This document shows positions 1-64,000 of a stretch of DNA of 64,000 nucleotides, piece after piece. The notes under the pieces were generated by a model. The model ran no database searches and was not told the origin of the DNA. It saw only the letters and a program-made list of their open reading frames with translations. The stretch is taken from NCBI GenBank assembly GCA_964361595.1, contig CAYIAX010000004.1:615-64614 (forward strand), in the 5' to 3' direction. Numbering within the stretch: position 1 is the first letter of the stretch; the number at the start of each line of letters is the position of its first letter. Made by a program: the position numbers and the translations under genes. Origin of the DNA: an uncultured Candidatus Saccharibacteria bacterium. Lineage in GTDB: Bacteria; Patescibacteriota; Minisyncoccia; UBA6257; 2-01-FULL-56-20.

Positions 1-708
1 CCACTTCTCGATGTGTTCCTTGATCGCTTGTTCTCCAAGTACGATCCCGGCGAGGTCAACGTTGCGGGTTCCCCAGTTGGGATGAAGTAACCGGGTCAAG
101 TCGAAGGTGGTTGTGATCGGTGAGTCCGCGCGGTGTTCCACGTCAACCATCTCAATCTTCAATCCGTCGCCCGTGACCCCGTACTTCCCGGAAGAAAGAT
201 TCGTGCAGTGTTCCATCCCCGTCACCCACGTATTTGAGTTCCAGGCTACGAGAAGACGGGCTCGAATCCGCACGCTTACGGGGATGTCCTGGAAGTAGCC
301 TGGCGTTGGCACGATCCGGAGAGTGGGGTTGGCCGGGACTTCCAGGATGACGAATTGGAGGCAGGCGGGGTCGCTTTGTTGCGACGTGAGGTCGGCAAGT
401 ATGAAACCGCCTTCTTCCCAGTCGGCGATCTCTTTTTCCATGCGCTCAAGTTTTTGGAGAATGTCCGGAAACGCCGCGAGCCAGTACCTGCCGCCGCCGG
501 TTTCCATCGAAAGCCGCAAGGCGGCATCCAGTTTTGAGTTGCCGGTCAGGTTGAGCGTGTCGAGCCTCGAGCGGTCGAGGTGCTCCAGTGTTGCTTCCAG
601 GGAATCCGCTTCCGCTGTGAACGCCGCCGCCTGTTCCCTTAAAGATTGCACCTTTTGGGGAAGCGACAGGAGGTAGCTGGCGAAAACTTCGGGGTCTGAT
701 CTGCTCAT
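1..708 (-). CDS. hypothetical protein; 3' end runs off the window (start ATG 708..706)
   Basis: Hand translation of the minus strand from ATG at 708 gives >235 codons (MSRSDPEVFASYLLSLPQKVQSLREQ...) with no stop before position 1. It is absent from the ORF track because no stop lies inside the window. No recognisable motif. Confidence 0.5.
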   Translation of the reverse strand, partial: MSRSDPEVFASYLLSLPQKVQSLREQAAAFTAEADSLEATLEHLDRSRLDTLNLTGNSKLDAALRLSMETGGGRYWLAAFPDILQKLERMEKEIADWEEGGFILADLTSQQSDPACLQFVILEVPANPTLRIVPTPGYFQDIPVSVRIRARLLVAWNSNTWVTGMEHCTNLSSGKYGVTGDGLKIEMVDVEHRADSPITTTFDLTRLLHPNWGTRNVDLAGIVLGEQAIKEHIEKW

Positions 709-831
709 GTTCCGTTCCTTTCATATTCGATTGTCCGGGTACAATTTCTTGTTAACATAATCCCTTGCCAGAGTCCAGATTTTCTAAAAGCCTTACAATA
801 GAATCCTCCGGAAAATCGTACGGCTTTCCGT

Positions 832-1062
832 ATGATTTTCCATACGATTCTTTTTTGTTATGATACGGACATGCCAAGAAGGAAGTCCGGCAAGGAGCAG
901 ATTCGCAACCTCCAAAAAACCAAAGGCAGCTATCATTTAAGCCTGCCGATCAGCCTTGTGCATGCCTTAGGCTGGCAGGAGCGCCAAAAAGTTGTGGTCA
1001 AAAAATACGGAAAGAAGAGAATTTTAATCACCGACTGGCCCGGCAAAACGAAGCGCAGGTAG
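832..1062 (+). CDS. small AbrB/MazE (SpoVT-AbrB swapped-hairpin)-like DNA-binding protein; likely true start ATG 871
   Basis: Segment SYHLSLPISLVHALGWQERQKVVVKKYGKKRILI fits the SpoVT/AbrB looped-hinge pattern (vtIPkei.e.lgi..gd.v.v). It lies immediately upstream of the nuclease/methylase pair. Confidence 0.4.
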   Translation: MIFHTILFCYDTDMPRRKSGKEQIRNLQKTKGSYHLSLPISLVHALGWQERQKVVVKKYGKKRILITDWPGKTKRR

Positions 1063-1127
1063 GGAAGTAAAATGACGTTCGACTTCCTTCCGCCTCCGCC
1101 CTATCTACAAATTAGACCTTTGGTAAT

Positions 1128-1922
1128 ATGAAAAGTAATTTAAACCCCTGGACAAAACTAAGTATTGAATATGCCAGCCAACGCAGCTATTTAGACGATT
1201 TATTCCAGGTGTATCCCACAATTCCCGAAGGCATCAGAGAACTGAATGGTGAACCCTGGAAAAACGTTGAAAAAGCTTTTAAGAAGCGAGACAACACTGC
1301 GCTCTTGAAAAATCTTCTCAAGCTGGATTTATTTCCGATTAAAGATTCCTACGTTGCTTATCTAAAACGCGATAAGGAGGCATTGGAACGCAATCCTGCA
1401 ACCGCCGCTCGCCTCTCCGGCCGTTTATATGAAATGGGGCTGGACGCAATCTATGCACGCTGTTCCGAACCGAAAGAAACCAACCGGCAAATCGGCCTGC
1501 TTTTCAAACGCTGGCTCAAAAAGAAAGCTTTGGGCATTGAACCGGTTAAACCCGATCAATTTTTGAAAGCAAAGGGAAATGCTGTTTTGGACGCTGGCGA
1601 CGCCGAAATGATGAAGTTTGCACGAGCGCACCTGAATTATAAACATAACAAAGGACTAGATTTTATCGGCCGCTTTAACGGTAAGTACGCTATCGGGGAA
1701 GCAAAGTTTTTAACCGATTTTGGCGGGCATCAAAACGCGCAATTCAACGACGCTATCGCAACGGTCAAGGCAAGAGGAGTCAGGGCAATTCCCGTCGCTA
1801 TTCTTGACGGTGTTTTATACATCAAGGGGAGCAATAAAATGTATAAAGATATTACGGGTAGACACAAGAAAGAGAATATAATGAGCGCGCTCGTATTGCG
1901 CGAGTTTTTGTATCAACTATAA
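1128..1922 (+). CDS. PD-(D/E)xK nuclease, putative type II restriction endonuclease
   Basis: GLDFIGRF...AIGEAKF matches the D-(x)n-E-x-K catalytic motif. A DNA methyltransferase follows 6 bp downstream. AT-rich relative to the flanks. Confidence 0.45.
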   Translation: MKSNLNPWTKLSIEYASQRSYLDDLFQVYPTIPEGIRELNGEPWKNVEKAFKKRDNTALLKNLLKLDLFPIKDSYVAYLKRDKEALERNPATAARLSGRLYEMGLDAIYARCSEPKETNRQIGLLFKRWLKKKALGIEPVKPDQFLKAKGNAVLDAGDAEMMKFARAHLNYKHNKGLDFIGRFNGKYAIGEAKFLTDFGGHQNAQFNDAIATVKARGVRAIPVAILDGVLYIKGSNKMYKDITGRHKKENIMSALVLREFLYQL

Positions 1923-1927
1923 CGCCT

Positions 1928-3085
1928 ATGTTTATAACTTACGACAACAAAAAAAATGAGAAAGATATTCTCGAAAAAACCTCGAGAATTGAGCTGAAAA
2001 ACATATTGGGCAAAAGGGCAAAAAATAAGCTCATTCATGCCGACAATCTTTCTACTCTCAAAACTCTGCTCGACGATTATTCGGGTAAAGTTGATTTGAT
2101 TTATATTGACCCCCCATTCGCCACAAACGGACACTTCAAAATTAGCGAAGACAGGGCAAATACCGTAAGCAGCAGCAACGGTGATGCCATCGCATACAGC
2201 GATACATTGGTCGGCGCCGACTTTTTGGAATTTCTGCGTGAGCGCCTGGTTTTTCTGCGTGAACTTTTATCGGAGCGCGGGTCAATCTACCTTCATATTG
2301 ACTACAAAATTGGGCATTATGTAAAACTCATCATGGACGAAGTCTTTGGCCGCGAGATGTTCCGAAACGATATTACGCGTATCAAATGCAATCCCAAGAA
2401 TTTTGACAGGAAAGCGTACGGCAATATTAAGGATTTAATACTCTTTTATTCAAAGTCGGCTGCGCCGACGTGGAATGACCCGCGCGTTCCTTTCACGGAA
2501 GAAGATAAAGAGCGTTTATTCAAGAAACTGGATAAAGGCGGACGACAATATACAACTATTCCACTCCATGCCCCCGGAGAAACTTCTAGTGGCAATACCA
2601 GCAAAGAATGGAAAGGAATGAAGCCGCCTAAAGGCCGCCATTGGCGGACTGATCCGGCGGTTTTAGAAGAATGGGACAAGCAAGGATTGATTGAATGGTC
2701 GGTTAACGGTGTTCCACGCAAAAAAATCTTCCTTGATGAAAATGAAGGCAAAAAAATGCAGGATATCTGGGAGTTCAAAGACCCGCAGTATCCGCAGTAT
2801 CCAACCGAGAAAAACTTGGATTTACTAAAGTTTATTATTGAGGCCTCATCAAGCGAGGGCGATTTGGTGCTTGATTGTTTCGCCGGCTCCGGCACAACTC
2901 TGGTTGCCGCCCAAACGCTTAATCGCAACTGGATCGGGATTGATAAATCGGAACAAGCAATCAAAGTTGCAAAAAAAAGATTAGCGGGTTTGCCGAACAG
3001 CTTATTTTCAAAAGCTGAATATGAGTTTTTAGAAGAAGAAAATTATATCGAAGTTCCTAAAGAATCTTTTACTCAAGCCATCTAG
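1928..3085 (+). CDS. site-specific DNA methyltransferase, beta-class amino-MTase (N6-adenine or N4-cytosine)
   Basis: Motif IV IDPPF is near the N-terminus and motif I DCFAGSGTT near the C-terminus; the IV-before-I order defines the beta class. Confidence 0.85.
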   Translation: MFITYDNKKNEKDILEKTSRIELKNILGKRAKNKLIHADNLSTLKTLLDDYSGKVDLIYIDPPFATNGHFKISEDRANTVSSSNGDAIAYSDTLVGADFLEFLRERLVFLRELLSERGSIYLHIDYKIGHYVKLIMDEVFGREMFRNDITRIKCNPKNFDRKAYGNIKDLILFYSKSAAPTWNDPRVPFTEEDKERLFKKLDKGGRQYTTIPLHAPGETSSGNTSKEWKGMKPPKGRHWRTDPAVLEEWDKQGLIEWSVNGVPRKKIFLDENEGKKMQDIWEFKDPQYPQYPTEKNLDLLKFIIEASSSEGDLVLDCFAGSGTTLVAAQTLNRNWIGIDKSEQAIKVAKKRLAGLPNSLFSKAEYEFLEEENYIEVPKESFTQAI

Positions 3086-3190
3086 TTAATGTGAGCTACC
3101 CCAAATCCTTACCCGCCAGTTTTTGGGCCTGGAATTGCCGGTCGTGTGCGAGACGATTAAGCGAGCTTTAAGCGGAAAAGGCTTGAGGGC

Positions 3191-3236
3191 TTTGCGCGAA
3201 AATTAAGCGACTTCCGATGTCCAAATATTACGCAAT
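3191..3236. terminator. perfect 15-bp inverted repeat (gacttccgatgtcc...gggacatcggaagtc) downstream of the R-M cassette
   Basis: Palindrome seen directly in the sequence. No U-tract, so terminator function is uncertain. Confidence 0.3.
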
Positions 3237-3326
3237 TTCGGGACATCGGAAGTCATTAAATTAGCTCGCAATCCCTGTTATTTCGTGCTAGAATAAGTGT
3301 GCCGCCAAAGCGGCATTCTTCAACTC

Positions 3327-5396
3327 ATGGCTAAAAAAGAACCGGAAAAGCAGAATTCCTATAGTGCCAAGGATATTTACGTACTTGAGGGCCTGGAGCC
3401 CGTCCGCAAGCGCCCTGGCATGTATATCGGTTCCACGGGGACCGACGGCCTGCACCACTTAATTTGGGAGGTCGTGGACAACTCCCTCGATGAGGCGATG
3501 GCCGGCTATGCCAAAAACGTTACGATCGAACTTTTGCCTAAAGATCAGGTGGCGGTAACCGATGACGGCCGCGGCATTCCGGTTGAAACTCACAAGCAGA
3601 CCAAAAAATCGGCCTTGGAAACGGTTTTAACCACGCTTCATGCGGGAGGTAAATTTGGCGGGGAATCGTACAAAATTTCCGGCGGTTTGCACGGCGTCGG
3701 CGTTTCGGTTGTGAATGCTTTGTCCGAATGGATGCGCGTCGAAGTTTTCCGCGACGGCGGATTGTGGGTTCAGGAATACGAGCGGGGCAAGCCGAAATTC
3801 AAAGTCAAAAAAATCGGCGCGGCCAAAACCACCGGCACAAAAGTTATCTTTTCTCCCGATCCGGAAATTTTTTCAAACATAGAGTTCAATCTTAAAGGCA
3901 TCGTGGACCATTTGCGCCAGCAGGCGTATTTGACGAAGGGCGTGCGCATCAATATTTTCGACCGCCGCAAAGCGCCGCCGGCTTTTTACGGATTTTATTT
4001 CGAAGGAGGACTCAAGTCATTCGTAAGATATTTGTCCCGCGATGAAAAGCCACTGCAGGAGGATATTTTTTACGCGCATAAAGAATACGATGCCTCGGTT
4101 GAAAACGGCGGCAAAGGCAAGGGCAAAATCGAAGTCGAAGCCACTTTCGTCTATGTGGACGATATCGAAACGCGTGAGTTGTCTTTTGCCAATAACATTT
4201 ATACGCCCGACGGTGGCATGCATCTTACCGGTTTCCGTTCGGCCTTGACGCGCTCCTTGAATGCCTACGCCCGTTCCGAGGGGTACCTGAAGGAAAAGGA
4301 GGAAAATCTCACGAGCGATGACGTGCGCGAGGGCCTGGTGGCCGTGGTTTCGGTAAAACTGCGCGAGCCGCAGTTTGAAGGCCAAACCAAAGCGCGCTTG
4401 GGGAATCCGGAAGCCCGCACCGGCACGGAAGCGGTCGTGAACGAAACGCTTAAAGAGTTTTTGGAAAAGCATCCGCAGGAAGCGCGGCGGCTGATCGAAA
4501 AAGTAATGCTCGCGGCCAAGGCGCGCTTGGCGGCTAAAGCCGCCAAAGACACCGTACTTCGGAAGGGAGCCTTAGAGGGGCTTACCTTGCCCGGCAAGCT
4601 TGCCGATTGCACTTCGAAGAACGCTTCCGAATCGGAGCTTTTTATCGTCGAGGGAGATTCCGCCGGCGGCAGCGCCAAATCCGGGCGCGATCGCAGAACG
4701 CAGGCAATCCTTCCCGTCAAAGGAAAAATTTTAAACGTGGAAAAAGCGCGGCTCGACAAGATGCTTGGCAATGTGGAAATCCGTTCGCTTGTTGTTGCTT
4801 TGGGCACGGCGATTTCAGAAAATTTTGATCTCGCGAAACTCCGTTATCACAAAATCATTTTAATGAGCGATGCCGATGTGGACGGAGCGCACATCCGCAC
4901 GCTTTTTCTCACGCTTTTTTATCGCTATTTCCCGAAGATAATCGAATCCGGCCATCTCTACGTCGCCCAGCCTCCGCTTTATCGCATCCAGGCTGGTAAA
5001 GATGTCAGGTATGCATTTACCGAGGGAGAAAAACAAAAATTAGTGGACGAAGTTTTAAAAGCCAAAGCAGAGAGGAGAGGCAAGGGCGGCAAGGAAGCCG
5101 AGCCGGTTGTAGACGCAGAGGGCGCCGCGCTTGAAGCCGAAGCGGAAGGGGAAAGTCAGACAGGCTTAACAACTAAGGGAGTTGCCATCCAGCGTTATAA
5201 AGGTTTGGGTGAAATGAACCCTGACCAGTTGTGGGAGACAACGATGAACCCGGAAAACCGGCTCTTAAAGCAGGTAGTAGTTGACGACGTCATTAAGGCT
5301 GACAAGCTTTTCAATATCTTAATGGGGGATCAAGTGGACCCGAGAAAACAGTTCATTCAGGCGCACGCCGAGGCGGTGCAGAACTTGGATATTTGA
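3327..5396 (+). CDS. gyrB: DNA gyrase subunit B
   Basis: MAKKEPEKQNSYSAKDIYVLEGLEPVRKRPGMYIGSTG..., GHK ATPase and TOPRIM motifs (EGDSAGG), and the C-terminal YKGLGEMNPDQLWETTM motif. Confidence 0.95.
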   Translation: MAKKEPEKQNSYSAKDIYVLEGLEPVRKRPGMYIGSTGTDGLHHLIWEVVDNSLDEAMAGYAKNVTIELLPKDQVAVTDDGRGIPVETHKQTKKSALETVLTTLHAGGKFGGESYKISGGLHGVGVSVVNALSEWMRVEVFRDGGLWVQEYERGKPKFKVKKIGAAKTTGTKVIFSPDPEIFSNIEFNLKGIVDHLRQQAYLTKGVRINIFDRRKAPPAFYGFYFEGGLKSFVRYLSRDEKPLQEDIFYAHKEYDASVENGGKGKGKIEVEATFVYVDDIETRELSFANNIYTPDGGMHLTGFRSALTRSLNAYARSEGYLKEKEENLTSDDVREGLVAVVSVKLREPQFEGQTKARLGNPEARTGTEAVVNETLKEFLEKHPQEARRLIEKVMLAAKARLAAKAAKDTVLRKGALEGLTLPGKLADCTSKNASESELFIVEGDSAGGSAKSGRDRRTQAILPVKGKILNVEKARLDKMLGNVEIRSLVVALGTAISENFDLAKLRYHKIILMSDADVDGAHIRTLFLTLFYRYFPKIIESGHLYVAQPPLYRIQAGKDVRYAFTEGEKQKLVDEVLKAKAERRGKGGKEAEPVVDAEGAALEAEAEGESQTGLTTKGVAIQRYKGLGEMNPDQLWETTMNPENRLLKQVVVDDVIKADKLFNILMGDQVDPRKQFIQAHAEAVQNLDI

Positions 5397-5565
5397 ATCA
5401 GGGCTTGCTTTTCTCCCGGAAGTTTGATATTCTTGACTTAACCAAGCAAAATGCCTTGAGGATCAAGGTATTTTTTATTCCGGCGAGCGAGGAGCAAAAT
5501 CGAAGCATAGTCCATTTTGTCCGAGCGCTACCGGAACAAATGGTATAAACCATTTCTTTAAGGAC

Positions 5566-5757
5566 ATGTTCAAGCGCTTAATGAATTTTTTGCGTGGGGC
5601 CCGCCAAGAACTGCGCAATGTGAATTGGCCGACGCGGCAGGAAGCCGTGCGTTTAACTTCGGTCGTAATCGGGCTCTCGCTCCTTTTGGCGGTTTTTCTC
5701 GGAGCTTTCGATTATATTTTTTCTTATTTGATTAAATCAGTTTTCTTAAAAATCTAA
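5566..5757 (+). CDS. secE: preprotein translocase subunit SecE
   Basis: 63 aa with a single C-terminal TM helix (VVIGLSLLLAVFLGAFDYIF), directly upstream of nusG as in the conserved secE-nusG-rplK order. Confidence 0.7.
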   Translation: MFKRLMNFLRGARQELRNVNWPTRQEAVRLTSVVIGLSLLLAVFLGAFDYIFSYLIKSVFLKI

Positions 5758-6311
5758 TGGATAAAGAACAGAAACAAGTTGCCGGCAAGCGCGAGTGGTA
5801 CGCCATCCACACCTATTCTGGTTATGAAGAGGCGGTGGCGCGCTACTTGAAACAGCGCGTCGAGTCGCTTTCGATGGAAGATAAGATCTTCAACGTGGTC
5901 GTGCCCACCGAAAAAAAGATCAAGGTAAAAAGCGGCCGCCGCCAGACGATCGAAGAAAAGATTTATCCCGGTTATGTTTTGGTGGAAATGATTTTGGCCG
6001 AGGATTCCTGGTACGTTGTGCGGAATACGCCGCGCGTAACCGGTTTCGTGGGCGCCGACAATACCAAGCCGGCTCCGCTCTCCAAAGAAGAGGTTGAATC
6101 GCTCTTGAACCGGATGGGCCGCGAAGAAAACCGCTATAATGTGGATTTGCGCGTGGGCGACGTCGTCAAGATCATTGACGGGCCGTTCAAGGAGTATGAC
6201 GGCAAAGTTGCGGAGATTGACGAAGAAAAAGGCCGCGTCAAAGTGATGGTGCCGATCTTCGGACGCGACACGGCGGTTGATCTGGATTCATTGCAGGTTA
6301 AGAAACTATGA
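5757..6311 (+). CDS. nusG: transcription termination/antitermination factor NusG
   Basis: NGN domain (WYAIHTYSGYEEAV) plus a KOW domain (GDVVKIIDGPFKEYDGKVAEID). Confidence 0.9.
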   Translation: MDKEQKQVAGKREWYAIHTYSGYEEAVARYLKQRVESLSMEDKIFNVVVPTEKKIKVKSGRRQTIEEKIYPGYVLVEMILAEDSWYVVRNTPRVTGFVGADNTKPAPLSKEEVESLLNRMGREENRYNVDLRVGDVVKIIDGPFKEYDGKVAEIDEEKGRVKVMVPIFGRDTAVDLDSLQVKKL

Positions 6312-6388
6312 CCATCAACTAATTACGAATATCATACGAATAAACGAATTTGTATATTCGTAAAGATTCGATATTCGTTGATAAAAAT

Positions 6389-6811
6389 ATGGCTAAAGAA
6401 ATCAAAACAACTATTAAATTACAGCTCGAAGCGGCGAAAGCGAACCCCGCGCCGCCGGTCGGAACCGCCTTGGGTCCGCACGGCGTAAATATCGCCGACT
6501 TCTGCAAGCAGTTCAACGAGGCCACGAAGGACATGGTTGGCGACGTGGTGCCGGCGGAAATCACGATTTATACGGATCGCAGTTTTACGTTTAAGCTCAA
6601 GACCCCGCCGGTTGCGGCGCTCTTAAAGCAAGCCGCCGGCGTGGAGAAGGGCGCCGCGAATCCCCTGAAGGACAAAGTCGGCAAAGTCTCGCGCGCGGAT
6701 GTGCGAAAGATCGCCGAGCGTAAAATGCCGGATTTGAACACCGACAGCCTGGAAGCGGCGGAAAAGATAGTGGAAGGCGCGGCGCGTTCAATGGGGATCA
6801 CGGTTGAATAA
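6389..6811 (+). CDS. rplK: 50S ribosomal protein L11
   Basis: [43 protein letters not shown] is a canonical L11 N-terminus. Confidence 0.9.
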
Positions 6812-6870
6812 GCCGAGATTTACGGTAAATTTTTTTCCTGGTAAACTGGTTAAAACCGGTTTAAAGCCGT

Positions 6871-7509
6871 ATGGTAAAAAACACTTATCCGGGGAAATTC
6901 ATCGTTTTTGAAGGCCCCGACGGCTCGGGGCAATCAACTCAAGCAGATTTATTGAAAAAGCATTTTGAGGAGAAGGGAAAGACTGTTTGCTTGACCCATG
7001 AGCCGACACTTGATAGTCCGGCTGGCTTGAGGGTTAAAAATATTTTGACTCACCAGGAGCCACCGCCTTCGCCGTTCGAATTTCAAAAGCTTTATGCGAT
7101 TGATCGCGAGGTGCATTTGAAGAATAAGATAATTCCTGCTTTGAAAAAAGGCGAGTACGTCATTTCCGATCGGTATTTTTTCTCAACCTTTGCTTTTGGG
7201 TCTTTGGGATGCGATCTAGAAGCTTTGATTGATTTGAACAAAAACTTTCTTTATCCTGATCTGACATTCATTTTAAGAGTGGCTCCCGAAATTTCCATAT
7301 ACAGAATTGAAAAGCGGGGCCGCCAAGTGGAATTTTTTGAAAAACTGGAAAAGTTAAAGAGGGTAAATAACGCTTATAAAATTTTACAAAAAAGATTTGA
7401 AAACTGTTTTTTGATCGACGGAGAAAAACCGATTGAGGAAGTTCATGCGGTTGTGCTTGCAAAGTTAAACATTTTGAATATTGGCTTACCTGCCTATAAT
7501 CAATCCTGA
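6871..7509 (+). CDS. tmk: thymidylate kinase
   Basis: P-loop FIVFEGPDGSGQSTQ and the DRY motif (ISDRYFFS). Confidence 0.8.
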   Translation: MVKNTYPGKFIVFEGPDGSGQSTQADLLKKHFEEKGKTVCLTHEPTLDSPAGLRVKNILTHQEPPPSPFEFQKLYAIDREVHLKNKIIPALKKGEYVISDRYFFSTFAFGSLGCDLEALIDLNKNFLYPDLTFILRVAPEISIYRIEKRGRQVEFFEKLEKLKRVNNAYKILQKRFENCFLIDGEKPIEEVHAVVLAKLNILNIGLPAYNQS

Positions 7510-7515
7510 CTCCCC

Positions 7516-7629
7516 ATGCCCAAATACAAACCCACCATCGGACTTGAGGTTCCCGCCTTCGCTAAAGCTTCCACCGGCGCTAAAGCTATGGCGGACAAGC
7601 TGGCGGGCAAGCACGCTTTATTAATATGA
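7516..7629 (+). CDS. 37-codon upstream ORF whose first 12 codons mimic the gatB N-terminus; its stop TGA overlaps the gatB ATG (ATATGA)
   Basis: MPKYKPTIGLEV... versus GatB MNYQPTIGLEV...; the remainder is encoded by a repeat element (cccgccttcgctaaagct...). Confidence 0.3.
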   Translation: MPKYKPTIGLEVPAFAKASTGAKAMADKLAGKHALLI

Positions 7630-9245
7630 ATTATCAACCAACAATCGGACTTGAGGTGCATGCGGAATTGAAGACGCGAACCAAGATGTTCTGCGATTCT
7701 TTAAACGACCCGGACGAGCGGCACCCAAATGTGAATGTTTGTCCGGTTTGCCTCGGCCATCCGGGAGCCTTGCCGACGATCAACAAGCAGGCCGTGGAGG
7801 CCGTTATCCGCGCGGGTTTGGCCCTGGGCGGAAAGATAAATGAGCGGGCGAAATTTGACCGCAAAAATTATTTTTATCCCGATCTGCCGAAGGGCTATCA
7901 AATCTCGCAGTACGACGAACCGATTGTCACGGGCGGGGAATTAAAAGGAGTGCGGGTGCGCAGAATTCACCTCGAGGAGGATACGGGAACATTGGCGCAT
8001 TTTGCGCCAAGCGCAGACCTGCGCGGACCGGACGCAGATCGACGCGGAAACTTTCTGCGTGAGTCGGCGTTAAGTCAGCGTGAGTCAGCGTCGTTGGTTG
8101 ATTTTAACCGCGCAGGCGTGCCCCTTTTGGAACTTGTGACTGAACCGGACATTACGAGCGCGGAACAGGCGGTGGAGTTCGGCAAGGCTTTACGTCTTAT
8201 TTTCCGTTATCTCGGGATTTCTGATGCCGACATGGAAAAGGGCCAAATGCGGCTTGAAGCCAATGTTTCGCTTCGCGAAACCGCGGATGATCGCGGATCA
8301 AACGCGGATCAACGCGGAAACGGCTTAGGCGAAAATCTCGGGACGAAGGTTGAGATTAAAAACATAAATTCGTTTAAGGCGCTAGGCGTGGCCATAGCTT
8401 ACGAGCTAAAGCGGCAGGAAGAGCATTTAAAAGAGGGAAAAAAGATCGTCCAGGAAACGCGCGGCTGGAACGAAGACAAACAAGCGACCGTTTCCCAGCG
8501 GTCGAAAGAAGAGGCGCACGATTACCGCTATTTCCCTGAACCCGATTTACCGCCCATTCGTCTTACGAATGGTCGAGCCTCGCCCACCGATGTGGGCGGG
8601 CCGCCTTCGGATATCGCCTTCGACATTGAAGCCATCCGCGCTTCGTTGCCTGAATTGCCGGAGCAAAAAATCGGCCGCTTCGAGCGCGAATTCGGAATTT
8701 CTGCCAAGCAAGCCGAACTTCTTGTAAGTGATAAAAAAGTCGCGGATTTTTTTGAAGAAGCTGTTAGCGAACTGGCAACACGAGACGAACTCACTACTTC
8801 TAGGATTGACAAGAAATCACAAGAAATGCTTTTTAACTATATTACTGGTACAGCGAGGGGTATTTACTCCACAATGCTTGTTCAAGAAAATGGAGCTGTG
8901 CTTGGGAAGATAAAACCGGAGCATATAGCCCATTTGATAGATCTTATTTGTGATGGAAAAATAGGCGAACGCCAGGCAAGGGATATCTTAAAGAAAATGT
9001 TTGAGGATGGTTCAGATCCAGAAGAAATTCTAAATCGGGAAGGTTTACACACGGTCTCCGACACAGAAGAACTCAAACTCGTGGTGGAAGAGGTGATCGC
9101 AGAAAATCCCACTGCGGCTGCGGATTATAAAAAAGGCAAAGCACAAAGTTTGCAATTTATGATTGGCAAAGCGATGGGAAAATTGAAGGGCAGAGGGAAT
9201 CCCGGCGTGCTCAAGGAAATTTTTGAGCAGAATCTATCGCAGTAA
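7626..9245 (+). CDS. gatB: Asp/Glu-tRNA amidotransferase subunit B; carries two in-frame repeat-element insertions
   Basis: GatB N-terminus (TIGLEVHAELKT), the CPVCLGHPGALP zinc motif and a C-terminal YqeY-like tail. Low-complexity inserts ADLRGPDADRRGNFLRESALSQRESAS and ADDRGSNADQRGNG. Confidence 0.9.
   Translation: MNYQPTIGLEVHAELKTRTKMFCDSLNDPDERHPNVNVCPVCLGHPGALPTINKQAVEAVIRAGLALGGKINERAKFDRKNYFYPDLPKGYQISQYDEPIVTGGELKGVRVRRIHLEEDTGTLAHFAPSADLRGPDADRRGNFLRESALSQRESASLVDFNRAGVPLLELVTEPDITSAEQAVEFGKALRLIFRYLGISDADMEKGQMRLEANVSLRETADDRGSNADQRGNGLGENLGTKVEIKNINSFKALGVAIAYELKRQEEHLKEGKKIVQETRGWNEDKQATVSQRSKEEAHDYRYFPEPDLPPIRLTNGRASPTDVGGPPSDIAFDIEAIRASLPELPEQKIGRFEREFGISAKQAELLVSDKKVADFFEEAVSELATRDELTTSRIDKKSQEMLFNYITGTARGIYSTMLVQENGAVLGKIKPEHIAHLIDLICDGKIGERQARDILKKMFEDGSDPEEILNREGLHTVSDTEELKLVVEEVIAENPTAAADYKKGKAQSLQFMIGKAMGKLKGRGNPGVLKEIFEQNLSQ
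7991..8095. repeat. GC-type palindromic element, in-frame inside gatB
   Basis: gacgcagatcgacgcggaaactttctgcgtgagtcggcgttaagtcagcgtgagtcagcg: ACGCGGA-type units followed by their reverse complements. Confidence 0.7.
8281..8320. repeat. GC-type element half-copy inside gatB
   Basis: ccgcggatgatcgcggatcaaacgcggatcaacgcggaaa. Confidence 0.6.
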
Positions 9246-9262
9246 TCGCGCGAATAGCGAAT

Positions 9263-10360
9263 TTACGAATTCGCTCGATTCGATTTGATTCGTATTTTCG
9301 TGCGATTATTGCCGTGCGATGACATCCGCAAAAATTTTTGCGCGAGCGCTATGGCCGCTTGCGGAGAAGAAATCCAATGGATTTCTTTGTCGCGCTTGAA
9401 CCAGGTCATCTGCCGCTTGGCGTATTGCCAGATCGCTTTCTCGAGAGCTTGAAGCATTTCAGCTTTTTTCATGAGACCGCGCAGATAATAATTGATAAAA
9501 CGATATTCCAATCCCAAGGCGTCGAGCCGCTTTGAGCTTAATCCTTGTTTTTTGAGTTTCTGAACTTCTGTAATCATTCCCGCTCTCACGCGCTTATAAA
9601 GGCGTTCGTGAATCCGGTTTTTAAGCTCGCGTTCCGGCAAACGCACGCCGATCTTTAAAACTTCATACGGAGATGATTTGCCCAAAGGCGGAACGGGTTT
9701 TTTTGTCGTCAGCACAATTTCGAGCGCTCTTACGAGCCGCCGCGGATTGAAGCGATCAATCGTTTTTGCGCGTTCGGGATCAAGCGCTAAAAGTTTTTTG
9801 TAAAGCGACTCCGTGGTTTCGCGCTCAAGTTTTTTTCGTAAAGCGAAATTCGGTTTCACGGCCGGTAGCGCATAGGCTCCAAGCAAGGCGTTAACATATA
9901 AACCAGTTCCTCCGACAATGATAGGAATTTTATTCTTGGCTAAAGTTTTCTTAATGGCGGTTTTTCCCAGCCGTTGGAATTGAGCGACTGAAAAGATGCG
10001 CTGCGGCGAGGCGACATCAATCAAGTGATGAGGGACACCGCGCATCTCACGCTTAGTAATTTTGCCTGTGCCGATATCGAGCCCGCGATAAACCTGGCGT
10101 GAATCGGCGGAAATAATTTCGGCGCTTTTTCCGTGCCGCTTTAACCATGTCGCTAATTTAATCCCTAGAGTGGATTTGCCGCTGGCGTTGGGGCCGACAA
10201 CAGCAATGATTTTAGGTTTTTTAGTTGTGGTGGACCCCGTTAGAAATAACTTGGGCCAAATCTTTGAGTAATTGTAATCATAGCCCCAGCTGGAATTAGT
10301 TGAAGAGGCAAATTTATAAGTGTAAGCGCGAATTTCTAACGGGGTGGACACCTTGTTCAT
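9263..10360 (-). CDS. miaA: tRNA dimethylallyltransferase
   Basis: P-loop IIAVVGPNASGKST, DSRQVYRGLDIGTGK, and the typical MiaA core. It has a ~48-aa N-terminal extension and a C-terminal tail encoded by AT-type CGAAT repeats. Confidence 0.85.
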   Translation of the reverse strand: MNKVSTPLEIRAYTYKFASSTNSSWGYDYNYSKIWPKLFLTGSTTTKKPKIIAVVGPNASGKSTLGIKLATWLKRHGKSAEIISADSRQVYRGLDIGTGKITKREMRGVPHHLIDVASPQRIFSVAQFQRLGKTAIKKTLAKNKIPIIVGGTGLYVNALLGAYALPAVKPNFALRKKLERETTESLYKKLLALDPERAKTIDRFNPRRLVRALEIVLTTKKPVPPLGKSSPYEVLKIGVRLPERELKNRIHERLYKRVRAGMITEVQKLKKQGLSSKRLDALGLEYRFINYYLRGLMKKAEMLQALEKAIWQYAKRQMTWFKRDKEIHWISSPQAAIALAQKFLRMSSHGNNRTKIRIKSNRANS

Positions 10361-10635
10361 AAGAAAAGCCTTATTTTACCTTGATTTTTAAGCAATTTTA
10401 TGCTATATTCTACATAACAATCAAGAGGCGCATCGTAAAGCGAAGCGCTCCGGGGTTCTGTTCGAGAGGGGGGTGCGATGGAAGATAGTTTCGTGAGCTC
10501 GGATTTTTTAAAGGGCCTTTTAGCTTTTCTCGTAATCGCGGGATTGTACCTATATAAGTGGTTGTTTCCCCAACCGCCACAATACGACAGGAGATTCCGG
10601 CATCGCCATCGTTCGCCGGATGAATAATAATTCCG

Positions 10636-10670
10636 CACCCATATAGTTAGGCCGCCTTTATGGGGCCTTT
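10636..10670 (+). terminator. rho-independent terminator-like hairpin plus T-run (aggccgcctttatggggcctttttt)
   Basis: GC stem followed by TTTTTT, seen directly. It sits downstream of a 49-codon predicted membrane-peptide ORF (10478..10627). Confidence 0.4.
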
Positions 10671-10926
10671 TTTCGTTGCTGGGACGCTCTTTTGCTTTCA
10701 AAAGGTTATTGTATATTTAAATAAGTTCACCTGTGGGACGGATCGATCCGGGCTCGCCGCCGTATAGGGGGAAAAGATGGTCCTGCCCGTTGTGATAATT
10801 CTCGTCGCTCTCGTGGCAATCTTAGCATTCGTGTCGGTTGTGCCTCGAGAGTTCATCGAATCGTTTTTCTTCCGGAAATTGCAATAACGCTCCTGGCTTT
10901 GCCTGGAGCTTTTTTTGTGGCAGCTT

Positions 10927-12087
10927 TTACAGCTTTTCTGCGTTTTCCTTTTTAATTTTCGCAATTAAATTTTCAAGTTTAAATTCGCCCTCGGCATCCC
11001 GATAAGTTTTGCGTTCTTTATAAAGCCCCGGATGCCGTACGCTTGCGCTCCGGTTTTTTTCCTCTTTTTCACCGACGATAAGCAGGTAGGGGATTTTTTT
11101 AAGTTCTGCTTCGCGGATGCGGCGGCCTAGGGTTTCCGTGGCGGGAGAAATTTCCGCGCGGATGTCCGACGCCCGCAGTTCAGCCGCAAGCGATTCCGCA
11201 TAAGCCGCGGATTTTTCTCCGACCGGAAGAATTACGGCCTGCACAGGGGCGAGCCAAACCGGAAATGCGCCGGCAAAGTGCTCGATGATGATAGATAAAA
11301 ATCTTTCGATCGAGCCCATGATGGCGGCATGAATCATGACGATCCGCTCCGGCTTGCCGGATTCGTTTATGCAGGTCAAATCAAAGCGGTCCGGCATGTT
11401 TAAGTCGAGCTGAATCGTCGCCACTTGCCATTCGCGCCCTAAAGAATCGGTGGCCAAAAAATCTAGCTTCGGGCCGTAAAAAGCTGCTTCACCAATCGCT
11501 TCGAGGTGTTCCATTTGCTTGCGCTTCACGATTTCGCGCAAAATATTTTCTGCTTGAGTCCAGCGGGCCTTGTCGCCCAAAAATTTTTTCGGCTGTTTGG
11601 GATCGTGGAGTGAAAGTCGCAGTTTCAACTCTAAACCGACTGCACCGTAAAATTTCTGCACGATCTCCCAAATCTTCAATAATTCTTCTTTGGCCTGGAT
11701 GAGACGGCAAAAAACGTGTGCATCATCCTGGGTAAAACTCCGCACGCGCGAGAGGCCGGATAGCTCGCCGGTCTGTTCATCGCGGTAGCACATCGTGGTA
11801 TTCGCGTAACGCTGCGGAAGTTCTCGATAGCTCCACTGGCGCCGCGCATATATTTGCGTGTGATGCGGACAGTTCATCGGTTTCATCGCGAAGAGATGTC
11901 CTTCCCTGGTTGTGATTTTGAAAAGCTCGTCTTTGAATTTTTCCCAGTGGCCGCTTCGTTCGTAGAGTTCCTTTTTCGTAATGTGAGGAATTTCTACGCG
12001 TTCGTAACCTTTTTCGCGGCGTAGCTGCCAGACAAAGTCATCCAAAATGTTCCGCAAGAGCGTTCCTTTGGGGGGCCAAAGCTGCAA
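10927..12087 (-). CDS. thrS: threonyl-tRNA synthetase, catalytic core plus anticodon-binding part (TTG start in the ORF track; in frame with the upstream piece)
   Basis: Class II motifs: LWPPKGT (cf. FWHPKGW), FAMKPMNCPHH, TQDDAHVFC, and GSIERF in motif 3. Confidence 0.85.
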   Translation of the reverse strand: MQLWPPKGTLLRNILDDFVWQLRREKGYERVEIPHITKKELYERSGHWEKFKDELFKITTREGHLFAMKPMNCPHHTQIYARRQWSYRELPQRYANTTMCYRDEQTGELSGLSRVRSFTQDDAHVFCRLIQAKEELLKIWEIVQKFYGAVGLELKLRLSLHDPKQPKKFLGDKARWTQAENILREIVKRKQMEHLEAIGEAAFYGPKLDFLATDSLGREWQVATIQLDLNMPDRFDLTCINESGKPERIVMIHAAIMGSIERFLSIIIEHFAGAFPVWLAPVQAVILPVGEKSAAYAESLAAELRASDIRAEISPATETLGRRIREAELKKIPYLLIVGEKEEKNRSASVRHPGLYKERKTYRDAEGEFKLENLIAKIKKENAEKL

Positions 12088-12105
12088 ACGACTGGCGACG
12101 AGAGC

Positions 12106-12816
12106 CTAGAAAACGTAGAGGTCAAGTTCCGGCCCCAATTTTTTATGGTAGCGCTTTTCTGCTTCGGCGCGGCGCGCAAGATATTTATCCAATTCTTTTT
12201 TGTTTTGGAAAGCCAGTCCGTAGATCCGCTGGAGCTGGGGATTTTTTTCGCTGCCTTTCCAATACGCGCCGGCGATTTTGTCGAGCTTGAATCCATCCGC
12301 CGGAATTTCCTCTGTATTTTTCACGTGGCCGCCGCGGCACAAATCAATAAACGCAGATTTACGCTGATCAAACGCGGATGAACGCGGATTTAAGTTGCCT
12401 GTTACGTAAACTGTCAGGGTTTTCTTGTCCTTCGAAAAATCCTTTATAAGTTCGAGTTTGAAGGGCTGGTTCTTAAAAAGTTTTTTGGCTTCGGCGGGCG
12501 TAACTTTTTTCCCTGAAAACGGCAAATGCTCTTTGATCAGCCGGCGCATTTCCGCTTCGATTTCGGATAGATCTTCCGGGCGAATCTGCGTAGATCCGCG
12601 CTTTGATCCGCGTTTATCCGCATCTAATTGGAAGTCATAATAAAACCCGTTCTCGATCACGGGGCCGATGCCCAGTTGAGCCTTGGGAAATTTGCGCAAA
12701 ACAGCGTCGGCCAAAAGGTGGGCAAGCGAGTGGCGGACTTTGTCTAGCCGTAGGCTCGCTTCGTCCTGCCGAAGGCGGATTTTGTCGAGCGAGGCGTAGT
12801 TATGCTTTTGCGGCAT
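12106..12816 (-). CDS. thrS: threonyl-tRNA synthetase N-terminal (tRNA_SAD/editing) part, separated from the core by a single in-frame TAG
   Basis: HSLAHLLADAV (HxxxH) and YHKKLGPELDLYVF, then TAG, then ALVASRLQLWPPKG in the same frame. Two GC-type element halves are inserted in-frame. Confidence 0.75.
   Translation of the reverse strand: MPQKHNYASLDKIRLRQDEASLRLDKVRHSLAHLLADAVLRKFPKAQLGIGPVIENGFYYDFQLDADKRGSKRGSTQIRPEDLSEIEAEMRRLIKEHLPFSGKKVTPAEAKKLFKNQPFKLELIKDFSKDKKTLTVYVTGNLNPRSSAFDQRKSAFIDLCRGGHVKNTEEIPADGFKLDKIAGAYWKGSEKNPQLQRIYGLAFQNKKELDKYLARRAEAEKRYHKKLGPELDLYVF
12349..12625. repeat. GC-type element with its two inverted halves (12349-12392 and 12583-12625) separated by ~190 bp of thrS coding sequence
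   Basis: Left half aaacgcagatttacgctgatcaaacgcggatgaacgcggattt; right half agatctgcgtagatccgcgctttgatccgcgtttatccgcatct. Confidence 0.6.
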
Positions 12817-12890
12817 TTTTTTATTATAGGCGTTTTAACTCTGTTTTTAAAGGCCTTAACGACTGCTCTCAACTGCGGTATTATGGCTTT

Positions 12891-14207
12891 ATGCTTGACA
12901 TCAAATTCATCCGGGAGAACGAAAAAGAGCTGAAAAAAGCCATCAAAAATAAGAACTTGTCTCTTGATCTCGACGCGCTTATTTCTTTGGATAAAGAGAG
13001 GGTAGAACATATCCAAAAAATCGAAGAACTGAAGGCTCTAAAAAATAATCTGAACAACAGGGTATCCGCCGCCAAGGACGACGAGGAAAGAAAAAAAGCG
13101 ATAGAGGAAGGAAAAACGATAAAAGAAAGATTGTCCGAGCTTGAGCCGGAACTCAATGCAATCAATGAAAAATTCGAGGAAATGATGGTCCAGGTGCCGA
13201 CGATACCTTCAGCTGACACGCCAATCGGGAAAAGCGAAGAAGACAATGTTGAGATCGCGCGCTGGGGCGAACCGGAATTCAAGGGTGGTTTCAAGCCGAA
13301 GGATCATATCGAGATCGGCAAAGCGCTCGACATCATAGATTTCGAGCGGGGAGCGAAAGTCGCGGGCTTCCGCGGTTATTACCTCAAGGGCGACGGCGCG
13401 GCCATCGTCCTGGCGCTCATGATGTATGCGGCGGAAAAAATGATAAAAAAGGGATATCCGCTCACGATCCCGCCGACGCTCGTTAAGGAATTCGCTCTTT
13501 TCGGCAGCGGATATTTCAAAGGCAGGGAATACGATCCGGAAACCGACGAAATTTATCTGGTCGGTTCGGGAGATAGGGAAGCGACGGGAGAAAAAAGCAG
13601 AGACAAAAAATTCCTGGTCGGCACGGCGGAACCGTCTCTTTTGGCTTACTATTCTGACGAAGTGATTGACGAAGAGAAACTCCCGATAAAAGCATCGGGT
13701 TTCAGCCAGTGCTACAGGAGCGAGATAGGCAGTTACGGCAAGGACGTCAAGGGCCTCTATCGGGTGCACGAATTTATGAAAGTGGAACAGGTTGTTATCT
13801 GCAGGGACGACAAAAAAGAAGCGGAGATGTTACAGGAAGAGATGATCGCGATCTCAAAAGAGATGCACGAGGAGCTCGGCTTGCCTTACCGGCAGGTAAT
13901 AATCTGCACGGGAGAATTGGGTCCCGGAAAATACAGGCAGTACGATCTCGAGGTTTGGCTGCCCGGAATGAACCGCTGGGCGGAAACCGGTTCGGCGAGC
14001 ATTTTTCTTGATTGGCAGTCGAGAAGGCTGAATGTTAAATACGCGGATAAGTCCGGCAAGAAAAAATTCGTCTACATGTTAAACAATACCGCCCTCCCGA
14101 GTCCCCGGCCCCTGATCGCCATCCTCGAGAATTATCAGACCGAGGACGGCAAGGTGAGAGTCCCCGAAGTTCTCAAAAAATACCTGGGTAAAGATATAAT
14201 CGGATAA
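12891..14207 (+). CDS. serS: seryl-tRNA synthetase
   Basis: N-terminal coiled coil, class II motifs (FRGYYLKGDGA, GFSQCYRSEIGS, GSASIF...LNNTALPSPR). Start chosen at ATG 12891 rather than the ORF-track 12603, which overlaps thrS. Confidence 0.9.
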   Translation: MLDIKFIRENEKELKKAIKNKNLSLDLDALISLDKERVEHIQKIEELKALKNNLNNRVSAAKDDEERKKAIEEGKTIKERLSELEPELNAINEKFEEMMVQVPTIPSADTPIGKSEEDNVEIARWGEPEFKGGFKPKDHIEIGKALDIIDFERGAKVAGFRGYYLKGDGAAIVLALMMYAAEKMIKKGYPLTIPPTLVKEFALFGSGYFKGREYDPETDEIYLVGSGDREATGEKSRDKKFLVGTAEPSLLAYYSDEVIDEEKLPIKASGFSQCYRSEIGSYGKDVKGLYRVHEFMKVEQVVICRDDKKEAEMLQEEMIAISKEMHEELGLPYRQVIICTGELGPGKYRQYDLEVWLPGMNRWAETGSASIFLDWQSRRLNVKYADKSGKKKFVYMLNNTALPSPRPLIAILENYQTEDGKVRVPEVLKKYLGKDIIG

Positions 14208-14219
14208 AATCTCTTTAAA

Positions 14220-15029
14220 ATGGGATCCGTTGACGTTTATATTCCCGAAGCACGCGCCTTGCGCGACCGCAAAACGCGGTATGTTTGGCTGGGCATCTTA
14301 TTTTTAGCTCTCTATTTTATTAGCCTCATTGCCGCTTGGGTTGTCTTCCGTTCGCCGCTTTTCAAATTCAAAGAGTTGAGGATCGAGGGCAATGAAACGG
14401 TTCAAAAAGAAGACATCCTCATGCTTTACCAAAGCAACATGTTCAGGGATTCCTTTTTCCGTTATCTTTTGGGCTATCGCAACTTTTTGGTTTGGCCGGA
14501 GGAGCTTACACCGGAAGAGTTGCGGCAGTTTCCGGTAATCAAACGGGCGGCAACGGAAAAAGATTACGGACGCGGTTTGCTTTTGATCAAAGTGGAGGAA
14601 CGGAAGGCGGCAGGAATTTGGTGCGGCATGCAAACGGAACTACCCCGCTGTTTTTGGTTCGACGACGAAGGCGTGCTCTTTGATAAAGCTCCGCTTGTCG
14701 AGGGCAACTTGATTCGCGCCGTGCGGGATTATGCAAGCGCTGAAATTTATTTGGGCGCCCGCGTGCTGGGCAAGGAGCAAATCACAAACCTACTCTCGGT
14801 CTTCCAGGTTTTTGCGCGAACGGGTTTGAGCGTCAAGGAAATTAGTTTGTCCGATTTGGGCCTGCAGGAGCTTACGATTACAACTTACGAAGGCCCGGAG
14901 CTTTATTTCAGCCTGCGTTTCAAAGCGGACGATGCGGCGCAAGTCCTGGATTTCTTGGACCAGAAGCCAAATTTCCGGAAATTCGAGTACGTTGATTTTC
15001 GAGTGAAGGATAGAGTGTACTATAAATAA
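14220..15029 (+). CDS. FtsQ/DivIB-like cell-division protein (N-terminal TM plus POTRA-like domain)
   Basis: TM helix WLGILFLALYFISLIAAWVVF followed by FKELRIEGNETVQKEDILML. Pattern-level call only. Confidence 0.45.
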   Translation: MGSVDVYIPEARALRDRKTRYVWLGILFLALYFISLIAAWVVFRSPLFKFKELRIEGNETVQKEDILMLYQSNMFRDSFFRYLLGYRNFLVWPEELTPEELRQFPVIKRAATEKDYGRGLLLIKVEERKAAGIWCGMQTELPRCFWFDDEGVLFDKAPLVEGNLIRAVRDYASAEIYLGARVLGKEQITNLLSVFQVFARTGLSVKEISLSDLGLQELTITTYEGPELYFSLRFKADDAAQVLDFLDQKPNFRKFEYVDFRVKDRVYYK

Positions 15030-15065
15030 TGCAAAAATTAAAAATCAAAATGAAAAATGACGAAG

Positions 15066-15107
15066 TTTTCATACTTTCTAATTCGCGCGAATTAGAAAGT
15101 ATGAAAA
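15066..15107. terminator. perfect 21-bp inverted repeat (ttttcatactttctaattcgcg|cgcgaattagaaagtatgaaaa) between convergent genes; bidirectional terminator candidate
   Basis: Seen directly; flanked by A/T runs on both sides. Confidence 0.55.
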
Positions 15108-15173
15108 ATTGTAAACATTCTATCTTCCAAAATCCAGAAAACTAACTTTTTCGAGAAAAGCCGGAGCAAGATA

Positions 15174-17198
15174 TCACAGTTTGTAAATAAAGATTGATGT
15201 GCCCGCCCTATAATCCGGTTCGGGGACATTCCCTATTCCTGGTTTTGGCGGGCGAAGCTCGGTAAGCCAGCGGTACTCCTCTTCCGGTTTGCGAACTTGG
15301 CCGGGCACGGTCGGCTGGATTGCGCCTTCAAGCGTATTGACCGAAACCGCTAACCAATGAATCGCGGATTTACGCTGACCATACGCGGACTCGCGCGGAA
15401 AATTTTCTGCGTTGGTCTGCGTTTGGTCTGCGTCGTTCTGCGCCAAAGAGGGGTTGCCGCGACCCGACCACCAATATTCCGCTTTGTCCTCGCCAAGATA
15501 ATATTTAGGATTGGCGCCGCCGAAATAATCAACGGCAATTTTATCGATTTCCGGGTTGGCTTCCACGAATTTCTTGAGCCGCAGCATGTCCTGTCCCCAG
15601 TCGTAGTTCGAATCAGTCACGAAGCGGTAACCGTTCTCTTTGCCGCCGCCAATTTCATTGAAGTAAGAGATGAAGTGAGGCGCATTTACGAGCGTTTCCA
15701 GAATGAACCAAATGACGAGCACGACGACGGCGATATATTTTAACGCGGCCGAGAAGAATAATTTTGCCCAAGCTTTGAGGTTTTGCCAAAAAGAATTTAA
15801 ACGAGGCACTTCAAGTCCGACCACCCATTGTTTCAGGGCGCTTGCCGTGAGGATATAAATGAAGGGAAGCGTCGGGAAAAGATGCCGAAAACCGATATTC
15901 AAAGGGCTCTGCATGCTCCAGCCCCAGTAAAGGATGATGAAAACCAGCATCGCAAATTCCGGAAAACGATTTTCGATGTATTCAAGCACGAAGCGCATTG
16001 CTTGCCGCGGCAGGCGGAATAATTTTCCGAGCATGTTCCGCAAGGCTGTGAGGATGGCGATGAAGATCATGAGGAGCACAGGCAGGGGTTCCTTTAAGGC
16101 ATAAACCACGGGGAAATAAGAAGTCCAGCCGGCGGCGGAAACTTCGCCTAAAAAGTAATTCGTATTTCCTCCCGAAGAGCGCTGGAGCACCATGAGGACG
16201 CCCAGCATGTATTCCGCGAAGGGCCGCGTTACGGGATTTTTTGTGAGCCAAATGTTCAAGTCGGCCAAGCAGCGCAGGGGTTTACAGCTTGCCTCGGGCG
16301 GCGTCGGTCCGTCTGCGAAGGAAGCCAGGATGAACTCCGTATCCGCGGTTTGCTTGGCTTGCGGATAATTGACCGTGAAAAGCGCGTAGACCGGATAAAC
16401 GATTAAAAGGTAGCCGATGCCGAAAATAACGATGAGCGCGCGAACATAACGGAAAGCGCGGATGCCGAAGCGCTTGAAACGCAGTGCCGGATCGGTATTC
16501 CGCCAATCGCGCAGCAAACCCACGCCGTAAAAAGCGATCAGCAAGAAAATGAAATATGGCATCAAAAGCACCGCAGAAAATTTTGCGAGCTGGGCGACGC
16601 CGAAAATAATCCCCGCAATGATTAAATGCTTGCGGGAAGGATGAAGCAAGAAAGTTATGAGCGCATAAGTCGCGGCGAAGACGCCGAAAGCAGCAGCGAC
16701 ATCGGTGGTAACGTAATGGCCGTGCGCAAGGATATTAGGCGAGAGGGCAAAAATCCCCGCTGGCAAGAGCGCCCAGAATTTGCCAACGAGCTCCCGCGCC
16801 CAAAAATAAATGAGCCAGACAAGGATGAGCGTCAAGAGCATGGGCCCGATGCGCGCAACCTGGATAATTTTGTCCGCATCATTGCCCGCGCCGTAAAGAA
16901 AATTCCAGCCCATCGCCCATTGGCCGTTTACCTCTTGCCAAGGCGGAATGTCGGTCGGGAGAGTTGGATTGAATGTTAAGAGCGGCAAACCAGCCAAAGC
17001 TTTAAGGAGCGGCGGATGCTCCGGGTTCAAACGAAAGTCCAGATTGTGAACGTAAGCGTAGCCAGCCGGAATATGAGCCAGCTCGTCCATGATCGCCGAT
17101 TCCTCGAGCGACGAATAGGTCATGAGCCCCGCAGCCGCTATCGTGATAAGTACGAGGATCCAGATCGGCCAGACGCGCGGATTCAAAGATGACTCCAT
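15174..17198 (-). CDS. polytopic membrane glycosyltransferase, GT39/PMT/ArnT-like family
   Basis: More than 10 predicted TM helices. First loop has MDELAHIPAGYAY...NPEHPPLLK, resembling the DE-motif loop of PMT/ArnT-type transferases. Contains a GC-type element in-frame (15361-15447). Confidence 0.55.
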   Translation of the reverse strand: MESSLNPRVWPIWILVLITIAAAGLMTYSSLEESAIMDELAHIPAGYAYVHNLDFRLNPEHPPLLKALAGLPLLTFNPTLPTDIPPWQEVNGQWAMGWNFLYGAGNDADKIIQVARIGPMLLTLILVWLIYFWARELVGKFWALLPAGIFALSPNILAHGHYVTTDVAAAFGVFAATYALITFLLHPSRKHLIIAGIIFGVAQLAKFSAVLLMPYFIFLLIAFYGVGLLRDWRNTDPALRFKRFGIRAFRYVRALIVIFGIGYLLIVYPVYALFTVNYPQAKQTADTEFILASFADGPTPPEASCKPLRCLADLNIWLTKNPVTRPFAEYMLGVLMVLQRSSGGNTNYFLGEVSAAGWTSYFPVVYALKEPLPVLLMIFIAILTALRNMLGKLFRLPRQAMRFVLEYIENRFPEFAMLVFIILYWGWSMQSPLNIGFRHLFPTLPFIYILTASALKQWVVGLEVPRLNSFWQNLKAWAKLFFSAALKYIAVVVLVIWFILETLVNAPHFISYFNEIGGGKENGYRFVTDSNYDWGQDMLRLKKFVEANPEIDKIAVDYFGGANPKYYLGEDKAEYWWSGRGNPSLAQNDADQTQTNAENFPRESAYGQRKSAIHWLAVSVNTLEGAIQPTVPGQVRKPEEEYRWLTELRPPKPGIGNVPEPDYRAGTSIFIYKL
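15361..15447. repeat. GC-type palindromic element inside the GT39-like gene
   Basis: atcgcggatttacgctgaccatacgcggactcgcgcggaaaattttctgcgttggtctgcgtttggtctgcgtcgttctgcgcc. Confidence 0.7.
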
Positions 17199-17260
17199 TG
17201 TGTTTATTATACATTTTTCGTTGCTTTTTCCCCAGGAGCGGATAGAATTTGTGAGTAAAG

Positions 17261-19243
17261 ATGAAGGTCCCCAAGAAAAACATTTCCCGCCGCTTGGCTG
17301 ATATCAAAAATCGCAGCCAGGCCGTTCCCGAAGCCAAAGCAGAAGCCCCGATTGCCGTCGAGCGGATAATTTCAGTTTTTAAACCTGTAGCCGAGAAAAC
17401 CAGCTTGCCCAAGCGCAAATGGCCGCAGCGTTTGACTTTGATCGCCATAGTTTTTGCCTTGCTCGTCTTTGCGGGCTATGAGATTTTCGCTCGATCCGGC
17501 AGTATTGCCGGAATTCGAGCCAAGTTGAATTGGGCGGCAGGCGAAGGCGGGCCAACCGGTGAAACGTCCGGATTAAGTTGGGAGCAATTTTCAGCCAAGC
17601 TCAAACCTATTTTTGAAGAAGGCGGCGGGTTTTATGGAGATTTAGGCTTACTGGGATCGGCTTTCCTTAATTTATCTTCGGAAGCTGCGAAACTAGATAG
17701 TGCGCTCCAGGACGCACTCTTAGGCAAAAGCGGCGAACCGCTTTTGCGCGAGCTTAAGTCCACCGAGAATTATTTAAACGAGCTAAGCTCAACCTTAAGC
17801 TCGCTCACAAAAGAGGAAAGTATATTGAGCGGCGAAAATGCAGGCGCGCGGGCAGAAATATTGGGAGCCCAGCTCGAAGTCAACCGCATTTCGGAATTCC
17901 TTAAAGCTTTTATCCCGTGGCTTGCCGCGGACGAACCGCATCGGCTGGTGGTGATCCTGGGCAATTCTTCCGAGCTGCGGCCTGGAGGCGGGTTTATCGG
18001 CAGCTATGCCGAACTTAAATTGGAGAAAGGCCGGCTGGCGGAAATTAACGTCAGGGACATTAACGAACCCGATCGCTTGTTGGAGAAAAAAATAATTCCG
18101 CCGCGGCCGTTGCAGTTTCTCGTAAAAAATTGGCGCGCGGCCGATTCGAACTGGTTTTTCGATTTTTCGCAATCCGCACGGAAATTTATCGATTTGCTTT
18201 CGCAGTCTGAACTATACAAAGGAACAAAGCTTGAGGGCGTGCTCGCTGTTTCTTCGCAAGTTGTGAGCGATCTTTTGGGCATGACTGGTCCGATCGAGGC
18301 TGAGGGCACAGTTTTGACCAGTAAGAATTTTCTGCAGTCCATCCAGACGGATGTGCAATCGGACCAAGCCGAAGGAGCGGCCGAGCCGAAACAGCTTTTG
18401 AAATCCGTGGCCCCGCTCTTGCTTCAAGGCGCGGCAAAACTTTCCTTGGAAGATAAAAGGAAGCTTTTGGAGAAAATCGGCGAGTGGGTGAAGAACAAGG
18501 ATTTGCTTTTTTATTTCACCGAGCCGGAATTTGAAAAGCTGGCATCCGCCTATGAGTCTGCCGGCAAGGCTTACATTTTGCCGCGGGGCGAGAATGTAAA
18601 TTACCTGGCCGTAGTTAATGCCAACGTAGGCGGCGGCAAGAGCGACCTATACTTGGATCAAAATATCTTTTGGCAGGTCAGGCTGCGGGAAAACGGCGGG
18701 GCGGATTACAAAGTGCTTGTCGAGAAAACACATCGCGGAAATCAGAGCTCTTTTTGGTGGTATCAAGTGCCGAGCGAACACTATACGCAAGTCATTGTTC
18801 CTAAAGATTCCATACTCCTTGCGGCGAGCGGGGGCCGGGCGCGCGGAGCGCCGCCGCGTACGTACGACAGCACCTACGAAAGAGATCCGGATGTCGTGAG
18901 CTGGGAAGCGAGCCGAAAAATAAATGAAGAACTCCCAATGATTGAAGAATATGAAAATGGCAATAAAAGAATTTTTGCCACCTGGATGAAAACGCCTGTA
19001 GGCGAGACAAGTAGGTTAACGCTCGAATACTCTGGCCGGTTGCCGAAGCTGCCGCTTATTGGTCAGACATACAGCTTTGTGGTTGAAAAACAGGCGATGA
19101 GCCGCAGCGGTTTCAAGCTGGAGACGCTGGCTCCCGCCGGTTTCCGCTTCCGCGAAAATCATTTGCCCGTATATGAATATGAAACGCCCGCCTTGCCCGG
19201 CCGCTTGAGCCTAGAACTCACACTTGAGGCAGTACCTGAATAA
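17261..19243 (+). CDS. membrane-anchored hypothetical protein, tentatively DUF4012-like
   Basis: N-terminal TM helix (LTLIAIVFALLVFAGY) and motif VVILGNSSELRPGGGFIGSYAEL. The family name is from memory and unverified. Confidence 0.4.
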   Translation: MKVPKKNISRRLADIKNRSQAVPEAKAEAPIAVERIISVFKPVAEKTSLPKRKWPQRLTLIAIVFALLVFAGYEIFARSGSIAGIRAKLNWAAGEGGPTGETSGLSWEQFSAKLKPIFEEGGGFYGDLGLLGSAFLNLSSEAAKLDSALQDALLGKSGEPLLRELKSTENYLNELSSTLSSLTKEESILSGENAGARAEILGAQLEVNRISEFLKAFIPWLAADEPHRLVVILGNSSELRPGGGFIGSYAELKLEKGRLAEINVRDINEPDRLLEKKIIPPRPLQFLVKNWRAADSNWFFDFSQSARKFIDLLSQSELYKGTKLEGVLAVSSQVVSDLLGMTGPIEAEGTVLTSKNFLQSIQTDVQSDQAEGAAEPKQLLKSVAPLLLQGAAKLSLEDKRKLLEKIGEWVKNKDLLFYFTEPEFEKLASAYESAGKAYILPRGENVNYLAVVNANVGGGKSDLYLDQNIFWQVRLRENGGADYKVLVEKTHRGNQSSFWWYQVPSEHYTQVIVPKDSILLAASGGRARGAPPRTYDSTYERDPDVVSWEASRKINEELPMIEEYENGNKRIFATWMKTPVGETSRLTLEYSGRLPKLPLIGQTYSFVVEKQAMSRSGFKLETLAPAGFRFRENHLPVYEYETPALPGRLSLELTLEAVPE

Positions 19244-21141
19244 TGAATGTACGCAATTTTGTAATCATCGCGCATGTTGATCACGGAAAATCTACCTTAG
19301 CGGATAGGTTATTAGAGGCGACGGGGACTGTGGAGAGCCGGCGCATGCGGCCGCAGTATTTGGACCAGCTTGAACTTGAGCGCGAGCGGGGGATCACGAT
19401 TAAGATGGCCCCAGTCCGCATGGTTTATCATGCGGAATTTCGAAATTCGAATATCGAAACCCGAAACAAATTAAATTCGGATTTTGGATTTCGTGCTTCG
19501 GATTTATCAAATTCAGAATTCATTCTGAATTTGATCGATACACCTGGCCACTCCGATTTCTCTTACGAAGTTTCACGAGCGCTTGCGGCCGTGGAAGGCG
19601 CGGTGCTTTTGGTTGATGCCACGAAGGGCATCCAGGCTCAAACGCTTTCTAATCTGCGCGCGGCCAAAGCCGCGGGGCTTAAAATCATTGGCGCGGTAAA
19701 TAAGATAGATTTGAATTCACCGCATCTCGAAGATACCGTGCGGACGCTCGCCAGTCTCTTAGCTGTCCCGGAAAATGAAATTTTGCGAATTTCGGGAAAA
19801 ACCGGAGTAGGCGTGGAGGAACTTTTGAAAAAAATCGTCGAGGTGGTTCCGCCGCCCCAGCTTCCGCGCGGATCCGCCCTAGATCCGCAAGTATCCGTGC
19901 CCCCGAGGGCATTAATTTTTGATTCTCTTTACGACGACCATAAAGGCATTCTGGCTTACGTACGCGTTTACGACGGAGTTTTCCGTCCGGGCGAAGAGTT
20001 GGTGTTTTTGGCCGGCGCCGGCAAAACAAAAATAAAAGAAGTCGGTTATTTTGCGCCCGAACTGAAGCCCGTCAAAGAACTGCGCGCAGGCGATATCGGC
20101 TATATCGCGACCGGCTTAAAGGAGCCCGCGCTCGTAAAGATCGGGGATACCGTTATCGGATATCAGAAGTCGGAGATCAGACGTCCGATATCTGACATCC
20201 GAAATCTGGCTTTGCCCGGTTACCGCGAACCGGCACCGGTGGTTTTCATTTCACTTTATCCTGACGGCGAGACGAAATTTGAAGATTTGAAAAAAGCTTT
20301 GGAGCGGTTGCGGTTAACGGATGCGGCGCTGTCTTTTGAGCCCGACTCGAACGAAGCTTTGGGTCGCGGGCTTAAGGTGGGATTTTTAGGCCAGCTTCAT
20401 TTTGAGATCACTGCGACCCGATTGGAGCGCGAATTTAATCTAAGCTTCATCACGAGTTTCCCTTCGATCGCATATAAAGTGCGCGAACGCGGCAAAGAAT
20501 ATATTGTAACCGACGCTCACCAGTTTCCCGATGATCCCGACGAAGTGCTACAGCCGATGATTGATATCGAGATCATCACACCGCCGGTTTATCTGAATTC
20601 GATCGTAAATCTAAGCCAGGTTTTTGATCTCTCTGTAAAAGAAATTAGAACGATGGGTGAGCAAACCGTGGTTGCGGGCGTGATGCCCTTGATGGAGCTA
20701 ATCCGAGATTTTGACGATCAATTGAAATCCGTTTCGGCTGGCTACGCTTCGTTCAGTTATGAATTGGGAGAGTTGGCGCCGGCGGAAGTCGAAAAATTGG
20801 AAATTATAATCGCGAACGAAGTGGTACCGGCCTTGACCAGGATAATTTTCAAAAAAGAGGCCGAACGGGAAGGGCGGGCAACCGTGGAAAGGCTGAAGGA
20901 TCTTTTGCCCAAGCAGCAGTTCGCGCAGGCAGTCCAAGCGATGGTTAGGGGGCGGATCATTGCGCGCGAGACGATTCCTGCCATGCGTAAAGATGTGACA
21001 GGGTATCTTTACGGCGGCGACCGCTCGCGGAAGATGAAATTATGGAAAAAACAGAAGCGAGGCAAGGAAAAGCTCTTAGCTTCGGCTAAGGTAAGGGTCC
21101 CTGTGAATGTGTTTAAGGAAATCCTTAAGAAATCCAAATAG
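19243..21141 (+). CDS. lepA: elongation factor 4 (LepA) with an in-frame AT-type repeat insertion
   Basis: G-domain IIAHVDHGKSTLADRLL, DTPGH, NKID, and a C-terminal LepA_C domain. Insert EFRNSNIETRNKLNSDFGFRASDLSNSEF lies between G1 and G3. Confidence 0.9.
   Translation: MNVRNFVIIAHVDHGKSTLADRLLEATGTVESRRMRPQYLDQLELERERGITIKMAPVRMVYHAEFRNSNIETRNKLNSDFGFRASDLSNSEFILNLIDTPGHSDFSYEVSRALAAVEGAVLLVDATKGIQAQTLSNLRAAKAAGLKIIGAVNKIDLNSPHLEDTVRTLASLLAVPENEILRISGKTGVGVEELLKKIVEVVPPPQLPRGSALDPQVSVPPRALIFDSLYDDHKGILAYVRVYDGVFRPGEELVFLAGAGKTKIKEVGYFAPELKPVKELRAGDIGYIATGLKEPALVKIGDTVIGYQKSEIRRPISDIRNLALPGYREPAPVVFISLYPDGETKFEDLKKALERLRLTDAALSFEPDSNEALGRGLKVGFLGQLHFEITATRLEREFNLSFITSFPSIAYKVRERGKEYIVTDAHQFPDDPDEVLQPMIDIEIITPPVYLNSIVNLSQVFDLSVKEIRTMGEQTVVAGVMPLMELIRDFDDQLKSVSAGYASFSYELGELAPAEVEKLEIIIANEVVPALTRIIFKKEAEREGRATVERLKDLLPKQQFAQAVQAMVRGRIIARETIPAMRKDVTGYLYGGDRSRKMKLWKKQKRGKEKLLASAKVRVPVNVFKEILKKSK
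19434..19527. repeat. AT-type palindromic element (CGAAAT/ATTTCG units) in-frame in lepA
   Basis: gaatttcgaaattcgaatatcgaaacccgaaacaaattaaattcggattttggatttcgtgcttcggatttatcaaattcagaattc. Confidence 0.65.
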
Positions 21142-21224
21142 GGTTCGCGAATAATGAAAATTCGCATTATTTGCAAATATTCGCGTTATTCGCGATTACT
21201 CCTAAATTCATTTATCCTAAAGAG

Positions 21225-21506
21225 ATGAAGCCGGTGCTAACGGTTATTCTAGGATTATTCATGGCGTTTCTGCTTGTGCAGAATTATCTTTTTTGGCGCC
21301 GCGGCCGCGAGGCAGAAACAAAATTCGGAGAACTCCAGGCTGAACTTAAGACAACTAAGGAAGATTTCAATAACTTACGCGCGGAATACGAATATTTTTT
21401 GAATCCGGAAAATTTGGAGAAAGAGCTGCGGGCCAGGTTCAATTATAAGAGCGGCGGCGAAACCCTGATGATCCTTGTGCCCAAAACCGCTTCTTCCTCT
21501 CGTTAA
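21225..21506 (+). CDS. FtsB/DivIC-like septum-formation initiator (TM plus coiled coil)
   Basis: MKPVLTVILGLFMAFLLVQNYLFW followed by a coiled coil (ETKFGELQAELKTTKEDFNNLRAEYEY). Confidence 0.45.
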   Translation: MKPVLTVILGLFMAFLLVQNYLFWRRGREAETKFGELQAELKTTKEDFNNLRAEYEYFLNPENLEKELRARFNYKSGGETLMILVPKTASSSR

Positions 21507-22078
21507 TGCCGAACTTTGTATCAAAAAAGCGAGTTATGCTCGCAGCTGCACTCATCGCAATCCTAGCGGCGGTTTATCTCATTGCTGGCGGCTACTATCC
21601 GATCCTTACCGTAAACGGAACGATGGTGAGCGAACATAAGTTCCAGAAAAATTATGCGGCCGCTCTGCGCTATGCCAAAAATGCGCAGAAGACATACGAG
21701 CATGACGCCTCGCTTTCGATCCTGGATATAGAATCGCAAATATTGAACAGCTTGGTTGAAGCCGCGCTTATCGAACAAGCCTTGCGCAAGGAAGTTGGCG
21801 GCGATATGGAAATGCTCGTGGACAATAAACTCCAGAAATTCCGAGCCGAAGAAAATCAGAATTTCGCTAAAGCCGTGGAAACTCTTTATGGCTTAAGCGT
21901 CGAAGAATTCGAGGCCGAAGTTATGCGTCCGCAGGCGGAAAAGGATGTTTGGGAAGGAAGACTGTTTTTGCAGGGCGAAAAAATGGATATCTGGTTCGTG
22001 CAGGCGAAAGCGGCTGCGAGCGTCAATATATTCTCAAATAAATTCGAATGGAACGGCAAGGAGATCGTTAAAAAATAA
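21506..22078 (+). CDS. membrane-anchored hypothetical protein (SurA-N-like helical domain possible)
   Basis: N-terminal TM helix (MLAAALIAILAAVYLIAGG), the rest helical. Start overlaps the upstream stop (TAATG). Confidence 0.4.
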   Translation: MPNFVSKKRVMLAAALIAILAAVYLIAGGYYPILTVNGTMVSEHKFQKNYAAALRYAKNAQKTYEHDASLSILDIESQILNSLVEAALIEQALRKEVGGDMEMLVDNKLQKFRAEENQNFAKAVETLYGLSVEEFEAEVMRPQAEKDVWEGRLFLQGEKMDIWFVQAKAAASVNIFSNKFEWNGKEIVKK

Positions 22079-22079
22079 A

Positions 22080-22760
22080 ATGCAAAAAGAAGAACTGTTA
22101 AAAGAACTCACACGTGACGGATATTTAAAGAGTGAGAATGTTAAAGCCGCGTTTTCGGCTATCGATCGGAAGGATTTTGTCGCTCCCGGTTTTGAAGCAG
22201 AGGCATACTTGAATGTGCCCCTGCCGATCGGTTTTGGCCAGACGATTTCACAGCCTTTGACCGTTGTTTTTATGCTGGAGCTTTTGGACCTAAAACCGGG
22301 CCAGAAAATTTTGGAAATCGGTTCGGGATCGGGTTGGCAGACCGCAATGCTTGCTTATCTTGTAAGCAAGCCGCGGACTGACGCGGACTTTACGCAGATC
22401 AACGCAGAAAATAATCAAGAAAAATCCGCAGGCAGAGTAATTGCCATCGAGCGGATTCCGGAACTTCTGCGGATGGGGGAGAGAAATGTCAGCAAATACA
22501 ATTATGTGAGCAAAGGCACGGTGAAATTTGTCGAGGGCGACGGCTCGAATGGTTATGCGGCTGATGCTCCCTATGACCGGATCATTGGCGCGGCGAGCGC
22601 GGATAAATTGCCGGAAGCTTGGCGCGAGCAGTTGGCCGTCGGCGGACGGATCGTTACGCCCATTCGACAAAGCGTAATCGCTTTTGATAAGCTTTCGGAG
22701 AAAGAATTTAAAGAGACGGAATATCCGGGCTTTATCTTCGTGCCGCTTGTTAAAGGCTAG
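22080..22760 (+). CDS. pcm: protein-L-isoaspartate O-methyltransferase with a GC-type element insert
   Basis: GQTISQP, SAM motif LEIGSGSGW, and a C-terminal GGRIVTPI. Insert KPRTDADFTQINAENNQE. Confidence 0.8.
   Translation: MQKEELLKELTRDGYLKSENVKAAFSAIDRKDFVAPGFEAEAYLNVPLPIGFGQTISQPLTVVFMLELLDLKPGQKILEIGSGSGWQTAMLAYLVSKPRTDADFTQINAENNQEKSAGRVIAIERIPELLRMGERNVSKYNYVSKGTVKFVEGDGSNGYAADAPYDRIIGAASADKLPEAWREQLAVGGRIVTPIRQSVIAFDKLSEKEFKETEYPGFIFVPLVKG
22370..22412. repeat. GC-type element half-copy in pcm
   Basis: gcggactgacgcggactttacgcagatcaacgcagaaaat, preceded by the hairpin cttgcttatcttgtaagcaag. Confidence 0.6.
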
Positions 22761-22828
22761 TAAGCAGTAATTAGTAAGTAGTAGGTGGTAGAAGCGAAGC
22801 GGGCTTGCCCGCCATAGCTTTAGCGAAG

Positions 22829-22899
22829 GCGGGTATGGTTCAGTGGTAGAACGCGACCTTCCCAAGGTTGAGACACGGGTTCAATTCCCGTTACCCGCT
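22829..22899 (+). tRNA. tRNA-Gly (anticodon CCC)
   Basis: Cloverleaf folded by hand: acceptor GCGGGTA/TACCCGC, anticodon stem CGACC/GGTTG with loop TTCCCAA, T-loop GTTCAATTC. Close to E. coli tRNA-Gly(CCC). Confidence 0.8.
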
Positions 22900-22959
22900 C
22901 TAAACACTTGCCAATTTGGCAATTCTCCACGTCTTGGTGAAATTTCACTCGACGGCTTG

Positions 22960-22990
22960 AATAAAAAAGAGGGAGACTAGTCACCCTCTT
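22960..22990 (-). terminator. rho-independent terminator for the minus-strand small ORF (agagggtgactagtctccctct plus TTTTTT on the minus strand)
   Basis: Hairpin plus U-run, seen directly. Confidence 0.5.
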
Positions 22991-23280
22991 GTTATTGCGG
23001 TCGGGTCCGGTCGCGTAAGGGACTTCAGTATATACTCCCTTGCAGCAAACACGATCAGTACAAAAGCAGAGCTGACTGATACGACCGAGAAACCAAGAAA
23101 GACGAAGGCTGCCAAAAGGCGAGCCGATTCGCTCCTGGGTGAATCGCTCCATATAACGGCGGCGGTAATGGCGAGGCCGAGGAGTCCAACGAGCAGAATC
23201 ATGCCTACTGATAGAATCCGCTTATTAACCTCAGCGTCGCTCAGTGGGACAAGGTTGTTCTGTTGAGGCATATACACCAC
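22981..23280 (-). CDS. small two-TM membrane protein
   Basis: Two hydrophobic helices (ILSVGMILLVGLLGLAITAAVIW; LLAAFVFLGFSVVSVSSAFVLIVF) and its own terminator. Confidence 0.4.
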   Translation of the reverse strand: MVYMPQQNNLVPLSDAEVNKRILSVGMILLVGLLGLAITAAVIWSDSPRSESARLLAAFVFLGFSVVSVSSAFVLIVFAAREYILKSLTRPDPTAITRG

Positions 23281-23911
23281 CTTCGCGTGAGCAGTAACTA
23301 GTTGATATTTAAGGTCATGCAGGATGAGTTGTCAACCGGAGTCGTTAAGAAGGTGGCTTGTAAGTAGCGTACGCCTTTGTTTAGACTATATTGATAAGGG
23401 CGTCCAAGTGGCGGAGATTGCCGATTATATCAATCAACTCTTGGTCATGCGCCTGCCATCGAGTTCGAACGTCCTTCAGAATGCTGCTCCATGAATAAAT
23501 TTAAATCTCTAAAATGGCTGCTCCGGGCCGGGGCCATGTATTACCTTATCGGCGGCTTCGCCCACTTTTTTGGCTTAACAATTTTTCCCTGAACATAGTT
23601 GCAGGGTTTCCGAAGGGACTTTTTTTCTTGCTTTTAACTTGGCGAGCATCTCCCCTCTTGTTCGGTCTCATTCGTACGAATGGTTCCATAAAGAATAGCT
23701 AAAAATCAGCTAGATATAATTTACTAGTGGATTCTATATCGCGGTCTTTGTATTAATCTACTTGCTTGGCCCCTGTCTGCTCGTTTCGTTTGAGCTCCAG
23801 TGAACTGGCCGGGCAGGCGAATATACCAACTTTCGTATATTCGCAGTAAATTCGTATTTCGTAGCACACGTATTGCTACCTTGGCCAGTTTTGATTTACT
23901 ATCTATAAGCA

Positions 23912-25606
23912 ATGTCTTCCTCTCCAGCCGAGCTTGTCAAAGAAAAGCTCGATATTGTTGATGTCTTAAAGGGATATCTTACCCTTACCCCTGCCGGCAA
24001 AAACTGGAAAGCCCGGTGTCCTTTTCATAATGAAAAAACGCCGTCCTTCATGGTTTCGCCGGAGCGGCAAACCTGGCATTGCTTCGGCTGCGCCTTAGGC
24101 GGGGATTTATTCTCGTTCGTCATGCGGCATGAGAATATCGAGTTCGGCGAGGCCTTGAAGATTTTAGCCGAGAAGGCCGGCGTGGAGCTGAAGCGATTGA
24201 ATCCGACCGAATATAAATTTATGGGCCTGCTCTACGATTTACAGACTGCGGCCAAAGAATTTTTCGTCCAGCAGTTAAAGCAGTCTGAACCTGCGCAGGC
24301 GTATTTGAAAGAGCGTGGATTGAGCAAAGAAACGATTGAAGAGTTCGAAATTGGCTGGGCGCCAAATGCAAGCGATGCTTTGACCGTGCATTTCATGAAG
24401 GGCGGCTACAACCCCGCCGATCTCATCCGTGCGGGCTTGGTTTTCAAAACCGAACGCGGTATGCAGCTCGACCGTTTCCGCGGCCGGATCATGTTTCCGA
24501 TTCATAATCATTTGGGCAAGGTGGTCGGCTTCACCGGCAGGATTCTGCCGAAGCTCGATACCGGCACTTCCGGTAAATATGTGAATAGCCCGGAAACGCC
24601 GATCTTCAACAAATCCAAACTGCTTTACGGTTTTTGGAAAGCCAAGAATAATATCCGTGAAACCGGCAACGTATTTTTAGTCGAGGGCCAGACGGACATG
24701 CTCTTAAGCTGGCAAGCGGGCGTGAAGTACGCGGTCGCGAGTTCGGGGACGGCGCTGACGCAGGATCACCTGCGCATGCTCCGGCGGCTTACGGAGCGCA
24801 TAGTGGTGAGTTTCGATACGGACGAAGCCGGTTTGGCCGCGGGGGAACGAGCGATCGAGTTGGCGGAAGCGAACGACTTTGAGGTAAAGGTGGCGACCTT
24901 TGCGCCGGCCAAGGATCCGGCGGAAGCCGCGCAGGCCGACCCGCAAAAGTTTTTAGCCGCGGTAAGCGAGGCAAAACCGGCGCCGGAATTTTATTTTGCG
25001 AAATATTTGGATGGAGTTGAAGTTAAGCCACTCGAGCGCGCGTTTCTGATCCGCCTGCGGGCCGTGCTTGCGAAGCTCGCCGGTATTGGCAGTCCCATAG
25101 TCCAGGGCCACTGGCTCAAGGAGCTAGCGAAGCGGACCGGCATCGAAGAAAAACTTTTAATCGAGGAAATCGGGAAGCTGAATATGAAGAAATCCGAACC
25201 GGCAGCCTATGAAGTTTTGCCCGTTCCCGACCGCAAGGATTTCAACCGCTGGGAACTTTTAAGCCAGGAACTACTTTCCGCCGCGGTCGCACAAAACGAT
25301 TTCGGCCTCGTGGGCGAAGCGGAAGCATATCTTACTTCTGCCTGCCGGGAAATCTTTTTGATTCTCAAGAGCGGCGCGCGGACCGCATTAGATCCAGAGC
25401 TTGATGAACGCATCAATTTGATCGTCCTGCGCTCGGCGGACTTAAACCTGGAAGAACTGAAGGAAGTCAAGGAATATTTATACCGCGAGTTTCTGCGCGA
25501 GCGGCGCCGTCTCTTAACACAAACGGTAAAACAAGCTGAAGCCGCGGGGGATGAAGCCGCGCTGGAATCGGCCTTAAAAGAGTTTGGCAACTTGCCTGTC
25601 ATCTGA
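23912..25606 (+). CDS. dnaG: DNA primase
   Basis: Zinc finger [11 protein letters not shown]...WHCFGC, and a TOPRIM domain ([14 protein letters not shown]). Confidence 0.9.
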
Positions 25607-25607
25607 C

Positions 25608-26792
25608 ATGAAAAAGAAGAAACAGCGCAAGCACATGCAGGCCAAAAAACGCGCCCAAGAGCGCGTAATTCGCCTTAGAGCCAAAAAACGGGCCGAAAAA
25701 TTAATGAAGGTGAAATTGGAAGATAAGTCCCTCGAGGAGCTGATCGAGCGGGGCAAGCCGCGCGGTTTTGTGACCGACAATGAAATTCTCTATTACTTCC
25801 CCAATGTCGAGAACGACTTGAAGTTTTTGGAGAAAATTTACGACCGTCTAGAGAAGGAGAATATCAAAGTCATTGAAACCGGCGGCCTCATTGATATCGG
25901 CAAAGAAGAACCCTCGGATTCGGAGTTGGAGAGTTCGCTGGAGTTCGACCGCGGTACGCCGGATGCGGTCCAGATGTATCTGCGCGAAATCGGCAAAACG
26001 GCGCTCTTAACCAAGCAGGAAGAGCGCGATTTGGCCAAACGCCTGGAGCAGGGCGATGAAGAGGCTCGCCAGCGGCTGATGAAAGCCAACCTGCGGCTTG
26101 TGGTTTCAATCGCCAAGCGGTATGCGAACCGCACGCCCAATCTTTCCATCCTCGATCTCATCCAGGAGGGGAATATCGGGCTTTCCCGCGCCGTCGAGAA
26201 ATTCGACTACAAAAAAGGATTCAAGTTTTCGACCTACGCCACCTGGTGGATCAGGCAGGCGATTACGCGGGCCTTGGCTGACCAGTCGCGGACTATCCGC
26301 ATTCCCGTCCATATGGTGGAGACGATCTCGAAGTACGCCCAGACGCGTCGCCAGATGATCCAGGAATTAGGCCGCGAGCCGCTGCCGGAAGAAATTGCCG
26401 CGGAAATGGGCCTGGAAGTGGAAAAGGTGCTTCACATCCAGAAAATTTCGCAGGAAGTTTTGTCGATTGAAGCGCCGGTGGGCGACGAGGAAGATTCCAC
26501 TTTGTCCGATTTTATTCCGGACGAGAAGAGCAACACGCCGGCCCAGCTCGCCGCCCGCGCCCTCTTAAGGGATTTAATCCGCGAAATCATGGTGGATTTG
26601 ACCGAACGCGAACGGAAAATTTTGGCCATGCGCTTCGGGCTTGAAGACGGCGTCTCGCATACCCTGGAGGAAGTCGGCAAAGTTTCGGGCGTTACCCGTG
26701 AGCGCATCCGCCAGATTGAAGCCAAGGCGCTCGAGAAAATCCGCGAGCACCACAAAGCGAAAGCTTTGGAGGGTTTTGAGAACCTCACATAA
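25608..26792 (+). CDS. rpoD: RNA polymerase sigma-70 factor
   Basis: Region 2 (YLREIG...[10 protein letters not shown]...[16 protein letters not shown]) and region 4 (LEEVG...[13 protein letters not shown]). Classic dnaG-rpoD order. Confidence 0.9.
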
Positions 26793-26919
26793 ATTTCTCG
26801 CTAATTCTTTTTTATTGAGAACTCCGTCGAGAACTCCGAAAAACTTCGCCTTGTTATTAAATCCAACGATCGTACGATATAATAAAAGTAATGTGTACAG
26901 CAGAAAAGGGCCTAGAAAT

Positions 26920-27513
26920 ATGAAGGGAAGCTTCACGCTTAAGCTATTAGAAATTATTGCGGGTACGACAGAGGATGTCGCCGATGTATTCGAAGCATTT
27001 CTTAGCGCTGGTTACGGCGCCTCGCAGGGAAAAATTTCGCACGAGATTTCAAAAATTCAAAACAGGCGCGAACGGGAAAAAAGAGAACGCGAAGAATACC
27101 TGCGTCATTATCGCAGGTATTATAATCTTATCAGCTGGCTACAGCGCGATGGACTAATTGAGAAGCAAAAAGAAAATAATAAGAGCTTCGTTCTTACCGC
27201 GAAAGGGAAAAAGAAATTATCTATCTTGCGAAAGCAAGTTCAAATAGCCCTGCCGGAAAGTTGTTACGAAACGAAAGCAAATACTCAATTTGTTATCGTT
27301 GCATTCAATATTCCCGAGTCCGAACACCGAAAGCGAGCATGGTTGCGCAATGCATTAAAACATATGGGATTTACCATGCTCCAAAAGAGTGTATGGGGCG
27401 GGAAAGTGTTAGTTCCAAAAGCATTCCTCGATGATCTCCTTCGACTGCGATTAGTTGATTTCGTGGAAATTTTTGAAATTACCCGCTCTGGAAGCTTGCG
27501 TCACCTTGCATAA
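26920..27513 (+). CDS. winged-helix plus Cas2-like (ferredoxin-fold) fusion protein, function unknown
   Basis: N-terminus is PadR/MarR-like (YNLISWLQRDGLIEKQKENNKSFVLTAKGKKKL). C-terminus QFVIVAFNIPESEHRKRAWLRNALKHMGFTMLQKSVWGG follows the Cas2 b1-a1-b2 pattern but has N in place of the catalytic D. Confidence 0.45.
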   Translation: MKGSFTLKLLEIIAGTTEDVADVFEAFLSAGYGASQGKISHEISKIQNRREREKREREEYLRHYRRYYNLISWLQRDGLIEKQKENNKSFVLTAKGKKKLSILRKQVQIALPESCYETKANTQFVIVAFNIPESEHRKRAWLRNALKHMGFTMLQKSVWGGKVLVPKAFLDDLLRLRLVDFVEIFEITRSGSLRHLA

Positions 27514-27670
27514 CTTATCCAACCAGCCTTTCCAGCGCGGGTATCCTATTAACTTTGCGTTCTCAATTATTATATTCTACGATCGGAGGATATAATAATT
27601 ACCCGTTTTCTCTGGGAAATTTAGGAAATTTTTGAGATAATTGCTATGATAAGAAAAATCAGATATTAAT

Positions 27671-29491
27671 ATGAGTTCTTCTGAAATTCGTAAAATTTTT
27701 TTGGAATTTTTTAAAGCGCGCGGGCATGCAATTATTCCTTCAGCTTCGTTAGTTCCCGAGAACGACCCGACGACTCTTTTTACGGGTTCGGGTATGCAAC
27801 CTCTTATACTTTATCTTTTAGGCGCGCCGCATCCTTTGGGCAAACGTTTGGCTAATTCACAAAAAAGTTTTCGCACGGAAGACATAGATGAAGTAGGTGA
27901 TAACCGCCACACCACGTTTTTCGAGATGCTCGGAAATTGGTCGTTAGGATCCTATTGGAAAGAAGAGCAGCTTCCGTGGTTTTTAGAATTTTTAACCAAG
28001 GAAGTTGGAATTCCTAAGAATAAATTATGGGTTACGTGTTTTGCAGGCGATAAAAATTTGAATTTACCTCCTGACAATGAATCCGCGGAGATCTGGAAGA
28101 AAATAGGAATTCCTGAAGAAAGGATATGCTTTTATGATGCAAGAAAAAATTGGTGGAGCCGTTCCGGTCCGCCCTCCACGATGCCGGTAGGCGAGCCAGG
28201 CGGGCCCGACTCCGAGGTGTTTTATGAATTTACTGCAATTCAACATAATCCTAAATTCGGTGAAAAATGCCACCCAAATTGCGATTGCGGCAGATTTATG
28301 GAGATTGGTAATTCGGTGTTTATGGAATATAAGAAAACCGAATCAGGTTTTGAAAATTTGACCCAGCGGAATGTGGATTTCGGCGGTGGATTGGAAAGAA
28401 TTACGGCGGCGTCGAACGATGAGCCGGATATTTTTAAGATTGATGTATTTGTCGAGATGGAAAAAGCTTTTCCGCAAATTAAGGAAAACGACTTCGGTAA
28501 AAAACGTATTGTTTTAGATCACTTACGGGCTTCGGCTTTTCTAATTTTGGATAGTGTCAGGCCGTCGAATAAAGAAAAGGGATATGTGCTTCGCCGTTTG
28601 CTCCGGCGGGCAGCCTTGAGCGCGCGCAGTATTTTTGGCGCTCAAAAAAATGATTCATGGTTACTGAAAGTTCTTGAGTTTTTGGCTAAACCGTACGCAC
28701 AAGCTTACCCCGAATTGGGAAGCAGAATCATGGATATTGCAGTTATCATAATCGCCGAATTCTCGAAATTCGAGCAAACCCTGGACTTGGGTCTGCGCGA
28801 ATTCAATAAACTGATTCAAAAAGGGAATGTTTCCGGAAAAGACGCTTTCATACTTTTTTCTACATACGGTTTTCCATACGAAATGACATTTGAGTTGGCA
28901 AGGGAACACGGCGTTTCAGTGAGCAACGAAGAATTCATAGAAGAAATGAAAAAACATCAAGAAATCTCAAGCACCGCCTCGGCCGGCATATTCAAGGGCG
29001 GACTGGCCGACACGTCGGAGAAAACAACACAACTGCACACGGCGCATCATTTGCTCTTGAAAGCCCTGCAAATTGTTTTAGGCCCGCAGGTGAAGCAGAG
29101 AGGAAGCAATATTACGCAGGAGCGTCTGCGCCTAGATTTTCTGCACGGCGAGAAATTAACCGAGGAACAGAAAAAAGAAGTTGAGCGGATTGTGAATGAA
29201 AAAATTGCGGAAGATTTGCCGGTTATAAGGAGTGAGCTGGCGCGCGAAGAAGCGGAGAAGCTGGGCGCGGAGATGGAATTCGGGCAAAAATATCCGGAGC
29301 GGGTTTCTGTTTATTCGGTGGGTCCTAAAACGGCGACGCCAGAAAATCCTCAATTTAAAGAGGCATATTCCATCGAATTTTGCGGCGGGCCGCATGTTGC
29401 GCATACGGGAGAGATCAAAGGCAAGTTTAGCGTAGCAAAAGAAGAGGCCGTGGGCGCGGGCGTGCGCCGGATCCGCGGCATTCTCGAATAA
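27671..29491 (+). CDS. alaS: alanyl-tRNA synthetase, short form (catalytic plus editing domains, no C-Ala domain)
   Basis: FLEFFKARGH, FTGSGMQP, GNWSLGSYWKEE, and editing HxxxH (TAHHLLLKAL, CGGPHV). Only 606 aa. Confidence 0.9.
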   Translation: MSSSEIRKIFLEFFKARGHAIIPSASLVPENDPTTLFTGSGMQPLILYLLGAPHPLGKRLANSQKSFRTEDIDEVGDNRHTTFFEMLGNWSLGSYWKEEQLPWFLEFLTKEVGIPKNKLWVTCFAGDKNLNLPPDNESAEIWKKIGIPEERICFYDARKNWWSRSGPPSTMPVGEPGGPDSEVFYEFTAIQHNPKFGEKCHPNCDCGRFMEIGNSVFMEYKKTESGFENLTQRNVDFGGGLERITAASNDEPDIFKIDVFVEMEKAFPQIKENDFGKKRIVLDHLRASAFLILDSVRPSNKEKGYVLRRLLRRAALSARSIFGAQKNDSWLLKVLEFLAKPYAQAYPELGSRIMDIAVIIIAEFSKFEQTLDLGLREFNKLIQKGNVSGKDAFILFSTYGFPYEMTFELAREHGVSVSNEEFIEEMKKHQEISSTASAGIFKGGLADTSEKTTQLHTAHHLLLKALQIVLGPQVKQRGSNITQERLRLDFLHGEKLTEEQKKEVERIVNEKIAEDLPVIRSELAREEAEKLGAEMEFGQKYPERVSVYSVGPKTATPENPQFKEAYSIEFCGGPHVAHTGEIKGKFSVAKEEAVGAGVRRIRGILE

Positions 29492-29705
29492 TCTGGTGGA
29501 GCCCCACGGGCTTATCCAGCCTCCGTAGCCGTAGGCTACTACGGCGGAGGAGGCCGCCCGTGGCACCACTCCACACGCTTCGTCGGGCGGAACCCTCCGA
29601 AGCGTATCCTCCTTCGCTCTCCGAGCTACGGAGGATACCCTCATTCATTCCCGCCTTTACAGACGGGGCTTTCTCCGCTTCGCGGAGGAGGGTAGAATAA
29701 GAAAG
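29492..29705. ncRNA. GC-rich intergenic block of about five consecutive stem-loops; candidate structured RNA or terminator cluster
   Basis: ggtggagccccacgggc...gcccgtggcaccactccac; cgcttcg...cgaagcg; tatcctcc...ggaggata; ctccgcttcgcggag. No U-tract. Confidence 0.3.
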
Positions 29706-30881
29706 GTGATCAGATCCTTTTTTGCTCCTAAGGAAACATCGTGGGTACTTGAAGTTTTGCCGGGAGAGGTGCGAGCCACCTCGCTCGTTTTGGATACGGA
29801 AAAAAGGATCCAGATTCGGCGGCACTGGCAAGGGGAGTCTTGGAGGGATTTGCCAAAGAGTTTCCGTTTCACGGGCCAGGTTATCGTCTCCATCCATGCG
29901 ACGCTTGCCACGACTACGATTATTCCCGTGGGCGATATGCGGGAAAATCCCGATGAACCGCTCGTGGCGAACGAACTCGAAAATCTTATTTCGCGCGCAG
30001 TCGGGAAAATTTTCAATCAATGCCGGCAAGCGGCGGCACGCGAACTGCGGGTGGATGAAATTGACATCTTCTTGGCCAAAAGCCGTGTCATTAATTTCAA
30101 ATTAGATGATCATGTAGTTTTGAATCCCGTCGGTTTCCGCGCGGAAAAAATTGAAGCGGTTCTGGAGCTCATGCTGACCACGCGTCCCTTGATCGGGGAG
30201 CTTAAACAACTTTTTAAAGAAAGGCGTGAAATATTTTTTACGCAAACCGAGCGTGCCATTCTCCTTGATCTCGAGAAGCTGCACGGACCACCGTTGGGAC
30301 TGCTTGAGCTGGGAGAAGAATCTTTCTTTTTCCTCATGGAGAAGGCGGCCGTGGGCGAAATGCTCTCGCGCGGTAAATTCAACTGGTCGCCGCAGATGCT
30401 TTTACATGCTTTGGCCGGTGAATTATCCGTGAGCGGTGGAGCTGCGCGCAAGATCTACCATGCATTTTTGCGGGGGGAGGTTTCAGCGAATATGGGAAAG
30501 CACATAAAAAAGGCGCTCGATCCCCAGTTGAAGCTCTTTTATGAGGAGTTGGGCCGCACCCGGCTTAGGGGCAAAGTCTTTGTTTTATCCGGCCTGCCCT
30601 TGCCGATTTCTCTGCCGCAAAAGCGCCAAAACCTGATTTTATCTGAACCGCCGCTTACGCCAATGCTTGACCATTTCGGCTTGGCTTTGGCCCCCTATCG
30701 GCCGGAAACCTGCCGGCGGCCGTTCGAGGTTTTGGCTCCTTGGCTCGAATTTTACCTCGACAAAAGTGACTCGAAAATAAACCAGTGGCTGCGCCGTCAT
30801 TTAAATTGGCTGGGGCCTGTGCATGAGTCCCAAGCCGGCCCGGGGCAGCGTCAAATCAAGCTTCCATTTCTCGAGCAGTGA
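29706..30881 (+). CDS. hypothetical protein (GTG start)
   Basis: 391-aa ORF with good coding periodicity and no recognised motif. Confidence 0.55.
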   Translation: MIRSFFAPKETSWVLEVLPGEVRATSLVLDTEKRIQIRRHWQGESWRDLPKSFRFTGQVIVSIHATLATTTIIPVGDMRENPDEPLVANELENLISRAVGKIFNQCRQAAARELRVDEIDIFLAKSRVINFKLDDHVVLNPVGFRAEKIEAVLELMLTTRPLIGELKQLFKERREIFFTQTERAILLDLEKLHGPPLGLLELGEESFFFLMEKAAVGEMLSRGKFNWSPQMLLHALAGELSVSGGAARKIYHAFLRGEVSANMGKHIKKALDPQLKLFYEELGRTRLRGKVFVLSGLPLPISLPQKRQNLILSEPPLTPMLDHFGLALAPYRPETCRRPFEVLAPWLEFYLDKSDSKINQWLRRHLNWLGPVHESQAGPGQRQIKLPFLEQ

Positions 30882-31035
30882 GCTATACTTACTAAGAATC
30901 TACGAATTCTCGATCCGAATGTTTTCCCTATCGCGCGAATGCCGAATTCATTGCGAATACACGAATTACAAGCCAAAAATTCGTAAATTCGATTAGTAAG
31001 AAATTCACTATTCGTGCGATTATTATTCGGATGCC

Positions 31036-32700
31036 ATGAAAAAGTTATTTGTTGAAAAAACCCAATCTTTGCCGGCGATTGTCGAAAAAATTATCAATGA
31101 TCCCGAACAGGATCTTGTTTTAGTCATTCCGCGGCAGGCTAAAATCGGGGAGTCGGCAAACAATTTTCGGCTCTTAAAACGAGAAGCCGAAGCGGCCGGC
31201 AAAAGCGTTGCCGTGGAATCAGTTGATGAAACGATTCTCGTCTTGGCTGAAGCGGAGGACATCAAGGGCTCCCACCCGCTCTTCAGGGATAACATCCAGC
31301 GTTCTTTGGCTGACATTGTGCCTGCGGCCGCAGTGAAAGAAGAAAGCGCGGCGAAACGGGCGAAAACCGCGGCCAAGAAAACCGGCGAGCCGACAGTTAC
31401 GGTTGTGAGAAAAGAGCCGCCGGCAATCTCGTCGGCAGCGCAACCGGAGCCGGAACCAGAACCAGAGCCTATGCGGATAACGAGGCGCGCCGTCGAGCCG
31501 ATTGCGGTTCCCGAAGCCTACGAAGATGAAGAAGCGGAAGAAGAAACCGGCGTGCGGCCGTTTTGGCTCCGGCTGAAGTTTATCCTGCCTTTCTTAGTAG
31601 TCATAATTTTGGCTTTGGGCATTTGGATCGTGACGGCGTTTTTCGCCAGGGCGGAAGTGGTTTTGACCTTAAATGAAACTCCCTGGAGCCATGAGGGAAC
31701 GGTTTTGGCGAGCAAGGCAGTTGCGCGCATAAATCCAGCCGCCTTTTCACTGCCGGCGCAGGTCTTTACCCAATCTAAAAACGCTACCCAGCTTTATCCG
31801 GCCTCAAAGCGAGCCCAGGTAACTCAAAAAGCAAAAGGTAAAATCACGATTTACAACGCCTACAGTTCGCAACCGCAGTCTTTGGTTGCAACAACGCGTT
31901 TTGCGACTTCGGAAGGAAAAATTTACCGCTTGGTTTCCGCCGTTACGATCCCCGGCGCCAAAGTGGAAGGCGGCAAGCTTACGCCTGCGAGCGTCGAAGC
32001 CGAAGTGGCCGCTGGTGAACCAGGCCCTGCCTATAACACGGGTCCGGTGCCGAAGCTCACCATTCCTGGTTTCCAGGGCACGCCAAAGTATGACAAGTTT
32101 TACGGCGCGCTGCTTGCCGGCGCAAGCGGCGGGGCGATCGGCGAACGCGCCGTGGCCTCGGACGCCGACATCGCGGCCGCGAAACAAAAAACCGAAGAAC
32201 TCTTAAAATCAACTTTAGCCAATAATTTTCTCTCCACGCGCTCTTCCGACTTTCTGTTTTTGGAGGGGGCTTCCCGCTTAACGATCGGCAAAATGACGGT
32301 GAACACGACAACGGATGATAACGGCAACTTCGGTGTTTTCGGCGAAGCTTCGCTCCAGGCGATCGGTTTTAAGGACACGGATTTGAAAACCCTGCTCGAG
32401 CTACTCGCGACTAAAGGTGACAGCGGCAAAGAATTTAGAGACTTGGAAATGATCTATAACTTGGCCGTGCCAGATTTTGCCCGCGGCGAGATTAAATTTG
32501 TGGTGCGTGCTTCGGGAACTTTGGTTTCCGCAATTGACGAAAGGGGGCTTAAGGACGACTTGAAGGGGAAAAGCTTAGAGCTTGTAAAATCGGAGGTGGC
32601 CAAAGTGCCGGGCTTGCATGACGCTGATGTTTCCGTGTGGCCATTTTGGCTGCGCAGTCTGCCTGGGGATAGTAATAAAATTAAGGTTTCCATCCAATAG
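31036..32700 (+). CDS. hypothetical single-pass membrane protein with a large extracytoplasmic domain
   Basis: Cytoplasmic N-domain, PEPEPEPEP linker, TM helix (FILPFLVVIILALGIWIVTAFF), then a ~350-aa C-domain. Confidence 0.6.
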   Translation: MKKLFVEKTQSLPAIVEKIINDPEQDLVLVIPRQAKIGESANNFRLLKREAEAAGKSVAVESVDETILVLAEAEDIKGSHPLFRDNIQRSLADIVPAAAVKEESAAKRAKTAAKKTGEPTVTVVRKEPPAISSAAQPEPEPEPEPMRITRRAVEPIAVPEAYEDEEAEEETGVRPFWLRLKFILPFLVVIILALGIWIVTAFFARAEVVLTLNETPWSHEGTVLASKAVARINPAAFSLPAQVFTQSKNATQLYPASKRAQVTQKAKGKITIYNAYSSQPQSLVATTRFATSEGKIYRLVSAVTIPGAKVEGGKLTPASVEAEVAAGEPGPAYNTGPVPKLTIPGFQGTPKYDKFYGALLAGASGGAIGERAVASDADIAAAKQKTEELLKSTLANNFLSTRSSDFLFLEGASRLTIGKMTVNTTTDDNGNFGVFGEASLQAIGFKDTDLKTLLELLATKGDSGKEFRDLEMIYNLAVPDFARGEIKFVVRASGTLVSAIDERGLKDDLKGKSLELVKSEVAKVPGLHDADVSVWPFWLRSLPGDSNKIKVSIQ

Positions 32701-32707
32701 ATTAGGT

Positions 32708-32736
32708 TTGACAATGCTTCCCGCCCGGTCTATAAT
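32708..32736 (+). promoter_or_regulatory. consensus sigma-70 promoter: TTGACA, 17-bp spacer, TATAAT, upstream of infA
   Basis: Exact consensus hexamers seen at 32708-32713 and 32731-32736. Confidence 0.55.
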
Positions 32737-32773
32737 TGTTTCGCTGGTTTTCATATGAGTATTGCCGTAAAGT

Positions 32774-32995
32774 ATGGAAGATAAAAACGATTCAGCCCCG
32801 CTTCGACAGGAAGGGGTGGTGGAAGAGGCTTTGCCCGGAGCCACATTTAGAGTGGAGCTTCAGCGGGGCGGCCGAGTCTTAGCGCATTTGGCTGGAAAGT
32901 TAAGGCTTTACCATATTCGGGTATTGCCCGGCGACCGCGTGCTTCTGGAGCTTTCTCCCGATGGGCAGCGAGGCAGGATCGTTAGGAGGTTATAG
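32774..32995 (+). CDS. infA: translation initiation factor IF-1
   Basis: [49 protein letters not shown]: S1-like OB fold of IF-1. Confidence 0.9.
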
Positions 32996-33059
32996 CTTTT
33001 AGAAATAAAAAGTTAAATCTACTAAAAGCTGAAAGCTCGAAGCTCAAAGCTAATAAAAA

Positions 33060-33173
33060 ATGAAGGTCAGAAGTTCCATTAAAAAGATTTGCCAGTCCTG
33101 CAAGGTGGTGAAACGCCAGGGACGGCTTTATGTTATCTGCAAGAATCCCAAGCATAAACAGCGGCAGGGCTAA
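33060..33173 (+). CDS. rpmJ: 50S ribosomal protein L36
   Basis: [37 protein letters not shown] (37 aa; zinc ribbon C..C...C..H). Below the ORF-track length cutoff, so found by hand. Confidence 0.85.
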
Positions 33174-33258
33174 CTAGCTTTTAGCTTTTACCTGCCGGCA
33201 GGCAGGGCTTTGAGCTTATAGTCACTAAAACCTAACAGCTAAAACCTCAAACCTAATT

Positions 33259-33642
33259 ATGCGATTACTCGGTATCAACATTCCCGACAATAAAGCGATC
33301 GAAGTTTCGCTTACTTATATTTATGGAATCGGCCGCGCGCAGAGCCGGCGCGCTTTGGCCGCAGCAAAGGTAGGTTTTGAAAAACGGACAAAAGATTTGA
33401 ATGCTGAAGAGGTCAATAAATTGAAAACGTGGATAGAAAAAAATTGCCACATCGAAGGCGATTTGCGCCAACAGATCCGCCGCAACATCCAGCGGCTGAA
33501 GGAGCTCCAAACCTATCGCGGCAGCCGCCATGCGCGCCGCCTGCCGGTCCGTGGCCAGCGCACACGCACCAATTCCCGCACTGTTCGGGGCAATGTCCGC
33601 AAGACCGCAGGCAGCGGCAAGCGCAAGGTGGAGTTGAAGTAA
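33259..33642 (+). CDS. rpsM: 30S ribosomal protein S13
   Basis: MRLLGINIPDNKAIEVSLTYIYGIGRA... Confidence 0.95.
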   Translation: MRLLGINIPDNKAIEVSLTYIYGIGRAQSRRALAAAKVGFEKRTKDLNAEEVNKLKTWIEKNCHIEGDLRQQIRRNIQRLKELQTYRGSRHARRLPVRGQRTRTNSRTVRGNVRKTAGSGKRKVELK

Positions 33643-33767
33643 TCCCTCACCCTTTAACGATTTCCAACATGACTAAATTCAGTTTAAAAATTTCGTTCTC
33701 TAATCAAGGCAACATGAAAGAAATTGCAGTTTTTAAGGTCGCGAAGCAGATCGCTAAAGGGTGAGGG
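33643..33767 (+). repeat. TIR-flanked ~125-bp intergenic element, ribosomal-protein type, copy 1; contains 16-codon leader uORF 33714..33764 and ends ...agggTGAgggATG at the rpsK start
   Basis: TIRs tccctcaccctttaacgat / atcgctaaagggtgaggga. uORF MKEIAVFKVAKQIAKG with its stop TGA 3 nt before the rpsK ATG. Confidence 0.85.
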
Positions 33768-34220
33768 ATGGGCAAGAAAAAAATCGCACAACAAACCGCC
33801 GAAGAGGCGCTGAAGGAAAAAAACGAGCAGGACATTGCGGTGGCCAAGGCTTCGGTGGTCAAGAAAGCCAAAAGCGTTGATTCCGGCCGCGTTTATGTTA
33901 ATGCTTCATATAATAATACGGTGATTACCGTGACTGATCTGCAGGGCAATGTAATAACCTGGGCTTCGGCGGGATCAATCGGTTTCTCGGGACCCAAAAA
34001 GGCTACCCCATTCGCGGCTTCTAAGATCGTGGCCGTGATCGCGGAGAAACTCAAGAATTTGGGAGTGATGAATTTGGAGATCCGGGCTAGGGGCATCGGC
34101 GGCGGCAGGGATTCGTCTATCCGTTCCTTTGCCAACCAGGGTTTCAATATCACCTCCTTGAAAGATGTAACCCCGGTACCGCATAATGGTCCTCGGCCGC
34201 GTAAAGTCAGGCGCGTATAA
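33768..34220 (+). CDS. rpsK: 30S ribosomal protein S11
   Basis: VYVNASYNNTVITVTDLQGNVITWASAGSIGFSGPKKATPFAA... Confidence 0.95.
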   Translation: MGKKKIAQQTAEEALKEKNEQDIAVAKASVVKKAKSVDSGRVYVNASYNNTVITVTDLQGNVITWASAGSIGFSGPKKATPFAASKIVAVIAEKLKNLGVMNLEIRARGIGGGRDSSIRSFANQGFNITSLKDVTPVPHNGPRPRKVRRV

Positions 34221-34345
34221 TCCCTCACCCTTTAGCGATTTCTAACATGACTCAATTCAGTTTAAAAATTTTGATCACTATAAAAGGCAACATGAAAGAA
34301 ATTGCAGTTTTTAAGGTCGCGAAGCAGATCGCTAAAGGGTGAGGG
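34221..34345 (+). repeat. TIR element, ribosomal-protein type, copy 2 (uORF 34292..34342)
   Basis: Near-identical to copy 1, with the same TIRs and uORF MKEIAVFKVAKQIAKG. Confidence 0.85.
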
Positions 34346-34960
34346 ATGAGATATCCTAAAGAAAAAAAAGAACGCTCGTTGGGCGAGCGGCTACAGCTCA
34401 AAGGGGAGCGCTGCCGGTCACCCAAATGCGCCATGGTGCGGAAGCCGTATCGGCCCGGCATGCATGGACACAAGCGGCAGCGAAAGATGCTGTCTGATTT
34501 CGGCCGCCAGATCAAAGAAAAGCAGAAATTCAAGTGGAGCTATGGGATTGACGAGCGGAACCTGCGCCATATCTTCGAACGCGCCGAACGGAAATCAGGT
34601 TCAGTCGCTTCGCAATTTTTAAAACTTTTGGAATTGCGTTTGGATAACGTAATCTTTCGTTTAGGTTTTGCCGCGTCGCGGTCGATGGCGCGCCAGCTCG
34701 TGAACCACGGGCATGTTATGGTTAACGGACGGCGGGTCAAATCTCCCGGTTTCGAGCTTAAGCTTGGAGATATAATCTCGGTTCGTCCGTCTTCGGTTAC
34801 AAAGTCGGTTTTCAAGAATTTAAAAGAGGAACTTTCGAAGTATACGCCCCCGGCATGGCTTAGCATTGATGCCGACAAGTTTGAAGGCAAAATTGTTTCC
34901 GCTCCCGATGAAAATATGCCTTTTGAAGTAAATTTATTGGTCGAATCATTTAGCAAATAA
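34346..34960 (+). CDS. rpsD: 30S ribosomal protein S4
   Basis: Zn-ribbon N-terminus (CRSPKCAMVRKPYRPGMHG) and the S4 domain (LELRLDNVIFRLGFAASRSMARQLVNHGHVMVNGRRV). Confidence 0.95.
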   Translation: MRYPKEKKERSLGERLQLKGERCRSPKCAMVRKPYRPGMHGHKRQRKMLSDFGRQIKEKQKFKWSYGIDERNLRHIFERAERKSGSVASQFLKLLELRLDNVIFRLGFAASRSMARQLVNHGHVMVNGRRVKSPGFELKLGDIISVRPSSVTKSVFKNLKEELSKYTPPAWLSIDADKFEGKIVSAPDENMPFEVNLLVESFSK

Positions 34961-34975
34961 ACATTTCGCAACACG

Positions 34976-35728
34976 ATGGAATACGCACACTTGAGTTCTA
35001 CGGTAGGCATTAAAACTGTTTCGGAAGAGGCCAAGCATGGTGTCTTTGACATTGAGGGCTTATATGCCGGTTATGGCCTTACAATTGGAAATGCGCTCCG
35101 CCGCGCCCTTTTGTCTTCGCTGCCCGGCGCCGCAGTAACCTATATCAAGATCAAAAATGCGTCGCACGAATTTTCAACCTTGCCGGGCGTCAAAGAGGAT
35201 CTGGTTCAGTTGACGCTCAACTTTAAAAAACTGCGTTTTCGCATGCATACGGACGAGCCGCAAATTCTACTTCTCGAATCTAAAGGCGAAGGCGTAGTCA
35301 AGGCTGGTAATATCGCTCCCAACTCCGAGGTGGAGATCGTAAATCCGGATGAAGTAATCGCCACGCTCACGACTAAAGATTCGGAGCTCAATATTGAGAT
35401 TACCGTCGAGCGCGGTTTGGGTTACTCCGCCGTGGAAGCGCGGAAAGCGGAAAAACTGGCCATCGGCCTTATTGGTATAGATGCCTTCTTTTCGCCCGTG
35501 ACTAAAGTGAACTATGCGATCGAGAATATGCGCGTGGGTGAACGCACCGACTACAATCGTCTGCGCTTTGAGATTGAAACGGACGGGACAGTGAGCCCAT
35601 CTGCGGCCCTCCACAAGACTTCGAATATCCTGAAGGACCACTTCGACAAGATTTTTGGCGTCGAGGTGAAGGAATTCGAGCTCGAAAAAACGGAGCCGGC
35701 CAAAAAACGTACGAGGAAAAAAGCATAG
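34976..35728 (+). CDS. rpoA: DNA-directed RNA polymerase alpha subunit, N-terminal domain only (250 aa, no alpha-CTD)
   Basis: GYGLTIGNALRRALLSSLPGAAVT..., dimerisation/assembly domain. Ends EPAKKRTRKKA with no CTD-like sequence. Confidence 0.9.
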   Translation: MEYAHLSSTVGIKTVSEEAKHGVFDIEGLYAGYGLTIGNALRRALLSSLPGAAVTYIKIKNASHEFSTLPGVKEDLVQLTLNFKKLRFRMHTDEPQILLLESKGEGVVKAGNIAPNSEVEIVNPDEVIATLTTKDSELNIEITVERGLGYSAVEARKAEKLAIGLIGIDAFFSPVTKVNYAIENMRVGERTDYNRLRFEIETDGTVSPSAALHKTSNILKDHFDKIFGVEVKEFELEKTEPAKKRTRKKA

Positions 35729-35857
35729 AAAATCCCTCACCCTTTAGCGATTTCCAACATGACTAAAACCAGTTTAAAAATTTTGATAACTATAAAAGGC
35801 AACATGAAAAATCATGGAGTATTTAAGGTCGCGAAGCAGATCGCTAAAGGGTGAGGG
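35729..35857 (+). repeat. TIR element, ribosomal-protein type, copy 3 (uORF 35804..35854, MKNHGVFKVAKQIAKG)
   Basis: Same TIRs; diverged interior. Confidence 0.85.
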
Positions 35858-36211
35858 ATGCGGCATTTAAAGAAAGGAAAAAAGTTTCACAGGTTGAAGG
35901 GAGAACGGCGTTCTTTTTTGCGCAACTTGGCGAATGATTTGCTTCGTAGCGGCAAAATCGAAACTACGGAAACCCGCGCCAAAGCCATCCGGCCTTTAGT
36001 TGAGCGCATGGTCACCATCGCCAAGCGGCAGGATTTGGCTGCGCGCCGCCTGCTCCTTGCTCGTTTGCACAATGAGCGGATTGTCCATAAGCTTTACGAT
36101 GAAATCGCTCCGCGTTATCAAGGCCGCCCGGGCGGATATCTGCGGATCACGAAGTTGGGCCGCAGCAAGAAGCGCGACGGCAGCCGGCTGGCCACCATAG
36201 AATTTGTTTAA
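35858..36211 (+). CDS. rplQ: 50S ribosomal protein L17
   Basis: MRHLKKGKKFHRLKGERRSFLRNLANDLL... Confidence 0.95.
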   Translation: MRHLKKGKKFHRLKGERRSFLRNLANDLLRSGKIETTETRAKAIRPLVERMVTIAKRQDLAARRLLLARLHNERIVHKLYDEIAPRYQGRPGGYLRITKLGRSKKRDGSRLATIEFV

Positions 36212-36336
36212 TCCCTCACCCTTTAGCGATTTCTAACATGACTCAATTCAGTTTAAAAATTTCATTCTCAAAGCAAGACAACATGAAAAATCATCGAGTT
36301 TTTAAGGTCGCGAAGCAGATCGCTAAAGGGTGAGGG
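36212..36336 (+). repeat. TIR element, ribosomal-protein type, copy 4 (uORF 36283..36333, MKNHRVFKVAKQIAKG)
   Basis: Same TIRs, ends at the rplM ATG. Confidence 0.85.
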
Positions 36337-36684
36337 ATGGATTACCACTTGGATGCTAAAAATAAGCACTTGGGGCGCTTGGCGTCGGAAATCGCCATGA
36401 TTCTCCAGGGCAAGCGGAATGCAAGCTACGACCCTGCTCGTTTGAGCGGTGATCGCGTGTTCGTAAAAAATTATCGCGGCGTGGTTGTGACCGGCCGCAA
36501 GGCGGAGCAAAAAACCTATTATCGCCACACCGGCTACATGGGACATTTGAAGGAAGCCAAATACAAAGAAGTATTTGCGAAGGACCCCAAGCGCGTCCTG
36601 CGCGAAGCAGTGCGCCGGATGCTGCCGAAAAATTTTTTAAACCAGCGCCGTCTAAACCAACTTATTTTCATCGATGGCGAATAA
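36337..36684 (+). CDS. rplM: 50S ribosomal protein L13
   Basis: LGRLASEIAMILQGKRNASYDP...VFVKNY. Confidence 0.95.
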   Translation: MDYHLDAKNKHLGRLASEIAMILQGKRNASYDPARLSGDRVFVKNYRGVVVTGRKAEQKTYYRHTGYMGHLKEAKYKEVFAKDPKRVLREAVRRMLPKNFLNQRRLNQLIFIDGE

Positions 36685-37075
36685 GAACGAAGACAAATTT
36701 TTTGAAGGCGTAGGCCGGCGCAAGACTGCCGTGGCCCGCGTGCGCGTGATGAAAGGCAAAGGCATGCTCGTAAACGAAAAAGATCTCGGCGCTTATTTCG
36801 GCCTGGGACGGCTCGAAAAGACCGCCCAGGAGCCGCTTACGGCCTTGAAGCTCGCCGATACCTATCGCGCGACTGTTCGCGTTAAGGGCGGAGGCGTTAA
36901 AGCCCAAGCCGAAGCCATCCGCCACGGATTGGCCCGCGCGATCGCCAAAGCTGAACCGGATTTTGTCGCCCGCTTGCGCACAAGCGGCTGGCTCACGCGC
37001 GACCCGCGCATGGTGGAAAGGAAGAAATACGGATTGAAGAAGGCGAGGCGTGCTCCGCAGTGGCAGAAACGCTAA
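36674..37075 (+). CDS. rpsI: 30S ribosomal protein S9
   Basis: GVGRRKTAVARVRVMKGKG...GGGVKAQAEAIRHGLARA...KKARRAPQWQKR. Overlaps rplM by 11 nt. Confidence 0.95.
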   Translation: MANKNEDKFFEGVGRRKTAVARVRVMKGKGMLVNEKDLGAYFGLGRLEKTAQEPLTALKLADTYRATVRVKGGGVKAQAEAIRHGLARAIAKAEPDFVARLRTSGWLTRDPRMVERKKYGLKKARRAPQWQKR

Positions 37076-37105
37076 AGCGTTTTTGCCACGAGGAGATGGA
37101 GGGGG

Positions 37106-37142
37106 TCGGGGAGGAGCGGGAAATGAGCTCCTCCCCGTTTTG
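37106..37142 (+). terminator. rho-independent terminator after rpsI (ggggaggagc-gggaaat-gagctcctcccc-gtttt)
   Basis: 10-bp GC stem plus T-run, seen directly. Confidence 0.6.
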
Positions 37143-37149
37143 GAAGCAT

Positions 37150-37420
37150 TGGAAACCGAGGGTTTCCAAGGAGCGCGCGACGCCGCAGTGGCAGAAGCGT
37201 TAATTTGCCCGGAGGGAAAGGCCTGGCCTGCCCTTGCCTACAGGCAGGCAGGGGTTTCCAAGGAGCGAAGCGACGCCACAGTGGTAAAAACGGTAGCTGC
37301 TTCCGCCAAATGGCAGAATTTATGAATCATACGGAAAATCATACGATTTTCCGTATGATTCTTTTGAACCGAGGGGTTTGAGGGAGCGTAGCGACCCCGC
37401 AGTGGCAGAAACATTAGTTA
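37150..37420 (+). repeat. three tandem degenerate copies of the last ~45 nt of rpsI (gggtttccaaggagcg..gcgacgccgcagtggcagaagcgttaa), spaced ~90-125 bp apart
   Basis: Copies at ~37153-37205, 37245-37297 and 37370-37420, each ending in a TAA/TAG-like triplet. Confidence 0.6.
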
Positions 37421-37433
37421 CGCTTGTGCGGAT

Positions 37434-37462
37434 TTGCAGCAATCTGGCAGTTATGGTATAAT
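37434..37462 (+). promoter_or_regulatory. sigma-70-like promoter: TTGCAG, 17-bp spacer, TATAAT
   Basis: Hexamers at 37434-37439 and 37457-37462, about 100 nt upstream of ATG 37563. Confidence 0.4.
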
Positions 37463-37562
37463 TTAACGGCACTTCAAGGGGGGATTTTCGAATGTGCTGG
37501 ATTGCAGCTTTGAGGAAATTTTAAAGTCTTCAGAGCTGCAATGCAGCAGAAAGGAGCTGACC

Positions 37563-38216
37563 ATGAATAACATGCTCAGCGAAGCTCTCCAGGAGTTCGT
37601 GGGTCTCCTCGGACGGCTTTTTAAAAATTTACTCGGCAGGGATGCCGAGTTGTGGGGGAACGAACTCAAGAAATTCCTTCGTAAGGAGCCGCGCTGGGAG
37701 AAGTATTTCCGCGAAACCGCCGAGTTCTCGGTTCAGATTCCTGCTCTCACGCGCCCGACGCTTGCGGAACTCCGGGAGAAATTCCTCTGGATCCGCGCGG
37801 AGAACGGCATCGAGCGCGATGTCTCGCCCGAGGGAGAGGTTACGCTCGTTCTGGGGACCTTGCTCCGTCTGGGCGAGTCGTCGATCAGCGGCCAGGAATA
37901 CGAGCGCCGTGTCGCTTTGGTCAGCCGCCCGTTCTTAGGGTACCAGCAGCTGAACTGGCTCGTCGAACATCAGGACGAGCATCCCGCGCTCATGGCCCTC
38001 CTCGGCCAGATTTACGTTGACGGGCCGGGTCTCGTGGTGGTCGACGGTGACAACAGCGACCGGCGCTTCCCGTATCTTGTTCGGTACGGCGAGCGGTGGC
38101 ACCTGTACTGGGCCTGGAAGGACTATTCAAGACCTAAGGTTGTAAGCAAATATAATTTACTCCGTCGTTATTTACGGCACATTTTCGGCCTGGGAGAAAT
38201 GCCATGTATGCAGTAA
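37563..38216 (+). CDS. hypothetical protein, GC-rich, with strong SD (aaaggag 7 nt upstream)
   Basis: 217-aa ORF whose codon usage (CTC/GAG/CGC-rich) differs from its neighbours. No motif recognised. Confidence 0.55.
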   Translation: MNNMLSEALQEFVGLLGRLFKNLLGRDAELWGNELKKFLRKEPRWEKYFRETAEFSVQIPALTRPTLAELREKFLWIRAENGIERDVSPEGEVTLVLGTLLRLGESSISGQEYERRVALVSRPFLGYQQLNWLVEHQDEHPALMALLGQIYVDGPGLVVVDGDNSDRRFPYLVRYGERWHLYWAWKDYSRPKVVSKYNLLRRYLRHIFGLGEMPCMQ

Positions 38217-38394
38217 ATTCTATTCTTAAGGAGTTGGACGAAATGATTAAGCTTGTTCCCTATGGCTGGCAACTTGAATTTATCAGGTTCTGCCTGCCAG
38301 TAACGCCGGAAACTGGATTTCCCCGAAATTATCCACAGTTCGCCTGATCTCCGCGCCCAAGCTGTGTTATAATCGTTCCATTAATACTCGTATT

Positions 38395-38535
38395 ATGTCC
38401 AATCCGTCCAAATATTATTGCCCGCGGTGCAGAGTTAAGTTCTTGCACAAAGAAACAAATATGAATTTGAAGCACCATTGCGGGGAATTTGCCCGCTTGC
38501 TGTGGGGCAACGAAGGCGATGATGACGAAAGCTAA
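38395..38535 (+). CDS. small zinc-ribbon protein (46 aa; CPRC...HHCG)
   Basis: Preceded by an extended -10 (tgtTATAAT at 38365-38373). Confidence 0.3.
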   Translation: MSNPSKYYCPRCRVKFLHKETNMNLKHHCGEFARLLWGNEGDDDES

Positions 38536-39846
38536 TTAGGGCTTAGGAAAACTCGCGCTTAGAAGCGATTCCCGCGAAATTAAATATAAGCGGTTCGAGT
38601 CGGGATCGTACTTGGCTTTGCGGCCGCTTAAGTCAACCAAGTTTTCTTGAGCCAGATCATCGAGTTCCAAAAACACCGCCTTATCCTCATAGACGAGGAA
38701 TAGGTGATGGTCGTCTTTGTACCAATTGAGCGCCGTTATTTTATGGTTAGGCGGCAACTTAAATCGCCAGTAATCTTTTTCACCCCGGAAGGAGAAAACT
38801 TCAATACCCTTGCTTTCCAAGGCGGCGACCATGTCTCCGTTCTCATTAAAGCTGAAATCGAGAACGTCGCTGGCCAGTTTGGAGGTCGAGTTCGATTCGA
38901 CATTATAAAGATAGAACGAGCCATCGTCCTCCAGGATGCCGAGCGTGGAATTTTCCGCCCAAGCCAACTTTTTTGTTTTGCCGGGCAGAGTCTGGAGAGT
39001 GTCTGAACCTCGCTCGAGGAATTTGTCATAACGCATTAGCTTAGAAACTTTTGCTTTAGGGTCAAAAACAGTCCAAGCTACCCAGAAACGGGAAGCGTCG
39101 GCGGGGCCAAGGAGGAGCGTGGAGGTAGGCGTGAGCGCTTTCAAGGTATTTCTTTGGATGTCAAAAACCGCGAGGCTGCGATCGCGTTTTACGAGGACTT
39201 TGTTGTCCTGGAAAGGATCGACAAATAAATTAAAGTTTTCTTTGGGCAAAAGGAGCGAGAGCCTGCTCGAAAGATTGAGCCAAGTTACTTCGTCGAGGTT
39301 CACCCAAAACAATGTGTTTTTGGCGTCTTTCACGAGCAGGCGTCTTTCGTTGTTCGTAAAACCCAGCACATCCGCGCCGGGGATTTTCTGGCCGCGCCAG
39401 CTTAGTTCATTTTTGTTGTTGCGCGTAAGTATTTCCCCCTGGGCCAGCCAAAAGTCCGTAAGCGGGCCCTGCAAAACCAATTCTGTTTGCTGCGGCACAA
39501 GCACTGCATATTTCACTTCTGTAACCAAGGCCGGCAAAACTTCAACTTTCCGCTGCCACGGATGAAAGCCCGAAGCGGAGATCGAAAGTATATGGGTTTT
39601 TGGAAAAAGGTTATTGATCAGGGTTCCGGACTGGAAAAATCCGCTTTGCGTTTTTACCGGATTGTCATCAAGCGTCAAGGAAGTGTTTTCCGGGAAAGTG
39701 CGCACGTAAATTGCCCCCACTTTCTTGAAAACCACGGTTTTGAAATCGAAGCGCCAGCCTTTGGCAAAGAAAACTACGCCTGTGCCGAAAAGCAGGAAAA
39801 CCAAGATAAAAAAATAGAATATATATCTTCGCTGCCGTCTGGTCAT
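38536..39846 (-). CDS. membrane-anchored PEGA-domain plus beta-propeller-like protein (ORF extends to 39957; ATG 39846 is the likelier start)
   Basis: TM helix YIFYFFILVFLLFGTGVVFF; PEGA-like FKKVGAIYVRTFPENTSLTLDDNPVKTQSGFFQSGTLINNLFPKTHILSISASGFHPWQRKVEV; the C-terminal ~300 aa are strand-rich. Confidence 0.6.
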   Translation of the reverse strand: MTRRQRRYIFYFFILVFLLFGTGVVFFAKGWRFDFKTVVFKKVGAIYVRTFPENTSLTLDDNPVKTQSGFFQSGTLINNLFPKTHILSISASGFHPWQRKVEVLPALVTEVKYAVLVPQQTELVLQGPLTDFWLAQGEILTRNNKNELSWRGQKIPGADVLGFTNNERRLLVKDAKNTLFWVNLDEVTWLNLSSRLSLLLPKENFNLFVDPFQDNKVLVKRDRSLAVFDIQRNTLKALTPTSTLLLGPADASRFWVAWTVFDPKAKVSKLMRYDKFLERGSDTLQTLPGKTKKLAWAENSTLGILEDDGSFYLYNVESNSTSKLASDVLDFSFNENGDMVAALESKGIEVFSFRGEKDYWRFKLPPNHKITALNWYKDDHHLFLVYEDKAVFLELDDLAQENLVDLSGRKAKYDPDSNRLYLISRESLLSASFPKP

Positions 39847-40060
39847 AGATGATTTTTTTGTAGTATAATTTAAGCGGTCCCGCGCTAGATTTCGGATCAA
39901 ATAATTTTGCAAGGGAGGACGATTGCTTCTCGCCCGAGGGCTTGAGCTCGAGTCCACCCACCTGGTTTATATTTCCGGGATTATCTAGGCGGGATCCTTA
40001 AGCCCCCGATGTCCAAAGTCGGGGCTTTTAAGTCTTTAGGTCATAAATATTTGTCGGGCT

Positions 40061-40125
40061 GCCGGGAATTGCCGCCCACGGCCGTGGGCGAGCCTCGCCC
40101 CGTCCGAGCGGGGCGGGAACCGCTT
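40061..40125 (-). terminator. GC-rich hairpins downstream of tRNA-Pro (gcccacggccgtgggc; cgccccgtccgagcggggcg), including a 17-nt duplicate of the tRNA 3' end
   Basis: Perfect palindromes. A related hairpin, gagcctcgccccgttgcgacggggcgggagcc, recurs at 50608-50640. Confidence 0.4.
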
Positions 40126-40129
40126 TTTG

Positions 40130-40200
40130 TCGGGCCGCCGGGAATCGAACCCGGGCTGCAAGACCCCCAGCCTCGCGTACTGCCATTATACTACGGCCCG
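40130..40200 (-). tRNA. tRNA-Pro (anticodon GGG)
   Basis: Folded by hand: acceptor CGGGCCG/CGGCCCG with C1-G72 and A73; anticodon stem CGAGG/TCTTG (two G-U pairs), loop CTGGGGG; T-arm CCGGG-TTCGATT-CCCGG. Confidence 0.7.
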
Positions 40201-40245
40201 TTTTGTTACTAAGCATGCGATATGCGATAAGCCATACATCGCATG

Positions 40246-40431
40246 CTACTTTGCGCTTTTATGCAAAGTTCTTATGCAATTCGTGCAGATCAATTTGCGT
40301 ACGCCTTTAACCTTCGCCCACTGCAGGTTGGGATAATGACGCTTCCAGTTCACCGGATTGTACTTTCCGCGCAGCTTTTTGCGTTCGCCGCCCATGCGGG
40401 AACCTTTTTTACAGATGGCGCATTGACGCAT
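40246..40431 (-). CDS. rpmB: 50S ribosomal protein L28
   Basis: MRQCAICKKGSRMGGERKKLRGKYNPVNWKRHYPNLQWAKVKGVRKLICTNCIRTLHK matches the L28 pattern C.I.GK...N.SH....R.w.pNLQ...v..G....VC..C.R. Confidence 0.8.
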   Translation of the reverse strand: MRQCAICKKGSRMGGERKKLRGKYNPVNWKRHYPNLQWAKVKGVRKLICTNCIRTLHKSAK

Positions 40432-40520
40432 GTTTTTATAGCGATGCGAATGATTCAAATTACATCCGAATACCTCAAATTATTTGCGGTATTCGCATGC
40501 ATTCGCGGATTTGCATTGCG

Positions 40521-40994
40521 TTATTCCAGTTTGACCTTGAGTTTTTTCGTTTTTTTCCTGTTTAGCTTGGGCAAACGGACGGTGAGAATTCCGTTTTTGA
40601 ACGTAACCGAGGCGGCGTCCGGATCCACTTCTTGCGGCAAGATGATCGAGCGGGAGAACCTGCCCCAGTAACATTCCTGATAGAAATAATCCTCGTCGCT
40701 TACTTCTTCGCTTCGGCTGCGTTCGCCCCGGATGGTAACGGAGTCATTTGAAACATTGATGTCCAAATTTTCCGGTTTCACGCCGGCGACCGCCGATTCG
40801 ATCACGATATCGGAAGCCGTCTGGTAAACGTCAACTGTAAGCTGGCCTTCGGGTTCGTAGCTTTCCTCGATCGGCGCCACTTTTTTTGTCCGCAATGGCG
40901 CCATTGTGGCCTTGGTAAGCTCTATTTCCGGTTCGGGTTCCGCTTCCCCGTATTTGGCCAAACTTTCAAAAAATTTTTCTTCGGATGAGTCCAT
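40521..40994 (-). CDS. Hsp20/alpha-crystallin family small heat-shock protein
   Basis: Alpha-crystallin domain TVDVYQTASDIVIESAVAGVKPENLDINV...TIRGER...GRFSRSIILPQEVDPDAASVTFKNGILTVRLPK. Confidence 0.85.
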   Translation of the reverse strand: MDSSEEKFFESLAKYGEAEPEPEIELTKATMAPLRTKKVAPIEESYEPEGQLTVDVYQTASDIVIESAVAGVKPENLDINVSNDSVTIRGERSRSEEVSDEDYFYQECYWGRFSRSIILPQEVDPDAASVTFKNGILTVRLPKLNRKKTKKLKVKLE

Positions 40995-40995
40995 G

Positions 40996-41697
40996 TTACA
41001 CGCTTTCCCGCTTCAGTTTTTCGAGGTCATTCAGGCTCACAAAGCCCAGGATGATGACGAAAAGAAGCGCATAAATTATCGTTCCGTATTGCAGTATAAG
41101 ATAATTGAAGAAAGCATGCAAGATGGTGGCCAGAAACACGCCTTTTATAAGCATAAACCTGCTTCCGAATTTGCGGATGGAAAGCGCCCAATAGTAACCG
41201 ACAAGGCCGGAGGTAAGCGTATGTAGAAGCGTTGCGCCCACGAAGCGGAAAGTGGCAGTTTCAAAAAGCGGGCCCATGAGCGCCGCCTCGCCGCCGCCTT
41301 TGCCCATTAAGGCGCCGATATTCTCGAGCGTGGCGAAACCCAAGGCGGCGACGATCGTATAGATCATAGCATCGACCGGTTCATCGAAAGCGGGGTTTTT
41401 GCGTACGGAAAAATAAGCGGCGGCAAACTTCACTAATTCTTCAATAAAAGAAAATAAGAGGAGTGCAAGCATGAATAAGAGCGGCGAGAGTTCGCGCGAA
41501 GTGAAAAGCGTGCGAAATTCGGGCCAGGGGACGGTGAGCGCCACTTGAAGAAGGTAAGCGACAAGCGCAGACAATGCGCCCATAACGAACGTGAAGGCGA
41601 TGAGGCGCCTCGGTTCGGGATGCAGGTCTTCCTGCAGGTAGAAAAAAAGCCAGGTGAAGCCTGGAAGTATGCCTAGAACAAGTGCCAAGACTGACAT
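40996..41697 (-). CDS. PrsW-family intramembrane metalloprotease
   Basis: Polytopic membrane protein with EExxK (FIEELVKF), FxxxH-like, and HxxxN (ILHAFFNY) motifs. Confidence 0.55.
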   Translation of the reverse strand: MSVLALVLGILPGFTWLFFYLQEDLHPEPRRLIAFTFVMGALSALVAYLLQVALTVPWPEFRTLFTSRELSPLLFMLALLLFSFIEELVKFAAAYFSVRKNPAFDEPVDAMIYTIVAALGFATLENIGALMGKGGGEAALMGPLFETATFRFVGATLLHTLTSGLVGYYWALSIRKFGSRFMLIKGVFLATILHAFFNYLILQYGTIIYALLFVIILGFVSLNDLEKLKRESV

Positions 41698-41748
41698 GAT
41701 TTAGCTTAGAGGTTTTAGCTTATAGCTTTGAGTTCGCACATTTTTATT

Positions 41749-44568
41749 TTACCACAGCTCAATCATTAAGAGCGTCCCGGGCCGAAACTTTTGGTAAAGG
41801 GTTTCTGTTATAAAGGGCATAAAAGGGTGAAGAAGCTTTAAGGAGGTGAGTAAGCAGGTTTCGAGCGTGGCATACGCTCGCCGGGCGTCATTCAAGTTCT
41901 CGCCCTGGAGACGCGATTTTGCGGTTTCCACATGCTTATCCGCGAGCGCGTGCCAGATGTAGTGATAAAGCAGTTCAGCTGACCGGTGGTATTCGAATTT
42001 TTCGAGATGCGCCGTGACTTTTTTCTTTATGCCCGCCAGTTCAGCCGCAGTTTTCTTGTCCCAAGCCGTAGGAGCGGCAAGCGCGCCGTCTTTGGGCTTC
42101 CGCATATCGAGAAATCGCGAGATATTCCAGATTTTGGTCGCAAAATTGCGGTAAGCGCGGATTTTGTCTTCCGAGATCACGATATCGTTGCCGGGAGTAT
42201 TCCCGACCACAAGCGCCATCCGCAAAGCATCTGTGCCGTAAGTTTCCGCCACGCCCAGGGGATCGATTACGTTGCCCTTGGATTTGGACATTTTCTGCCT
42301 GTCCTTGTCGCGGACCAAGCCATGGAGGTAGACGGTTTTAAACGGAACTTTACCGGTGCGGTAAATTCCCAGCATCACCATGCGCGTCACCCAGAAGAAA
42401 AGAATGTCATAAGCGGTTTCCATGATATCGGTCGGGTAAAATTCCTCAAAATCGGATTTTGATTTAAGGAGGGTAGCGAACGGCCATTGGCCGGAGGAAA
42501 ACCAGGTGTCGAAAACGTCGGGGTCCTGTTCGTAGATGTGGTTGCCGCATTTTTCGCACGGTTCAAGGATATCAAATTGAATTGCCTGGGCGTTTTTTAT
42601 GCTTTCTCTCGTAAGCGCCCGCTCGGCAGTCAGGCCCCTTATCTGTTTCATGAGCATTCTGATGGTGCCGCCGTGGCTGACAACGATGACGTTTTTATGT
42701 TTATGGATTTTTTGATGTTTTTGGAAGGCCGCCCAGGCGCGTTTTTCCACTTCTTTGTAGCTTTCACCTCCGTAATCGTTGACCTCGTAGTCATATAAAC
42801 GTTTTCCGTATTTTTCTATGGCTTCGTTGCGCGCCACCCCTTCGGCGTCTCCCATGGAACGTTCGTGCAGTTCTTCTTCTATAATTATTTCTTTATCCCC
42901 CAGTGTTTTTGAAATAATTTCCGCAGTTTCTCTGGCTCTTTTCTGATTTGAACTGATAATAAGGTCTATCGGCGTATTCTTGAGCGCCTCGGCGGTTTTT
43001 TCGGCCTGAGCTTTTCCCGCGTCGTTTAGCGGATCGTCTCCGAGTCCTTGCAGTATGCTGTTTTTATTGGCGTCTGTTTCCCCGTGCCGTACCAGAAACC
43101 AGCTCGATTTTATTTCCGGATTTATTTTTACGTCGCCGCAGCCGAGGCAGAACCAGGCGGGGATTCGTATGCCCCAGACGATTTGGCGCGAAACGTTCCA
43201 GTCGCGGATATTCTTTAACCAATGGAGATACACTTTCTCCATCCTTTTGGGAATAAATTTAATTTTTCCGGATGTTACGGCCTCAATCCCCAAATCCCGC
43301 AGCGATTTTTCGGAAGCAGTTTTTTTCTGCGTTTGTCCGCGCTCGCCCCGAGTTGCATCGAGGGGTGAAGTCCGCGTAAGTCCGCGGGATGTCGGCGTAG
43401 CCGACATCCGGACGAACCACTGCATGCGGGGTAAGGGTTCAAGCGTCGAACCGCACTTGTAGCAAGTCGCAATTTGGTGGACGTAAGCCGGGTCAACTTT
43501 CTCTAAAATCCCTTTTTCCTGCATGGCGGCGGCAACTTTTTCCCTCGCCTCCGCCACCTTGAGGCCGTGAAAAGGCCCGGTTTCGCCCGTAAGCCGTCCG
43601 TTTTCGTTTATTATTATTTTCGGACCAGGTATTTCGTCCTTATGCCTCTGCCAGATCTCAAAGTCGGTCGCATCGTGCGCAGGCGTAACCTTAACCACGC
43701 CCGTGCCGAAGGCGGGATCAACGGCCTCGTCCGCAATGACTTTGAATTTAAGCGGGCCCAAAATGCCTTCCGCCTCGATTTCCTTGCCGATGTATTTCTT
43801 GTAGCGTTTGTCCCCAGGATTAACCGCGAGCGCTGTATCGCCGAACTTGGTCTCGGGCCGCACGGTTGCCAAGGTAAGCGGCCCGTACCTGATGTAATAA
43901 AGCGGATCGGTGCGTTCGACGTACTTTATCTCAAGATCGGAAAGTGCGGTCTTGTGCTTGGGGCACCAATTGACGACGCGGAAATCACGGTAGGCGAGAC
44001 CGTCTTTATAGAGTTGGGCAAAAGTTTCGTAAACTATTTTTACGATCTCGGGATCAAGCGTGAATTTTTCGCGTGACCAGTCGCAGGAGGCGCCCAGTTT
44101 GCGCAACTGGCCCTCCATGATTTTTTTATTCTCCTGCGTGAAGTCCCAAATCGCTTTGTAAACTTCTTCCCGGTCCATTCGAAATCGGCTTTTTCCTTCT
44201 TTCTCTAATTTCTTATCGAAAACCACCTGTGTTTCAAATCCCGCATGGTCGGCGCCGGGCAGCCACAGCGCCTTCTGGCCGCGCATGCGCGCAAAGCGGA
44301 TCATGATGTCCTGGAGCGTTACGAACACCGCGTGCCCCACATGCAAGGAGCCGTTCGCGTTCGGCGGCGGCATGATAATCGAAAACGCGGACTTACGCTG
44401 ACTTGACGCTGACTGTCGCTGACTTTTTCCGCGTTTGTCTGCGTGCCGTCCGCGTGAGTCTGCGCTGATCGGCGGTAGCCGATCAGGGTTGAAATATCCG
44501 GATTCCTCCCACTGCTTATAAATCGAATCTTCAATCTCTTTGTGGTCGTAGCGGGGGTCGAGTTCCAT
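41749..44568 (-). CDS. valS: valyl-tRNA synthetase with an inserted histidine-phosphatase (PGAM-like) domain and two GC-type element inserts
   Basis: PPPNANGSLHVGHA (HIGH), KMSKSKGN, editing domain, and the anticodon-binding helices. RHGETDANK...VVSHGGTIRML lies between the two Cys pairs of the zinc knuckle. Confidence 0.9.
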   Translation of the reverse strand: MELDPRYDHKEIEDSIYKQWEESGYFNPDRLPPISADSRGRHADKRGKSQRQSASSQRKSAFSIIMPPPNANGSLHVGHAVFVTLQDIMIRFARMRGQKALWLPGADHAGFETQVVFDKKLEKEGKSRFRMDREEVYKAIWDFTQENKKIMEGQLRKLGASCDWSREKFTLDPEIVKIVYETFAQLYKDGLAYRDFRVVNWCPKHKTALSDLEIKYVERTDPLYYIRYGPLTLATVRPETKFGDTALAVNPGDKRYKKYIGKEIEAEGILGPLKFKVIADEAVDPAFGTGVVKVTPAHDATDFEIWQRHKDEIPGPKIIINENGRLTGETGPFHGLKVAEAREKVAAAMQEKGILEKVDPAYVHQIATCYKCGSTLEPLPRMQWFVRMSATPTSRGLTRTSPLDATRGERGQTQKKTASEKSLRDLGIEAVTSGKIKFIPKRMEKVYLHWLKNIRDWNVSRQIVWGIRIPAWFCLGCGDVKINPEIKSSWFLVRHGETDANKNSILQGLGDDPLNDAGKAQAEKTAEALKNTPIDLIISSNQKRARETAEIISKTLGDKEIIIEEELHERSMGDAEGVARNEAIEKYGKRLYDYEVNDYGGESYKEVEKRAWAAFQKHQKIHKHKNVIVVSHGGTIRMLMKQIRGLTAERALTRESIKNAQAIQFDILEPCEKCGNHIYEQDPDVFDTWFSSGQWPFATLLKSKSDFEEFYPTDIMETAYDILFFWVTRMVMLGIYRTGKVPFKTVYLHGLVRDKDRQKMSKSKGNVIDPLGVAETYGTDALRMALVVGNTPGNDIVISEDKIRAYRNFATKIWNISRFLDMRKPKDGALAAPTAWDKKTAAELAGIKKKVTAHLEKFEYHRSAELLYHYIWHALADKHVETAKSRLQGENLNDARRAYATLETCLLTSLKLLHPFMPFITETLYQKFRPGTLLMIELW
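42560..43105 (-). other. PGAM/histidine-phosphatase domain-coding insertion inside valS
   Basis: Encodes ...CLGCGDVKINPEIKSSWFLVRHGETDANKNSILQGLGDDPLNDAG...NVIVVSHGGTIRMLMKQIRGL...FDILEPCEKCG, flanked by ValS zinc-knuckle cysteines. Confidence 0.75.
43327..43410. repeat. GC-type element (TCCGCG units plus palindrome gatgtcggcgtagccgacatc) in-frame in valS
   Basis: gaagtccgcgtaagtccgcgggatgtcggcgtagccgacatccgg. Confidence 0.6.
44384..44490. repeat. GC-type palindromic element, full copy, in-frame in the valS N-terminus
   Basis: acgcggacttacgctgacttgacgctgactgtcgctgact...tccgcgtttgtctgcgtgccgtccgcgtgagtctgcgctgatcggcggtagccgatcag; encodes ADSRGRHADKRGKSQRQSASSQRKSAF. Confidence 0.7.
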
Positions 44569-44667
44569 AATGTAAGGATTTTAACGCGAAGGCGAGATTT
44601 TTGGAAGATTTTCCGGAATGAAAAAGCTCTCAAATGTGCCGAGAGCTTCCGTGGATGAATGCTATTT

Positions 44668-44889
44668 TTACCAACGCCAGCAGCCGCGGCCGGATTTCTG
44701 CCGGGACCGAGCCCGCTGTTCCTTGGCCGATAGCCGGTTCTTGCCGAAGCGGGGTTGGTAACCGTTGCCGTTGGACGTGGTTTGAGTTTCTTCTGTATTT
44801 CCTCCGTTGCTGGAGGAGAATTGACGGGTCAGGGGCCTGCCGTACTTGGCATGCATGAGCCCGCCGTTAGGCGTACTGGCGTGCGCCAT
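44668..44889 (-). CDS. small Gly/Asn-rich hypothetical protein with a good SD (ggaagga)
   Basis: 73-aa ORF MAHASTPNGGLMHAKYGRPLTRQFSSSNGGNTEETQTTSNGNGYQ... with an RBS 8 nt upstream. Confidence 0.35.
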   Translation of the reverse strand: MAHASTPNGGLMHAKYGRPLTRQFSSSNGGNTEETQTTSNGNGYQPRFGKNRLSAKEQRARSRQKSGRGCWRW

Positions 44890-44955
44890 ACCGGAAACTC
44901 CTTCCCTACAAATTCAAGTTCTAATTATTAATTTAAGCTAGATTTCGTCTGAAAA

Positions 44956-46062
44956 TCAAATGTTCAGATCTCCCCGGGCTTCAAGTCTTAATTTCTTCTT
45001 GCGCAGGCGAGCTTGCCCGTCCGAAGCTCTTGAGCGAAGGAGGGTCATGTACCCCGCGGCGGCAATCATCACGGCGTTGTCGGTGTTGTATTGCATATCT
45101 GCTACAAAAAAGCGAATCCCCATTTTCCGTGTCGCTTTTTCCAGTTCGCTTCGCAAGAGTTTATTGGCCGCTACGCCGCCGGAGAGCATGATGGATTTGG
45201 CTTTGAAGATTTCTGTTGCGCGTATCGTTTTATAAACAAGCACATTGATCACCGCTTTTTCAAATGATGCGGCAACATCGGCTTTGTCGGCTTTTGGGTT
45301 GTCGCGGAGATAATACAGGACGGAAGTCTTGAGTCCCGAAAAACTGAAATCATAATTCTTTTGATCGCGCATGGGACGCGGGAAGGGAATGGCATTGGGA
45401 TCGCCCTTCGCGGCAAGGCGCTGGATTTCCGGCCCGCCGGGGTAGGGGAGGCGAAGCAAGCGCGCCACCTTATCGAAGGCTTCACCGGCGGCATCGTCGC
45501 GCGTTTCGCCGAGCTTTTGCCAGGATTTAAGATTTTTCATCAAAAGCAAAATCGTGTGCCCGCCGCTCACCAGCAGTGAAACTGCTGGGAATATCGAAGC
45601 ACGAAACCCGAAATCCGAAACGCGCTTCGAGCTTTCTTTTTTCTTCGGCAGAAGAAAAGAGAAGAGATGTCCTTCGAGATGATTTACTCCCACGAGCGGG
45701 GGCTTATGGCTTATGGCGAATGGCATATCGTAAAGCTCTTTTGCAAAACTGATGCCAGTCCACAGCGCCGGTTCCAAACCAGGGCCCACTGTGACGGAGA
45801 CCAAATCAACTTTTTTCCATAAGCTATATGCTCTTTGTCCTTTGCCAAAAATTTGCCGAAAAAGGATCGGCAAATTTTTTACGTGCTCGCGCTTGGCCAG
45901 ATTGGGAACCACGCCGCCGAAGGGGCGGTGGATGTTTATCTGCGAGGAAACCAGGTTTGTGAGCACCTTAAATTTCGGCAGCCCATTTGGGGAGCCTGCG
46001 CTAGCCTCAACCATGGCAAGCGCTGTCTCATCGCAACTTGTTTCAATGCCAAGTATAAACAT
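44956..46062 (-). CDS. tsaD: tRNA N6-adenosine threonylcarbamoyltransferase (Kae1/TsaD) with an AT-type element insert
   Basis: ILGIETSCDETALAMV, VGVNHLEGHL, SGGHT. Insert KKKESSKRVSDFGFRAS at 45590-45640. Confidence 0.9.
   Translation of the reverse strand: MFILGIETSCDETALAMVEASAGSPNGLPKFKVLTNLVSSQINIHRPFGGVVPNLAKREHVKNLPILFRQIFGKGQRAYSLWKKVDLVSVTVGPGLEPALWTGISFAKELYDMPFAISHKPPLVGVNHLEGHLFSFLLPKKKESSKRVSDFGFRASIFPAVSLLVSGGHTILLLMKNLKSWQKLGETRDDAAGEAFDKVARLLRLPYPGGPEIQRLAAKGDPNAIPFPRPMRDQKNYDFSFSGLKTSVLYYLRDNPKADKADVAASFEKAVINVLVYKTIRATEIFKAKSIMLSGGVAANKLLRSELEKATRKMGIRFFVADMQYNTDNAVMIAAAGYMTLLRSRASDGQARLRKKKLRLEARGDLNI
45590..45640. repeat. AT-type element in tsaD (encodes SDFGFRAS, the same peptide as the lepA copy)
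   Basis: cgaagcacgaaacccgaaatccgaaacgcgcttcgagc. Confidence 0.6.
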
Positions 46063-46166
46063 AAGCTTTGAATTTAGAGCGGCCCGCCCCTTCGCCAAGC
46101 GGGCGCTTTATTCCCCCCGCCGGGGGATGACCTTGGTGATACAGTAATAATTTTCGGCTGAAATTT

Positions 46167-46418
46167 TTAACCTGCCGGCGCTTCGTCAACAAGCAGTCTT
46201 GCGGTATTTGATCGCACTTCGAGAAATCCCGAACCCATAGGGATATAATGTTCTTGATTCTCACTATCAACGATTTTCACAATTCCCTTGGTTAGGGCGG
46301 AAATCAGCGGCCGATGGTGATCAAGGACCGTAATTTCGCCCAAGCGGGTTTTGCAGTTTACTGACTTGGCCTCGCCCTCGTAGAGGACATTTTTTAAGGA
46401 ATAAACGCTTACGTGCAT
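46167..46418 (-). CDS. atpC: F0F1 ATP synthase subunit epsilon (short, beta-sandwich only)
   Basis: 83 aa; VYSLKNVLYEGEAKSVNCKTRLGEITVLDHHRPLISAL... Confidence 0.8.
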   Translation of the reverse strand: MHVSVYSLKNVLYEGEAKSVNCKTRLGEITVLDHHRPLISALTKGIVKIVDSENQEHYIPMGSGFLEVRSNTARLLVDEAPAG

Positions 46419-46439
46419 AAAGATACAAATATACTAATT

Positions 46440-47957
<1,518 letters not shown>

Positions 47958-48896
47958 TTACTTCAACGACTCAGCTCCGGCGGTGATTTCGATGATTTCT
48001 TTCGTGATCGCGGCCTGGCGAGCTTTGTTATAAACGAGCGTGAGCTCCGACCTAAGCTCATTCGCGTTATCGGATGCGTTTTTCATGGCCACGCGGCGGG
48101 CGGCGTGCTCGGACGCGTTCGCCTCGAGCACCAAATGGTAAATTTCCATGAGTGTGAGGTGGGCGGCGAGTTCGTCGAGGATCTCCTGCGGCGAAGGTTC
48201 GATCAGATAATCTTCGTTGCCTGTTTGCGCCTCCGGTTGGTCAAGTTGCTTGAAATTGGCGAAGCGTCCGGTTTTAGGAACAAGTTCGCGGAGAGTATTT
48301 AAGAGCGCTTCGGCGCTCGCGGGCAAGAGCTCGCGAAAAACCATGTCTTGCCGGAGCGCGCTTTCAAAGCGCATTGAGAAGACGAGGACGCGGTCCCAGT
48401 CGCCCCGGAGAAATCCTTCCGTCAAAAATTTGGCCAGAGGTTCGATTTCCGCGATTGTGGTGTAATCGCCGAAGCGGGTAAATGCGCGTTTAAAGTTCGG
48501 CGTCCGGCGTTCGAGATAGGCGGCGGCTTTTTGGCCGACGGCGATGTACGCGTAAGCGGGATCGGCAAAATCTATTTTCTCCGCCCGGATGAATTTTTCC
48601 ACTGCGCGGATTACAGCGCTGTTGAACGAACCGGCCAGCCCCTTGTCTGAAGTGACGACCACAATCGCCGTGGTTTTAACGCCGCGTTTTTCGAGAAGCT
48701 TAGGCAGGTGCGCGGTTTCGAGACGCGTAAGCCGCGCGAGAAAATCCAGCGCCGAAAAAGCGTAAGGCCGCGAAGCCAAAGCGATCTCCTGGCTCTTTCG
48801 CATCTTGGTTGCCGCCACGAGCTCCATGGCTCGCGTGATCTGGTTTATGTTTGTCACCCCTTTGAGGCGGCGTTTAAGGTTTTGCAAAGACTCCAT
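47958..48896 (-). CDS. atpG: F0F1 ATP synthase subunit gamma
   Basis: MESLQNLKRRLKGVTNINQITRAMELVAATKMRK..., ending ...ITKEIIEITAGAESL. Confidence 0.9.
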   Translation of the reverse strand: MESLQNLKRRLKGVTNINQITRAMELVAATKMRKSQEIALASRPYAFSALDFLARLTRLETAHLPKLLEKRGVKTTAIVVVTSDKGLAGSFNSAVIRAVEKFIRAEKIDFADPAYAYIAVGQKAAAYLERRTPNFKRAFTRFGDYTTIAEIEPLAKFLTEGFLRGDWDRVLVFSMRFESALRQDMVFRELLPASAEALLNTLRELVPKTGRFANFKQLDQPEAQTGNEDYLIEPSPQEILDELAAHLTLMEIYHLVLEANASEHAARRVAMKNASDNANELRSELTLVYNKARQAAITKEIIEITAGAESLK

Positions 48897-49020
48897 CCCT
48901 CACCCTTAGAGAATTTGCGCAGAGCGCAAACTCTCGATATGTTTTGAGCTAAAGACCTTTATCTCCAAATAAGTTCTTGTGAAAATGTGTTTCATGAAAT
49001 GATTCTCTAAGGGTGAGGGA
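48897..49020 (-). repeat. TIR element, atp type, copy 1, upstream of atpG (29-codon uORF 48906..48995; ...ctcTAAgggTGAgggATG)
   Basis: TIRs tccctcacccttagagaat / attctctaagggtgaggga. uORF MKHIFTRTYLEIKVFSSKHIESLRSAQIL. Confidence 0.85.
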
Positions 49021-50550
49021 TTAAGAGTTGGCGATCAGGAATTTCTCGATCGCGGCTTTGAGCTTCGCTTCAGTCTCCTCGATCAAGTTTCCGGTTTCGC
49101 GAATCGGCTTCAGGATGTCTTCGTCGTGCAGTTTGGCGATGTACTCAAGGAAAAGCCCTTCCATTTTTTTCGCTTGCTCGATTTCAAAACGGTCGAAATG
49201 GCCGTTCAAGACCGCGTAGAAAATCGCCACCTGCTTTTCGCAAGCCAAGGGCGCCTGGTCGTCCTGCTTTAAAATTTCGGTGATGATTTGTCCCTGGCGG
49301 ATGCGTTTTTTCGTGGCTGCGTCCACGTCCGAGGCGAATTGTACGAAAGCCTGGAGTTCGCGGAACTGCGCCAAGGCGTAGCGCAAACCGCCGGCGACTT
49401 TCTTCATCGCTTTGGTTTGAGCTGCGGAGCCCACGCGCGAGACCGAGAGTCCAACGTTTACGGCCGGCCGGATGCCTTGGTAGAAAAGATCGCTTTCCAA
49501 ATAAATCTGGCCGTCGGTAATCGAAATTATGTTCGTCGGAATGTAAGCGGTAATGTCGCCGAGTTGCGTTTCGACAAGGGGGAGTGCCGTCAAGGATCCC
49601 CCGCCTTTCTCTTTTGATAGTTTGGCGGCGCGCTCTAGCAAGCGGGAGTGGAGGTAAAAAATATCGCCGGGGTAAGCTTCGCGGCCGGGCGGGCGGCGGA
49701 GCAAGAGCGAGATCTGCCGGTAAGCCCAGGCATGTTTTGAAAGGTCGTCGTAAACAACAAGCGCGTCTTCGCCGCGGTCGCGGAAATATTCGCCTACGGC
49801 GCAGCCGGCAAAGGGTGCCAGATACCACAAGGCGGCGGGCGACGAAGCCGAAGCGGAAACTACAATAGTATATTTCAAGGCGTCATATTGCTTGAGGGTT
49901 TCCACAATGCGGGCAACTTTCGCTTCTTTCTGTCCTACGGCTACATATATACAGATAGGCGTTTTGCGGCCGGTATCAGAGCCCTGGTTAATTATCGTAT
50001 CGAGCGCCACGGCGGTTTTGCCGGTCTGGCGATCGCCAATGATAAGTTCGCGCTGGCCGCGGCCGATCGGGATCATTGAATCTATGCTCTTTAATCCGGT
50101 ATGGAGCGGCGTGTTCACACCTTCGCGTTCCAAAACGGATGGCGCGCGATTTTCCAAAGGGTAGCGTGTTTGTTCTTGGTTTTTAAAAATTGGGCCCTTG
50201 CCGTCCAGGGGATTGCCCAGGGGATCGATCACGCGGCCAACCATTTCTTTGCCGACCTGGAGCGAAAGCACTTGGCCGGTGCCCTTAACGGTATCTCCGC
50301 TTTTTATTTCCAAATAATCATCGAGCACCAAAGCGCCGATTGTTTCTTCTTCGAGGTTTAAAGCCACGGCGCGGCGCGGACCCGCATGAGTTTCGATCGT
50401 GAGGAGCTCCTGGCTCGCCGCTTGCTTCAAACCGGTCAATTTTACAATGCCGTCGCCGACTTCAATTATGCGGCCCACGGCTTCCCAGTCGGTCTTATCC
50501 TTATAATCGGCAATTTCACGCTTAAGTTTTTCGATGATTTCGTAAGACAT
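49021..50550 (-). CDS. atpA: F0F1 ATP synthase subunit alpha
   Basis: P-loop [18 protein letters not shown], and ...[23 protein letters not shown]... Confidence 0.95.
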
Positions 50551-50639
50551 TGGTTAGAATTTAGAACCTAGCCGCCTTGGCGCCCGCTCCGACTCGGAGA
50601 CGAGGCGAGAGCCTCGCCCCGTTGCGACGGGGCGGGAGC

Positions 50640-51038
50640 CTAGAATTTAGAATTGGTTGCGGAGAATAATTTTTGCAGTTTTCGTTTAAGCGACATGTCG
50701 AGTTCGCGTTCGTCATTTACGGTGATCCTTACTCCGGCCACGAGTTCAGGAAGAATTTGTTCTTCGACTTTATCTTTGGGTTTAAGAAGCGTATGAAAAA
50801 GTTTGCGCGCGGGCTGGGGTAAGGGGCGGGCGGAAGCAACCTCAATTTTATTTATGCCCTTGCGGGCGTAAAACATTTTTTCGGTCGCCGCGGCGATTTT
50901 AGGCAAAAGGTATGCGTCGCCGTTTTGCCTCGCTAAAGATATGGCGCGGCGGATGTACTCTTCCTGCTTCACCTGGCTCTCTGTGCTTGCGAGCACCGCG
51001 CTTAAAGCTTCGGCATAAACCCTGGGAGAAAACTTCAT
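50640..51038 (-). CDS. atpH: F0F1 ATP synthase subunit delta (OSCP-like, short)
   Basis: Position between atpF and atpA; helical N-domain (YAEALSAVL...). Confidence 0.7.
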   Translation of the reverse strand: MKFSPRVYAEALSAVLASTESQVKQEEYIRRAISLARQNGDAYLLPKIAAATEKMFYARKGINKIEVASARPLPQPARKLFHTLLKPKDKVEEQILPELVAGVRITVNDERELDMSLKRKLQKLFSATNSKF

Positions 51039-51162
51039 CCCTCACCCTTAGAGAATTTGCGCAGAGCGCAAGCCCTCAATCTGTTTTGTCCTGGGGACCT
51101 TTAGCTCCGAATAAGTTCTTATTAAAATGTTTTTCATAAAGTGATTCTCTAAGGGTGAGGGA
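51039..51162 (-). repeat. TIR element, atp type, copy 2, upstream of atpH (uORF 51048..51137)
   Basis: Near-identical to copy 3. uORF MKNILIRTYSELKVPRTKQIEGLRSAQIL. Confidence 0.85.
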
Positions 51163-51663
51163 TTATTTTCCGGCAATTTCCTCTACTGCTTTCTTGATCA
51201 AGGCCTCATCCACGGCCGTGGGAGCAAGTTCGACGGTGCGAATCAGGGCTGCTTTGACCAGGGCCGCCGCTTCTTGTTTCATCGCCCGGCGGGCGGTTTC
51301 CGCCTTACCGGCAATAATCTGATCCGTCTGGGCCAGCATCTCGGTTTCTTTGGTTTTGGCGGCTGCGAGGAGTTCGCCCTCGAGCCGCTTGGCCTTGGCT
51401 TCGGTGGCTTTAATTACAAGCATGGCCTTTTCATCAGCTTCTTTCATTTTGGCTCGCTCGAGCTCCTGGATTTCGCCTAACCGGACTTCGGCCTCTTTGG
51501 CTTTGGTGAGGCCCGCCTCGATTTTCTCCCGCCGGTCCTTGAGGATTTTTAAAATCGGCTTGTAAGCGAAAACGCGCAAGACAACTAGAAGCAGCAAGAA
51601 GTTCACCGCTTGGCTTAAAAGCAATTTCCAGTCGAGGCCTAATTGGTTGATGAGTTCAGACAT
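51163..51663 (-). CDS. atpF: F0F1 ATP synthase subunit b
   Basis: N-terminal TM helix (LLLSQAVNFLLLLVVLRVFAY) plus a long charged helix. Confidence 0.8.
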   Translation of the reverse strand: MSELINQLGLDWKLLLSQAVNFLLLLVVLRVFAYKPILKILKDRREKIEAGLTKAKEAEVRLGEIQELERAKMKEADEKAMLVIKATEAKAKRLEGELLAAAKTKETEMLAQTDQIIAGKAETARRAMKQEAAALVKAALIRTVELAPTAVDEALIKKAVEEIAGK

Positions 51664-51745
51664 AATGCGATGCGAATGATGCGAATCCCATGCGAATACT
51701 GCGAATAATTCGTTGTATTCGCGTGCATTTGCGGATTAGCATTGC
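51664..51745. repeat. AT-type hairpin element (tgcgaat x4, then their complements) between atpE and atpF
   Basis: gcgaatgatgcgaatcccatgcgaatactgcgaataattcgttgtattcgcgtgcatttgcggattagcattgc. Confidence 0.5.
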
Positions 51746-51973
51746 TTAAACGAACTTCAAAATTAACGCGACGACCAGCGCATAAATGGCGATCGCTTCG
51801 GCGAAGGCGATCGCGAGAATCATGGCCGTCTGCACCTTGGGGGCCGCTTCGGGGTTGCGGCCGATCGCATCCGTACCGCGCGAGCCGATCATGCCGATCG
51901 CGATGGCTGGCGCAATCGCACCGACAGCAATCGTGATCATCGGCGCCCACAAACGTACTGTTTCTAGTTCCAT
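51746..51973 (-). CDS. atpE: F0F1 ATP synthase subunit c
   Basis: Two-TM hairpin with a conserved E in helix 2 (AIAFAEAIAIYALVVALIL) and the GRNPE loop. Confidence 0.85.
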   Translation of the reverse strand: MELETVRLWAPMITIAVGAIAPAIAIGMIGSRGTDAIGRNPEAAPKVQTAMILAIAFAEAIAIYALVVALILKFV

Positions 51974-52087
51974 GTAGTTAAAATTCTAAGTTTGCAATTT
52001 TGCAATTCTCAAAAAATTAAGTTGAGTTTTGAAAATTGAAAATTGGGAATTGGAAATTGTGTTTGCGACCTTTTAATGACCAGAATT

Positions 52088-52825
52088 CTATTCATGTGCA
52101 ATGGCGGTGGCAACGAAGACGAGGGACAGCATTGCGAAGACGAAAGCTTGGATGAAACCCACGAAAGTTTCCAAGAAGAGAAACGGAAGCGGAATGAAGT
52201 AAGGAGTGAGGAAAGCGATGATCGTGAGCAAGATTTCGCCGGCAAAGATGTTGCCGAAGAGCCGGAACGAAAACGAGATCAGTTTAGCAACTTCGGAGAT
52301 TAATTCAAGTATGCCGATGAAAAAATCGATCGGTCCCCTGAAATTAAAAAATTTACCCGCGTGCTTTACAAAACCGATGACGGCAATACCCAGAATATTC
52401 ACGGTGACGACGGAAATGACGGCCAAGGCGAGCGTGAAATTGAGATCGCTGCCGGGCGAGCGCAAAAGCGGAACGCGCCCCTCCGCTGTTTCAAAAATGA
52501 CCGAGCCGATGCCGGGCAAAAGCCCAAACCAGTTCGCAGCGAGAATGAAAAGGAAAACGGTGCCCACAAAGGGCAGGTATTTTTCAGCTCGCTCACGGCT
52601 GCCAAGGATTCCTTCCATGAGCCCGAGCGCTCCCTCAATCGCAGTTTCAAAAGTATTTTGAATGTAGCCGGGGACGAGGACTAACCGCCGCCGGCCAATT
52701 GCGGCGAGCGCGGCTAGGATAACCATGACTAGAGTTGAAAGCAAAAGCGCGTTCGTGACGGGAAAGCCGCCGAGGCGGAAAAGTTCTTCGGCGCGGAGTG
52801 AAATATGTATGCCAGATGATTCCAT
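52088..52825 (-). CDS. atpB: F0F1 ATP synthase subunit a
   Basis: Polytopic; RLFGNIFAGE contains the essential Arg. Confidence 0.85.
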   Translation of the reverse strand: MESSGIHISLRAEELFRLGGFPVTNALLLSTLVMVILAALAAIGRRRLVLVPGYIQNTFETAIEGALGLMEGILGSRERAEKYLPFVGTVFLFILAANWFGLLPGIGSVIFETAEGRVPLLRSPGSDLNFTLALAVISVVTVNILGIAVIGFVKHAGKFFNFRGPIDFFIGILELISEVAKLISFSFRLFGNIFAGEILLTIIAFLTPYFIPLPFLFLETFVGFIQAFVFAMLSLVFVATAIAHE

Positions 52826-52949
52826 CCCTCACCCTTAGAGAATTTGCGCAGAGCGCAAGCCCTCAATCTGTTTTGTCCTGGGGACCTTTAGCTCCGAATA
52901 AGTTCTTATTAAAATGTTTTTCATAAAGTGATTCTCTAAGGGTGAGGGA
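52826..52949 (-). repeat. TIR element, atp type, copy 3, upstream of atpB (uORF 52835..52924)
   Basis: Same TIRs and uORF as copy 2. Confidence 0.85.
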
Positions 52950-53321
52950 TTCCCGCCGGACGCCGAAAGCGGCGGCAGGAGAGTAATTATAGGAAAAAGC
53001 GGCTGGAAAAGCAAAACCGATTACAATCTAAAAAAGATAAGGCCGGCGCGGGAGAAAAGCTTGCGTCGGCCTCGGATGTTCGGGTCGTATAGACCCGAGT
53101 GGTCCCCAAAAGGAGGGGCAGCAGCGCAGCAAAAGCTAGCAACCGGGGTTATTTAGAAAATACTGGAACTGGCTTAATTATAGCGCTTGCATTTCGTTTA
53201 TGGAAGGGGAATGTGGATAACCCCAAAGGGCTTTACCGGGATTCAAGCATAAGGAAGCCCCGACGTGCATGGTTGCACCGGGGCTTTTAGCGGAAAATGT
53301 TTGGTGGGAAATACTTCTTAT

Positions 53322-53350
53322 ATCATACCAGTATACAAAATCTTTGTCAA
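53322..53350 (-). promoter_or_regulatory. minus-strand sigma-70-like promoter: TTGACA, 17 bp, TATGAT, reading toward the atp operon (~500-nt leader)
   Basis: Plus strand shows atcata (53322-53327) and tgtcaa (53345-53350), i.e. reverse complements of the hexamers. Confidence 0.45.
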
Positions 53351-53432
53351 GCGCGCTTCCGACGGTATTTGATTGAGTGAATACATAGTTTCCATGATAC
53401 GGAGGCTTGCGCTAACAGGGTTGGATTATCCT

Positions 53433-55247
53433 CTAAACTTTCCTATGTTTAGGCGTAACCCAAAAGCCCAGCCTGAACTTGCCGCCGAGCATCAGCCGCG
53501 TTTGCGCATCAAGACCCGGAAAAGCGCCGAAGACAATCAGAGTTATGGGGATCAAGAGCCACTGCAACGCATACAGGAAATAATGCCACCGGCGGAACCA
53601 GGCCGGCTTGGGGGGCAAAAGCAGTATGGCGAGTATAGCTGAACTGGCGATACCCAACATCGCCAAGCTCATAATGAAGCTTGTAATCTGCGGCAGGCTG
53701 TAAGACAGAAGCGAGTAGCTGAAAGCCTCGCCGCCCAGCCAGAGCGGCAGCCAGCCCAAAGCAAAAATCATGAGGGCGTTCGTCGCCCAGGAATGAAAAC
53801 CTTCGATCGTAATCAATGACCAGTACCATTTTTTCCGCAAGGGTATTTTTTTATCGTATAAAAACCCTTGCCCGCGATCCGAATCTACCAATCCATCCGA
53901 AGTATCCGAATGGCCTTGCTGAATAGGCATATCCGAATAATTCGGGTTGTTGATTCGGTAAGTATTCGGAGCATTCGAATGTAATTCGGATTTTTCGGAT
54001 TGCCTACCACAGAGCATATAAGGAATGTTTTCCGCGCCCCAGCCCCAGCGCCGGTGCTGGCGGTAGGTATTTTTCATCGTACTCCAAAAAGTCGGGCCGA
54101 CGTTTGCATCCATGGATACGGGATAGGATAAGGGCTCCACGCGGAACTCGCCGTTGTAGCGCAGAAATCCCTGCCAGAACACACGCGAGTCTTCGGAAAC
54201 GACATCCTTGTGCCAGAATCCCATATCAACAAGCGCCTGGAAAGGGATTGATTGGGACGAAAAAGATGTGAGCCGTTCCGGCCTCGCCTGCTGCATCATT
54301 TGCCAGAAGGTGGAGGAGAACGAAACTACGCGCGCGAAAGCGGGAGCCTGGTAAATATTGTTAGTGAAGAGCGGCACCGGTTGGTAGATTGCGCGCAGCC
54401 TGTCTTCGGCATTTAAAAATGCATAGGTGAGCCGTCCGAAGTAATCGGGGAAAATTTGCGTGTCAATGTCAAAAACGGAAACCAGAATATTTTCGTAGGA
54501 GAGCGCTGATTCACGCTGACTAGACGCTGACTTGCGCAGAACCTCGCTGGCGGTATCGTTGGTCTGCGTATAGTCTGCGTAAGTCCGCGTATTGACCAAG
54601 GGGTCAATAATTAGCCGCTTGGCTTCTTTGGCGGCCCAGGCTTCGTTCGAACCTTTGCCGGGAATTTCTCCGGGCAAGCCGGCCGGGTGTTTCGTAGTTA
54701 GAAACCTGCGGAAGCGCGCGCCGAATTCCGCTTTGATTTTTTTCGCCGTTTCCGCGGCTTCCTCGCCGCCGCTTGCTTCCGTCGCCAAAACCACGATGAA
54801 TTTGTCCGTGGGATAATTGGCTTTAACCAAACTTCCAAAACTTTCTCGCACGAGCGGATGGGGTTCTTTGTGTATAGGGAAGATGATTAAGTGAATGATT
54901 TCTTTCCAGGATATGCGATTCGAATCTACTAATTCATCCGAATGCTCCGATTCAACAATTCGGGGCATTCGGATGTCATTCGCCTGCCTGCCGGTCAGGC
55001 AGGGATTTTTAGGATCGCTTTGGAGCTTTTTTAATTCCGCGAGCCAATCCACCTTAAGATTGCGCTTCATCTGCCGGAAAGTCGCGCTCAAATGGAGCGA
55101 GAGGTAAACGGTTTTGAGGAGCCAGTAGGTGTCAAAAAGAATGATGAAGATGGCGATAAAAGCGGGAGTGGCCCAGGAGAGGAAAACCATGAGTCCGATC
55201 GTGAGCCAAGCCAGCGCTCCGGGAATAATTTCAAAAAAGCGGTACAT
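53433..55247 (-). CDS. processive family-2 glycosyltransferase (cellulose/chitin-synthase-like) with in-frame GC-type and AT-type element inserts
   Basis: N- and C-terminal TM bundles; DXD (VSVFDIDTQ); QxxRW motif (YRQHRRWGWG). Inserts KSASSQRESALS, NAPNTYRINNPNYSD... and IRMPRIVESEHSDELVDSNRISW. Confidence 0.6.
   Translation of the reverse strand: MYRFFEIIPGALAWLTIGLMVFLSWATPAFIAIFIILFDTYWLLKTVYLSLHLSATFRQMKRNLKVDWLAELKKLQSDPKNPCLTGRQANDIRMPRIVESEHSDELVDSNRISWKEIIHLIIFPIHKEPHPLVRESFGSLVKANYPTDKFIVVLATEASGGEEAAETAKKIKAEFGARFRRFLTTKHPAGLPGEIPGKGSNEAWAAKEAKRLIIDPLVNTRTYADYTQTNDTASEVLRKSASSQRESALSYENILVSVFDIDTQIFPDYFGRLTYAFLNAEDRLRAIYQPVPLFTNNIYQAPAFARVVSFSSTFWQMMQQARPERLTSFSSQSIPFQALVDMGFWHKDVVSEDSRVFWQGFLRYNGEFRVEPLSYPVSMDANVGPTFWSTMKNTYRQHRRWGWGAENIPYMLCGRQSEKSELHSNAPNTYRINNPNYSDMPIQQGHSDTSDGLVDSDRGQGFLYDKKIPLRKKWYWSLITIEGFHSWATNALMIFALGWLPLWLGGEAFSYSLLSYSLPQITSFIMSLAMLGIASSAILAILLLPPKPAWFRRWHYFLYALQWLLIPITLIVFGAFPGLDAQTRLMLGGKFRLGFWVTPKHRKV
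53878..54003. repeat. AT-type element (CCGAAT/ATTCGG units; core gaatctaccaatccatccgaa) in-frame in the GT2 gene
   Basis: Shares a 20-nt core with the copy at 54913-54985 (gaatctactaattcatccgaa). Confidence 0.6.
54503..54592. repeat. GC-type palindromic element in the GT2 gene
   Basis: gcgctgattcacgctgactagacgctgacttgcgcagaacc...ggtctgcgtatagtctgcgtaagtccgcgtattgac. Confidence 0.7.
54913..54985. repeat. AT-type element, second copy in the GT2 gene, plus hairpin cctgcctgccggtcaggcagg
   Basis: cgattcgaatctactaattcatccgaatgctccgattcaacaattcggggcattcggatgtcattcg. Confidence 0.55.
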
Positions 55248-55290
55248 ATTTAGAACCTAGAATTTAAAACCTAGAAGCTAGAAAGTATGA
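55248..55290. repeat. TAGAAC-type satellite (tagaacctagaatttaaaacctagaagctagaaag)
   Basis: The same unit recurs at 57073-57209, 57549-57677 and 58206-58326, partly as inverted arrays. Confidence 0.6.
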
Positions 55291-55382
55291 TTTTCTTAAA
55301 TTTGCCGTGATTGCTTGAAAATTAAGCGTATTCACTATACAGTATAACGGCAGAGCACGGAAATACAGGTAAAAAATCTTTT

Positions 55383-55457
55383 GGCCTCGTCGTCTAGCCT
55401 GGTCCAGGACGCCGCCCTTTCACGGCGGAGACACGGGTTCGAATCCCGTCGGGGCTA
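55383..55457 (+). tRNA. tRNA-Glu (anticodon UUC)
   Basis: Anticodon arm CCGCC-CTTTCAC-GGCGG; T-arm ACGGG-TTCGAAT-CCCGT; D-arm GTCTAGCCTGGTCCAGGAC. Close to E. coli tRNA-Glu. Confidence 0.85.
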
Positions 55458-55505
55458 CAATTATCCACTTTTGTACTAGCGTTTGAGATTGTATAATAAG
55501 TTACG

Positions 55506-56207
55506 ATGGTTCAAAACGCGAAAAAGGCTCGGGCAGTTCAGCTAAGGTTAGCCGGCAAAAGCTATGGGGAAATTACTAAAATTCTCAACGTATCTTCAAA
55601 GGGATTGTTGAGTTACTGGTTTAGAGATTTAGTCTTGCCCGTAAAAGTTAGGAAAAAGCTATCTCGGAAAATAGCCTTTGCTAGAAAACGAGGATTTTTT
55701 AGATTCAATAAAGAACGCACCGCAGCTATTCTTGCCGACAATGAGCTGGTTGCTAAACAAGCCGCCGCTTCCATCAAAAGACTTGCAAAAAACGAACTCC
55801 TCCTGGTTGGCGCAGCTCTTTATTGGGGCGAAGGCACGACAAAAGAACTCGAATATGGTTATCAGCGCATTTCCTTTTCTAACTCGAACCCCATTATGGT
55901 AAAAATTTTTATGAGGTTTCTCCGCGAGATTTTAAGTGTTGAAGATGACAAGATTAAAGCTGGTATTCATATCCATCCGAACATTAGTGCGGAAGCAGCA
56001 AAAAAATTTTGGTCAAAAGTAACCGGTTTAGATGCAGGAAAGTTCTATATTTTCAATCAAATCAGCCGCGCGAGCCAACTAAAGCGGCCACCAAATTTTC
56101 TCCCCTACGGAACAATCAACATTCGGGTTAGCAATAGGCAATTGTTTTATAAAATTAAAGGATATATTAACGGGATTATTGCACAACTGGCATCTGAAGC
56201 AATTTGA
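55506..56207 (+). CDS. HTH protein with a possible LAGLIDADG-like endonuclease domain, next to tRNA-Glu
   Basis: N-terminal HTH (AVQLRLAGKSYGEITKILNVSSKG); LLLVGAALYWGEGT resembles a single LAGLIDADG motif with E replacing D. Pattern-level call only. Confidence 0.35.
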   Translation: MVQNAKKARAVQLRLAGKSYGEITKILNVSSKGLLSYWFRDLVLPVKVRKKLSRKIAFARKRGFFRFNKERTAAILADNELVAKQAAASIKRLAKNELLLVGAALYWGEGTTKELEYGYQRISFSNSNPIMVKIFMRFLREILSVEDDKIKAGIHIHPNISAEAAKKFWSKVTGLDAGKFYIFNQISRASQLKRPPNFLPYGTINIRVSNRQLFYKIKGYINGIIAQLASEAI

Positions 56208-56220
56208 TATACTTATTGTA

Positions 56221-57072
56221 ATGCAGGATAAATCTATTCCAGATTCCAGATTCCAGATTCTAGATTCTCGCCGGGGTTTCACCATCCTTGAGCTTTTGAT
56301 TTTCACCGCGATTTTTACCGGCGCGGCGATGGCGTTTATCGCGATCCTGGTGGCGGTTACGCGCGTCCACGTCCGCCAGAACGCGATGGCCGAGGTAACG
56401 CAGCAAAGCCAATTCCTGCTGACCACGATTCAGCGCTACGTCGAACAGTCGAGCGCCATCGAAATGGCCAACGATTCGACGACGAGCACCTTAAAGCTTC
56501 GCATGGCTTCGACGACCGGCGATCCCGCCTATATTTATTTGTCGGGAACGACCGTCTACCTGAAACAAACGGAGAGTGGCACGGCCGAGCCTTTGACTTC
56601 GGACAAGGTGCAGATAACAAGTTTGAATTTCGCCAAGCGGTCTAATCCCGGCGGCCACGATTCGGTGAGCGTGGCCTTTCTGATGAACTATAACGCGACG
56701 AACATTCAGCACCGCTTCACGAATGAAATTGATACTGCGATCGGCCGGGTCTCCGCGGCCACTTTTGATTCGAACATTTTGCCTTCGACCGGGAACACTT
56801 ACCGCCTGGGCACGGCGGCGGCGGATTGGCAGGCGATCAACAACACGATTTATTTCAGCGGCTCGAACGTGGGCGTGGGGGTTGCCTCGCCAGGCCAGAC
56901 GCTCGAGGTAAACGGCGGCGTGCGCTTGAATACGACGACCGGGAAGCCGACTTGCGACTCTACCCAGCGCGGCACGCTGTGGGTAACGCAGTCCGCGAGC
57001 GGCACCAAGGATTATGTCCAGGCCTGTATTCGCAGTTCTACGAGCACGTTTTACTGGGCAACTTTAGATTAG
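56221..57072 (+). CDS. type IV pilin-like protein (class III signal peptide) with a long C-terminal domain
   Basis: Prepilin motif RRGFTILELLIFTAIFTGAAMAFIAILV (G|FT(L/I)xE). C-terminal SGSNVGVGVASPGQTLEVNGG echoes the giant-protein repeat. Confidence 0.7.
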   Translation: MQDKSIPDSRFQILDSRRGFTILELLIFTAIFTGAAMAFIAILVAVTRVHVRQNAMAEVTQQSQFLLTTIQRYVEQSSAIEMANDSTTSTLKLRMASTTGDPAYIYLSGTTVYLKQTESGTAEPLTSDKVQITSLNFAKRSNPGGHDSVSVAFLMNYNATNIQHRFTNEIDTAIGRVSAATFDSNILPSTGNTYRLGTAAADWQAINNTIYFSGSNVGVGVASPGQTLEVNGGVRLNTTTGKPTCDSTQRGTLWVTQSASGTKDYVQACIRSSTSTFYWATLD

Positions 57073-57209
57073 AACCTAGAAGCTAGAATTCAGAATCTAG
57101 AATCGCTTTTAAAACCTAGAAGTTAGAATTTAGAACCCAGAAGAAACATGATCGAAACTTTTTAATCATAAATTCTAAATTCTAGGTTCTAGATTCTAGA
57201 TTCTGCACA
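57073..57209. repeat. TAGAAC satellite arranged as an imperfect large palindrome
   Basis: ttagaacctagaagctagaattcagaatctagaatc ... cataaattctaaattctaggttctagattctagattctg. Confidence 0.6.
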
Positions 57210-57548
57210 ATGACCAAATCTTTCAAGGAGCTTCTGGTTTGGCAAAAAGCCAAGGAATTAGCCGTTGAAATTTATAAGCTGACGGAAGAATTTCCAAACT
57301 CTGAAATTTATGGTTTAAGCAGCCAGATGCGAAGAGCTGTTATTTCGATTTCTTCTAATATCGCGGAAAGCTACCAGCGTTTTCATAAAAAAGAAAAAGA
57401 CCAATTACTTGCAGTGGCTTACGGTTCGGGCGCGGAGCTTGAAAGCCAGATTGAAATAGCAAGGGAGTTGTTCCCTAGCTTAAAATATGAAAAAGCAGAT
57501 GCGATTCTTTTGGAAGTTATGAAAATGCTTAACAATTTCCTGCATTAA
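57210..57548 (+). CDS. four-helix-bundle protein (TIGR02436 / '23S rRNA intervening-sequence protein' family; Avd-like fold)
   Basis: KELLVWQKAKELAVEIYKLTEEFPNSEIYGLSSQMRRAVISISSNIAESYQRF...AYGSGAELESQIEIAREL. Confidence 0.8.
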   Translation: MTKSFKELLVWQKAKELAVEIYKLTEEFPNSEIYGLSSQMRRAVISISSNIAESYQRFHKKEKDQLLAVAYGSGAELESQIEIARELFPSLKYEKADAILLEVMKMLNNFLH

Positions 57549-57677
57549 GTCAATTTCCAGCTTCCAGCTTCCAGCTTCCAGCTTCTAAGTTTGCTTGTGG
57601 ATAAACTATTTACCGGCTTGTTATATACTATTATTGAGTATTCTAGGTTCTAAATTCTGAATTCTAGATTCTAAACA
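57549..57677. repeat. simple repeats: (ccagctt)x4 followed by an inverted TAGAAC-type array
   Basis: ccagcttccagcttccagcttccagcttc ... ttctaggttctaaattctgaattctagattctaaac. Confidence 0.55.
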
Positions 57678-58205
57678 ATGTCCAACAAACAAATCATCTA
57701 TGTTGTGATCGCCGTCGCCATCGCGGGTTCCTTGGTTGCCTATTTTGTTTCGCGCAAAGGGAGTAGCGCGCCGGAATCCGAACTTAGCCAGCAAGGAGGC
57801 CAAGGCTTGGTTACGCGGGAAGTGGCGCCGGAGAATATCGCAGTTCCGGAAAAAGATTCCGGTAACGTTCCGGAAAATGTCGCCAAGCCCGAGCAGGTAT
57901 CGCCGGCGGCGGCTGGAGTAGAGGAAGATATGCGGACATTTTCGATTACCGTGTCGGGAAATAAATTTTCGCCGGACACAGTGATTGCTCGTGTCGGCGA
58001 CATCATTAAATTGAATTTCACCGCCGTCGACAAAAATTATGAATTTACCCAGCCGGATTATGGCTTTAAGGCCCAGCTCCCGAAAGGACAAACGGTTTCC
58101 GTAACCTTCGGCGTGAACGGCGAAGGCAAGTTCCTTTTCTACTGCGGCAGCTGCGGCGGGCCGTCACAGGGTCCGGTGGGATATATTATTGTGGTGAAAA
58201 GATAA
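57678..58205 (+). CDS. membrane-anchored cupredoxin-like domain protein
   Basis: N-terminal TM helix, then GDIIKLNFTAVDKNYEFTQPDYGFKAQLPKGQTVSVTF...GKFLFYCGSCGG, which resembles the Cupredoxin_1 pattern. Confidence 0.5.
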   Translation: MSNKQIIYVVIAVAIAGSLVAYFVSRKGSSAPESELSQQGGQGLVTREVAPENIAVPEKDSGNVPENVAKPEQVSPAAAGVEEDMRTFSITVSGNKFSPDTVIARVGDIIKLNFTAVDKNYEFTQPDYGFKAQLPKGQTVSVTFGVNGEGKFLFYCGSCGGPSQGPVGYIIVVKR

Positions 58206-58326
58206 GAACCTAGAATTTAGAACCTGGAATCTGGAAAATACGAATTATGCTATTACTAAAAAAGTCGATCGGTTTTTAAAGTTTTAAATTCTAGATTCTG
58301 AATTCTAGGTTCTAAATTCTAATCTC
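58206..58326. repeat. TAGAAC satellite, forward and inverted arrays
   Basis: gaacctagaatttagaacctggaatctgg ... aaattctagattctgaattctaggttctaaattctaatc. Confidence 0.55.
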
Positions 58327-58773
58327 ATGTTAAATAAAAAACTTTTAGGAATTTTAGTCGCGGTCATCGTTGTTCTCGTTCTGGTCGGCGTCTGGGTGGG
58401 GGTTAAACTTACCGGAAACGGCGCTGACGAGCCCTCGGAATATTCGGCGGTTTACCTTTCAAGCGGCGATATTTATTTCGGCAAACTCTCCTGGTTCCCG
58501 TGGCCCAAAATTAAAAATGTTTGGTACATCCAGCGGGGAGTGGACGCGCAGAATCAGCCCCAGCTGGGACTTGCGCCTTTCACTTCCGTTTTCTGGGGTC
58601 CGGTTGACGAAGTTTCCTTAAATCCCAAAGAAATTCTTTTTTGGACGCGCTTGCGCGAAAGCAGCCAGCTTGTGCAGGCCTTCAGGAACCCGCAAGCGGT
58701 CCAGCCGCCGCCCGCGAATCAGCAGGTTTCACCAGGGCAGCAGCAAAATCCCACAAGCGGAAACCCTCAATAG
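58327..58773 (+). CDS. hypothetical membrane-anchored protein, Q/P-rich C-terminus
   Basis: TM helix LLGILVAVIVVLVLVGVWVGV; C-terminal low complexity (PQAVQPPPANQQVSPGQQQNPTSGNPQ). Confidence 0.5.
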   Translation: MLNKKLLGILVAVIVVLVLVGVWVGVKLTGNGADEPSEYSAVYLSSGDIYFGKLSWFPWPKIKNVWYIQRGVDAQNQPQLGLAPFTSVFWGPVDEVSLNPKEILFWTRLRESSQLVQAFRNPQAVQPPPANQQVSPGQQQNPTSGNPQ

Positions 58774-58820
58774 TAAGTAGAAAGTGGTAGGTAGTAGGTG
58801 GAATATGGGACGATAAAAAC

Positions 58821-59192
58821 ATGACCGAAGGATCAAATATAAAATCCTTTCGGGATTTAAACATTTGGCAGAAAACAAAAGCCTATGCAGTAGCTTTGTA
58901 CAAAGTCACCGAGCAATTTCCTCGATCCGAGCTTTACGGGTTAACCAATCAAATCCGGCGCGCGGCGGTTTCTATGCCTGCGAATATCGCCGAAGGATTT
59001 AGGAGAAAGACAAAAAAAGAAAAACTGCAGTTTTTACGGATTGCCTATGGGTCAGGAGCTGAATTGGAGACACACCTCGAAATCAGCCGCGACTTGAATT
59101 ATTTGCCGGAAACATCGTATGCAAATCTGGCGCTTGAGTTGGAAAGCATTATGAAAATGATGAATTCAGCTCTCCGCTCTCTGGAAAGCTGA
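58821..59192 (+). CDS. four-helix-bundle protein (TIGR02436 / Avd-like), second copy
   Basis: FRDLNIWQKTKAYAVALYKVTEQFPRSELYGLTNQIRRAAVSMPANIAEGFRR...AYGSGAELETHLEISRDL. Confidence 0.8.
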   Translation: MTEGSNIKSFRDLNIWQKTKAYAVALYKVTEQFPRSELYGLTNQIRRAAVSMPANIAEGFRRKTKKEKLQFLRIAYGSGAELETHLEISRDLNYLPETSYANLALELESIMKMMNSALRSLES

Positions 59193-59291
59193 AATAGCAG
59201 GATAATTGTCTACCACCTACCACCTACCACCAAATACTTGTCCACAGCCGTTAAATCCCCGGGTTCTATATAATAAAGGTAAATACGCAGC

Positions 59292-62200
59292 ATGAACCAG
59301 CAAGCTCGGACATACCGGAGAAAATTAGCCTGGAGTTTAATCAGCTTAATTTCGCTCGCTATTCTACCACCTACCACCTACCACCTACTACCTACCGCAA
59401 ACGCCTTCACCGGCCCGTCCTCGGGCGGCGGCGTGGGCACGGGCGCGATCGGCGTGAATTCGGCCAATAACTTGAGCGTCGGCACCTCGACGCCGCTTGC
59501 CGAGACCAAGTTTTTGATCGTGGCTTCCAGCTCGGCCGACAGCGCGAACTTTGCGGTTAAAGTCAGCTACCCCTTGAGTACGCCGATCTTGTGGGTGCGG
59601 AACGACGGCAAGGTCATGATCGGCACCTCCACGCCCATTTCCGCCGCGGCTCTGACGGTGCAGGGCGACATTTATGCAACCGGCAACTTGTATGGCACTC
59701 TTTCCGGCGCAGTTTTAGCTGCAAACGTTACGTCCGACGTCTTCGGCCGCCTGCAGGGCAACGGGAATTTCGCTTTTCCGGCCTCGCTAGGTGTCGGCAC
59801 TTCTTCGCAGGCGGGACTGCCGCAGGAACTCTCGGTTTATGGCGATGCGTATGTAACGGGCAGCGTCGGCATCGGGACGACGGGGCCGGGGGCAAAGTTA
59901 CAAGTTCTTGGAGGGAATGTGCTTGTTGGTGGCTATGGTACTGGAACGGAATATGGCATTCTGTTGTCGCCAAGCGATGCTGGTAACTACCACTGGATAG
60001 CTCAAATTGCTGGTACTAAGTTGCAGATTGGCTCAGGAAACGTTATTGGTACATCTCCTCAAGTTACTATTGACAACTCCGGCAACGTTGGCATCGGGAC
60101 GACGGGACCGAGTTCAAAGCTGGATGTTAAGGGAAGCGCAGGAGCATTGACCGATTACGGCATCGCCACGATTGAAGAACCAACTCAAAATAGAGGTATT
60201 TCTTTTGGATTCGATACTACAAATGACTGGACATGGGTTTACAGCCGAGATGTTGGAGTGGAAAGTAAACCAATAAGATTTAATGATTTATTTTTTGTTG
60301 GCAAAGGAAACGGCAACGTCGGCATCGGGACGACGAATCCGAGTGATTTATTAACGGTGGTGACAAGTGCCCAGGGGACTGGCGGTATGTCAATTCAACA
60401 AGCTACCAATGAGGGACTATGGTTCAGGCCGGATAATTCTGCTGGCGCGTCCAATCCTCTCGTTCAGGCCGGGGACAAGAGTATTATATTTAGTGCTGGG
60501 TCTATCGAAACAGGTAATCTCGTCATTGCGCCTTGGTCGGCTAGCAGTTATGGAGTACGTATAACGAATACCGGCAACGTCGGCATCGGGACGACGAATC
60601 CGAACGCTATGCTGGATGTTGCGGGTACGATTAACGGGCGGAACTACGCCGTTCCAGATACGGGAGCAACGTCGCAATGGGCAAAGCTAGGCACATTTAC
60701 TGCAGGGCAGGCTGGCCATACAATCCGTGTCGTCGCATACATCCACAACGGTTTTAATGCTGTAAACTCTCAAGATAGCGTTTATACCATAACTTTCAAG
60801 ACCTCTAACGGTTCAAGCGTAGACGGCAACGGCTTTGCAGGAAATGGAAGCTGGTACGCAATCGGTTTCAATTCTCAAATCCCATCTGGCAATATCAAGT
60901 GGAAGGCGAATGCCGCCGGGGTGAGCGCGACCTCATATGATCTCTATATTCTCTTGCCCATTTTTACCACTAATAGCCACTACGCTGTCTCCGTGGTTTC
61001 AACCGCAAGCTGGACAAATGTCGGATCAATTGGTCAGACTGACCCAGGCATTGCGAGCGCCTCGGTACTTATACCGACACCAGAGTTCAATGTGCCTTAC
61101 GGCAGCGTCGGCATCGGGACGACGGGGCCTGCCACTAAACTCGAAGTAGATGGGGATACGACACTTCTAGTTCCGTCTACTGTTGCCACTGCGACGACGG
61201 ATTATGCATTAAGGCTTTTCGACAATAGGACGAGAACGGCCAATAACGCTCAAGCGATTATATTTCAAAATGCTTCAACAGAGCATTTCGCGCGGATTGA
61301 AGTTACTGATTTGGGTGGTGGCGGTAACGCGGCGGCACGTATGGATTTCAAGGTAAACAGTGCCGCAGAGGGGACTAATCCAACCTCGCGCCTGACAATT
61401 CTAAATAGCGGCAACGTCGGCATCGGGACGACCAACCCCACGAGCACCCTCACTGTCGTCGGCGAAATCAAAACCACCTCCGGCGGCGTCCGCTTCCCCG
61501 ACGCCACCCTCCAGACCACGGCCTACACCGGCACTTCCACCCAGGTGGTCTCGGCCGCGAACGTCTCGGCCGACGTCTTCGGCCGCCTGCAGGGCAACGG
61601 GAATTTCGCTTTTCCGGCCTCGCTCGGCGTCGCCACCTCGACGCAGGTCGGCTTGCCCCAGGAACTTTCGGTATATGGCGATATCTATGCCTCTGGCAAC
61701 GTCGGCATCGGGACGACGAGTCCAAACGCGGGATTGCAAATTAGCGGCGGCAACGTTCATGTGCAGGGTTCTTTCAGCAACAGTAATCAGTTAAGAATTA
61801 CCGGAACGGGAGCCGCGGGTACGGGCAACGATGCGATTCTCCGTTTTGATACGTCCAGCAATAGCCGAGTGATATATGTGGATGAAAGTGATTCAAACAA
61901 AATGAAGTTTACTGGCGGTGGAGCAACGGATTTGGTCACAATAGATAACAGCGGCAATGTCGGCATCGGGACGACGGGGCCAAACCGAAGGCTTACGATA
62001 GGAAATCCTGGAGCGGTAAGTACCAATACACAACTGCTCTACCTTAAACAGCCCAATGATTATGGTTACTCATTCAATATCGATGATTCTGTTACTGGTC
62101 GTATGTATCTCCAAGGAGTCAATGCTGGTGTTGAATCAAACATTATGACTCTTGACAGAACAACCGGCAACGTCGGCATCGGGACGACGGGGCCGGTGAC

Positions 62201-64000
62201 CAAGCTCCAAGTGGGTTTGGATGCTCCGGGAAGTGGGACTCAAGAGCACATGCGGTTCTCCAATGCCGCGAACAGTGTGGCATACCTATTGATTGGCACC
62301 ATCGCGGGAGGAACACCGCCAGCGTATATTTCAACTGACGGAAGCGGTCGTCCGCTAGTCTTGCAGAATAACGGCGGCAACGTCGGCATCGGGACACCCC
62401 AATCGGGGACAGCACCGGCTGAGAGACTTCACGTGATCAACAATGTGTCAGCCGCTCTTGGCTATTCACTGAAGTTACAGAATGACGACACCATCGACTC
62501 TGGAACTACGGGGACAGGCATTCTGTTTGCGGTAGGCAGTGGCGGCGCTGCTCGCGGGAAGGGTGGATTGGTTTATGCTTATCCAACTGGCGGCGGCACG
62601 TGGAATCGCGGGAATTTTTATTTCCTGCAAAACAGTGTAGCAGATGCGAGCACTCCAACACTGGCAAATTCAGTTGTAACCATAACGAATACCGGCAACG
62701 TCGGCATCGGGACGACGGGGCCAGGTGCGAAGCTGGATGTAGCGGGAACCATGCGCATAAGAGACCAAGGAGACAATGTCCTTTCGGTGCTTCAATCCTC
62801 TAAAACTTACCAGCTTATCGGGACTTACTCGGGGTGGGATGCGAATGCGATTTATCTTGGTGGTTACAATGCCACAAACAACCCGCAGAATTCCTCCAGC
62901 ACCCGGGTCATTGTCGGCGGCTCCGGTTCCACCCTGCCGCTCGACGTTACCGGTGTTCTTACCGTCTACGGCAGCGGAAATTCTAGTTTTGCCGGCAACG
63001 TCGGGATTGGGACGACTACGCCAAGTGCAAAACTAGAAATACAAGCGGCACAGAATGCCGCTCATTTAGAATTGGAGAGCACTGGCAGCGGTGCAAGAAG
63101 GTGGGGTTTGATAGTTAATCCTGGCTGGGCGGCTGGCTCCTTAAGTTTGTATGATTTAACTTCTGACAGTGCAAGGTTATTGATTGACACCTCCGGCAAC
63201 GTCGGCATCGGGACGACCCAGCCATCTTCAACCTTGCACGTCATCGGCGACATCCGCGCCTCGGGCAACCTTTACGGCACTTTTAGCGGCGCGGTCTCGG
63301 CCGCCAACGTCTCGGCCGACGTCTTCGGCCGCCTGCAGGGCAACGGGAATTTCGCTTTTCCGGCCTCGCTCGGCGTCGCCACCTCGACGCAGGTCGGCTT
63401 GCCCCAGGAACTTTCGGTATATGGCGATATCTATGCCTCTGGCAACGTCGGCATCGGGACGACGGGGCCAGTAGCGAAACTACATGTGTATGATGGGTCA
63501 ACCAGTGCTTATCTCAAAATACAAGCCCCCTTGGCAAGCCAGAGTGCACTTGAGTTTGCAGACAACACAAATGGTCAAGACATTGTGATTTATCGTTTCC
63601 AAGGGACAAGGGATTTAAGTATCTGGACGCCAACTGCCAGCGATATTGTTCGAGTGACACAAGGCGGCAATGTCGGCATCGGGACGACGGGGCCGCAGCA
63701 AAAACTTCATTTCTCTCCAGGAAGCTTTATTGGATTACCTATATCATCTCCTTATGTCCCTGCTACATGGCAAAGAGGGGGTACAGGTATTATTTTGGCT
63801 GGAGCGCAGAATACAGACGGGACCGGCTGGAATTACGGTAGCAGAATGACTGTGTCGGATTACGGTGATGGCTTAGGTACCTCGATAGACGCGTTGGCAA
63901 ACGGAACATGGTATAATGACGCATTGTTTATTAGTGGACGGTCTGGCAGATATGGATACGTCGGCATCGGGACGACGGGGCCAGCGCAAACACTTGACGT
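59292..64000 (+). CDS. giant secreted/cell-surface fibre-like repeat protein (>1569 aa, 3' end off the window) with ~16 copies of the motif (S/T)GNVGIGTT(G/N/S)PxxKLxV
   Basis: Frame 0 stays open from ATG 59292 to the window end (hand translated); absent from the ORF track because it has no stop. N-terminal TM/signal WSLISLISLAIL. Periodic ggcaacgtcggcatcgggacgacggggcc DNA repeat every 200-300 bp. Confidence 0.8.
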   Translation, partial: MNQQARTYRRKLAWSLISLISLAILPPTTYHLLPTANAFTGPSSGGGVGTGAIGVNSANNLSVGTSTPLAETKFLIVASSSADSANFAVKVSYPLSTPILWVRNDGKVMIGTSTPISAAALTVQGDIYATGNLYGTLSGAVLAANVTSDVFGRLQGNGNFAFPASLGVGTSSQAGLPQELSVYGDAYVTGSVGIGTTGPGAKLQVLGGNVLVGGYGTGTEYGILLSPSDAGNYHWIAQIAGTKLQIGSGNVIGTSPQVTIDNSGNVGIGTTGPSSKLDVKGSAGALTDYGIATIEEPTQNRGISFGFDTTNDWTWVYSRDVGVESKPIRFNDLFFVGKGNGNVGIGTTNPSDLLTVVTSAQGTGGMSIQQATNEGLWFRPDNSAGASNPLVQAGDKSIIFSAGSIETGNLVIAPWSASSYGVRITNTGNVGIGTTNPNAMLDVAGTINGRNYAVPDTGATSQWAKLGTFTAGQAGHTIRVVAYIHNGFNAVNSQDSVYTITFKTSNGSSVDGNGFAGNGSWYAIGFNSQIPSGNIKWKANAAGVSATSYDLYILLPIFTTNSHYAVSVVSTASWTNVGSIGQTDPGIASASVLIPTPEFNVPYGSVGIGTTGPATKLEVDGDTTLLVPSTVATATTDYALRLFDNRTRTANNAQAIIFQNASTEHFARIEVTDLGGGGNAAARMDFKVNSAAEGTNPTSRLTILNSGNVGIGTTNPTSTLTVVGEIKTTSGGVRFPDATLQTTAYTGTSTQVVSAANVSADVFGRLQGNGNFAFPASLGVATSTQVGLPQELSVYGDIYASGNVGIGTTSPNAGLQISGGNVHVQGSFSNSNQLRITGTGAAGTGNDAILRFDTSSNSRVIYVDESDSNKMKFTGGGATDLVTIDNSGNVGIGTTGPNRRLTIGNPGAVSTNTQLLYLKQPNDYGYSFNIDDSVTGRMYLQGVNAGVESNIMTLDRTTGNVGIGTTGPVTKLQVGLDAPGSGTQEHMRFSNAANSVAYLLIGTIAGGTPPAYISTDGSGRPLVLQNNGGNVGIGTPQSGTAPAERLHVINNVSAALGYSLKLQNDDTIDSGTTGTGILFAVGSGGAARGKGGLVYAYPTGGGTWNRGNFYFLQNSVADASTPTLANSVVTITNTGNVGIGTTGPGAKLDVAGTMRIRDQGDNVLSVLQSSKTYQLIGTYSGWDANAIYLGGYNATNNPQNSSSTRVIVGGSGSTLPLDVTGVLTVYGSGNSSFAGNVGIGTTTPSAKLEIQAAQNAAHLELESTGSGARRWGLIVNPGWAAGSLSLYDLTSDSARLLIDTSGNVGIGTTQPSSTLHVIGDIRASGNLYGTFSGAVSAANVSADVFGRLQGNGNFAFPASLGVATSTQVGLPQELSVYGDIYASGNVGIGTTGPVAKLHVYDGSTSAYLKIQAPLASQSALEFADNTNGQDIVIYRFQGTRDLSIWTPTASDIVRVTQGGNVGIGTTGPQQKLHFSPGSFIGLPISSPYVPATWQRGGTGIILAGAQNTDGTGWNYGSRMTVSDYGDGLGTSIDALANGTWYNDALFISGRSGRYGYVGIGTTGPAQTLD
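59706..59886 (+). repeat. intragenic long repeat, copy A (diverged) of a ~174-bp module
   Basis: Shares a 57-bp identical core (gtccgacgtcttcggccgcctgcagggcaacgggaatttcgcttttccggcctcgct) with copies B and C. Confidence 0.7.
61545..61718 (+). repeat. intragenic long repeat, copy B (174 bp)
   Basis: Identical to copy C except for one g/c difference. Encodes ANVSADVFGRLQGNGNFAFPASLGVATSTQVGLPQELSVYGDIYASGNVGIGTT. Confidence 0.85.
63291..63464 (+). repeat. intragenic long repeat, copy C (174 bp)
   Basis: See copy B. Confidence 0.85.

Follow-up and report, generated by a model that had tools for sequence, protein, structure and literature searches.

The palindromic repeats closest to the one described here are REP elements, which are usually species-specific, MITE-like palindromic repeats, and the Rickettsia palindromic elements (RPEs), which sit in frame inside genes. 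Precedents for a gene end that stands in two copies come from homology-facilitated illegitimate recombination (HFIR) and from the gene-end duplications that integrating DNA leaves behind, as with elements by which dusA regains its 5′ end or a tRNA gene its 3′ end. On the side of translation, termination-reinitiation at overlapping stop and start codons (ATGA) couples translation in many bacterial operons, and in gene 60 of phage T4 a 50 nt gap is crossed by translational bypassing. The locus analyzed here is the 5′ end of gatB, a gene that is normally essential where Asn-tRNA or Gln-tRNA is made by transamidation.

The locus lies in a window of 64,000 nt (the whole stretch of DNA that was analyzed) from a groundwater Patescibacteria genome. 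Hainich aquifer samples have yielded contigs identical to the window; among named organisms, Liptonbacteria and Paceibacteria provide the closest homologues of its GatB and thymidylate kinase (tmk). The gene order is gyrB-secE-nusG-rplK-tmk-gatB, with miaA on the opposite strand, as in many relatives. Between tmk and gatB, a short upstream open reading frame (uORF) opens with codons resembling the gatB start, continues through a GC-rich palindromic repeat, and ends on the start codon of the working gene, as an initial annotation of this DNA had described. The feature is best seen as the relic of a gene start beside a hairpin repeat; it is probably a scar of recombination, and it may have a second role in coupling translation. 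Its parts are as follows.

6871–7509, plus strand: tmk, thymidylate kinase, 212 aa (ORF with PF02223), with its stop codon TGA at 7507–7509
7516–7551, plus strand: gatB 5′ stub (copy a), ATG plus 11 codons, MPKYKPTIGLEV, beginning 6 nt past the tmk stop codon
7516–7629, plus strand: stub ORF (the uORF), 37 aa, MPKYKPTIGLEVPAFAKASTGAKAMADKLAGKHALLI, running from the stub through the hairpin element to TGA at 7627–7629
7552–7612, plus strand: expanded GC-rich palindromic repeat with outer stem CCCGCC...GGCGGG, matching a second copy in the window
7613–7625, plus strand: AT-rich non-element tract of 13 nt, ACGCTTTATTAAT, abutting the ATG of the working gatB
7626–7629, plus strand: ATGA, in which the gatB start codon (7626–7628) overlaps the stub-ORF stop codon
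7626–9245, plus strand: working gatB, 539 aa (PF02934, PF02637 and homologues)
7626–7658, plus strand: copy b, gatB codons 1–11 (MNYQPTIGLEV), followed by His12
22797–22833, minus strand: second, unexpanded copy of the palindromic repeat, abutting tRNA-Gly(CCC) at 22829–22900 and overlapping its first 5 nt

The duplication of the gatB start is well supported statistically. Stub codons 1–12 (ATG CCC AAA TAC AAA CCC ACC ATC GGA CTT GAG GTT) match gatB codons 1–11 at 24/33 ungapped positions, the working gene beginning ATG AAT TAT CAA CCA ACA ATC GGA CTT GAG GTG CAT, and the two copies share an exact block of 14 nt, ATCGGACTTGAGGT (7537–7550 and 7644–7657). The best values among 2000 dinucleotide shuffles of the 500 nt upstream were a 22/33 match and an exact run of 11 nt; since 0/2000 shuffles equaled the observed match, P<0.0005. 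Gapped local alignment of the stub with the gatB start gave a score of 34 against a shuffle maximum of 27, and when the full 64,000 nt were screened for diverged direct repeats 36–400 nt apart, the stub and copy b formed the sole gene-start pair. Three separately assembled Hainich contigs carry a junction identical to that of the window, and the tmk on a 65-kb NCBI contig is identical to the window tmk; the shuffles and the independent assemblies led us to reject chance similarity and assembly artefact. The stub lacks His12, an invariant position in the GatB alignment, and its frame differs from that of gatB, so that it is unable to contribute to GatB. Such stubs mislead gene callers: the public gatB call (P0001, at L001 1429–3018) begins at the codon-11 GTG (MHAELK...), 10 codons short, and several GatB calls from relatives are likewise truncated, with their ATG starts intact. 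Three such calls considered as further stub cases (P0022, P0102 and P0103) proved to be gene-caller start choices with intact true starts.

The insert consists largely of the palindromic repeat. The initial annotation had proposed that the uORF reads through an expanded reverse-complement copy of the sequence adjoining tRNA-Gly, and the alignment agrees well beyond chance: 7552–7569 is the reverse complement of 22816–22833 at 18/18 positions (0.14 matches expected by chance), and 7579–7600 that of 22803–22824 at 21/22 (0.00 expected). The copy beside gatB has been lengthened by two internal tandem duplications, one of an 18-nt unit over 7552–7587 (7552–7569/7570–7587) and one of a 12-nt unit over 7589–7612 (7589–7600/7601–7612). 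The stem CCCGCC...GGCGGG is present in both window copies and is retained elsewhere, reading CCTCC...GGGGG in L105; the stability of the window hairpin does not significantly exceed that of shuffled sequence. A displaced tmk 3′ end was considered as the source of the insert and rejected, the shared TATGGCGG and K-L-W-R deriving from the repeat element itself. At the second copy, the repeat contains the first 5 nt of the tRNA (GCGGG, 22829–22833); since it covers the 5′ end of tRNA-Gly(CCC), the precursor could pair the 5′ acceptor strand with the repeat stem.

The core of the repeat is a motif of ~27 nt, (T)CCGCC-TTCGCTAAAGCT[TA][CT]G-GCGG(A/G)CAAG, found with at most two mismatches in four other Patescibacteria loci: L027 (~7057), L105 (~3835 and ~4583), L120 (~1188) and L130 (~5103). 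The L120 copy lies in frame within GatB (...HPAYAKASAGEP...), and short duplications flanking the motif are not evident at the copies in these four loci. There are two copies in the 64-kb window and six good ones, one of them inside GatB, in ~1 Mb of related loci. The motif also occurs, at times in tandem or inverted (L175, L179), in 16 IMG/VR contigs (L171–L186), for which the chance expectation was estimated at ~1 match. Like REP, MITE and RPE repeats, the window repeat is a short, GC-rich, imperfect palindrome, multicopy, found both between genes and in frame (as in L120 GatB) and tolerated where function survives. It differs from REPs in that its motif core is nearly identical across contigs with GC contents of 0.34–0.71, and from RPEs in that the window element lies inside a non-functional stub ORF, not a working protein. 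Nothing meaningful was returned by Rfam for window 7400–7750 or L086 500–950, nor was anything relevant found in the literature on Patescibacteria palindromic repeats or on the motif sequence. A ~27-nt motif common to unrelated contigs, and in frame inside proteins, merits separate study.

Repeats of other kinds are also present in this DNA. gatB contains in-frame repeats with a period of 10–11 nt (CGCGGATCAA and GCGTGAGTCA are examples of the units) at 8009–8090 and 8279–8318, where they encode ...ADLRGPDADRRGNFLRESALSQRESA... and ...DDRGSNADQRG..., and at least five other long ORFs in the window carry them (12349–12389, 15360–15442, 22369–22412, 44382–44464 and 54504–54593). The gatB sites are loops that hold other insertions in relatives. 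A PF13366 domain (GxxExxY, PD-(D/E)XK-like), flanked by repeat-like peptides (RIxSNxxRI), lies within an internal loop of the GatB proteins P0020, P0034, P0056, P0061 and P0076 (633–657 aa), Liptonbacteria records among them, and this loop is the site of the second repeat insertion in the window GatB. These Liptonbacteria insertions were considered as relatives of the stub and set aside, as they occupy an internal loop and not the N-terminus. Units of 7 nt (TAGAACC, ATTCTAG, CTAAAAC and their complements) form intergenic runs that flank genes on either side at 55248–58340, 33021–33256 and 41702–41733. A 138-nt unit is present in three copies that are 86–97% identical (48885–49022, 51027–51164 and 52814–52951), and a 171-nt unit in four (33601–36340). 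Both units end in ...CTAAGGGTGAGGG ATG or ...CTAAAGGGTGAGGG ATG ahead of several genes, and these upstream modules carry one of the few Shine-Dalgarno-like sequences of the window. At 59476–64000 there is a very long repetitive coding region with 13–15 copies of GGCAACGTCGGCATCGGGACGAC (GNVGIGTT) spaced 200–530 nt apart.

To look for the same layout elsewhere, ~1.1 Mb of related loci was scanned for long ORFs whose first 12 residues are repeated at a distance of up to 300–600 nt upstream. Three independent stub cases emerged.

Window gatB: upstream copy at 7516–7551, 12 codons; insert of ~74 nt; real start at 7626
L007 gatB: upstream copy at 565–600, 12 codons (MEYETVIGLEIH); insert of 52 nt with a strong hairpin; start at 653 (MKYETVIGLEIH)
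L086 rplK: upstream copy at 624–686, 63 nt, 61/63 positions identical; insert of 148 nt with several hairpins; start at 835

The L007 layout is seen in three assemblies. In 3/3 cases the similarity between the copies sets in exactly at the ATG, the upstream copy occupies the native start position, and a hairpin begins 0–2 nt past the stub, the fold z-scores being −5.5 for L007 and −5.1 for L086. Both gatB stubs break at the same codon (11–12), and the duplications have lengths of 33–36 nt in the window, 36 nt in L007 and 63 nt in L086. Each stub ORF stays open to the real start: that of the window ends in ATGA, that of L007 runs 11 nt beyond the start, and that of L086 stops 4 nt short of it. 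Three further direct-repeat pairs were rejected as gene-start stubs. The L088 pair is a tandem duplication of a small gene; the L157 pair is a duplication of a tRNA 3′ half around an inserted ORF with a GIY-YIG-like motif (676–1100, the ORF reading ...YYIGSTKD...); and the L121 pair is a palindromic element, present twice in frame within one long ORF (3669–4080). A corresponding scan for 3′-end stubs gave one plausible case, on a viral contig, and one scaffolding artefact, and such stubs are thus too few to be compared with those at 5′ ends.

The differences between stub and working gene are distributed as in coding sequence. The three cases pooled contain 12 synonymous and 4 non-synonymous differences (pN/pS 0.10), a pattern that neutral drift of the stub would give with P=0.002 on what is a small count of 16 substitutions in all; between stub and gene, pS reaches 0.88 in L007 and 0.57 in the window and is 0.15 in L086. 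The window stub also differs from copy b by one in-frame codon. The L007 stub, the L007 working copy and the gatB start of L193, whose GatB is 75% identical, are mutually equidistant at 27–28/36 positions, so the two L007 copies are as distant as orthologues of different species. The synonymous bias and this equidistance suggest that the copies resemble a pair of alleles, each functional during their divergence. The palindromic element is 97–100% identical between its copies and the flanking duplication ~75%, which implies that their ages differ. Against the gatB 5′ ends of close relatives, copy b matches at 27/29, 27/30 and 25/30 positions and the stub at the lower values of 24/29, 24/30 and 21/30; the stub is nearest to copy b itself, at ~22/27 by our own count, including the 14-nt block. 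The M-x-K-Y-x-P-T form of the stub is found in lineages with the tmk type of the window, and both N-terminal forms are present among real GatB proteins.

Comparison with relatives also bears on the ancestry of the neighboring genes. The identities of four window proteins to two sets of relatives are given below.

nusG: 83% to L170 and L168; 75–77% to L187, L188 and L084
rplK: 86–87% to L170 and L168; 74–75% to L187, L188 and L084
gatB: 68–69% to L170 and L168 (a weak grouping); 65–67% to L187, L188 and L084
tmk: 33% to L170 and L168; 61–64% to L187, L188 and L084

L170 and L168 are thus the closest relatives of the window by nusG and rplK, and their tmk type is discordant. Two non-orthologous tmk types, ~30% identical, share the slot between rplK and gatB across different Paceibacteria, and their distribution conflicts with nusG, rplK and gatB; the replacement could instead have taken place in the L170/L168 lineage. 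In the L007 lineage (L190 1–1153), which has two tandem tmk genes followed by thyA and folA, the stub closes a tmk-tmk′-thyA-folA block between tmk and gatB. The low GC content of the window tmk, the lowest of 41 genes, was discounted as evidence of transfer, since tmk is also the lowest-GC gene of the cluster in relatives, and a candidate second stub upstream of tmk (NFFPGKLV resembling NTYPGKFIV) was dismissed at the DNA level (P=0.76).

The spacing of tmk and gatB places the stub at the ancestral gatB start. The tmk-gatB spacers range from −4 to +10 nt in L170, L187, L188, L165 and L086, with L165 at −4 nt, L170 at 9 nt and both L187 and L188 at 4–5 nt. In relatives, the distance of gatB from the gene before it generally falls between −16 and +20 nt, and in the lineages with matching tmk, gatB follows 4–5 nt behind it, where the window has its stub. 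The proposal of the initial annotation that the gatB start has been displaced is upheld by these positions. The comparison with relatives on which that proposal was to be judged gave a divided answer: the ancestral start site coincides with the stub, while no pre-insertion sister was found and the nearest relatives are stub-less. A search for a sister genome among GTDB species genomes, JGI metagenomes and a set of 5.8 billion proteins yielded a closest GatB only 56–65% identical, and no donor lineage with the stub as its gatB start was found, the closest tmk homologues being 62–64% identical.

Taken together, the divergence at the junction, the equidistance in L007, and the apparent replacement or acquisition of neighboring genes point, at the level of sequence comparison, to recombination of two gatB alleles over simple insertion. 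We therefore interpret 7516–7551 as the defunct 5′ end of another gatB allele, stranded at a recombination junction, and assign this reading a probability of about 0.5. Recombination would have rearranged the tmk-gatB junction and left the stub at the ancestral gatB start position; in the most likely event, the present tmk would have arrived together with the first codons of the donor's gatB, and the joint would lie at the base of the small hairpin repeat, which is GC-rich and closely precedes the resident gatB. The stub is thereby inferred to be foreign rather than duplicated in place. The onset of similarity exactly at the ATG fits such a scar, because two alleles would share coding sequence only. 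The junction resembles those described for HFIR and for gene-end duplication in having a partial copy of a gene end beside DNA of apparently different ancestry, with allele-like divergence, the L157 locus being the classical tRNA version; it differs from them in that there is no integrase or defined element and only 52–148 nt separate the copies. Some findings run against the scar. A fully foreign stub would not predict the closeness of the stub to copy b, with its 14-nt block, and the L086 copies are similar enough to fit duplication in place equally well. The break shared by both gatB stubs at codons 11–12 and the proximity of the hairpin to each stub also hint at a site- or structure-directed mechanism, which the scar does not need.

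Simpler insertion models do not account for the locus. The initial annotation had envisaged an element inserted after codon 12 of an ancestral gatB; this fails because only one copy of codons 1–12 would remain, and it leaves the second complete copy without explanation. A fresh target duplication fails because its copies would be identical, yet here one codon indel and 6 substitutions (pS 0.57) separate them, beside an element that is itself nearly unchanged. The arrangement is likewise unlike a transposon target-site duplication in that the repeats are 33–36 nt long, match at only 24/33 positions with a codon indel, and stand 13 nt from the element. Tandem duplication followed by deletion predicts the same sequence before both ATGs, and this is absent in all three cases.

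Duplicative insertion in place is the strongest of the alternatives, and although it is on balance unlikely, template-switch duplication at the hairpin is a serious rival, above all for L086. If DNA broke or a fork stalled at the start of gatB, repair by template switching or by a long staggered cut and fill-in would have copied the hairpin from elsewhere and re-copied codons 1–12, in the manner of a long target duplication, the stub diverging later but being kept, or being still young. The near identity of the insert to a repeat elsewhere in the genome, its growth by local tandem duplication, the hairpin abutting the stub in 3/3 cases, the 61/63 identity in L086, the 14-nt block common to stub and copy b, and the common break codon of the two gatB cases are all consistent with such an event. 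The divergence of the gatB stubs (pS 0.57 and 0.88, with pN at 0.08) is less easily reconciled with it, as a non-functional stub should have gained non-synonymous changes, and an element 97–100% identical should not be flanked by a duplication of ~75% identity if both arose at once. Nor would it leave the element and the gatB ATG 13 nt apart, with non-element sequence in the gap, and a mechanical stagger does not predict that similarity begins exactly at the ATG in 3/3 cases, with duplication lengths of 33–36, 36 and 63 nt.

Whatever its origin, the stub ORF may bear on the translation of gatB. Matches to the Shine-Dalgarno sequence precede 3/41 genes of the window and are absent before gatB at 7626; the tract at 7613–7625, which lacks one, weakly resembles the sequence upstream of gatB in L164. 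Simple consensus scans of the plus strand at 6700–7800 found no sigma-70-like promoter and no terminator. Among relatives, no other single distance from the preceding long ORF to gatB is as frequent as the ATGA overlap (a spacer of −4). L084 shares the tmk type of the window, and its 97-nt tmk-gatB spacer is spanned by a uORF of 33 codons (1901–2004) without GatB similarity, running from a TAATG at the tmk stop to an ATGA at the gatB start, a layout with a chance of 0.17. Many genes of the window have a TATAAT-like box 6–8 nt ahead of the ATG (e.g., 12816, 17198, 55506 and 12891), and these boxes, together with the rarity of Shine-Dalgarno sequences, suggest leaderless or near-leaderless mRNAs.

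Termination-reinitiation through the stub ORF, with gatB coupled to this leader as the initial annotation had it, is plausible on the sequence features but putative. Ribosomes finishing tmk would re-start at the stub ATG, translate through the hairpin, terminate at the ATGA and re-initiate on gatB. This putative relay from tmk through the stub ATG and the ATGA to gatB is tentative, with somewhat less than an even chance; if it operates, coupling of tmk and gatB would have been kept or restored despite very few Shine-Dalgarno sequences. The arrangement is like known termination-reinitiation coupling in its ATGA and in the lack of a Shine-Dalgarno sequence, promoter or terminator between the two frames, and unlike it in that the upstream partner is a 37-codon relic ORF bridging 116 nt, so that the putative relay has two steps.

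A more demanding explanation is that the stub ORF was kept by selection to catch ribosomes coming off tmk and take them past the structured insert; this would be compatible with either origin, and we consider it doubtful. If the native initiation region and opening codons of the gene were required, conservation at the peptide level (pN/pS 0.10) would be explained. All three stub ORFs remain open to the real start, and the bridging uORF of L084 without a stub, the scarcity of Shine-Dalgarno sequences and the tight gene spacing of relatives agree with such a function. The open frame of the window, ending within 15 nt of the gatB ATG, nevertheless has a chance probability of 0.35 and is not improbable alone, the corresponding read-through chances being 0.63 for L007 and 0.15 for L086 and the joint value with the window ~0.03. 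Moreover, a relay requires just an ATG and an open frame and no particular peptide, no orthologous stub conserved across species was found, and the nearest relatives have none. An extended form, in which stub uORFs would be a selected relay device in Patescibacteria and the codon-12 break would mark structure-directed insertion of the hairpin repeat, is improbable from the loci compared here. According to it, in bacteria largely devoid of Shine-Dalgarno sequences, a retained copy of the start and first codons would capture ribosomes when DNA enters between coupled genes, bring them through the structured insert and pass them on where stop and start overlap, and the scarcity of amino-acid changes in the stubs would reflect selection for the relay.

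Programmed bypassing, with initiation at 7516, take-off at the end of the stub beside the hairpin, and landing on the codons of copy b, is very improbable. The locus is like T4 gene 60 in that repeated codons flank an untranslated-looking gap, here of 88–107 nt, with a hairpin abutting the last codon of the first copy. It is unlike it in that no stop codon follows the putative take-off codon, the gap is ~2 times the 50 nt of gene 60, the stub ends in GTT and copy b in GTG, and in 3/3 cases the downstream copy keeps its own ATG and all N-terminal codons, which would be superfluous if bypassed. A leader-peptide attenuator, to which the succession of short ORF, hairpin and tRNA-related gene bears a superficial likeness, is scarcely credible given that there is no U-tract terminator or alternative hairpin and that the leader has no Asn or Gln codons; the same holds for chance similarity and assembly artefact.

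The gatB locus illustrates how a normally essential gene can persist in a reduced genome after its start region has been disrupted. If the relay is true, it would be a simple example of the repair of operon coupling without initiation led by a Shine-Dalgarno sequence. Patescibacteria are thought to depend on DNA uptake, and stub relics could therefore mark recombination breakpoints. The three stubs suggest, from their sequences, that gene-start relics beside hairpin repeats may recur as footprints of DNA exchange in Patescibacteria.

Follow-up and report, generated by a model that had tools for sequence, protein, structure and literature searches.

Does the in-frame TAG in the threonyl-tRNA synthetase gene (thrS) of the window, the whole stretch of 64,000 nucleotides that was analyzed, interrupt an essential gene of a living organism, or does it belong to the deposited sequence alone? 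The codon reads TAG at minus strand positions 12108..12106, and translation of the window places it in frame with thrS 12816..10927. The coordinates of the features discussed below are shown in Table 1.

Table 1. Features of the window and matches to it, with positions counted from its first nucleotide
Feature	Position	Strand	Remarks
thrS, complete	10927..12816	-	629 codons plus TAA stop, the TAG counted as codon 237
TTG codon	12085..12087	-	start of the 386-aa 'catalytic piece' for ORF finders and the public annotation
Dense patch	12075..12160	-	nine transversions in 86 bp relative to L001
TAG codon 237	12106..12108	-	TCG (Ser) in L001; C to A at 12107, gene strand
Tenth transversion, outlying	12372	-	I149F, in a poorly conserved insertion
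Match to L005 (replicate 3)	23920-31812		one mismatch
Match to L003 (replicate 1)	35731-49346		100.000%
Match to L004 (Logan, ERR3858116)	40162-44944		100.000%
Match to L006 (replicate 1)	49336-51164		one mismatch
Match to L006 (replicate 1)	52823-64000		100.000%
~133-bp element	33640-33772, 34218-34350, 35730-35862, 36209-36341	+	~22-bp terminal inverted repeats
~133-bp element	51029-51165, 52818-52951	-	core common to all six
rpoA	34976-35728	+	250 aa; N-terminal dimerization and insert domains
Valyl-tRNA synthetase	41749-44568	-	939 aa; NF004349, 809.6 bits
bAvd / 23S_rRNA_IVP small genes	57210-57548, 58821-59192	+	Pfam
Giant ORF	~59292 to beyond 64000		adjoins the bAvd-type genes; >1,732 aa on L006

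Threonyl-tRNA synthetase gene and its two pieces

The product of thrS is a bacterial-type ThrRS without a TGS domain. Its architecture, as determined with Pfam, comprises an N2/tRNA_SAD editing domain, a class II core and an HGTP anticodon-binding domain, the matches over both pieces being PF07973 (3.6e-10), PF00587 (3.3e-43) and PF03129 (1.5e-18). The 236-aa ORF 12816..12106 on the 5' side of the TAG carries tRNA_SAD; on the 3' side the frame is kept for 392 codons, in which the class II core and the HGTP anticodon-binding domain are found. Translation and Pfam thus agree with the first-pass annotation, which had placed an in-frame TAG between the N-terminal and the catalytic parts of the gene. 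The minus-strand codons at the site are GAC CTC TAC GTT TTC TAG GCT CTC GTC GCC AGT CGT TTG CAG CTT TGG CCC CCC AAA GGA ACG, and the peptide reads ...ELDLYVF, stop, ALVASRLQLWPPKGT. The segments KPMNCPHH, QDDAHVF and MIHAAIMGS, matched by motif alone, all lie on the 3' side of the TAG, i.e. the zinc-ligand motifs are kept; the catalytic zinc ligands of E. coli ThrRS we take to be Cys334, His385 and His511.

No other locus of the window has one stop between two long open stretches of a real gene. The intact allele, protein P0123, scored 626.9 bits on the TIGR00418 thrS model (cut-off 383.65). A tblastn search with P0123 matched the window at 12816..10930 with 98.6% identity and detected no second copy of thrS in the window. 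An uninterrupted frame with RDHKKLG..LDLFxFSDLVGxGLPLWTPKG is absent from the window and fully present in P0123 and in contig L001, on which the comparison below is based.

The longest ORF on the 3' side of the TAG begins at TTG 12087. The public record accordingly presents thrS as two CDS fragments of 236 and 386 aa, the latter being the NCBI protein P0097 with the N-terminus MQLWPPKGT. In the intact gene this TTG encodes Leu within the invariant GLPLW motif, which was found in nearly all of 119 relatives and as GLPLF in one. No Shine-Dalgarno sequence precedes the TTG, and most genes of the genome likewise have none.

Between the stop of thrS and the start of miaA, both on the minus strand, 566 bp (10361-10926) contain no called gene, a long gap for so compact a genome. 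Rfam gave no match in 10361-10926 at the gathering threshold.

Sister assemblies and the substitution patch

The cluster at 90% identity that holds the catalytic piece has four members: the two fragments of the window (NCBI, one 65,103-bp contig), a 136-aa fragment (ENA) and the 629-aa P0123 (ENA). Each of the broken products, P0121 and P0097, occurs on one contig alone, the 65,103-bp NCBI contig. Apart from I149F, P0123 differs from the conceptual product of the window only at the eight residues of the patch, each of which agrees with the family consensus in P0123, Ser standing in place of the stop.

Contig L001 (ENA ERZ1292629, Hain_H43_01um_R1_3412, 12,294 bp, cov 5) was obtained from Hainich well H43, 0.1 µm filter, replicate 1. 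It aligned to window 18517..6228 over 12,290 bases without gaps. Of the 11 mismatches, ten fall in 12075..12372, and nine of the ten in 12075..12160; the eleventh, at 7895, is a transition. The nine positions of the dense patch are 12075, 12083, 12090, 12095, 12104, 12107, 12116, 12150 and 12160. In the protein they correspond to D223Y, F234Y, S237 to stop, D238A, G241A, G243R, P245Q and T248P, plus one synonymous change. All ten clustered changes are transversions and 9/10 are non-synonymous. The outlying I149F may stem from the same faulty fragment, or may be an unrelated SNP or error. No change relative to L001 was found in the other ~1.6 kb of thrS, nor in what remains (1.15 kb) of the catalytic and anticodon-binding part.

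At the background rate 0.024 mismatches are expected in 298 bp, and the Poisson probability of at least 10 is 2e-23. The nine changes in 86 bp span less than one 150-nt read, and the ten in 298 bp about one library fragment. Ten transversions in ten have a probability of 0.017 without bias and of ≤0.001 with the usual transition bias.

Another ~37 kb of the window is matched at 99.96-100.000% by contigs L002 to L006, which belong to this population. Away from the patch, four isolated mismatches were counted in ~49 kb. The k-mer coverage of the population was 2-5 in the two replicates in which it was seen. L002 (replicate 3, cov 2) begins at window 11813, short of the TAG site, and gives no third reading of the codon. 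At L002 350-482 (~window 11340-11470) it switches, inside thrS and at the FYGPKLDF motif, to a divergent ThrRS, and a run of N and a 90-bp duplication follow the switch. L002 is a chimeric scaffold and shows the fragility of low-coverage assemblies of this population.

For comparison with other organisms ~5.8 billion protein clusters were searched. The full-length ThrRS relatives (578-665 aa) are up to 71% identical and all belong to Patescibacteria. The 119 relatives share the near-invariant segment A-x-K/R-R-D-H-K-x-L-G-x-x-L-D-L-F-x-F-S-D/E-L-V-G-x-G-L-P-L-W-T-P-K/R-G-T, in place of which the window has RYHK, DLY, F-stop-A and VASRLQLWPPKG. In the MAFFT alignment the columns of D223, F234, S237, G241, G243, P245 and T248 are invariant in 119/119 relatives, Ser standing in all 119 at the column equivalent to the TAG, and the column of D238 holds D or E in 117/119. 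Only ~40% of the ThrRS columns are conserved so strongly, and every one of the eight altered residues, which lie within 26, falls on such a column. At all eight, L001 agrees with the family and the window deviates. Eight changes on conserved columns within 26 residues are not the product of selection or neutral drift.

Neither a start nor an end was found at the TAG site in the 119 full-length relatives and 120 shorter fragments. In the 80 nearest GTDB loci the tblastn ThrRS match crosses the site, and the three loci read in detail are intact ORFs. A 171-aa query centered on the site returned only proteins of <300 aa with ≤86% identity; the lack of further fragments among its matches carries no weight, because known 100% matches were also unlisted. 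A degenerate 60-mer fitting both alleles found no further copy of the site in the genome or metagenome contig collections.

Editing-less ThrRS genes were observed in L058 at 2971-4266 (431 aa), in L074 at 2986-4203 and in L075 at 647-1864 (both 405 aa). They have no tRNA_SAD domain and no separate editing ORF upstream, and they start just before DHKKLG. In L074 and L075 the short ThrRS gene lies between dnaE and miaA.

Two claims of the first-pass annotation are affected by these comparisons. The TAG was described as single, and it is the only stop that splits thrS, but it is one of a dense substitution patch in which seven more conserved positions deviate. That an essential gene is truly interrupted by an amber codon is not supported, L001 being intact and the patch being seen in the assembly of the window alone. 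The sense codon that was to be looked for at the site is present in L001 as TCG, at the level of assemblies, not of reads.

The window probably derives from the Hainich NextSeq/metaSPAdes data, because it is 100% identical to Hainich contigs. Two-color instruments encode A as red plus green, C as red, T as green and G as dark. Misreading of one channel therefore always yields a transversion, and a transition requires failure of both channels. Each of the ten changes is the flip of a single color channel. For Hainich, 32 libraries were sequenced on the Illumina NextSeq 500 (2x150) and each was assembled separately by metaSPAdes (PMC8672522; bioRxiv 10.1101/2021.10.13.464073). The raw reads of Hainich libraries, three H43 0.1 µm replicates among them, are filed at ENA under PRJEB36505 and PRJEB36523; run ERR3858116, the origin of L004, may be part of these data. 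The libraries were made with the NEBNext Ultra FS kit from DNA of filters, and this preparation is assumed to have involved PCR. NextSeq two-color chemistry produces very few A/G and C/T errors (PMC5374548). Both the spectrum of the patch and its spatial scale fit the platform.

Other features of the window

A family of ~133-bp intergenic elements has six copies in 64 kb. The four copies on the plus strand have the terminal inverted repeats AATCCCTCACCCTTTAGCGATT ... AGATCGCTAAAGGGTGAGGGAT, and the core present in all six is CCCTCACCCTT ... AAGGGTGAGGG. The downstream genes, which are ribosomal protein and ATP synthase genes, have their ATG exactly where the 3' arm ends. A long stem is predicted (-42 kcal/mol), in which the start region with GGGTGAGGG and the ATG would be hidden. 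Such an element could be of MITE type, or a translational leader that several genes share; the copies are too alike to provide covariation. Two copies bound a segment of ~1.66 kb (51165-52822) with ORFs 51163-51663 and 52088-52825, which is present in the window and missing from L006. The difference reflects either repeat collapse in L006 or a real repeat-mediated insertion or deletion. A further copy directly follows the TAG stop of rpoA, whose product has no Pfam match for the alpha C-terminal domain.

Residues 491-661 of the valyl-tRNA synthetase form a complete PF00300 His_Phos_1 (histidine-phosphatase) domain (E = 7e-47), which splits the halves of the class I catalytic domain and is an unusual insertion for an aminoacyl-tRNA synthetase. 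It is not an assembly error, because the protein is identical in L003 and L004. The bAvd-like genes and the giant ORF may belong to a diversity-generating retroelement; none of the called genes was flagged as a reverse transcriptase.

Most genes of the window lack a Shine-Dalgarno match. In several, among them thrS (ATG at 12816), the PMT_2 gene 15174-17198 and the gene 55506-56207, a TATAAT box lies a few bases before the ATG, which suggests leaderless or near-leaderless transcripts.

Origin of the interruption and comparison with known systems

The TAG is very probably part of a local error patch in the deposited consensus and would be foreign to the thrS of the organism; a split thrS is almost certainly not a real feature. 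This conclusion is drawn from assemblies. The patch is not reproduced independently, L001 having the consensus base at all ten positions. The source organism would be a low-abundance population of Patescibacteria in Hainich groundwater, whose single bacterial-type thrS is ordinary and intact, is 629 codons long and has TCG (Ser) at codon 237. The assembly behind the window would have taken ~90-300 bp from faulty sequence, supplied by one or a few poor-quality NextSeq reads or by a single library fragment, damaged or mis-copied, together with its PCR duplicates. Either source could set the consensus where good coverage was locally missing, and the outcome would be ten transversions, one of them turning TCG into TAG.

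How faulty sequence may have become consensus is constrained by the assembler. De Bruijn assemblers normally retain the path with the higher coverage; to be retained, the faulty one must have been the sole or the majority path in its library. The 65-kb contig suggests that coverage was not extremely low. One 150-nt read barely holds nine changes and clean flanks at k=33, which is impossible at k=55. Because a single read barely suffices, a damaged or mis-copied template with duplicates is at least as good an explanation as pure base-calling error. A transversion-biased natural spectrum keeps some standing, because 3/4 isolated mismatches elsewhere are also transversions; gradual decay is ruled out, because the rest of the gene is unchanged.

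The patch might instead be a real minority allele of thrS, produced by a localized mutation burst (through a patch of error-prone repair or clustered oxidative damage, or in a molecule of dead or relic DNA) and present in some cells as a non-functional pseudogene, with or without compensation by a second thrS elsewhere. Because a contig was assembled with the patch, one or more molecules of DNA or library must have contained it, and assemblers usually keep the majority path; moreover, 6/10 changes are of the G:C to T:A and A:T to C:G types that are expected from 8-oxoguanine chemistry. The proposal is nevertheless improbable, given an intact allele from the same well and sampling campaign whose flanks differ by one base in 12 kb. 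In an essential gene, the stop and seven changes at invariant or nearly invariant residues would kill the cell unless there were a second copy, which the window does not have. Natural decay of a redundant copy would leave scattered lesions that include transitions and synonymous sites, and the observed ones are nearly all non-synonymous, without exception transversions, and packed for nine of ten within 86 bp; on the same grounds the recent pseudogenization considered in the first-pass annotation is improbable. Such an allele, if real, would have to be a dead-end molecule, and in-vitro damage to the molecule would merge the proposal into the artifact explanation. It is more doubtful still that a living strain with real transversion-only hypermutation in the ThrRS linker survives on two fragments or on a second thrS; if true, it would offer a snapshot of a split or editing-free ThrRS arising in genome-reduced Patescibacteria. 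Two further sources of the patch were rejected. A chimeric join with a foreign thrS, as in L002, does not apply to a patch without a mix of transitions and synonymous changes and without the residues of a functional homolog. A diversity-generating retroelement or gene conversion does not account for changes that are not adenine-specific on either strand, and no second copy or template repeat was found in the window.

Two explanations accept the TAG as functional, and neither is given more than a minimal chance. If ThrRS truly consisted of two polypeptides, an editing one of 236 aa and a catalytic one of 386 aa from TTG 12087, acting together or separately in a crenarchaeal-like way, the break would be placed roughly as found, where the N2 editing domain gives way to the class II core. 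Stand-alone catalytic ThrRS forms are known in related Patescibacteria, and few Shine-Dalgarno sites are used in the genome, so the missing one at the TTG is no argument against a start there. The break, however, sits inside the invariant FSDLVG motif, it does not recur in any of the relatives in which it was sought, and an unsplit gene exists in the same population. The natural short forms L058, L074 and L075 keep DHKKLG..LDLFxFSDLVGxGLPLWTPKG; the putative 386-aa piece would lack this segment, of which only a mutated remnant is left (R for G, Q for P, P for T). Because the short forms start ~15 residues upstream of the Ser equivalent to the TAG, the break in the window does not coincide with the natural domain boundary. 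The initiation at TTG 12087 put forward in the first-pass annotation is unsupported, that codon being the Leu of G-L-P-L-W. Decoding of the TAG by programmed readthrough, a suppressor tRNA or reassignment, yielding a full-length ThrRS, is just as hard to credit. The frame is kept across the TAG, and the window has three tRNA genes only, tRNA-Gly(CCC), tRNA-Pro(GGG) and tRNA-Glu(UUC), so that no tRNA(CUA) was found in it and a suppressor tRNA may lie elsewhere. TAG terminates rpoA and atpH where their Pfam profiles end, as well as at least 8 other long ORFs, in keeping with the earlier judgment that global recoding is unlikely. The stops of the 37 called genes are TAA in 25, TGA in 7 and TAG in 5, and none of these genes has an internal stop. 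On this usage, and on the lack of any other in-frame TAG or split ORF pair in the window, recoding or a suppressor tRNA was rejected. The sister allele has an ordinary Ser codon, and a readthrough product would still bear seven substitutions at invariant or nearly invariant residues. Among the alternatives that had been listed at the outset, the evidence favors the one named first, a sequencing or assembly error.

With an error patch in the consensus as the preferred reading, the biological weight of the finding is small, the organism almost certainly having an ordinary thrS. The two-CDS record would wrongly lower completeness and pathway calls, and it could pass for a pseudogene or a split synthetase in a CPR genome that is already 'minimal'. 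For the triage of metagenome-assembled genomes, two checks are proposed before recoding or gene fission is considered: whether the stop lies within a tight cluster of substitutions at invariant residues, and whether all of these are transversions, the signature of two-color Illumina chemistry.

The natural precedent for a genuinely split enzyme is the crenarchaeal ThrRS, in which editing and aminoacylation reside on two polypeptides, reportedly described by Korencic et al. in PNAS in 2004 as ThrRS-cat and a free-standing ThrRS-ed. That split is conserved in its lineage, involves an archaeal-type editing domain, and gives each gene its own start and intact motifs, whereas the break in the window occurs on one contig alone, interrupts an invariant motif and is accompanied by seven more damaging substitutions. 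The editing-less ThrRS of Patescibacteria show that a catalytic and anticodon-binding ThrRS alone is viable in the phylum, but they keep LDLFxFSDLVGxGLPLWTPKG whole, and the 386-aa ORF of the window starts inside this segment. Systems with reassigned or suppressed TAG (Pyl; TAG-to-Gln, code 15, in some phages) are alike in having an in-frame TAG in a conserved gene with the frame preserved. The window differs from them in using TAG as a working terminator, in having no tRNA(CUA) and in the Ser TCG of the sister codon.

The closest likeness is to low-coverage short-read consensus errors that create false 'interrupted genes', in which, as here, the lesion is found in one assembly and is absent from an independent one. 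The patch is clustered within the length of a read or fragment and consists of transversions only, the kind of miscall that two-color (NextSeq/NovaSeq) chemistry makes (PMC5374548). Ten changes surviving into the consensus make the patch unusually heavy by comparison with the usual consensus errors, which it resembles in striking conserved residues regardless of selection.

Follow-up and report, generated by a model that had tools for sequence, protein, structure and literature searches.

What is the nature of the AT-rich palindromes that lie both between genes and, in frame, within conserved genes of this DNA? The whole 64-kb stretch that was analysed, which we term the window, comes from a groundwater Patescibacteria genome, and we consider it likely that its palindromes are non-autonomous elements without an ORF, derived from small selfish cassettes of two families. 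A previous reading, made from the sequence alone, had placed them in a single AT-type family built from one vocabulary of short units. Repeated palindromes do occur in spacers and in frame, but they differ in their arms and in their ORF-bearing relatives. Judged from these features, the AT-type label spans two unrelated families, so the earlier interpretation was only partly right. Family A has arms of tandem CGAAT/ATTCG units and comprises all the spacer copies together with both copies in a GT2 gene; its ORF-bearing relatives carry PF13366. Family B is built from TCCGAAA/CGAAAC units and comprises the copies in lepA and tsaD; its relatives carry PF05635. The proposal that all coding and spacer copies share the same units is therefore not upheld, since lepA and tsaD use CGAAA/TTCGG and the rest CGAAT/ATTCG.

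The cassettes of both families follow a common plan, in which an ORF of ~120 aa lies between inverted arms made of tandem 7-11-nt units. The family A cassette carries the gene for a GxxExxY protein of PD-(D/E)XK nuclease fold (PF13366/TIGR04256), and that of family B, with an outer TCCGAAGCACGAA motif, the gene for a four-helix-bundle '23S rRNA IVS protein' (PF05635). We found no description of these elements in the literature on in-frame palindromes in CPR, GxxExxY, PF13366, PF05635 or the sequence motifs.

Palindromes in the spacers

All seven spacers picked out in the sequence-only reading hold imperfect palindromes. Convergent clusters of CGAAT and ATTCG units occur eight times in the window (at 6326, 9251, 21148, 30903, 40447, 51673, 53934 and 54918) compared with 0.07 expected, and 70 of 83 related loci are without them. 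Each of the 11 copies that were folded as DNA forms a better hairpin than its shuffled versions (z -2.19 to -5.04). Global 6-mer enrichment gave nothing useful; the signal is one of local clustering. Family A has at least 10 copies in the 64 kb, which are small and have terminal inverted repeats.

The copy at 6312-6388 (z -4.18) fills the spacer between the stop codon at 6311 and the start of rplK at 6389, and a compound palindrome of 10 units at 30885-31035 (z -3.20) fills that from 30881 to 31036. The copies at 21142-21224 and 40430-40520 directly follow the stop codons of lepA and hsp20, and that at 51664-51745 (z -4.41) abuts the atpF start codon at 51663. A CGAAT-type hairpin is found at the same position after lepA in locus L004. 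The palindrome at 9247-9330 lies between convergent genes, and supplies the last ~15 codons of miaA (NNRTKIRIKSNRANS) with the stop codon. One copy that was missing from the earlier list, at 23815-23870, matches that at 6312 at 78% over 45 nt. Spacers are filled from stop codon to start codon by cassettes, and far more often by ORF-less palindromes. The copies in the window are divergent from each other, the best pair (40430-40520 and 51664-51745) being 81% identical over 79 nt, so that nothing points to recent transposition in this genome.

One copy (47862-47957, forward strand, CGAAT/CTAAT units) lies between the two ATP synthase genes. Within it, 47869-47913 keeps a cassette start and N-terminal codons (ATG CAT GCG AAT GAT ACT AAT...), and the copy matches the left arm of the L212 cassette at 94% over 32 nt, L211 at 89% over 35 nt and L090 at 95% over 21 nt. 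Further matches of window copies to family A cassette arms are 83% over 35 nt and, for the copy after lepA against the right arm of the GxxExxY cassette of L080, 79% over 43 nt.

The six frames of 12 copies contain 73 stop codons compared with 95.4 +/- 6.7, a depletion that is real but modest. At the gathering threshold Rfam found only three tRNAs in the whole window, and when six metagenome copies were scanned permissively, the only matches were to generic long-hairpin miRNA models and fell below threshold. TIGR-Tas stem-loop arrays were considered and rejected, as the copies are single, scattered and in some cases inside genes; a Pfam scan of ten window ORFs found no Tas.

In-frame copies in LepA, TsaD and GT2

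In-frame copies are found in loops of the conserved proteins LepA, GT2 and probably TsaD of this Paceibacteria-like lineage. It had been suggested that the palindromic elements insert in frame into conserved genes, and this is borne out by equally close orthologues of lepA and GT2 in which the sites are empty. Related genomes differ in whether one and the same codon position is empty, filled by an ORF-less copy or filled by an ORF-bearing one. Only a subset of Paceibacteria-like genomes has the inserts, and orthologues from unrelated phyla do not share them.

The lepA gene (19243-21141, forward strand; ...VRMVYHAEFRNSNIETRNKLNSDFGFRASDLSNSEFILNLIDTPGH) has an insert between G1 and DTPGH, as the sequence-only reading had it. 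This adds ~24 residues to the G domain, between strands b2 and b3. The stretch from GITIK to DTPGH is 54 aa in length, where 58 of 86 related loci have 26-35 aa and the other 28 have 42-182 aa. Whether the coding copies map to surface loops had been posed as a check; in an AF2 model residues 64-91 form a low-confidence coil (pLDDT 54-72) in the b2-b3 loop, flanked by strands at 58-63 and 92-99. A GxxExxY domain occupies the same loop in 12 of 120 orthologues. The lepA ORF is intact and free of stop codons in all 86 loci despite very different inserts, and thus the inserts are translated.

At the left junction (19415-19436, forward strand) the first codons of the insert, CATGCGGA (H-A-E), are an inverted copy of the host codons TCCGCATG (V-R-M) and pair with them. 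The same layout with covarying arms is seen in L004, L002, L014, L018, L023 (17 bp), L050 (21 bp) and L068. In the family B core that follows (19435-19505, forward strand) a left arm of CGAAAT/CGAAAC units abuts a right arm (TTCGGATTT..TTTCGTGCTTCGGATTT), and the whole is translated as EFRNSNIETRNKLNSDFGFRASD. When the two arms were used as separate queries against the metagenome, the left arm was found in 43 loci and the right arm in 123, with 92-97% identity over 31-36 nt. The right junction hairpin (19506-19535, forward strand) has a perfect stem of 14 bp, in which the last codons of the insert, ATCAAATTCAGAAT, are the inverted copy of the host codons ATTCTGAATTTGAT (I-L-N-L-I). The predicted peptides MVYHAEFR, NSNIETR and ASDLSNSEFILNLIDTPGH would span junctions in LepA. 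A small palindrome in domain II (20160-20215, forward strand; ATCGGATATCAGAAGTCGGAGATCAGACG/TCCGATATCTGACATCCGAAATCTG, translated as YQKSEIRRPISDIRNL) forms a second variable loop.

The tsaD gene (44956-46098, reverse strand) contains the sequence SDFGFRAS, as had been noted, read in the same frame as the right-arm segment of lepA. Its DNA (…TTTCGGATTTCGGGTTTCGTGCTTCGAT, 45593-45631, reverse strand) resembles a family B right arm and is 92% identical to that of lepA over 25 nt; TTCGGATTTNGGNTTTCGTGCTTCG is common to the two genes, with two matches in the window and none expected. In the adjoining junction hairpin (45632-45663, reverse strand) the host codons TTCTCTTTTCTTC (FSFLL) pair with GAAGAAAAAAGAAAG (KKKES). 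The TsaD loop is 13 aa longer than that of T. maritima (6n9a). Its 43 aa are close to the usual length among relatives (32-58 aa, mode 40), so an insertion is visible only against distant TsaD, and no orthologue with an empty site was found among the relatives compared. The shared segment thus stands, but tsaD is not a clear case of presence and absence.

The GT2 gene contains the sequence GAATCTACYAATYCATCCGAA exactly twice, at 53881 and 54922; these are the sole occurrences in the window, with none expected, and this 21-nt sequence matches the common core previously reported for the two copies. At site 1 (54915-54983, reverse strand) the ORF-less copy, in which ANDIRMPRIVE is followed by SEHSDELVDSNR, consists of the parts of a GxxExxY cassette that code for the N and C termini, without the core between them, and matches L089_R at 90% over 21 nt. 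Three states can be compared at this site. It is empty in P0241, it holds arms with a PF13366 domain in P0242 (as judged from the protein sequence), and it holds arms only in the window. At site 3 (53868-54008, reverse strand; z -3.68) there is an insert of 47 aa (CGRQSEKSELHSNAPNTYRINNPNYSDMPIQQGHSDTSDGLVDSDRGQ) that is absent from P0242 and from ~45 distant orthologues. Site 2 is occupied by a GC-type element that aligns to L086 as two blocks of 77-78% identity; the extra ~372 nt between the blocks in L086 is a GxxExxY core. Among related proteins the GxxExxY domain is thus found at sites 1 and 2. The window GT2 protein itself gave no Pfam hit; it retains only terminal remnants of a few codons.

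Cassettes, junctions and alternative origins

Free-standing GxxExxY genes in L090, L089, L080, L211 and L212 are flanked by arms of the kind CGATGCGAATATACGAATGCATACGAAT...//...ATTCGTATAATTCGTTCAATTCGTATATTCGCATCG; that of L090 lies at 1501-1896. N- or C-terminal extensions are present in 79 of 120 GxxExxY homologues, and many of these read MHTNDTN.../...RIDTDAKNKFV, which is what the arm DNA (ATG CAT ACG AAT...) would encode. The domain assignment is well above the cut-offs in related proteins, with PF13366 scores of 70.8 (P0242), 101.6 (P0241) and 112.8 bits (P0005) for a cut-off of 22, and TIGR04256 scores of 69-118 bits for a cut-off of 35. PF13366 is listed as being of unknown function (PMC3424549).

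The right-arm pattern of family B matches more than 120 metagenome contigs. The left arm, which lies outside the search pattern, recurs in 43 of these with 92-97% identity, and contigs with near-identical arms span GC contents of 0.35-0.69. The arms bracket PF05635 ORFs in three contigs: L134 (44.5 bits) and L137 (48.3 bits), both above the cut-off of 33.8, and L200, whose ORF matches PF05635 seed proteins by phmmer only (E 2.2e-05). In six-frame readings of the metagenome matches, high-GC contigs yield long spurious ORFs.

The 64-kb window has no ORF-bearing copy of either family. Its sole ORF-bearing cassette, at 57108-57675, contains a PF05635 gene (57210-57548, 106.5 bits) between 35-nt arms, the units of which differ from those of the AT families. 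An HMM built from the GxxExxY domains within LepA gave no match in the window and just two matches across 1.5 Mb of related loci. In viral contigs there were three matches to the family B pattern and none to the family A start motif, and hence no evidence of carriage by phage. The presence of two unrelated ORF families in one kind of cassette suggests that the ORFs may be carried as cargo and not supply the enzyme for mobilisation. We infer the direction from ORF-bearing to ORF-less forms; alternatively the ORFs could home into pre-existing palindromes.

At the coding sites the ends of the inserts are exact inverted copies (7-21 bp) of the flanking host codons of the same genome. Of the 28 filled lepA loci, 15 have a right stem of 12-15 bp, compared with 3-7 bp (9 bp in one) in empty loci, and the left stem is up to 21 bp. 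An exact inverted copy of at least 12 nt of the genome's own host arm is present in 13 of 25 filled loci, compared with 5.8% of cross-locus pairings. In L061 the two junction palindromes are both present but enclose nothing. Hairpins of this kind are also found at the junctions of tsaD, PCMT and GT2 sites 2 and 3, and at GT2 site 3 (the window and L086) the host residues adjoining the insert can be rewritten into palindromes. Nine complete intergenic family B copies from the metagenome have neither a target-site duplication nor any consistent junction hairpin.

The inverted copies of host codons point to a step, on insertion or on excision, in which a hairpin or fold-back forms. The short forms would arise by internal deletion of the ORF, with its first and last codons kept. 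Insertion or excision would proceed through a DNA break, at which the ends form hairpins or fold back and are then extended; for family A the putative GxxExxY nuclease could be the enzyme that makes the break. The resulting palindromic junctions might later be re-used as landing pads, which would explain the hot-spot loops. It is possible, and we suggest it tentatively, that the palindrome-armed GxxExxY and PF05635 cassettes form an unrecognised class of mobile element that moves via hairpin or fold-back intermediates on the target, generating inverted rather than direct target duplications and palindromic scars that are re-used as landing pads.

Could the spacer palindromes instead be regulatory hairpins of the host (terminators, RNase III sites or mRNA stabilisers), with an incidental likeness to the coding copies? 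Their position exactly between genes, often directly after a stop codon, would suit such a role, as would the hairpin 3' of lepA in both the window and L004 and the better folding of every copy than of its shuffles. Yet none of the palindromes has the T-run seen in other hairpins of the window that resemble intrinsic terminators (797-854 and 37324-37361), most related loci are without the clusters, and the copies within LepA and GT2 cannot be terminators. Moreover the same sequences are arms of ORF-bearing cassettes elsewhere, and one retains the cassette start codon. We therefore regard a purely regulatory origin as improbable, although the spacer palindromes may have a secondary use as terminators.

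There is likewise only a slim chance that the palindromes were made locally, by template-switching and slippage during replication (the growth of quasi-palindromes) in a hairpin-tolerant genome with no mobile element involved. Such a process may well explain the junctions, where the hairpins are templated by and covary with the adjacent host codons and where host residues have been rewritten at GT2 site 3, and the unit sequences do vary between loci. But it does not explain the cores of the elements, given that both arms in lepA are nearly identical to those of dozens of unrelated contigs of widely differing GC content, that family A copies match cassette arms of other genomes, and that the arms bracket ORFs. 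It is very unlikely that the inserts are removed before or after translation, in the manner of an intein or intron or by RNA-stem cleavage and ligation, to give mature proteins that lack them. In a single strand, folding of the arms and the junction hairpins would place the two host ends side by side, and rRNA intervening sequences with PF05635 ORFs are known to be excised at the RNA level. However, removal from RNA would not require the open frame that is preserved in every lepA locus, Rfam found no intron or other family, and in P0005, P0241 and P0242 Pfam found only PF13366 and the host domains, with no intein or Hint domain. Derivation from cassettes is thus the reading that we prefer.

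Relation to known elements and significance

On the basis of architecture, the closest analogues are the Rickettsia palindromic elements and the intervening sequences of rRNA. The former are short palindromic repeats found in spacers and in frame in conserved genes of a reduced genome, where the protein fold tolerates the extra peptide (PMC10969869). The in-frame palindromes in conserved ORFs with empty sites in orthologues (LepA, GT2 sites 1 and 3) resemble these, although the host phylum is different and the likeness is judged on architecture. The elements described here also differ in being composed of tandem 7-11-nt units with ORF-bearing relatives (PF13366 and PF05635), in bearing inverted copies of host codons at their junctions, and in that the same loops have been re-used by different types of element in different lineages. 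To our knowledge no ORF-bearing parent is known for the Rickettsia elements.

The intervening sequences of 23S rRNA in Leptospira and Coxiella have a PF05635 (S23p/IVS) ORF flanked by inverted repeats, which pair into a long stem; they exist also in short ORF-less versions, and are cut out by RNase III. Their site, too, is in an exposed region of a gene product that is essential and conserved. In family B, likewise, a PF05635 ORF can lie between the arms that make up the short element. By contrast the sites here are spacers and loops of protein-coding genes and not rRNA helices (the window contains no rRNA gene), and the insert is translated and kept in the product.

In being small, present in many copies, hairpin-forming, bounded by inverted arms and probably derived from longer ORF-bearing relatives, the elements are similar to MITEs and REPINs. 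They differ in that the nine metagenome copies have no direct target-site duplication and the coding junctions are inverted copies of the target, and neither the PF13366 nor the PF05635 ORF belongs to a recognised class of transposase (DDE or Y1/RAYT). Homing endonucleases and inteins provide a further comparison, as here too a nuclease-fold ORF recurs, in frame, at shared conserved positions in the essential genes of scattered lineages. However, the GxxExxY domain is flanked by palindromic unit-repeat arms, and since no intein or Hint domain accompanies it in the three proteins scanned, it would remain inside the host protein.

We note that these observations extend to the Patescibacteria/CPR a phenomenon best known from Rickettsia, that of selfish DNA inside protein-coding genes. 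Core proteins of translation and tRNA modification are affected in CPR, and their sequences must be inflated and diversified; this has consequences for the annotation of CPR genomes, for phylogenetic markers and for the prediction of protein structure. Two widespread families of unknown function, the GxxExxY PD-(D/E)XK proteins and the four-helix-bundle "IVS protein", are tied to a common cassette plan, of which ORF-less derivatives are abundant. The near-identity of family B arms across such a range of GC content implies either horizontal spread or strong constraint, and the latter would act on a 35-40-nt DNA or RNA motif that is present in no RNA family database. The inverted host-codon junctions, matched to their own genome, are a concrete molecular footprint of the entry or exit of an element. 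If the cassettes were indeed a new class of mobile element, the in-frame colonisation of loops in essential proteins would become possible, two large protein families would gain a function, and the origin of rRNA intervening sequences would have a mechanism.

Palindrome families in the window

The window derives from a groundwater member of the Patescibacteria that is Paceibacteria/Liptonbacteria-like. An identical LepA protein is encoded on one Hainich aquifer contig, and the closest homologues (60-70% identity) are from Liptonbacteria and Parcubacteria. The GC content is ~0.50 and the genes are densely packed. Eight CGAAT/ATTCG clusters (at least four pentamers in the layout >>> <<<) were observed in the window where 0.07 would be expected, mapping onto the spacers in which the sequence-only reading had placed palindromes and onto sites 1 (54915-54983) and 3 (53868-54008) of the glycosyltransferase (GT2) gene. 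The copy at 47862-47957 has CGAAT/CTAAT units, and an additional copy absent from that reading lies at 23815-23870. Folding of 11 copies as single-stranded DNA gave z-scores of -2.19 to -5.04. The spacer palindromes are confirmed. The motifs claimed within genes are also present. The lepA gene (19243-21141) encodes VRMVYHAEFRNSNIETRNKLNSDFGFRASDLSNSEFILNLIDTPGH; SDFGFRAS of tsaD (44956-46098, minus strand) is encoded by a 25-nt stretch common to lepA (two matches, none expected); and the window has exactly two copies of the 21-nt GT2 core (53881 and 54922).

These copies do not constitute the single AT-type family that had been proposed. All-against-all comparison of the window copies groups those of lepA and tsaD (92% over 25 nt; TCCGAAA/CGAAAC units, family B) apart from the CGAAT copies of the spacers and GT2 (family A). 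The copies at 40430 and 51664 match (81% over 79 nt), as do the two in GT2 and the pairs 6312/23801 and 9247/30885. Further palindromes are built of other units, among them CTAGAA (57110, 58205) and the GC-rich CGCAGA/CGCGGA (7991, 15351, 22380, 43321, 44391 and 54511). AT and GC types are found together in the same genomes. Among related loci, 70 of 83 lack all four unit types scanned, and clusters of the CGAAT type are confined to a few (L004, L014, L064 and L016).

We note several other repeats. The miaA gene ends within a palindromic element (9263-9330), which provides its final ~15 codons (NNRTKIRIKSNRANS) as well as its stop codon and has thus become its C-terminus. The hairpins at 797-854 and 37324-37361 (86% identity, ATACGGAAAATC units followed by T-runs) resemble ordinary intrinsic terminators and belong to a repeat family of their own. 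A perfect 42-nt palindrome with 21-bp arms and no loop (TTTTCATACTTTCTAATTCGCGCGAATTAGAAAGTATGAAAA) occupies 15066-15107 in a spacer between convergent genes, and tsaD contains a second perfect hairpin with a 13-bp stem (AAAAATTTGCCGA...TCGGCAAATTTTT) at 45847-45879, distant from the SDFGFRAS loop. Two long imperfect palindromes at 3192-3271 and 51961-52060 have their own units (GACTTCCGAT; CAATTT/AAATTG). Upstream of lepA in a relative, a 321-nt spacer (L004, 9685-10005) has a very strong folding energy of -139.9 kcal/mol; a structured RNA and a large compound palindrome are both conceivable.

Insertions within genes and their junctions

The coding copies had been interpreted as in-frame insertions, and this holds for LepA and GT2. 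Most of the 120 proteins closest to LepA have a GITIK..DTPGH stretch of 26-31 aa, but in others it extends to 65 aa, or to 181-191 aa. Of 86 loci compared as DNA, 58 have a short stretch (26-35 aa) and 28 a long one (42-182 aa). Of relatives equally close to the window protein (69% identity), P0008 is empty while P0002 and P0003 are filled with related or different sequences. Aligned with Thermus thermophilus EF4, the insert falls between strands b2 and b3 of the G domain, where EF4 has a gap, and in an AlphaFold model (pLDDT 85) residues 64-91 are predicted to be coil (pLDDT 54-72) between strands 58-63 and 92-99, in keeping with the suggested location in a loop. None of the 86 loci has an interrupted reading frame although the inserts differ strongly, so that, judging from the sequences, the inserts must be translated. 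GT2 has three inserts, none present in ~45 distant orthologues, and every site differs in one or both of the two close orthologues. By contrast, the TsaD loop (43 aa) has a length like that of its relatives (mode 40) and is longer only than distant TsaD (+13 aa compared with 6n9a); insertion there is plausible. Two more LepA loops are variable, GDTV..PGY (16-47 aa, window 20140-20230) and VPPP..ALIFD (16-49 aa, 19850-19930), the long forms being mostly GC-type palindrome peptides in various lineages.

The lepA insert folds into three hairpins. In the first, host codons V-R-M are paired with the first insert codons, and in the last the final insert codons are paired with host codons I-L-N-L-I in a perfect 14-bp stem. 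Of 28 filled LepA sites, 15 have a right stem of 12-15 bp; in empty sites it measures 3-7 bp (9 bp in a single case). Left stems are on average 6.7 bp long in filled sites, where they extend to 17 and 21 bp, and 3.7 bp in empty ones. Synonymous differences between the host arms are mirrored in the inverted copies. An exact inverted copy (at least 12 nt) of its own host arm is found at the insert end in 13 of 25 filled loci, but in just 5.8% of cross-locus pairings. The pattern is common to AT-type, GC-type and ORF-bearing inserts (the last in L073). In the related locus L061 there is zero net insert, and the loop consists of the two junction palindromes placed directly against each other (VRMVY-HSD-QVE-YMLNL; perfect hairpins of 12 and 9 bp); this looks like the footprint of an excision, or may be a primed site. 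Similar junction hairpins lie beside the inserts in tsaD, PCMT (22349-22371) and GT2 sites 2 and 3, and at site 3 the adjoining host residues are rewritten into palindrome in both the window and L086. Nine intergenic family B copies had neither direct duplications nor consistent junction hairpins.

Cassettes with GxxExxY and PF05635 genes

At GT2 site 1 the orthologue P0242 has ANTMRMPRIVE, a ~110-aa domain and then FADSHVFEDSHR; at the corresponding position the window has ANDIRMPRIVE followed by SEHSDELVDSNR, and P0241 has no insert. The domain is the GxxExxY protein (PF13366/TIGR04256), catalogued as of unknown function (PMC3424549). Its homologues are mostly free-standing proteins of 120-175 aa in CPR genomes. 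Extensions at the N- or C-terminus occur in 79 of 120, and many read MHTNDTNK.., DANILMHTNYTN or ..RIDTDAKNKFV. These are translated arm DNA (ATG CAT ACG AAT GAT ACG AAT ... and ... AAA TTC GTA TAA). In L090, L089, L080, L211 and L212 the gene is flanked by inverted CGAAT/ATTCG arms that span the whole spacer between the preceding stop codon and the start codon that follows. Window 47855-47889 matches the left arms of L212 (94% over 32 nt), L211 (89% over 35 nt) and L090 (95% over 21 nt); 40489-40523 matches the L090 left arm (83% over 35 nt), 21159-21201 the L080 right arm (79% over 43 nt) and 54923-54943 the L089 right arm (90% over 21 nt). A cassette-type N-terminal reading of 14 residues is kept at 47869-47913.

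GC-type elements behave like family A. In 12 of 120 LepA orthologues (P0005, P0007, P0020, P0022, P0036, P0042, P0057, P0079, P0080, P0090, P0100 and P0119; DNA example L073, 9920-12241) the b2-b3 loop contains a GxxExxY PD-(D/E)XK domain of ~115 aa between GC-type arms, an in-frame insert of ~150 aa including arms. Pfam detected no intein domain in P0005 or in the GT2 orthologues P0241 and P0242. At GT2 site 2 the window and L086 align in two blocks (77-78% identity) either side of ~372 extra nt in L086, which are a GxxExxY core. GC-type arms in relatives flank GxxExxY domains in both LepA and GT2. In the window the palindromes (CGCAGA/CGCGGA/CGCTGA) lie at 7991-8090, 8281-8320, 15351-15450, 22372-22440, 43321-43420, 44391-44490 and 54511-54610, and are in frame in at least five genes (the 7626-9245 ORF, a PMT-like glycosyltransferase, PCMT, the 41749-44568 ORF and GT2).

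The family B pattern TTYGGANTTCGTGCTTCGGANTT matches at least 120 metagenome contigs (GC 0.35-0.69 among the matches listed). The lepA left arm, which is outside the pattern used to find them, is present in 43 contigs among those listed (92-97% identity over 31-36 nt). The arms are usually 50-190 nt apart, leaving no space for an ORF; wider spacings are 601 nt in L200 and 838 nt in L137. A PF05635 ("23S rRNA IVS protein") ORF lies between the arms in L134, L137 and L200, and the lepA copy is a minimal version with both arms abutting. The window itself has a complete PF05635 gene (57210-57548) between 35-nt CTAGAA/TTCTAG arms, 86% complementary and 498 nt apart, so the cassette architecture is present in this genome. 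The same stretch (57108-57675) has an additional ORF-less palindrome (57110-57198), with a similar one (58205-58310) after the following gene; a CCAGCTT tandem repeat of ~5 copies (57557-57591) lies directly past the PF05635 stop codon. L086 has two more PF05635 genes (2850-3420 and 5600-6330) with arms of CAGTAGG/CCTACTG and GTCCTAT tandem units, resembled by an AGTAG-rich stretch upstream of tRNA-Gly in the window (22760-22800).

Possible mechanism and known elements

The cassette architecture is established, as are ORF-less and ORF-bearing forms at identical sites, the preserved frame, and junctions that are inverted copies of their own flanks. The short forms could have arisen by internal deletion of cassettes, or ORFs could have invaded older palindromes; deletion is favoured because the start codon and terminal codons are retained. 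A break in the target would lead to hairpin or fold-back intermediates. Hairpin ends opened off-centre leave palindromic nucleotides, and end joining can show snap-back synthesis; the proposed processing resembles both. For family A, the protein with the GxxExxY nuclease fold suggests itself as candidate enzyme, but this is far from certain because an unrelated four-helix-bundle ORF occupies the same kind of cassette.

Intervening sequences carrying an S23p ORF are a known element type in rRNA, and family B behaves in a parallel way. The elements differ from MITEs in lacking direct target-site duplications, and from inteins in having no intein domain. The behaviour of the window palindromes runs parallel to that of Rickettsia palindromic elements (PMC10969869). 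In the literature we found neither a description of such elements from CPR nor one that traces in-frame palindromes to GxxExxY/PF05635 cassettes as their parents. The palindromic scar left by the proposed hairpin or fold-back processing may be used again, which would turn certain loops into hot spots. It is a serious possibility that the junction signature reflects a new mechanism of insertion.

Follow-up and report, generated by a model that had tools for sequence, protein, structure and literature searches.

A dispersed inverted-repeat element at the stop-start junctions of core operons in Parcubacteria, with a possible role in translational coupling

Element copies in the ribosomal-protein and ATP synthase operons

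Within the window (the whole 64-kb stretch of DNA analysed here), the plus-strand ribosomal-protein genes are separated in four places by near-identical elements, so that the starting claim of the original prediction, four copies filling four gaps, is borne out. Copy 1 (33642-33769; arms 33642-33661 and 33750-33769) occupies the gap between rpsM (S13) and rpsK (S11), copy 2 (34220-34347; arms 34220-34239 and 34328-34347) that between rpsK and rpsD (S4), copy 3 (35732-35859; arms 35732-35751 and 35840-35859) that between rpoA and rplQ (L17), and copy 4 (36211-36338; arms 36211-36230 and 36319-36338) that between rplQ and rplM (L13). These four plus-strand copies, which make up subfamily 1, are mosaics of one another. 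Their ends, described earlier as 19 bp long, are indeed inverted and complementary but measure 20 nt, being ATCCCTCACCCTTTAGCGAT and its reverse complement. The proposed fit between the upstream stop and the downstream ATG also needs adjustment, as the element adjoins both codons but its ends overlap them: each copy starts with the final A of the upstream TAA stop and finishes on the AT of the downstream ATG (that of rpsK for copy 1). Copy 3 is the exception among the four on the stop side, being preceded by TAG and AAA and not sharing the stop codon. In the predicted folds of all four copies (minimum free energy -43 to -49 kcal/mol, z -5 to -7) the arms pair and close over the downstream start, as had been anticipated.

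The element is neither restricted to these four sites nor particular to ribosomal-protein genes. Three further copies, forming subfamily 2, lie among the minus-strand genes of the ATP synthase operon, where copy 5 (48895-49021) is placed between atpA (alpha) and atpG (gamma), copy 6 (51037-51163) between atpF (b) and atpH (delta), and copy 7 (52824-52950) immediately ahead of atpB (a subunit), with which the recognised atp genes begin. Subfamily 2 has the outer 13 nt of the arms in common with subfamily 1 and carries AGAGA as its inner box. At up to three mismatches the window contains eight arm matches, compared with none expected from shuffles, and the identities of the flanking genes (S13, S11, S4, L17, L13 and ATP synthase subunits) were confirmed.

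All seven copies carry a leader ORF that runs through the 3' arm. The 16-codon ORF noted previously exists, but in all four subfamily 1 copies a longer ORF of 31 codons begins at an ATG in the same frame (33669-33764 in copy 1, 34247-34342 in copy 2, 35759-35854 in copy 3 and 36238-36333 in copy 4, plus strand throughout), and it is the longer version that is conserved. The TGA of the copy 1 ORF, which encodes MTKFSLKISFSNQGNMKEIAVFKVAKQIAKG, lies 3 nt ahead of the rpsK ATG. On the minus strand, the subfamily 2 ORFs have 29 codons (48906-48995, 51048-51137 and 52835-52924 in copies 5, 6 and 7), and that of copy 5 ends with a TAA 9 nt ahead of the atpG ATG. One of six window peptides, exactly that of copy 1, has been called as a gene in ENA data, once. 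For copy 7 a search for a neighbouring upstream ORF identified none; its leader ORF is present. No terminator-like sites were found inside the window elements and the sole promoter-like match within them is weak and confined to one copy. A perfect promoter-like site lies 5' of infA at 32708-32736.

Distribution, placement and turnover in Parcubacteria

To place these copies in context we used a metagenome scan with the outer 13 nt of both arms as pattern, which matched at least 117 loci and led to a set of at least 119 non-redundant elements in at least 68 sequence clusters. The elements are related to each other, and element counts therefore overstate independence, for which cluster counts are a partial correction. 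All named hosts among the matches listed are Parcubacteria/Patescibacteria; a single-arm match in a Bacteriovorax MAG (L007) was treated as chance, since by our own estimate about one such 20-mer match is expected in the collection it came from. The viral contigs scanned contained no copy, and no unpaired ends that might mark a longer parent element were found in 918 kb of loci. The elements listed are about 122-154 nt long with perfect or near-perfect 20-nt inverted ends, and several copies occur on further contigs in addition to the seven in the window. The flanking pairs are core operon genes in conserved order, including rpsM|rpsK, rplP|rpmC, rplF|rplR, pheS|pheT, secD|secF, nrdD|nrdG, groES|groEL and atp genes. 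The whole window gave no Rfam match at gathering scores, and relaxing the threshold to E values up to 1 for the region produced a chance plant microRNA hairpin as the sole match. Literature searches on the topic and on the end sequences, together with MITE reviews, turned up no description of this element. An element of about 125-150 bases is widespread in Parcubacteria, members of the candidate phyla radiation, and apparently undescribed.

Placement is precise and directional. The AT|G end opens a long ORF, in a single orientation, in 110 of the 119 listed elements (92%), and all ten of the downstream ORFs that were looked up are existing gene calls in public data. On the other side, the third base of the upstream stop is common to the element in 74 of 96 listed cases (69 TAA, 5 TGA), and in a further 17 of the 96 the stop lies 0-12 nt away; leftover spacer is thus tolerated on the stop side and is zero on the start side in 92% of those listed. 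Nine of the 119 listed elements have no abutting ATG; in several of the nine the end of the element runs straight into a promoter-like -35 box (GGGAT|TGACA, 17 nt, TAATAT), and downstream coupling is inapplicable there. A common GCGAAGC motif had raised the suspicion of insertion in both orientations, which an all-against-all comparison of interiors ruled out: homologous interiors all point the same way with respect to the genes (51 strong pairs in the same sense vs. 4 palindromic artefacts), and AAGGTC occurs in sense in 29 listed elements and in antisense in none. In short, these hairpin repeats are fixed almost only at same-strand gene junctions inside operons.

The element also turns over: in related lineages a given junction may be empty or hold a different subfamily. 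Within one genome the copies are near-identical, and other genomes carry other subfamilies at the same junction. Among lineages that are 88-93% identical, one ABC-transporter junction lacks the element in two cases and otherwise holds one or the other of two subfamilies, and relatives' orthologous junctions that lack the element have gaps of 4-13 nt, which answers in the affirmative the question of whether empty orthologous sites exist. Excising the core from most copies restores TAATG, and in one case the empty allele, TAA-AT-ATG, is what the filled allele becomes once its core is taken out. Outside the 20-nt ends there is no consistent target duplication, and a possible AT duplication is inseparable from the ends themselves. 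About ten copies are flanked on each side by ATG or ATGA. Parsing all copies with one fixed target duplication was rejected, as no core definition yields a uniform one.

These features bear on the description of the element as MITE-like, which is only partly apt. It is short, has terminal inverted repeats, lacks a transposase gene, and is repeated, dispersed and variably present among relatives, but its orientation relative to genes is fixed rather than free, it leaves no consistent target duplication, and its arms covary, which a transposase binding each end separately would not need. Correia and similar MITE-like repeats have TA termini and target duplications, insert in either orientation and bear no fixed relation to codons; what has drawn attention to the ORFs in them is that these become fused in frame to host genes. 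Like the present element, Correia/NEMIS of Neisseria, ERIC, RUP, BOX and the Rickettsia RPE are about 100-160 bp long with terminal inverted repeats; the Correia/MITE-like repeats also occur in many copies per genome, are mostly intergenic and co-transcribed, and form one long end-joining RNA stem, while their ends can form promoter boxes with the flank and some carry ORFs (PMC2229807, PMC2649163). Unlike them, the element described here has ends that belong to stop and start codons, an orientation that is fixed, arms that covary, and an internal ORF whose stop lies 3 or 9 nt ahead of the host ATG. A 2024 review of prokaryotic MITEs contains no mention of the terms start codon, stop codon, ribosome binding or Shine.

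Stem covariation, leader frame and decoy

Among the matches listed the stem is exactly 20 bp long, with pairing collapsing at position 21. Positions 14-18 are 93-98% paired with four to five pair types each, i.e. they covary, and positions 19-20 are conserved in sequence; conservation of the outer 13 nt is not an unbiased observation, since the search pattern fixed those positions, although outer-stem variants with compensatory changes exist, as do natural variants with broken stem pairs. The arm duplex has a median energy of -35.3 kcal/mol among the listed matches, and the full stem is present in the predicted minimum-energy fold of 80 of the 110 listed elements, the AT of the gene ATG forming stem pairs 2 and 1. 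Enclosed by this single terminal stem is a largely unpaired interior of 80-110 nt, variable in sequence and length between conserved ends. Mismatches at the variable positions (12 G:T vs. 18 A:C) are not biased towards the sense RNA and are uninformative for selection at the RNA level, so the pairing could be kept at the DNA level, for example by template-switch correction of quasi-palindromes.

The leader ORF recurs on one strand and in one frame. An ATG ORF ending 3 or 9 nt ahead of the gene ATG is found in 64 of the 110 listed elements, and by cluster in 40 of 68 in sense vs. 8 of 68 in antisense. Counting sense ATG ORFs of at least 15 codons, the listed elements have 64 that share their frame with the downstream ATG vs. 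10 and 6 in the remaining frames, with 13, 4 and 1 in the three antisense frames; shuffled interiors yield a mean of 12.6 and a maximum of 22. Leader ORFs in the matches listed have a median length of 27 codons (interquartile range 24-30), start in an A-rich, G-poor context resembling that of real starts, and stop 3 nt from the gene ATG in 47 listed elements and 9 nt from it in 16. Base-pair probabilities, used to compare the accessibility of the loop ATG and the gene ATG, did not discriminate between them. Of the 46 listed elements without a leader ORF, 23 carry a G-rich internal decoy predicted to pair with the 5' arm, compared with 4 of the 64 that have the ORF; in shuffled interiors, used as a control, such pairing covers about 4 of 13 nt. 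With ORFs of 15 codons or more counted, 87 of the 110 listed elements have a leader ORF or a decoy (91 if ORFs of 8-14 codons are counted as well), including 13 of the 17 listed elements without a nearby upstream ORF, while 19 of the 110 lack both an ORF and a clear decoy.

The idea that the element donates a Shine-Dalgarno sequence to the downstream gene is doubtful, since these genomes show no Shine-Dalgarno signal: 612 other gene starts have no G enrichment, with SD-like motifs at 14% vs. 13% in random sequence, and the short orthologous gaps in relatives likewise lack the signal. On the strength of those 612 starts we rejected it as the main role.

A possible coupling role and its alternatives

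What could such an element do? The reading we favour, about as likely as not, is that of a hairpin cassette that spreads between cistrons within Parcubacteria genomes and either couples or gates translation of the downstream gene. Downstream translation is probably gated, because the stem joins stop to start and most copies carry a predicted means of reopening it. From these features we infer that the element is transcribed, folds in the cell, has its leader ORF translated, couples the flanking genes and is copied to other sites. In the mRNA the 20-nt ends would pair as a 20-bp stem of about -35 kcal/mol, whose base would consist of the last stop-codon base and the first two ATG bases, so that stop and start would be brought together and the start closed. 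Translation in these bacteria would begin on open, A-rich, G-poor leaders without Shine-Dalgarno sequences, leaving the buried start unused on its own until ribosome traffic or refolding opens the stem, for which three routes can be envisaged. A ribosome completing the upstream gene would cover the outer portion of the 5' arm; in roughly 60% of elements another may initiate at the ordinary-looking loop ATG, translate about 27 codons through the 3' arm, stop 3 or 9 nt before the gene ATG and restart there; and in many of the remaining elements the G-rich decoy may pair with the 5' arm during RNA synthesis and free the 3' arm. The net effect would be a 125-nt insert that is either translationally transparent or a gate, with the products of essential downstream genes, such as S11, S4, L17, L13 and ATP synthase subunits, still being made.

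The predicted logic is that of known attenuation and coupling hairpins. In ermC/cat leader peptides, atpH-atpA, rpmI-rplT, the MS2 coat-replicase junction and synthetic cassettes, a translating ribosome opens a start-closing stem, and here too the start codon lies inside a predicted stem and an ORF runs through one arm (64 of 110 listed). Those hairpins are single, locus-specific and usually mask a Shine-Dalgarno sequence; by contrast, one sequence family is found here at many unrelated junctions, in many genomes and in hosts without an SD signal, and nothing in our data shows the regulated stalling of attenuation hairpins. Stable hairpin inserts that begin at a stop and are crossed by the ribosome occur in T4 gene 60, in the byps of Magnusiomyces mitochondria and in the CaMV shunt, the last of which needs a short ORF ending at the stem foot. 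Unlike those inserts, which work within one reading frame or a eukaryotic leader, the element separates two proteins, and no hopping is required or shown for it.

Coupling leaves the exact 20-bp length of the stem unaccounted for, as it does the sequence conservation of the outer 13 bp and of positions 19-20 across lineages; this pattern looks more like protein or nuclease recognition. It fits an alternative that we nevertheless consider unlikely, in which the 20-bp RNA duplex would be a substrate of RNase III or another double-strand-specific factor, cleavage separating the cistrons, the half-stem protecting the upstream mRNA, the start being freed on a leader of about 10 nt, and ORF and decoy being secondary features. 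A fixed length, a sharp boundary and conserved flanks of a 5-bp variable box suit measurement by a protein better than masking, the arm duplex reaches the roughly 20 bp required at about -35 kcal/mol, and the elements lie inside polycistronic operons without a terminator-like site. Copies between a stop codon and a promoter would moreover be left with only a 3'-end role at the RNA level, and Neisseria Correia elements are reportedly bound by RNase III and either cleaved or protected by it (PMC2649163). Processing leaves unexplained, however, the frame-specific ORF ending just ahead of the ATG, the complementary distribution of ORF and decoy, and the ATG that abuts the stem in 92% of the listed elements. 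We would likewise be surprised if the element were a selfish, functionless repeat, i.e. a mobile or gene-converting palindrome whose placement reflects survivorship in tiny spacers or TAATG overlaps. The near-identical copies within genomes, the different subfamilies at the same junction elsewhere, the single junction that was filled independently or left empty in lineages 88-93% identical, the sufficiency of 4-13-nt gaps in relatives, the TAATG restored on core removal in most copies and the natural variants that break stem pairs all agree with that account. Survivorship alone, on the other hand, predicts neither a fixed orientation relative to genes, nor a one-frame ATG ORF in 40 of 68 listed clusters, nor a decoy precisely in ORF-less copies, nor a start-side spacer of zero in 92% of those listed next to tolerated stop-side leftovers. 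Orientation, ORF, decoy and spacer therefore point to selection on the transcript, even if merely for harmlessness.

Two further readings can be given little weight. Arms that covary without a sense-RNA bias among their mismatches, conserved ends around a centre variable in sequence and length, and the lack of a consistent target duplication, as in HUH-type elements, would suit folded single-stranded or cruciform DNA that is a recombinase or HUH-type transposase substrate, with incidental RNA features, and a position right after stop codons recalls attC sites. Both attC and REP/REPIN sequences are imperfect palindromes with conserved ends, a variable centre and structure conserved over sequence, located just after stop codons and lacking a classical target duplication. 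Such a DNA-level role is nevertheless highly improbable, as the ends (ATCCCTCACCCTT and AAGGGTGAGGGAT) resemble neither the attC cores RYYYAAC...GTTRRRY nor the REP GTAG motif, and the flanks are core operons in conserved order (ribosomal, ATP synthase, pheST, groESL) instead of cassettes. REP/REPINs are, in addition, paired 20-40-nt palindromes with a conserved 5' tetranucleotide, in contrast to a single 20-bp terminal stem; and the strand-specific ORF and the abutting ATG are left unexplained, an ORF or decoy and an abutting ATG being what sets the element apart from attC and REP. Scarcely credible is the notion that the ORFs of 23-33 residues are genes for functional small peptides merely flanked by inverted repeats. 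Although enrichment of the ORF is limited to a single frame and strand, and its length is kept despite strong sequence divergence, the peptides are not conserved between clusters except for stem-imposed C-terminal residues, about 40% of the listed elements have no ORF, and searches of the leader peptides against Pfam and NCBIfam matched no family.

Returning to the coupling cassette, we advance only tentatively that it represents a new kind of element, a horizontally spreading plug-in that would land in, or be copied to, the stop-start junctions of core operons and bring its own ribosome relay; an insert amid an essential operon would stay translationally transparent because it carries that relay as a leader ORF or decoy. 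In a stronger version, the conserved 13-bp outer stem may be the putative binding site of one trans-acting factor; if true, operons for ribosomal proteins, ATP synthase, chaperonins and tRNA synthetases would be regulated together by that factor throughout Parcubacteria. Parcubacteria and their relatives make up a large uncultured share of bacterial diversity and have tiny, tightly packed genomes, about whose expression control almost nothing is known, and the element lies in the most essential of their operons (those for ribosomal proteins, ATP synthase, GroES/GroEL, PheST and SecDF), positioned to the single nucleotide with respect to stop and start codons. Coupling or gating, if true, would amount to a lineage-wide control layer in bacteria that apparently lack Shine-Dalgarno initiation. 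For mobile-element biology the element would be a natural repeat shaped for harmlessness in translation, and it offers a compact, naturally tested template for synthetic translational-coupling cassettes. In practical terms, start-codon calls could be confused by the element. Short-read assemblies are broken by it as well: the ENA contig of the same genome stops within two copies.

Copies in the window and across genomes

The repeat is a real, structured and oriented element that spreads and turns over, and it is tolerated or kept almost solely at sites where a stop and a start codon are linked by its stem. On the plus strand of the window, copies 1-4 lie between rpsM and rpsK (33642-33769), rpsK and rpsD (34220-34347), rpoA and rplQ (35732-35859) and rplQ and rplM (36211-36338), the flanking genes at window copies being identified with Pfam. 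The original prediction stopped at these four and overlooked three copies on the other strand in the ATP synthase operon, at the atpA/atpG (copy 5, 48895-49021) and atpF/atpH (copy 6, 51037-51163) junctions and directly before atpB (copy 7, 52824-52950). Copies 5-7 form a second subfamily; what they share with copies 1-4 is limited to the outer 13 nt of each arm. The predicted inverted ends are present and paired in the fold, with a length of 20 nt and not 19; in copies 1-4 they consist of ATCCCTCACCCTTTAGCGAT and its reverse complement. This arm 20-mer, at up to three mismatches, has eight matches vs. none in 100 shuffles, and copies 1-4 each fold with paired ends (-43 to -49 kcal/mol, z -5 to -7). 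In copies 1, 2 and 4 the element's first A doubles as the final base of the upstream TAA, copy 3 being the exception (preceded by TAG plus AAA), and in all four the downstream ATG begins with the element's last AT. Copies 1-4 are also mosaic, with three variable segments of two forms each in four different combinations, a pattern that suggests exchange among them.

Upstream of infA, positions 32708-32736 form a perfect promoter-like site (TTGACA, 17 nt, TATAAT), and a search for terminator-like sites inside the window elements found none, so that copies in the window most likely lie within polycistronic mRNAs. For copy 7, no adjacent upstream ORF was identified before the atpB element, and a near-perfect promoter-like site (TTGACA, 17 nt, TATGAT, with TG preceding the second box) is present about 370 nt upstream, at 53350-53322 on the minus strand. 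This would imply either that the leader is long or that a small transcript is made separately before atpB; opening of the copy 7 stem by translation could occur solely via the copy's own ORF.

Scanning metagenomes with the pattern ATCCCTCACCCTT, 95-125 nt, AAGGGTGAGGGAT gave at least 117 loci, and the matches listed plus the window make up 119 non-redundant elements in 68 clusters by interior sequence. Named flanking proteins among the matches listed belong to Liptonbacteria, Jorgensenbacteria (contig Ga0076053_15, 635 kb), Parcubacteria and Patescibacteria. The exact 20-mer arm was also found in one Patescibacteria genome and on three contigs from a metagenome-assembled genome labelled Gammaproteobacteria, with other interiors and the same TAA-element-ATG layout, and no copy was found in the viral contigs searched.

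In 110 of the 119 elements (matches listed plus window), the end ...GAGGGAT is followed by G in exactly one orientation, giving an ATG that opens a long ORF; all ten of the adjoining ORFs looked up are gene calls in public data. Upstream, 96 elements have a recognisable ORF; in 74 of these the last base of the stop codon (69 TAA, 5 TGA) belongs to the element too, and in a further 17 the stop is 0-12 nt away. The occupied junctions are core operon pairs, namely S13/S11 (in at least four genomes), L16/L29, L6/L18, L17/L13, PheS/PheT, SecD/SecF, NrdD/NrdG, GroES/GroEL and ATP synthase subunits. Several of the nine elements of this set that have no adjoining ATG (comparison loci L120, L122, L125, L117, L022 and L126) end in GGGAT/TGACA, the element's last T being the first T of the -35 hexamer, with TAATAT or a similar -10-like box after 17 nt. 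These ends look like promoter-like -35 boxes created at the junction, and the orientation relative to the putative promoter is constant. Since such copies follow a gene and precede a promoter, downstream coupling does not apply to them.

Stem and interior

Stem pairing was surveyed in 101 distinct end pairs (among the matches listed and the window), in which positions 1-13 are fixed by the search pattern. Positions 14-18 vary, each showing four or five pair types, and are 93-98% paired; positions 19-20 are conserved (A:T in 101 of 101, T:A in 91 of 101) without this being imposed by the search, and from position 21 onward pairing is at background, so the stem is exactly 20 bp long. Compensatory changes are found in the outer stem of near-cognate copies as well, for example CACCTTT/AAAGGTG and CACTCTT/AAGAGTG. 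Mismatches comprise 12 G:T vs. 18 A:C and give no sign of selection specific to the sense RNA strand; quasi-palindrome correction or another process at the DNA level could maintain the match between the arms. Three comparison loci hold natural variants of one element with single 5'-arm changes that break a pair (position 10 in L129, position 13 in L131 and L132), and their 3' arms have no compensating change.

Interiors are oriented relative to the genes: homologous interiors form 51 strong same-sense pairs vs. four palindromic artefacts, and AAGGTC occurs in sense in 29 elements and in antisense in none (matches listed plus window). The 16-codon leader frame of the original prediction exists in copies 1-4, where it turns out to be only the second half of a 31-codon ATG ORF present in all four. 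Across the family, 64 of 110 elements (design A; matches listed plus window) contain an ORF that starts with ATG, runs for 15 codons or more and is in frame with the downstream ATG, compared with 10 and 6 in the remaining two sense frames, 13, 4 and 1 in the antisense frames, and a mean of 12.6 (maximum 22) in shuffled interiors. By cluster, the leader ORF is found in 40 of 68 in sense and 8 of 68 in antisense. Its median length is 27 codons and its stop lies 3 nt (47 elements) or 9 nt (16 elements) ahead of the gene ATG, and its A-rich, G-poor start context (A at -3 in 67%) resembles ordinary starts of the carrier genomes. The peptides are dissimilar between clusters save for residues imposed by the stem, and matched no family in Pfam or NCBIfam.

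Elements without this ORF (design B) are very AT-rich and, at 30-60 nt from the 5' end, have a patch rich in G. In folds that omit the 3' arm, 23 of 46 ORF-less elements vs. 4 of 64 of design A pair at least 9 of the 13 outer 5'-arm bases with this patch, which we term a decoy; with shuffled interiors about 4 of the 13 pair. Of 110 elements, 87 have a decoy or an ORF of 15 codons or more, and the number rises to 91 when ORFs of 8-14 codons are added (all counts for matches listed plus window).

Turnover and possible function

Copies within one genome are near-identical (an L059 pair scores 186 bits over an interior of ~94 nt, and the copies of the second subfamily in the window are mutually 97% identical), and the same junction carries different subfamilies in other genomes. 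At an ABC-transporter junction compared between lineages with an 88-93% identical downstream gene, L097 and L129-L132 are filled by one subfamily and L133 by a different one, and empty sites read TAA ATACTAAAT ATG in L134 and L135 and TAA AT ATG in L051. Such empty sites in relatives, which the original prediction had proposed looking for, thus exist; another reads TAATG, which is also what remains when the core is taken out of most copies. L133 equals L051 with the core CCCTC...GAGGG between its two ATs, which would fit an AT duplication or footprint, although the AT also belongs to the element ends. In about ten copies, ATG or ATGA stands on both sides, as though an ATGA overlap had once been split in two. 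No single rule yields a uniform target duplication across the compared copies.

Judged from sequence, gating or coupling of downstream translation is the best-supported mechanism for such a layout. The 20-bp stem would close the downstream start, and could be opened by the ribosome that finishes the upstream gene, by one that translates the loop ORF and restarts 3 or 9 nt on, or by the decoy. The strongest argument comes from the complementary distribution of ORF and decoy, which suggests that selection acts on freeing the 3' arm. A purely selfish repeat would account for the turnover and leaves the strand- and frame-dependent features unexplained. Processing by RNase III, with a protein or nuclease recognising the duplex, is a serious rival or partner mechanism, since such recognition better explains why the stem length is fixed at 20 bp and why its sequence is conserved. 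Donation of a Shine-Dalgarno sequence, as originally predicted, is unlikely: at the putative starts of 612 other long ORFs in the carrier contigs and the window (first ATG taken as start), G is depleted (13-18% at -13 to -4), A is ~40% from -13 to -1, and Shine-Dalgarno-like 4-mers occur in 14% vs. 13% at random, so that, rich in G, the 3' arm is just the reverse of what normally surrounds a start in these genomes.

The nearest known systems are Correia/NEMIS and other bacterial MITE-like repeats in form, and leader-peptide and coupling hairpins in logic. Several features that define a MITE are lacking or ambiguous, namely a target duplication, insertion in either orientation and a parent transposase; attC and REP motifs are not present. 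The element matched no Rfam family, and searches of the literature on bacterial repeats and for the end sequences themselves found no account of such an element. There is a fair chance that it merits its own category.

Host and other structured intergenic sequences

RpoA homology places the host in Parcubacteria (Paceibacterota); a 1,492-bp ENA contig from Hainich groundwater gives a 100% match, and the next closest homologues are 79-81% identical. That contig (L006, ERZ1292626) is the same genome from another sample, and both its termini fall inside element copies (2 and 3), indicating that the repeat breaks short-read assemblies of the ribosomal operon. In the relatives L001 and L003 the same junctions are gaps of 4-13 nt without Shine-Dalgarno-like sequence, and in L004 they hold unrelated hairpins made of heptamer-like repeats. 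RpoA itself (34976-35728, 250 aa) has the N-terminal domains PF01000 and PF01193 alone, as do its best 120 homologues, all of 238-270 aa, so the host's clade seems to lack the alpha C-terminal domain.

Many other intergenic gaps in the host and relatives are hairpins of degenerate 7-nt repeats (e.g. AGAACCT/TTCTAGA and TAGGGNA/CCCTAAA) that begin at or just after the stop codon and finish a few bases before the next ATG. They lie at 57072-57210, 57548-57678, 58205-58327, 51950-52088 and 32995-33259 in the window, 2166-2437 and 5161-5241 in L001, 2643-2742, 3205-3299 and 4760-4847 in L004, and about 5527-5675 in L021. The groES/groEL junction holds the element in L055 and a 7-nt-repeat hairpin in one relative. 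Hairpins bridging stop and start may be characteristic of the lineage as a whole.

The intergenic stretch 29492-29705 is GC-rich in an AT-rich genome and very strongly structured (MFE -109 kcal/mol over 220 nt); it has no match in Rfam and could be a new RNA candidate. GC-rich nested hairpins lie in the atpH/atpA gap (50551-50639, MFE -45 kcal/mol over 95 nt) and have a 32-nt motif, GAGCCTCGCCCCG...CGGGGCGGGA, in common with a site at 40090-40121. Finally, 59858-64000 contains 13-15 copies of CGGCAACGTCGGCATCGGGACGACG at spacings of 201-528 nt, all multiples of 3; they look like a GNVGIGTT-like protein motif that recurs within a very large repetitive gene.
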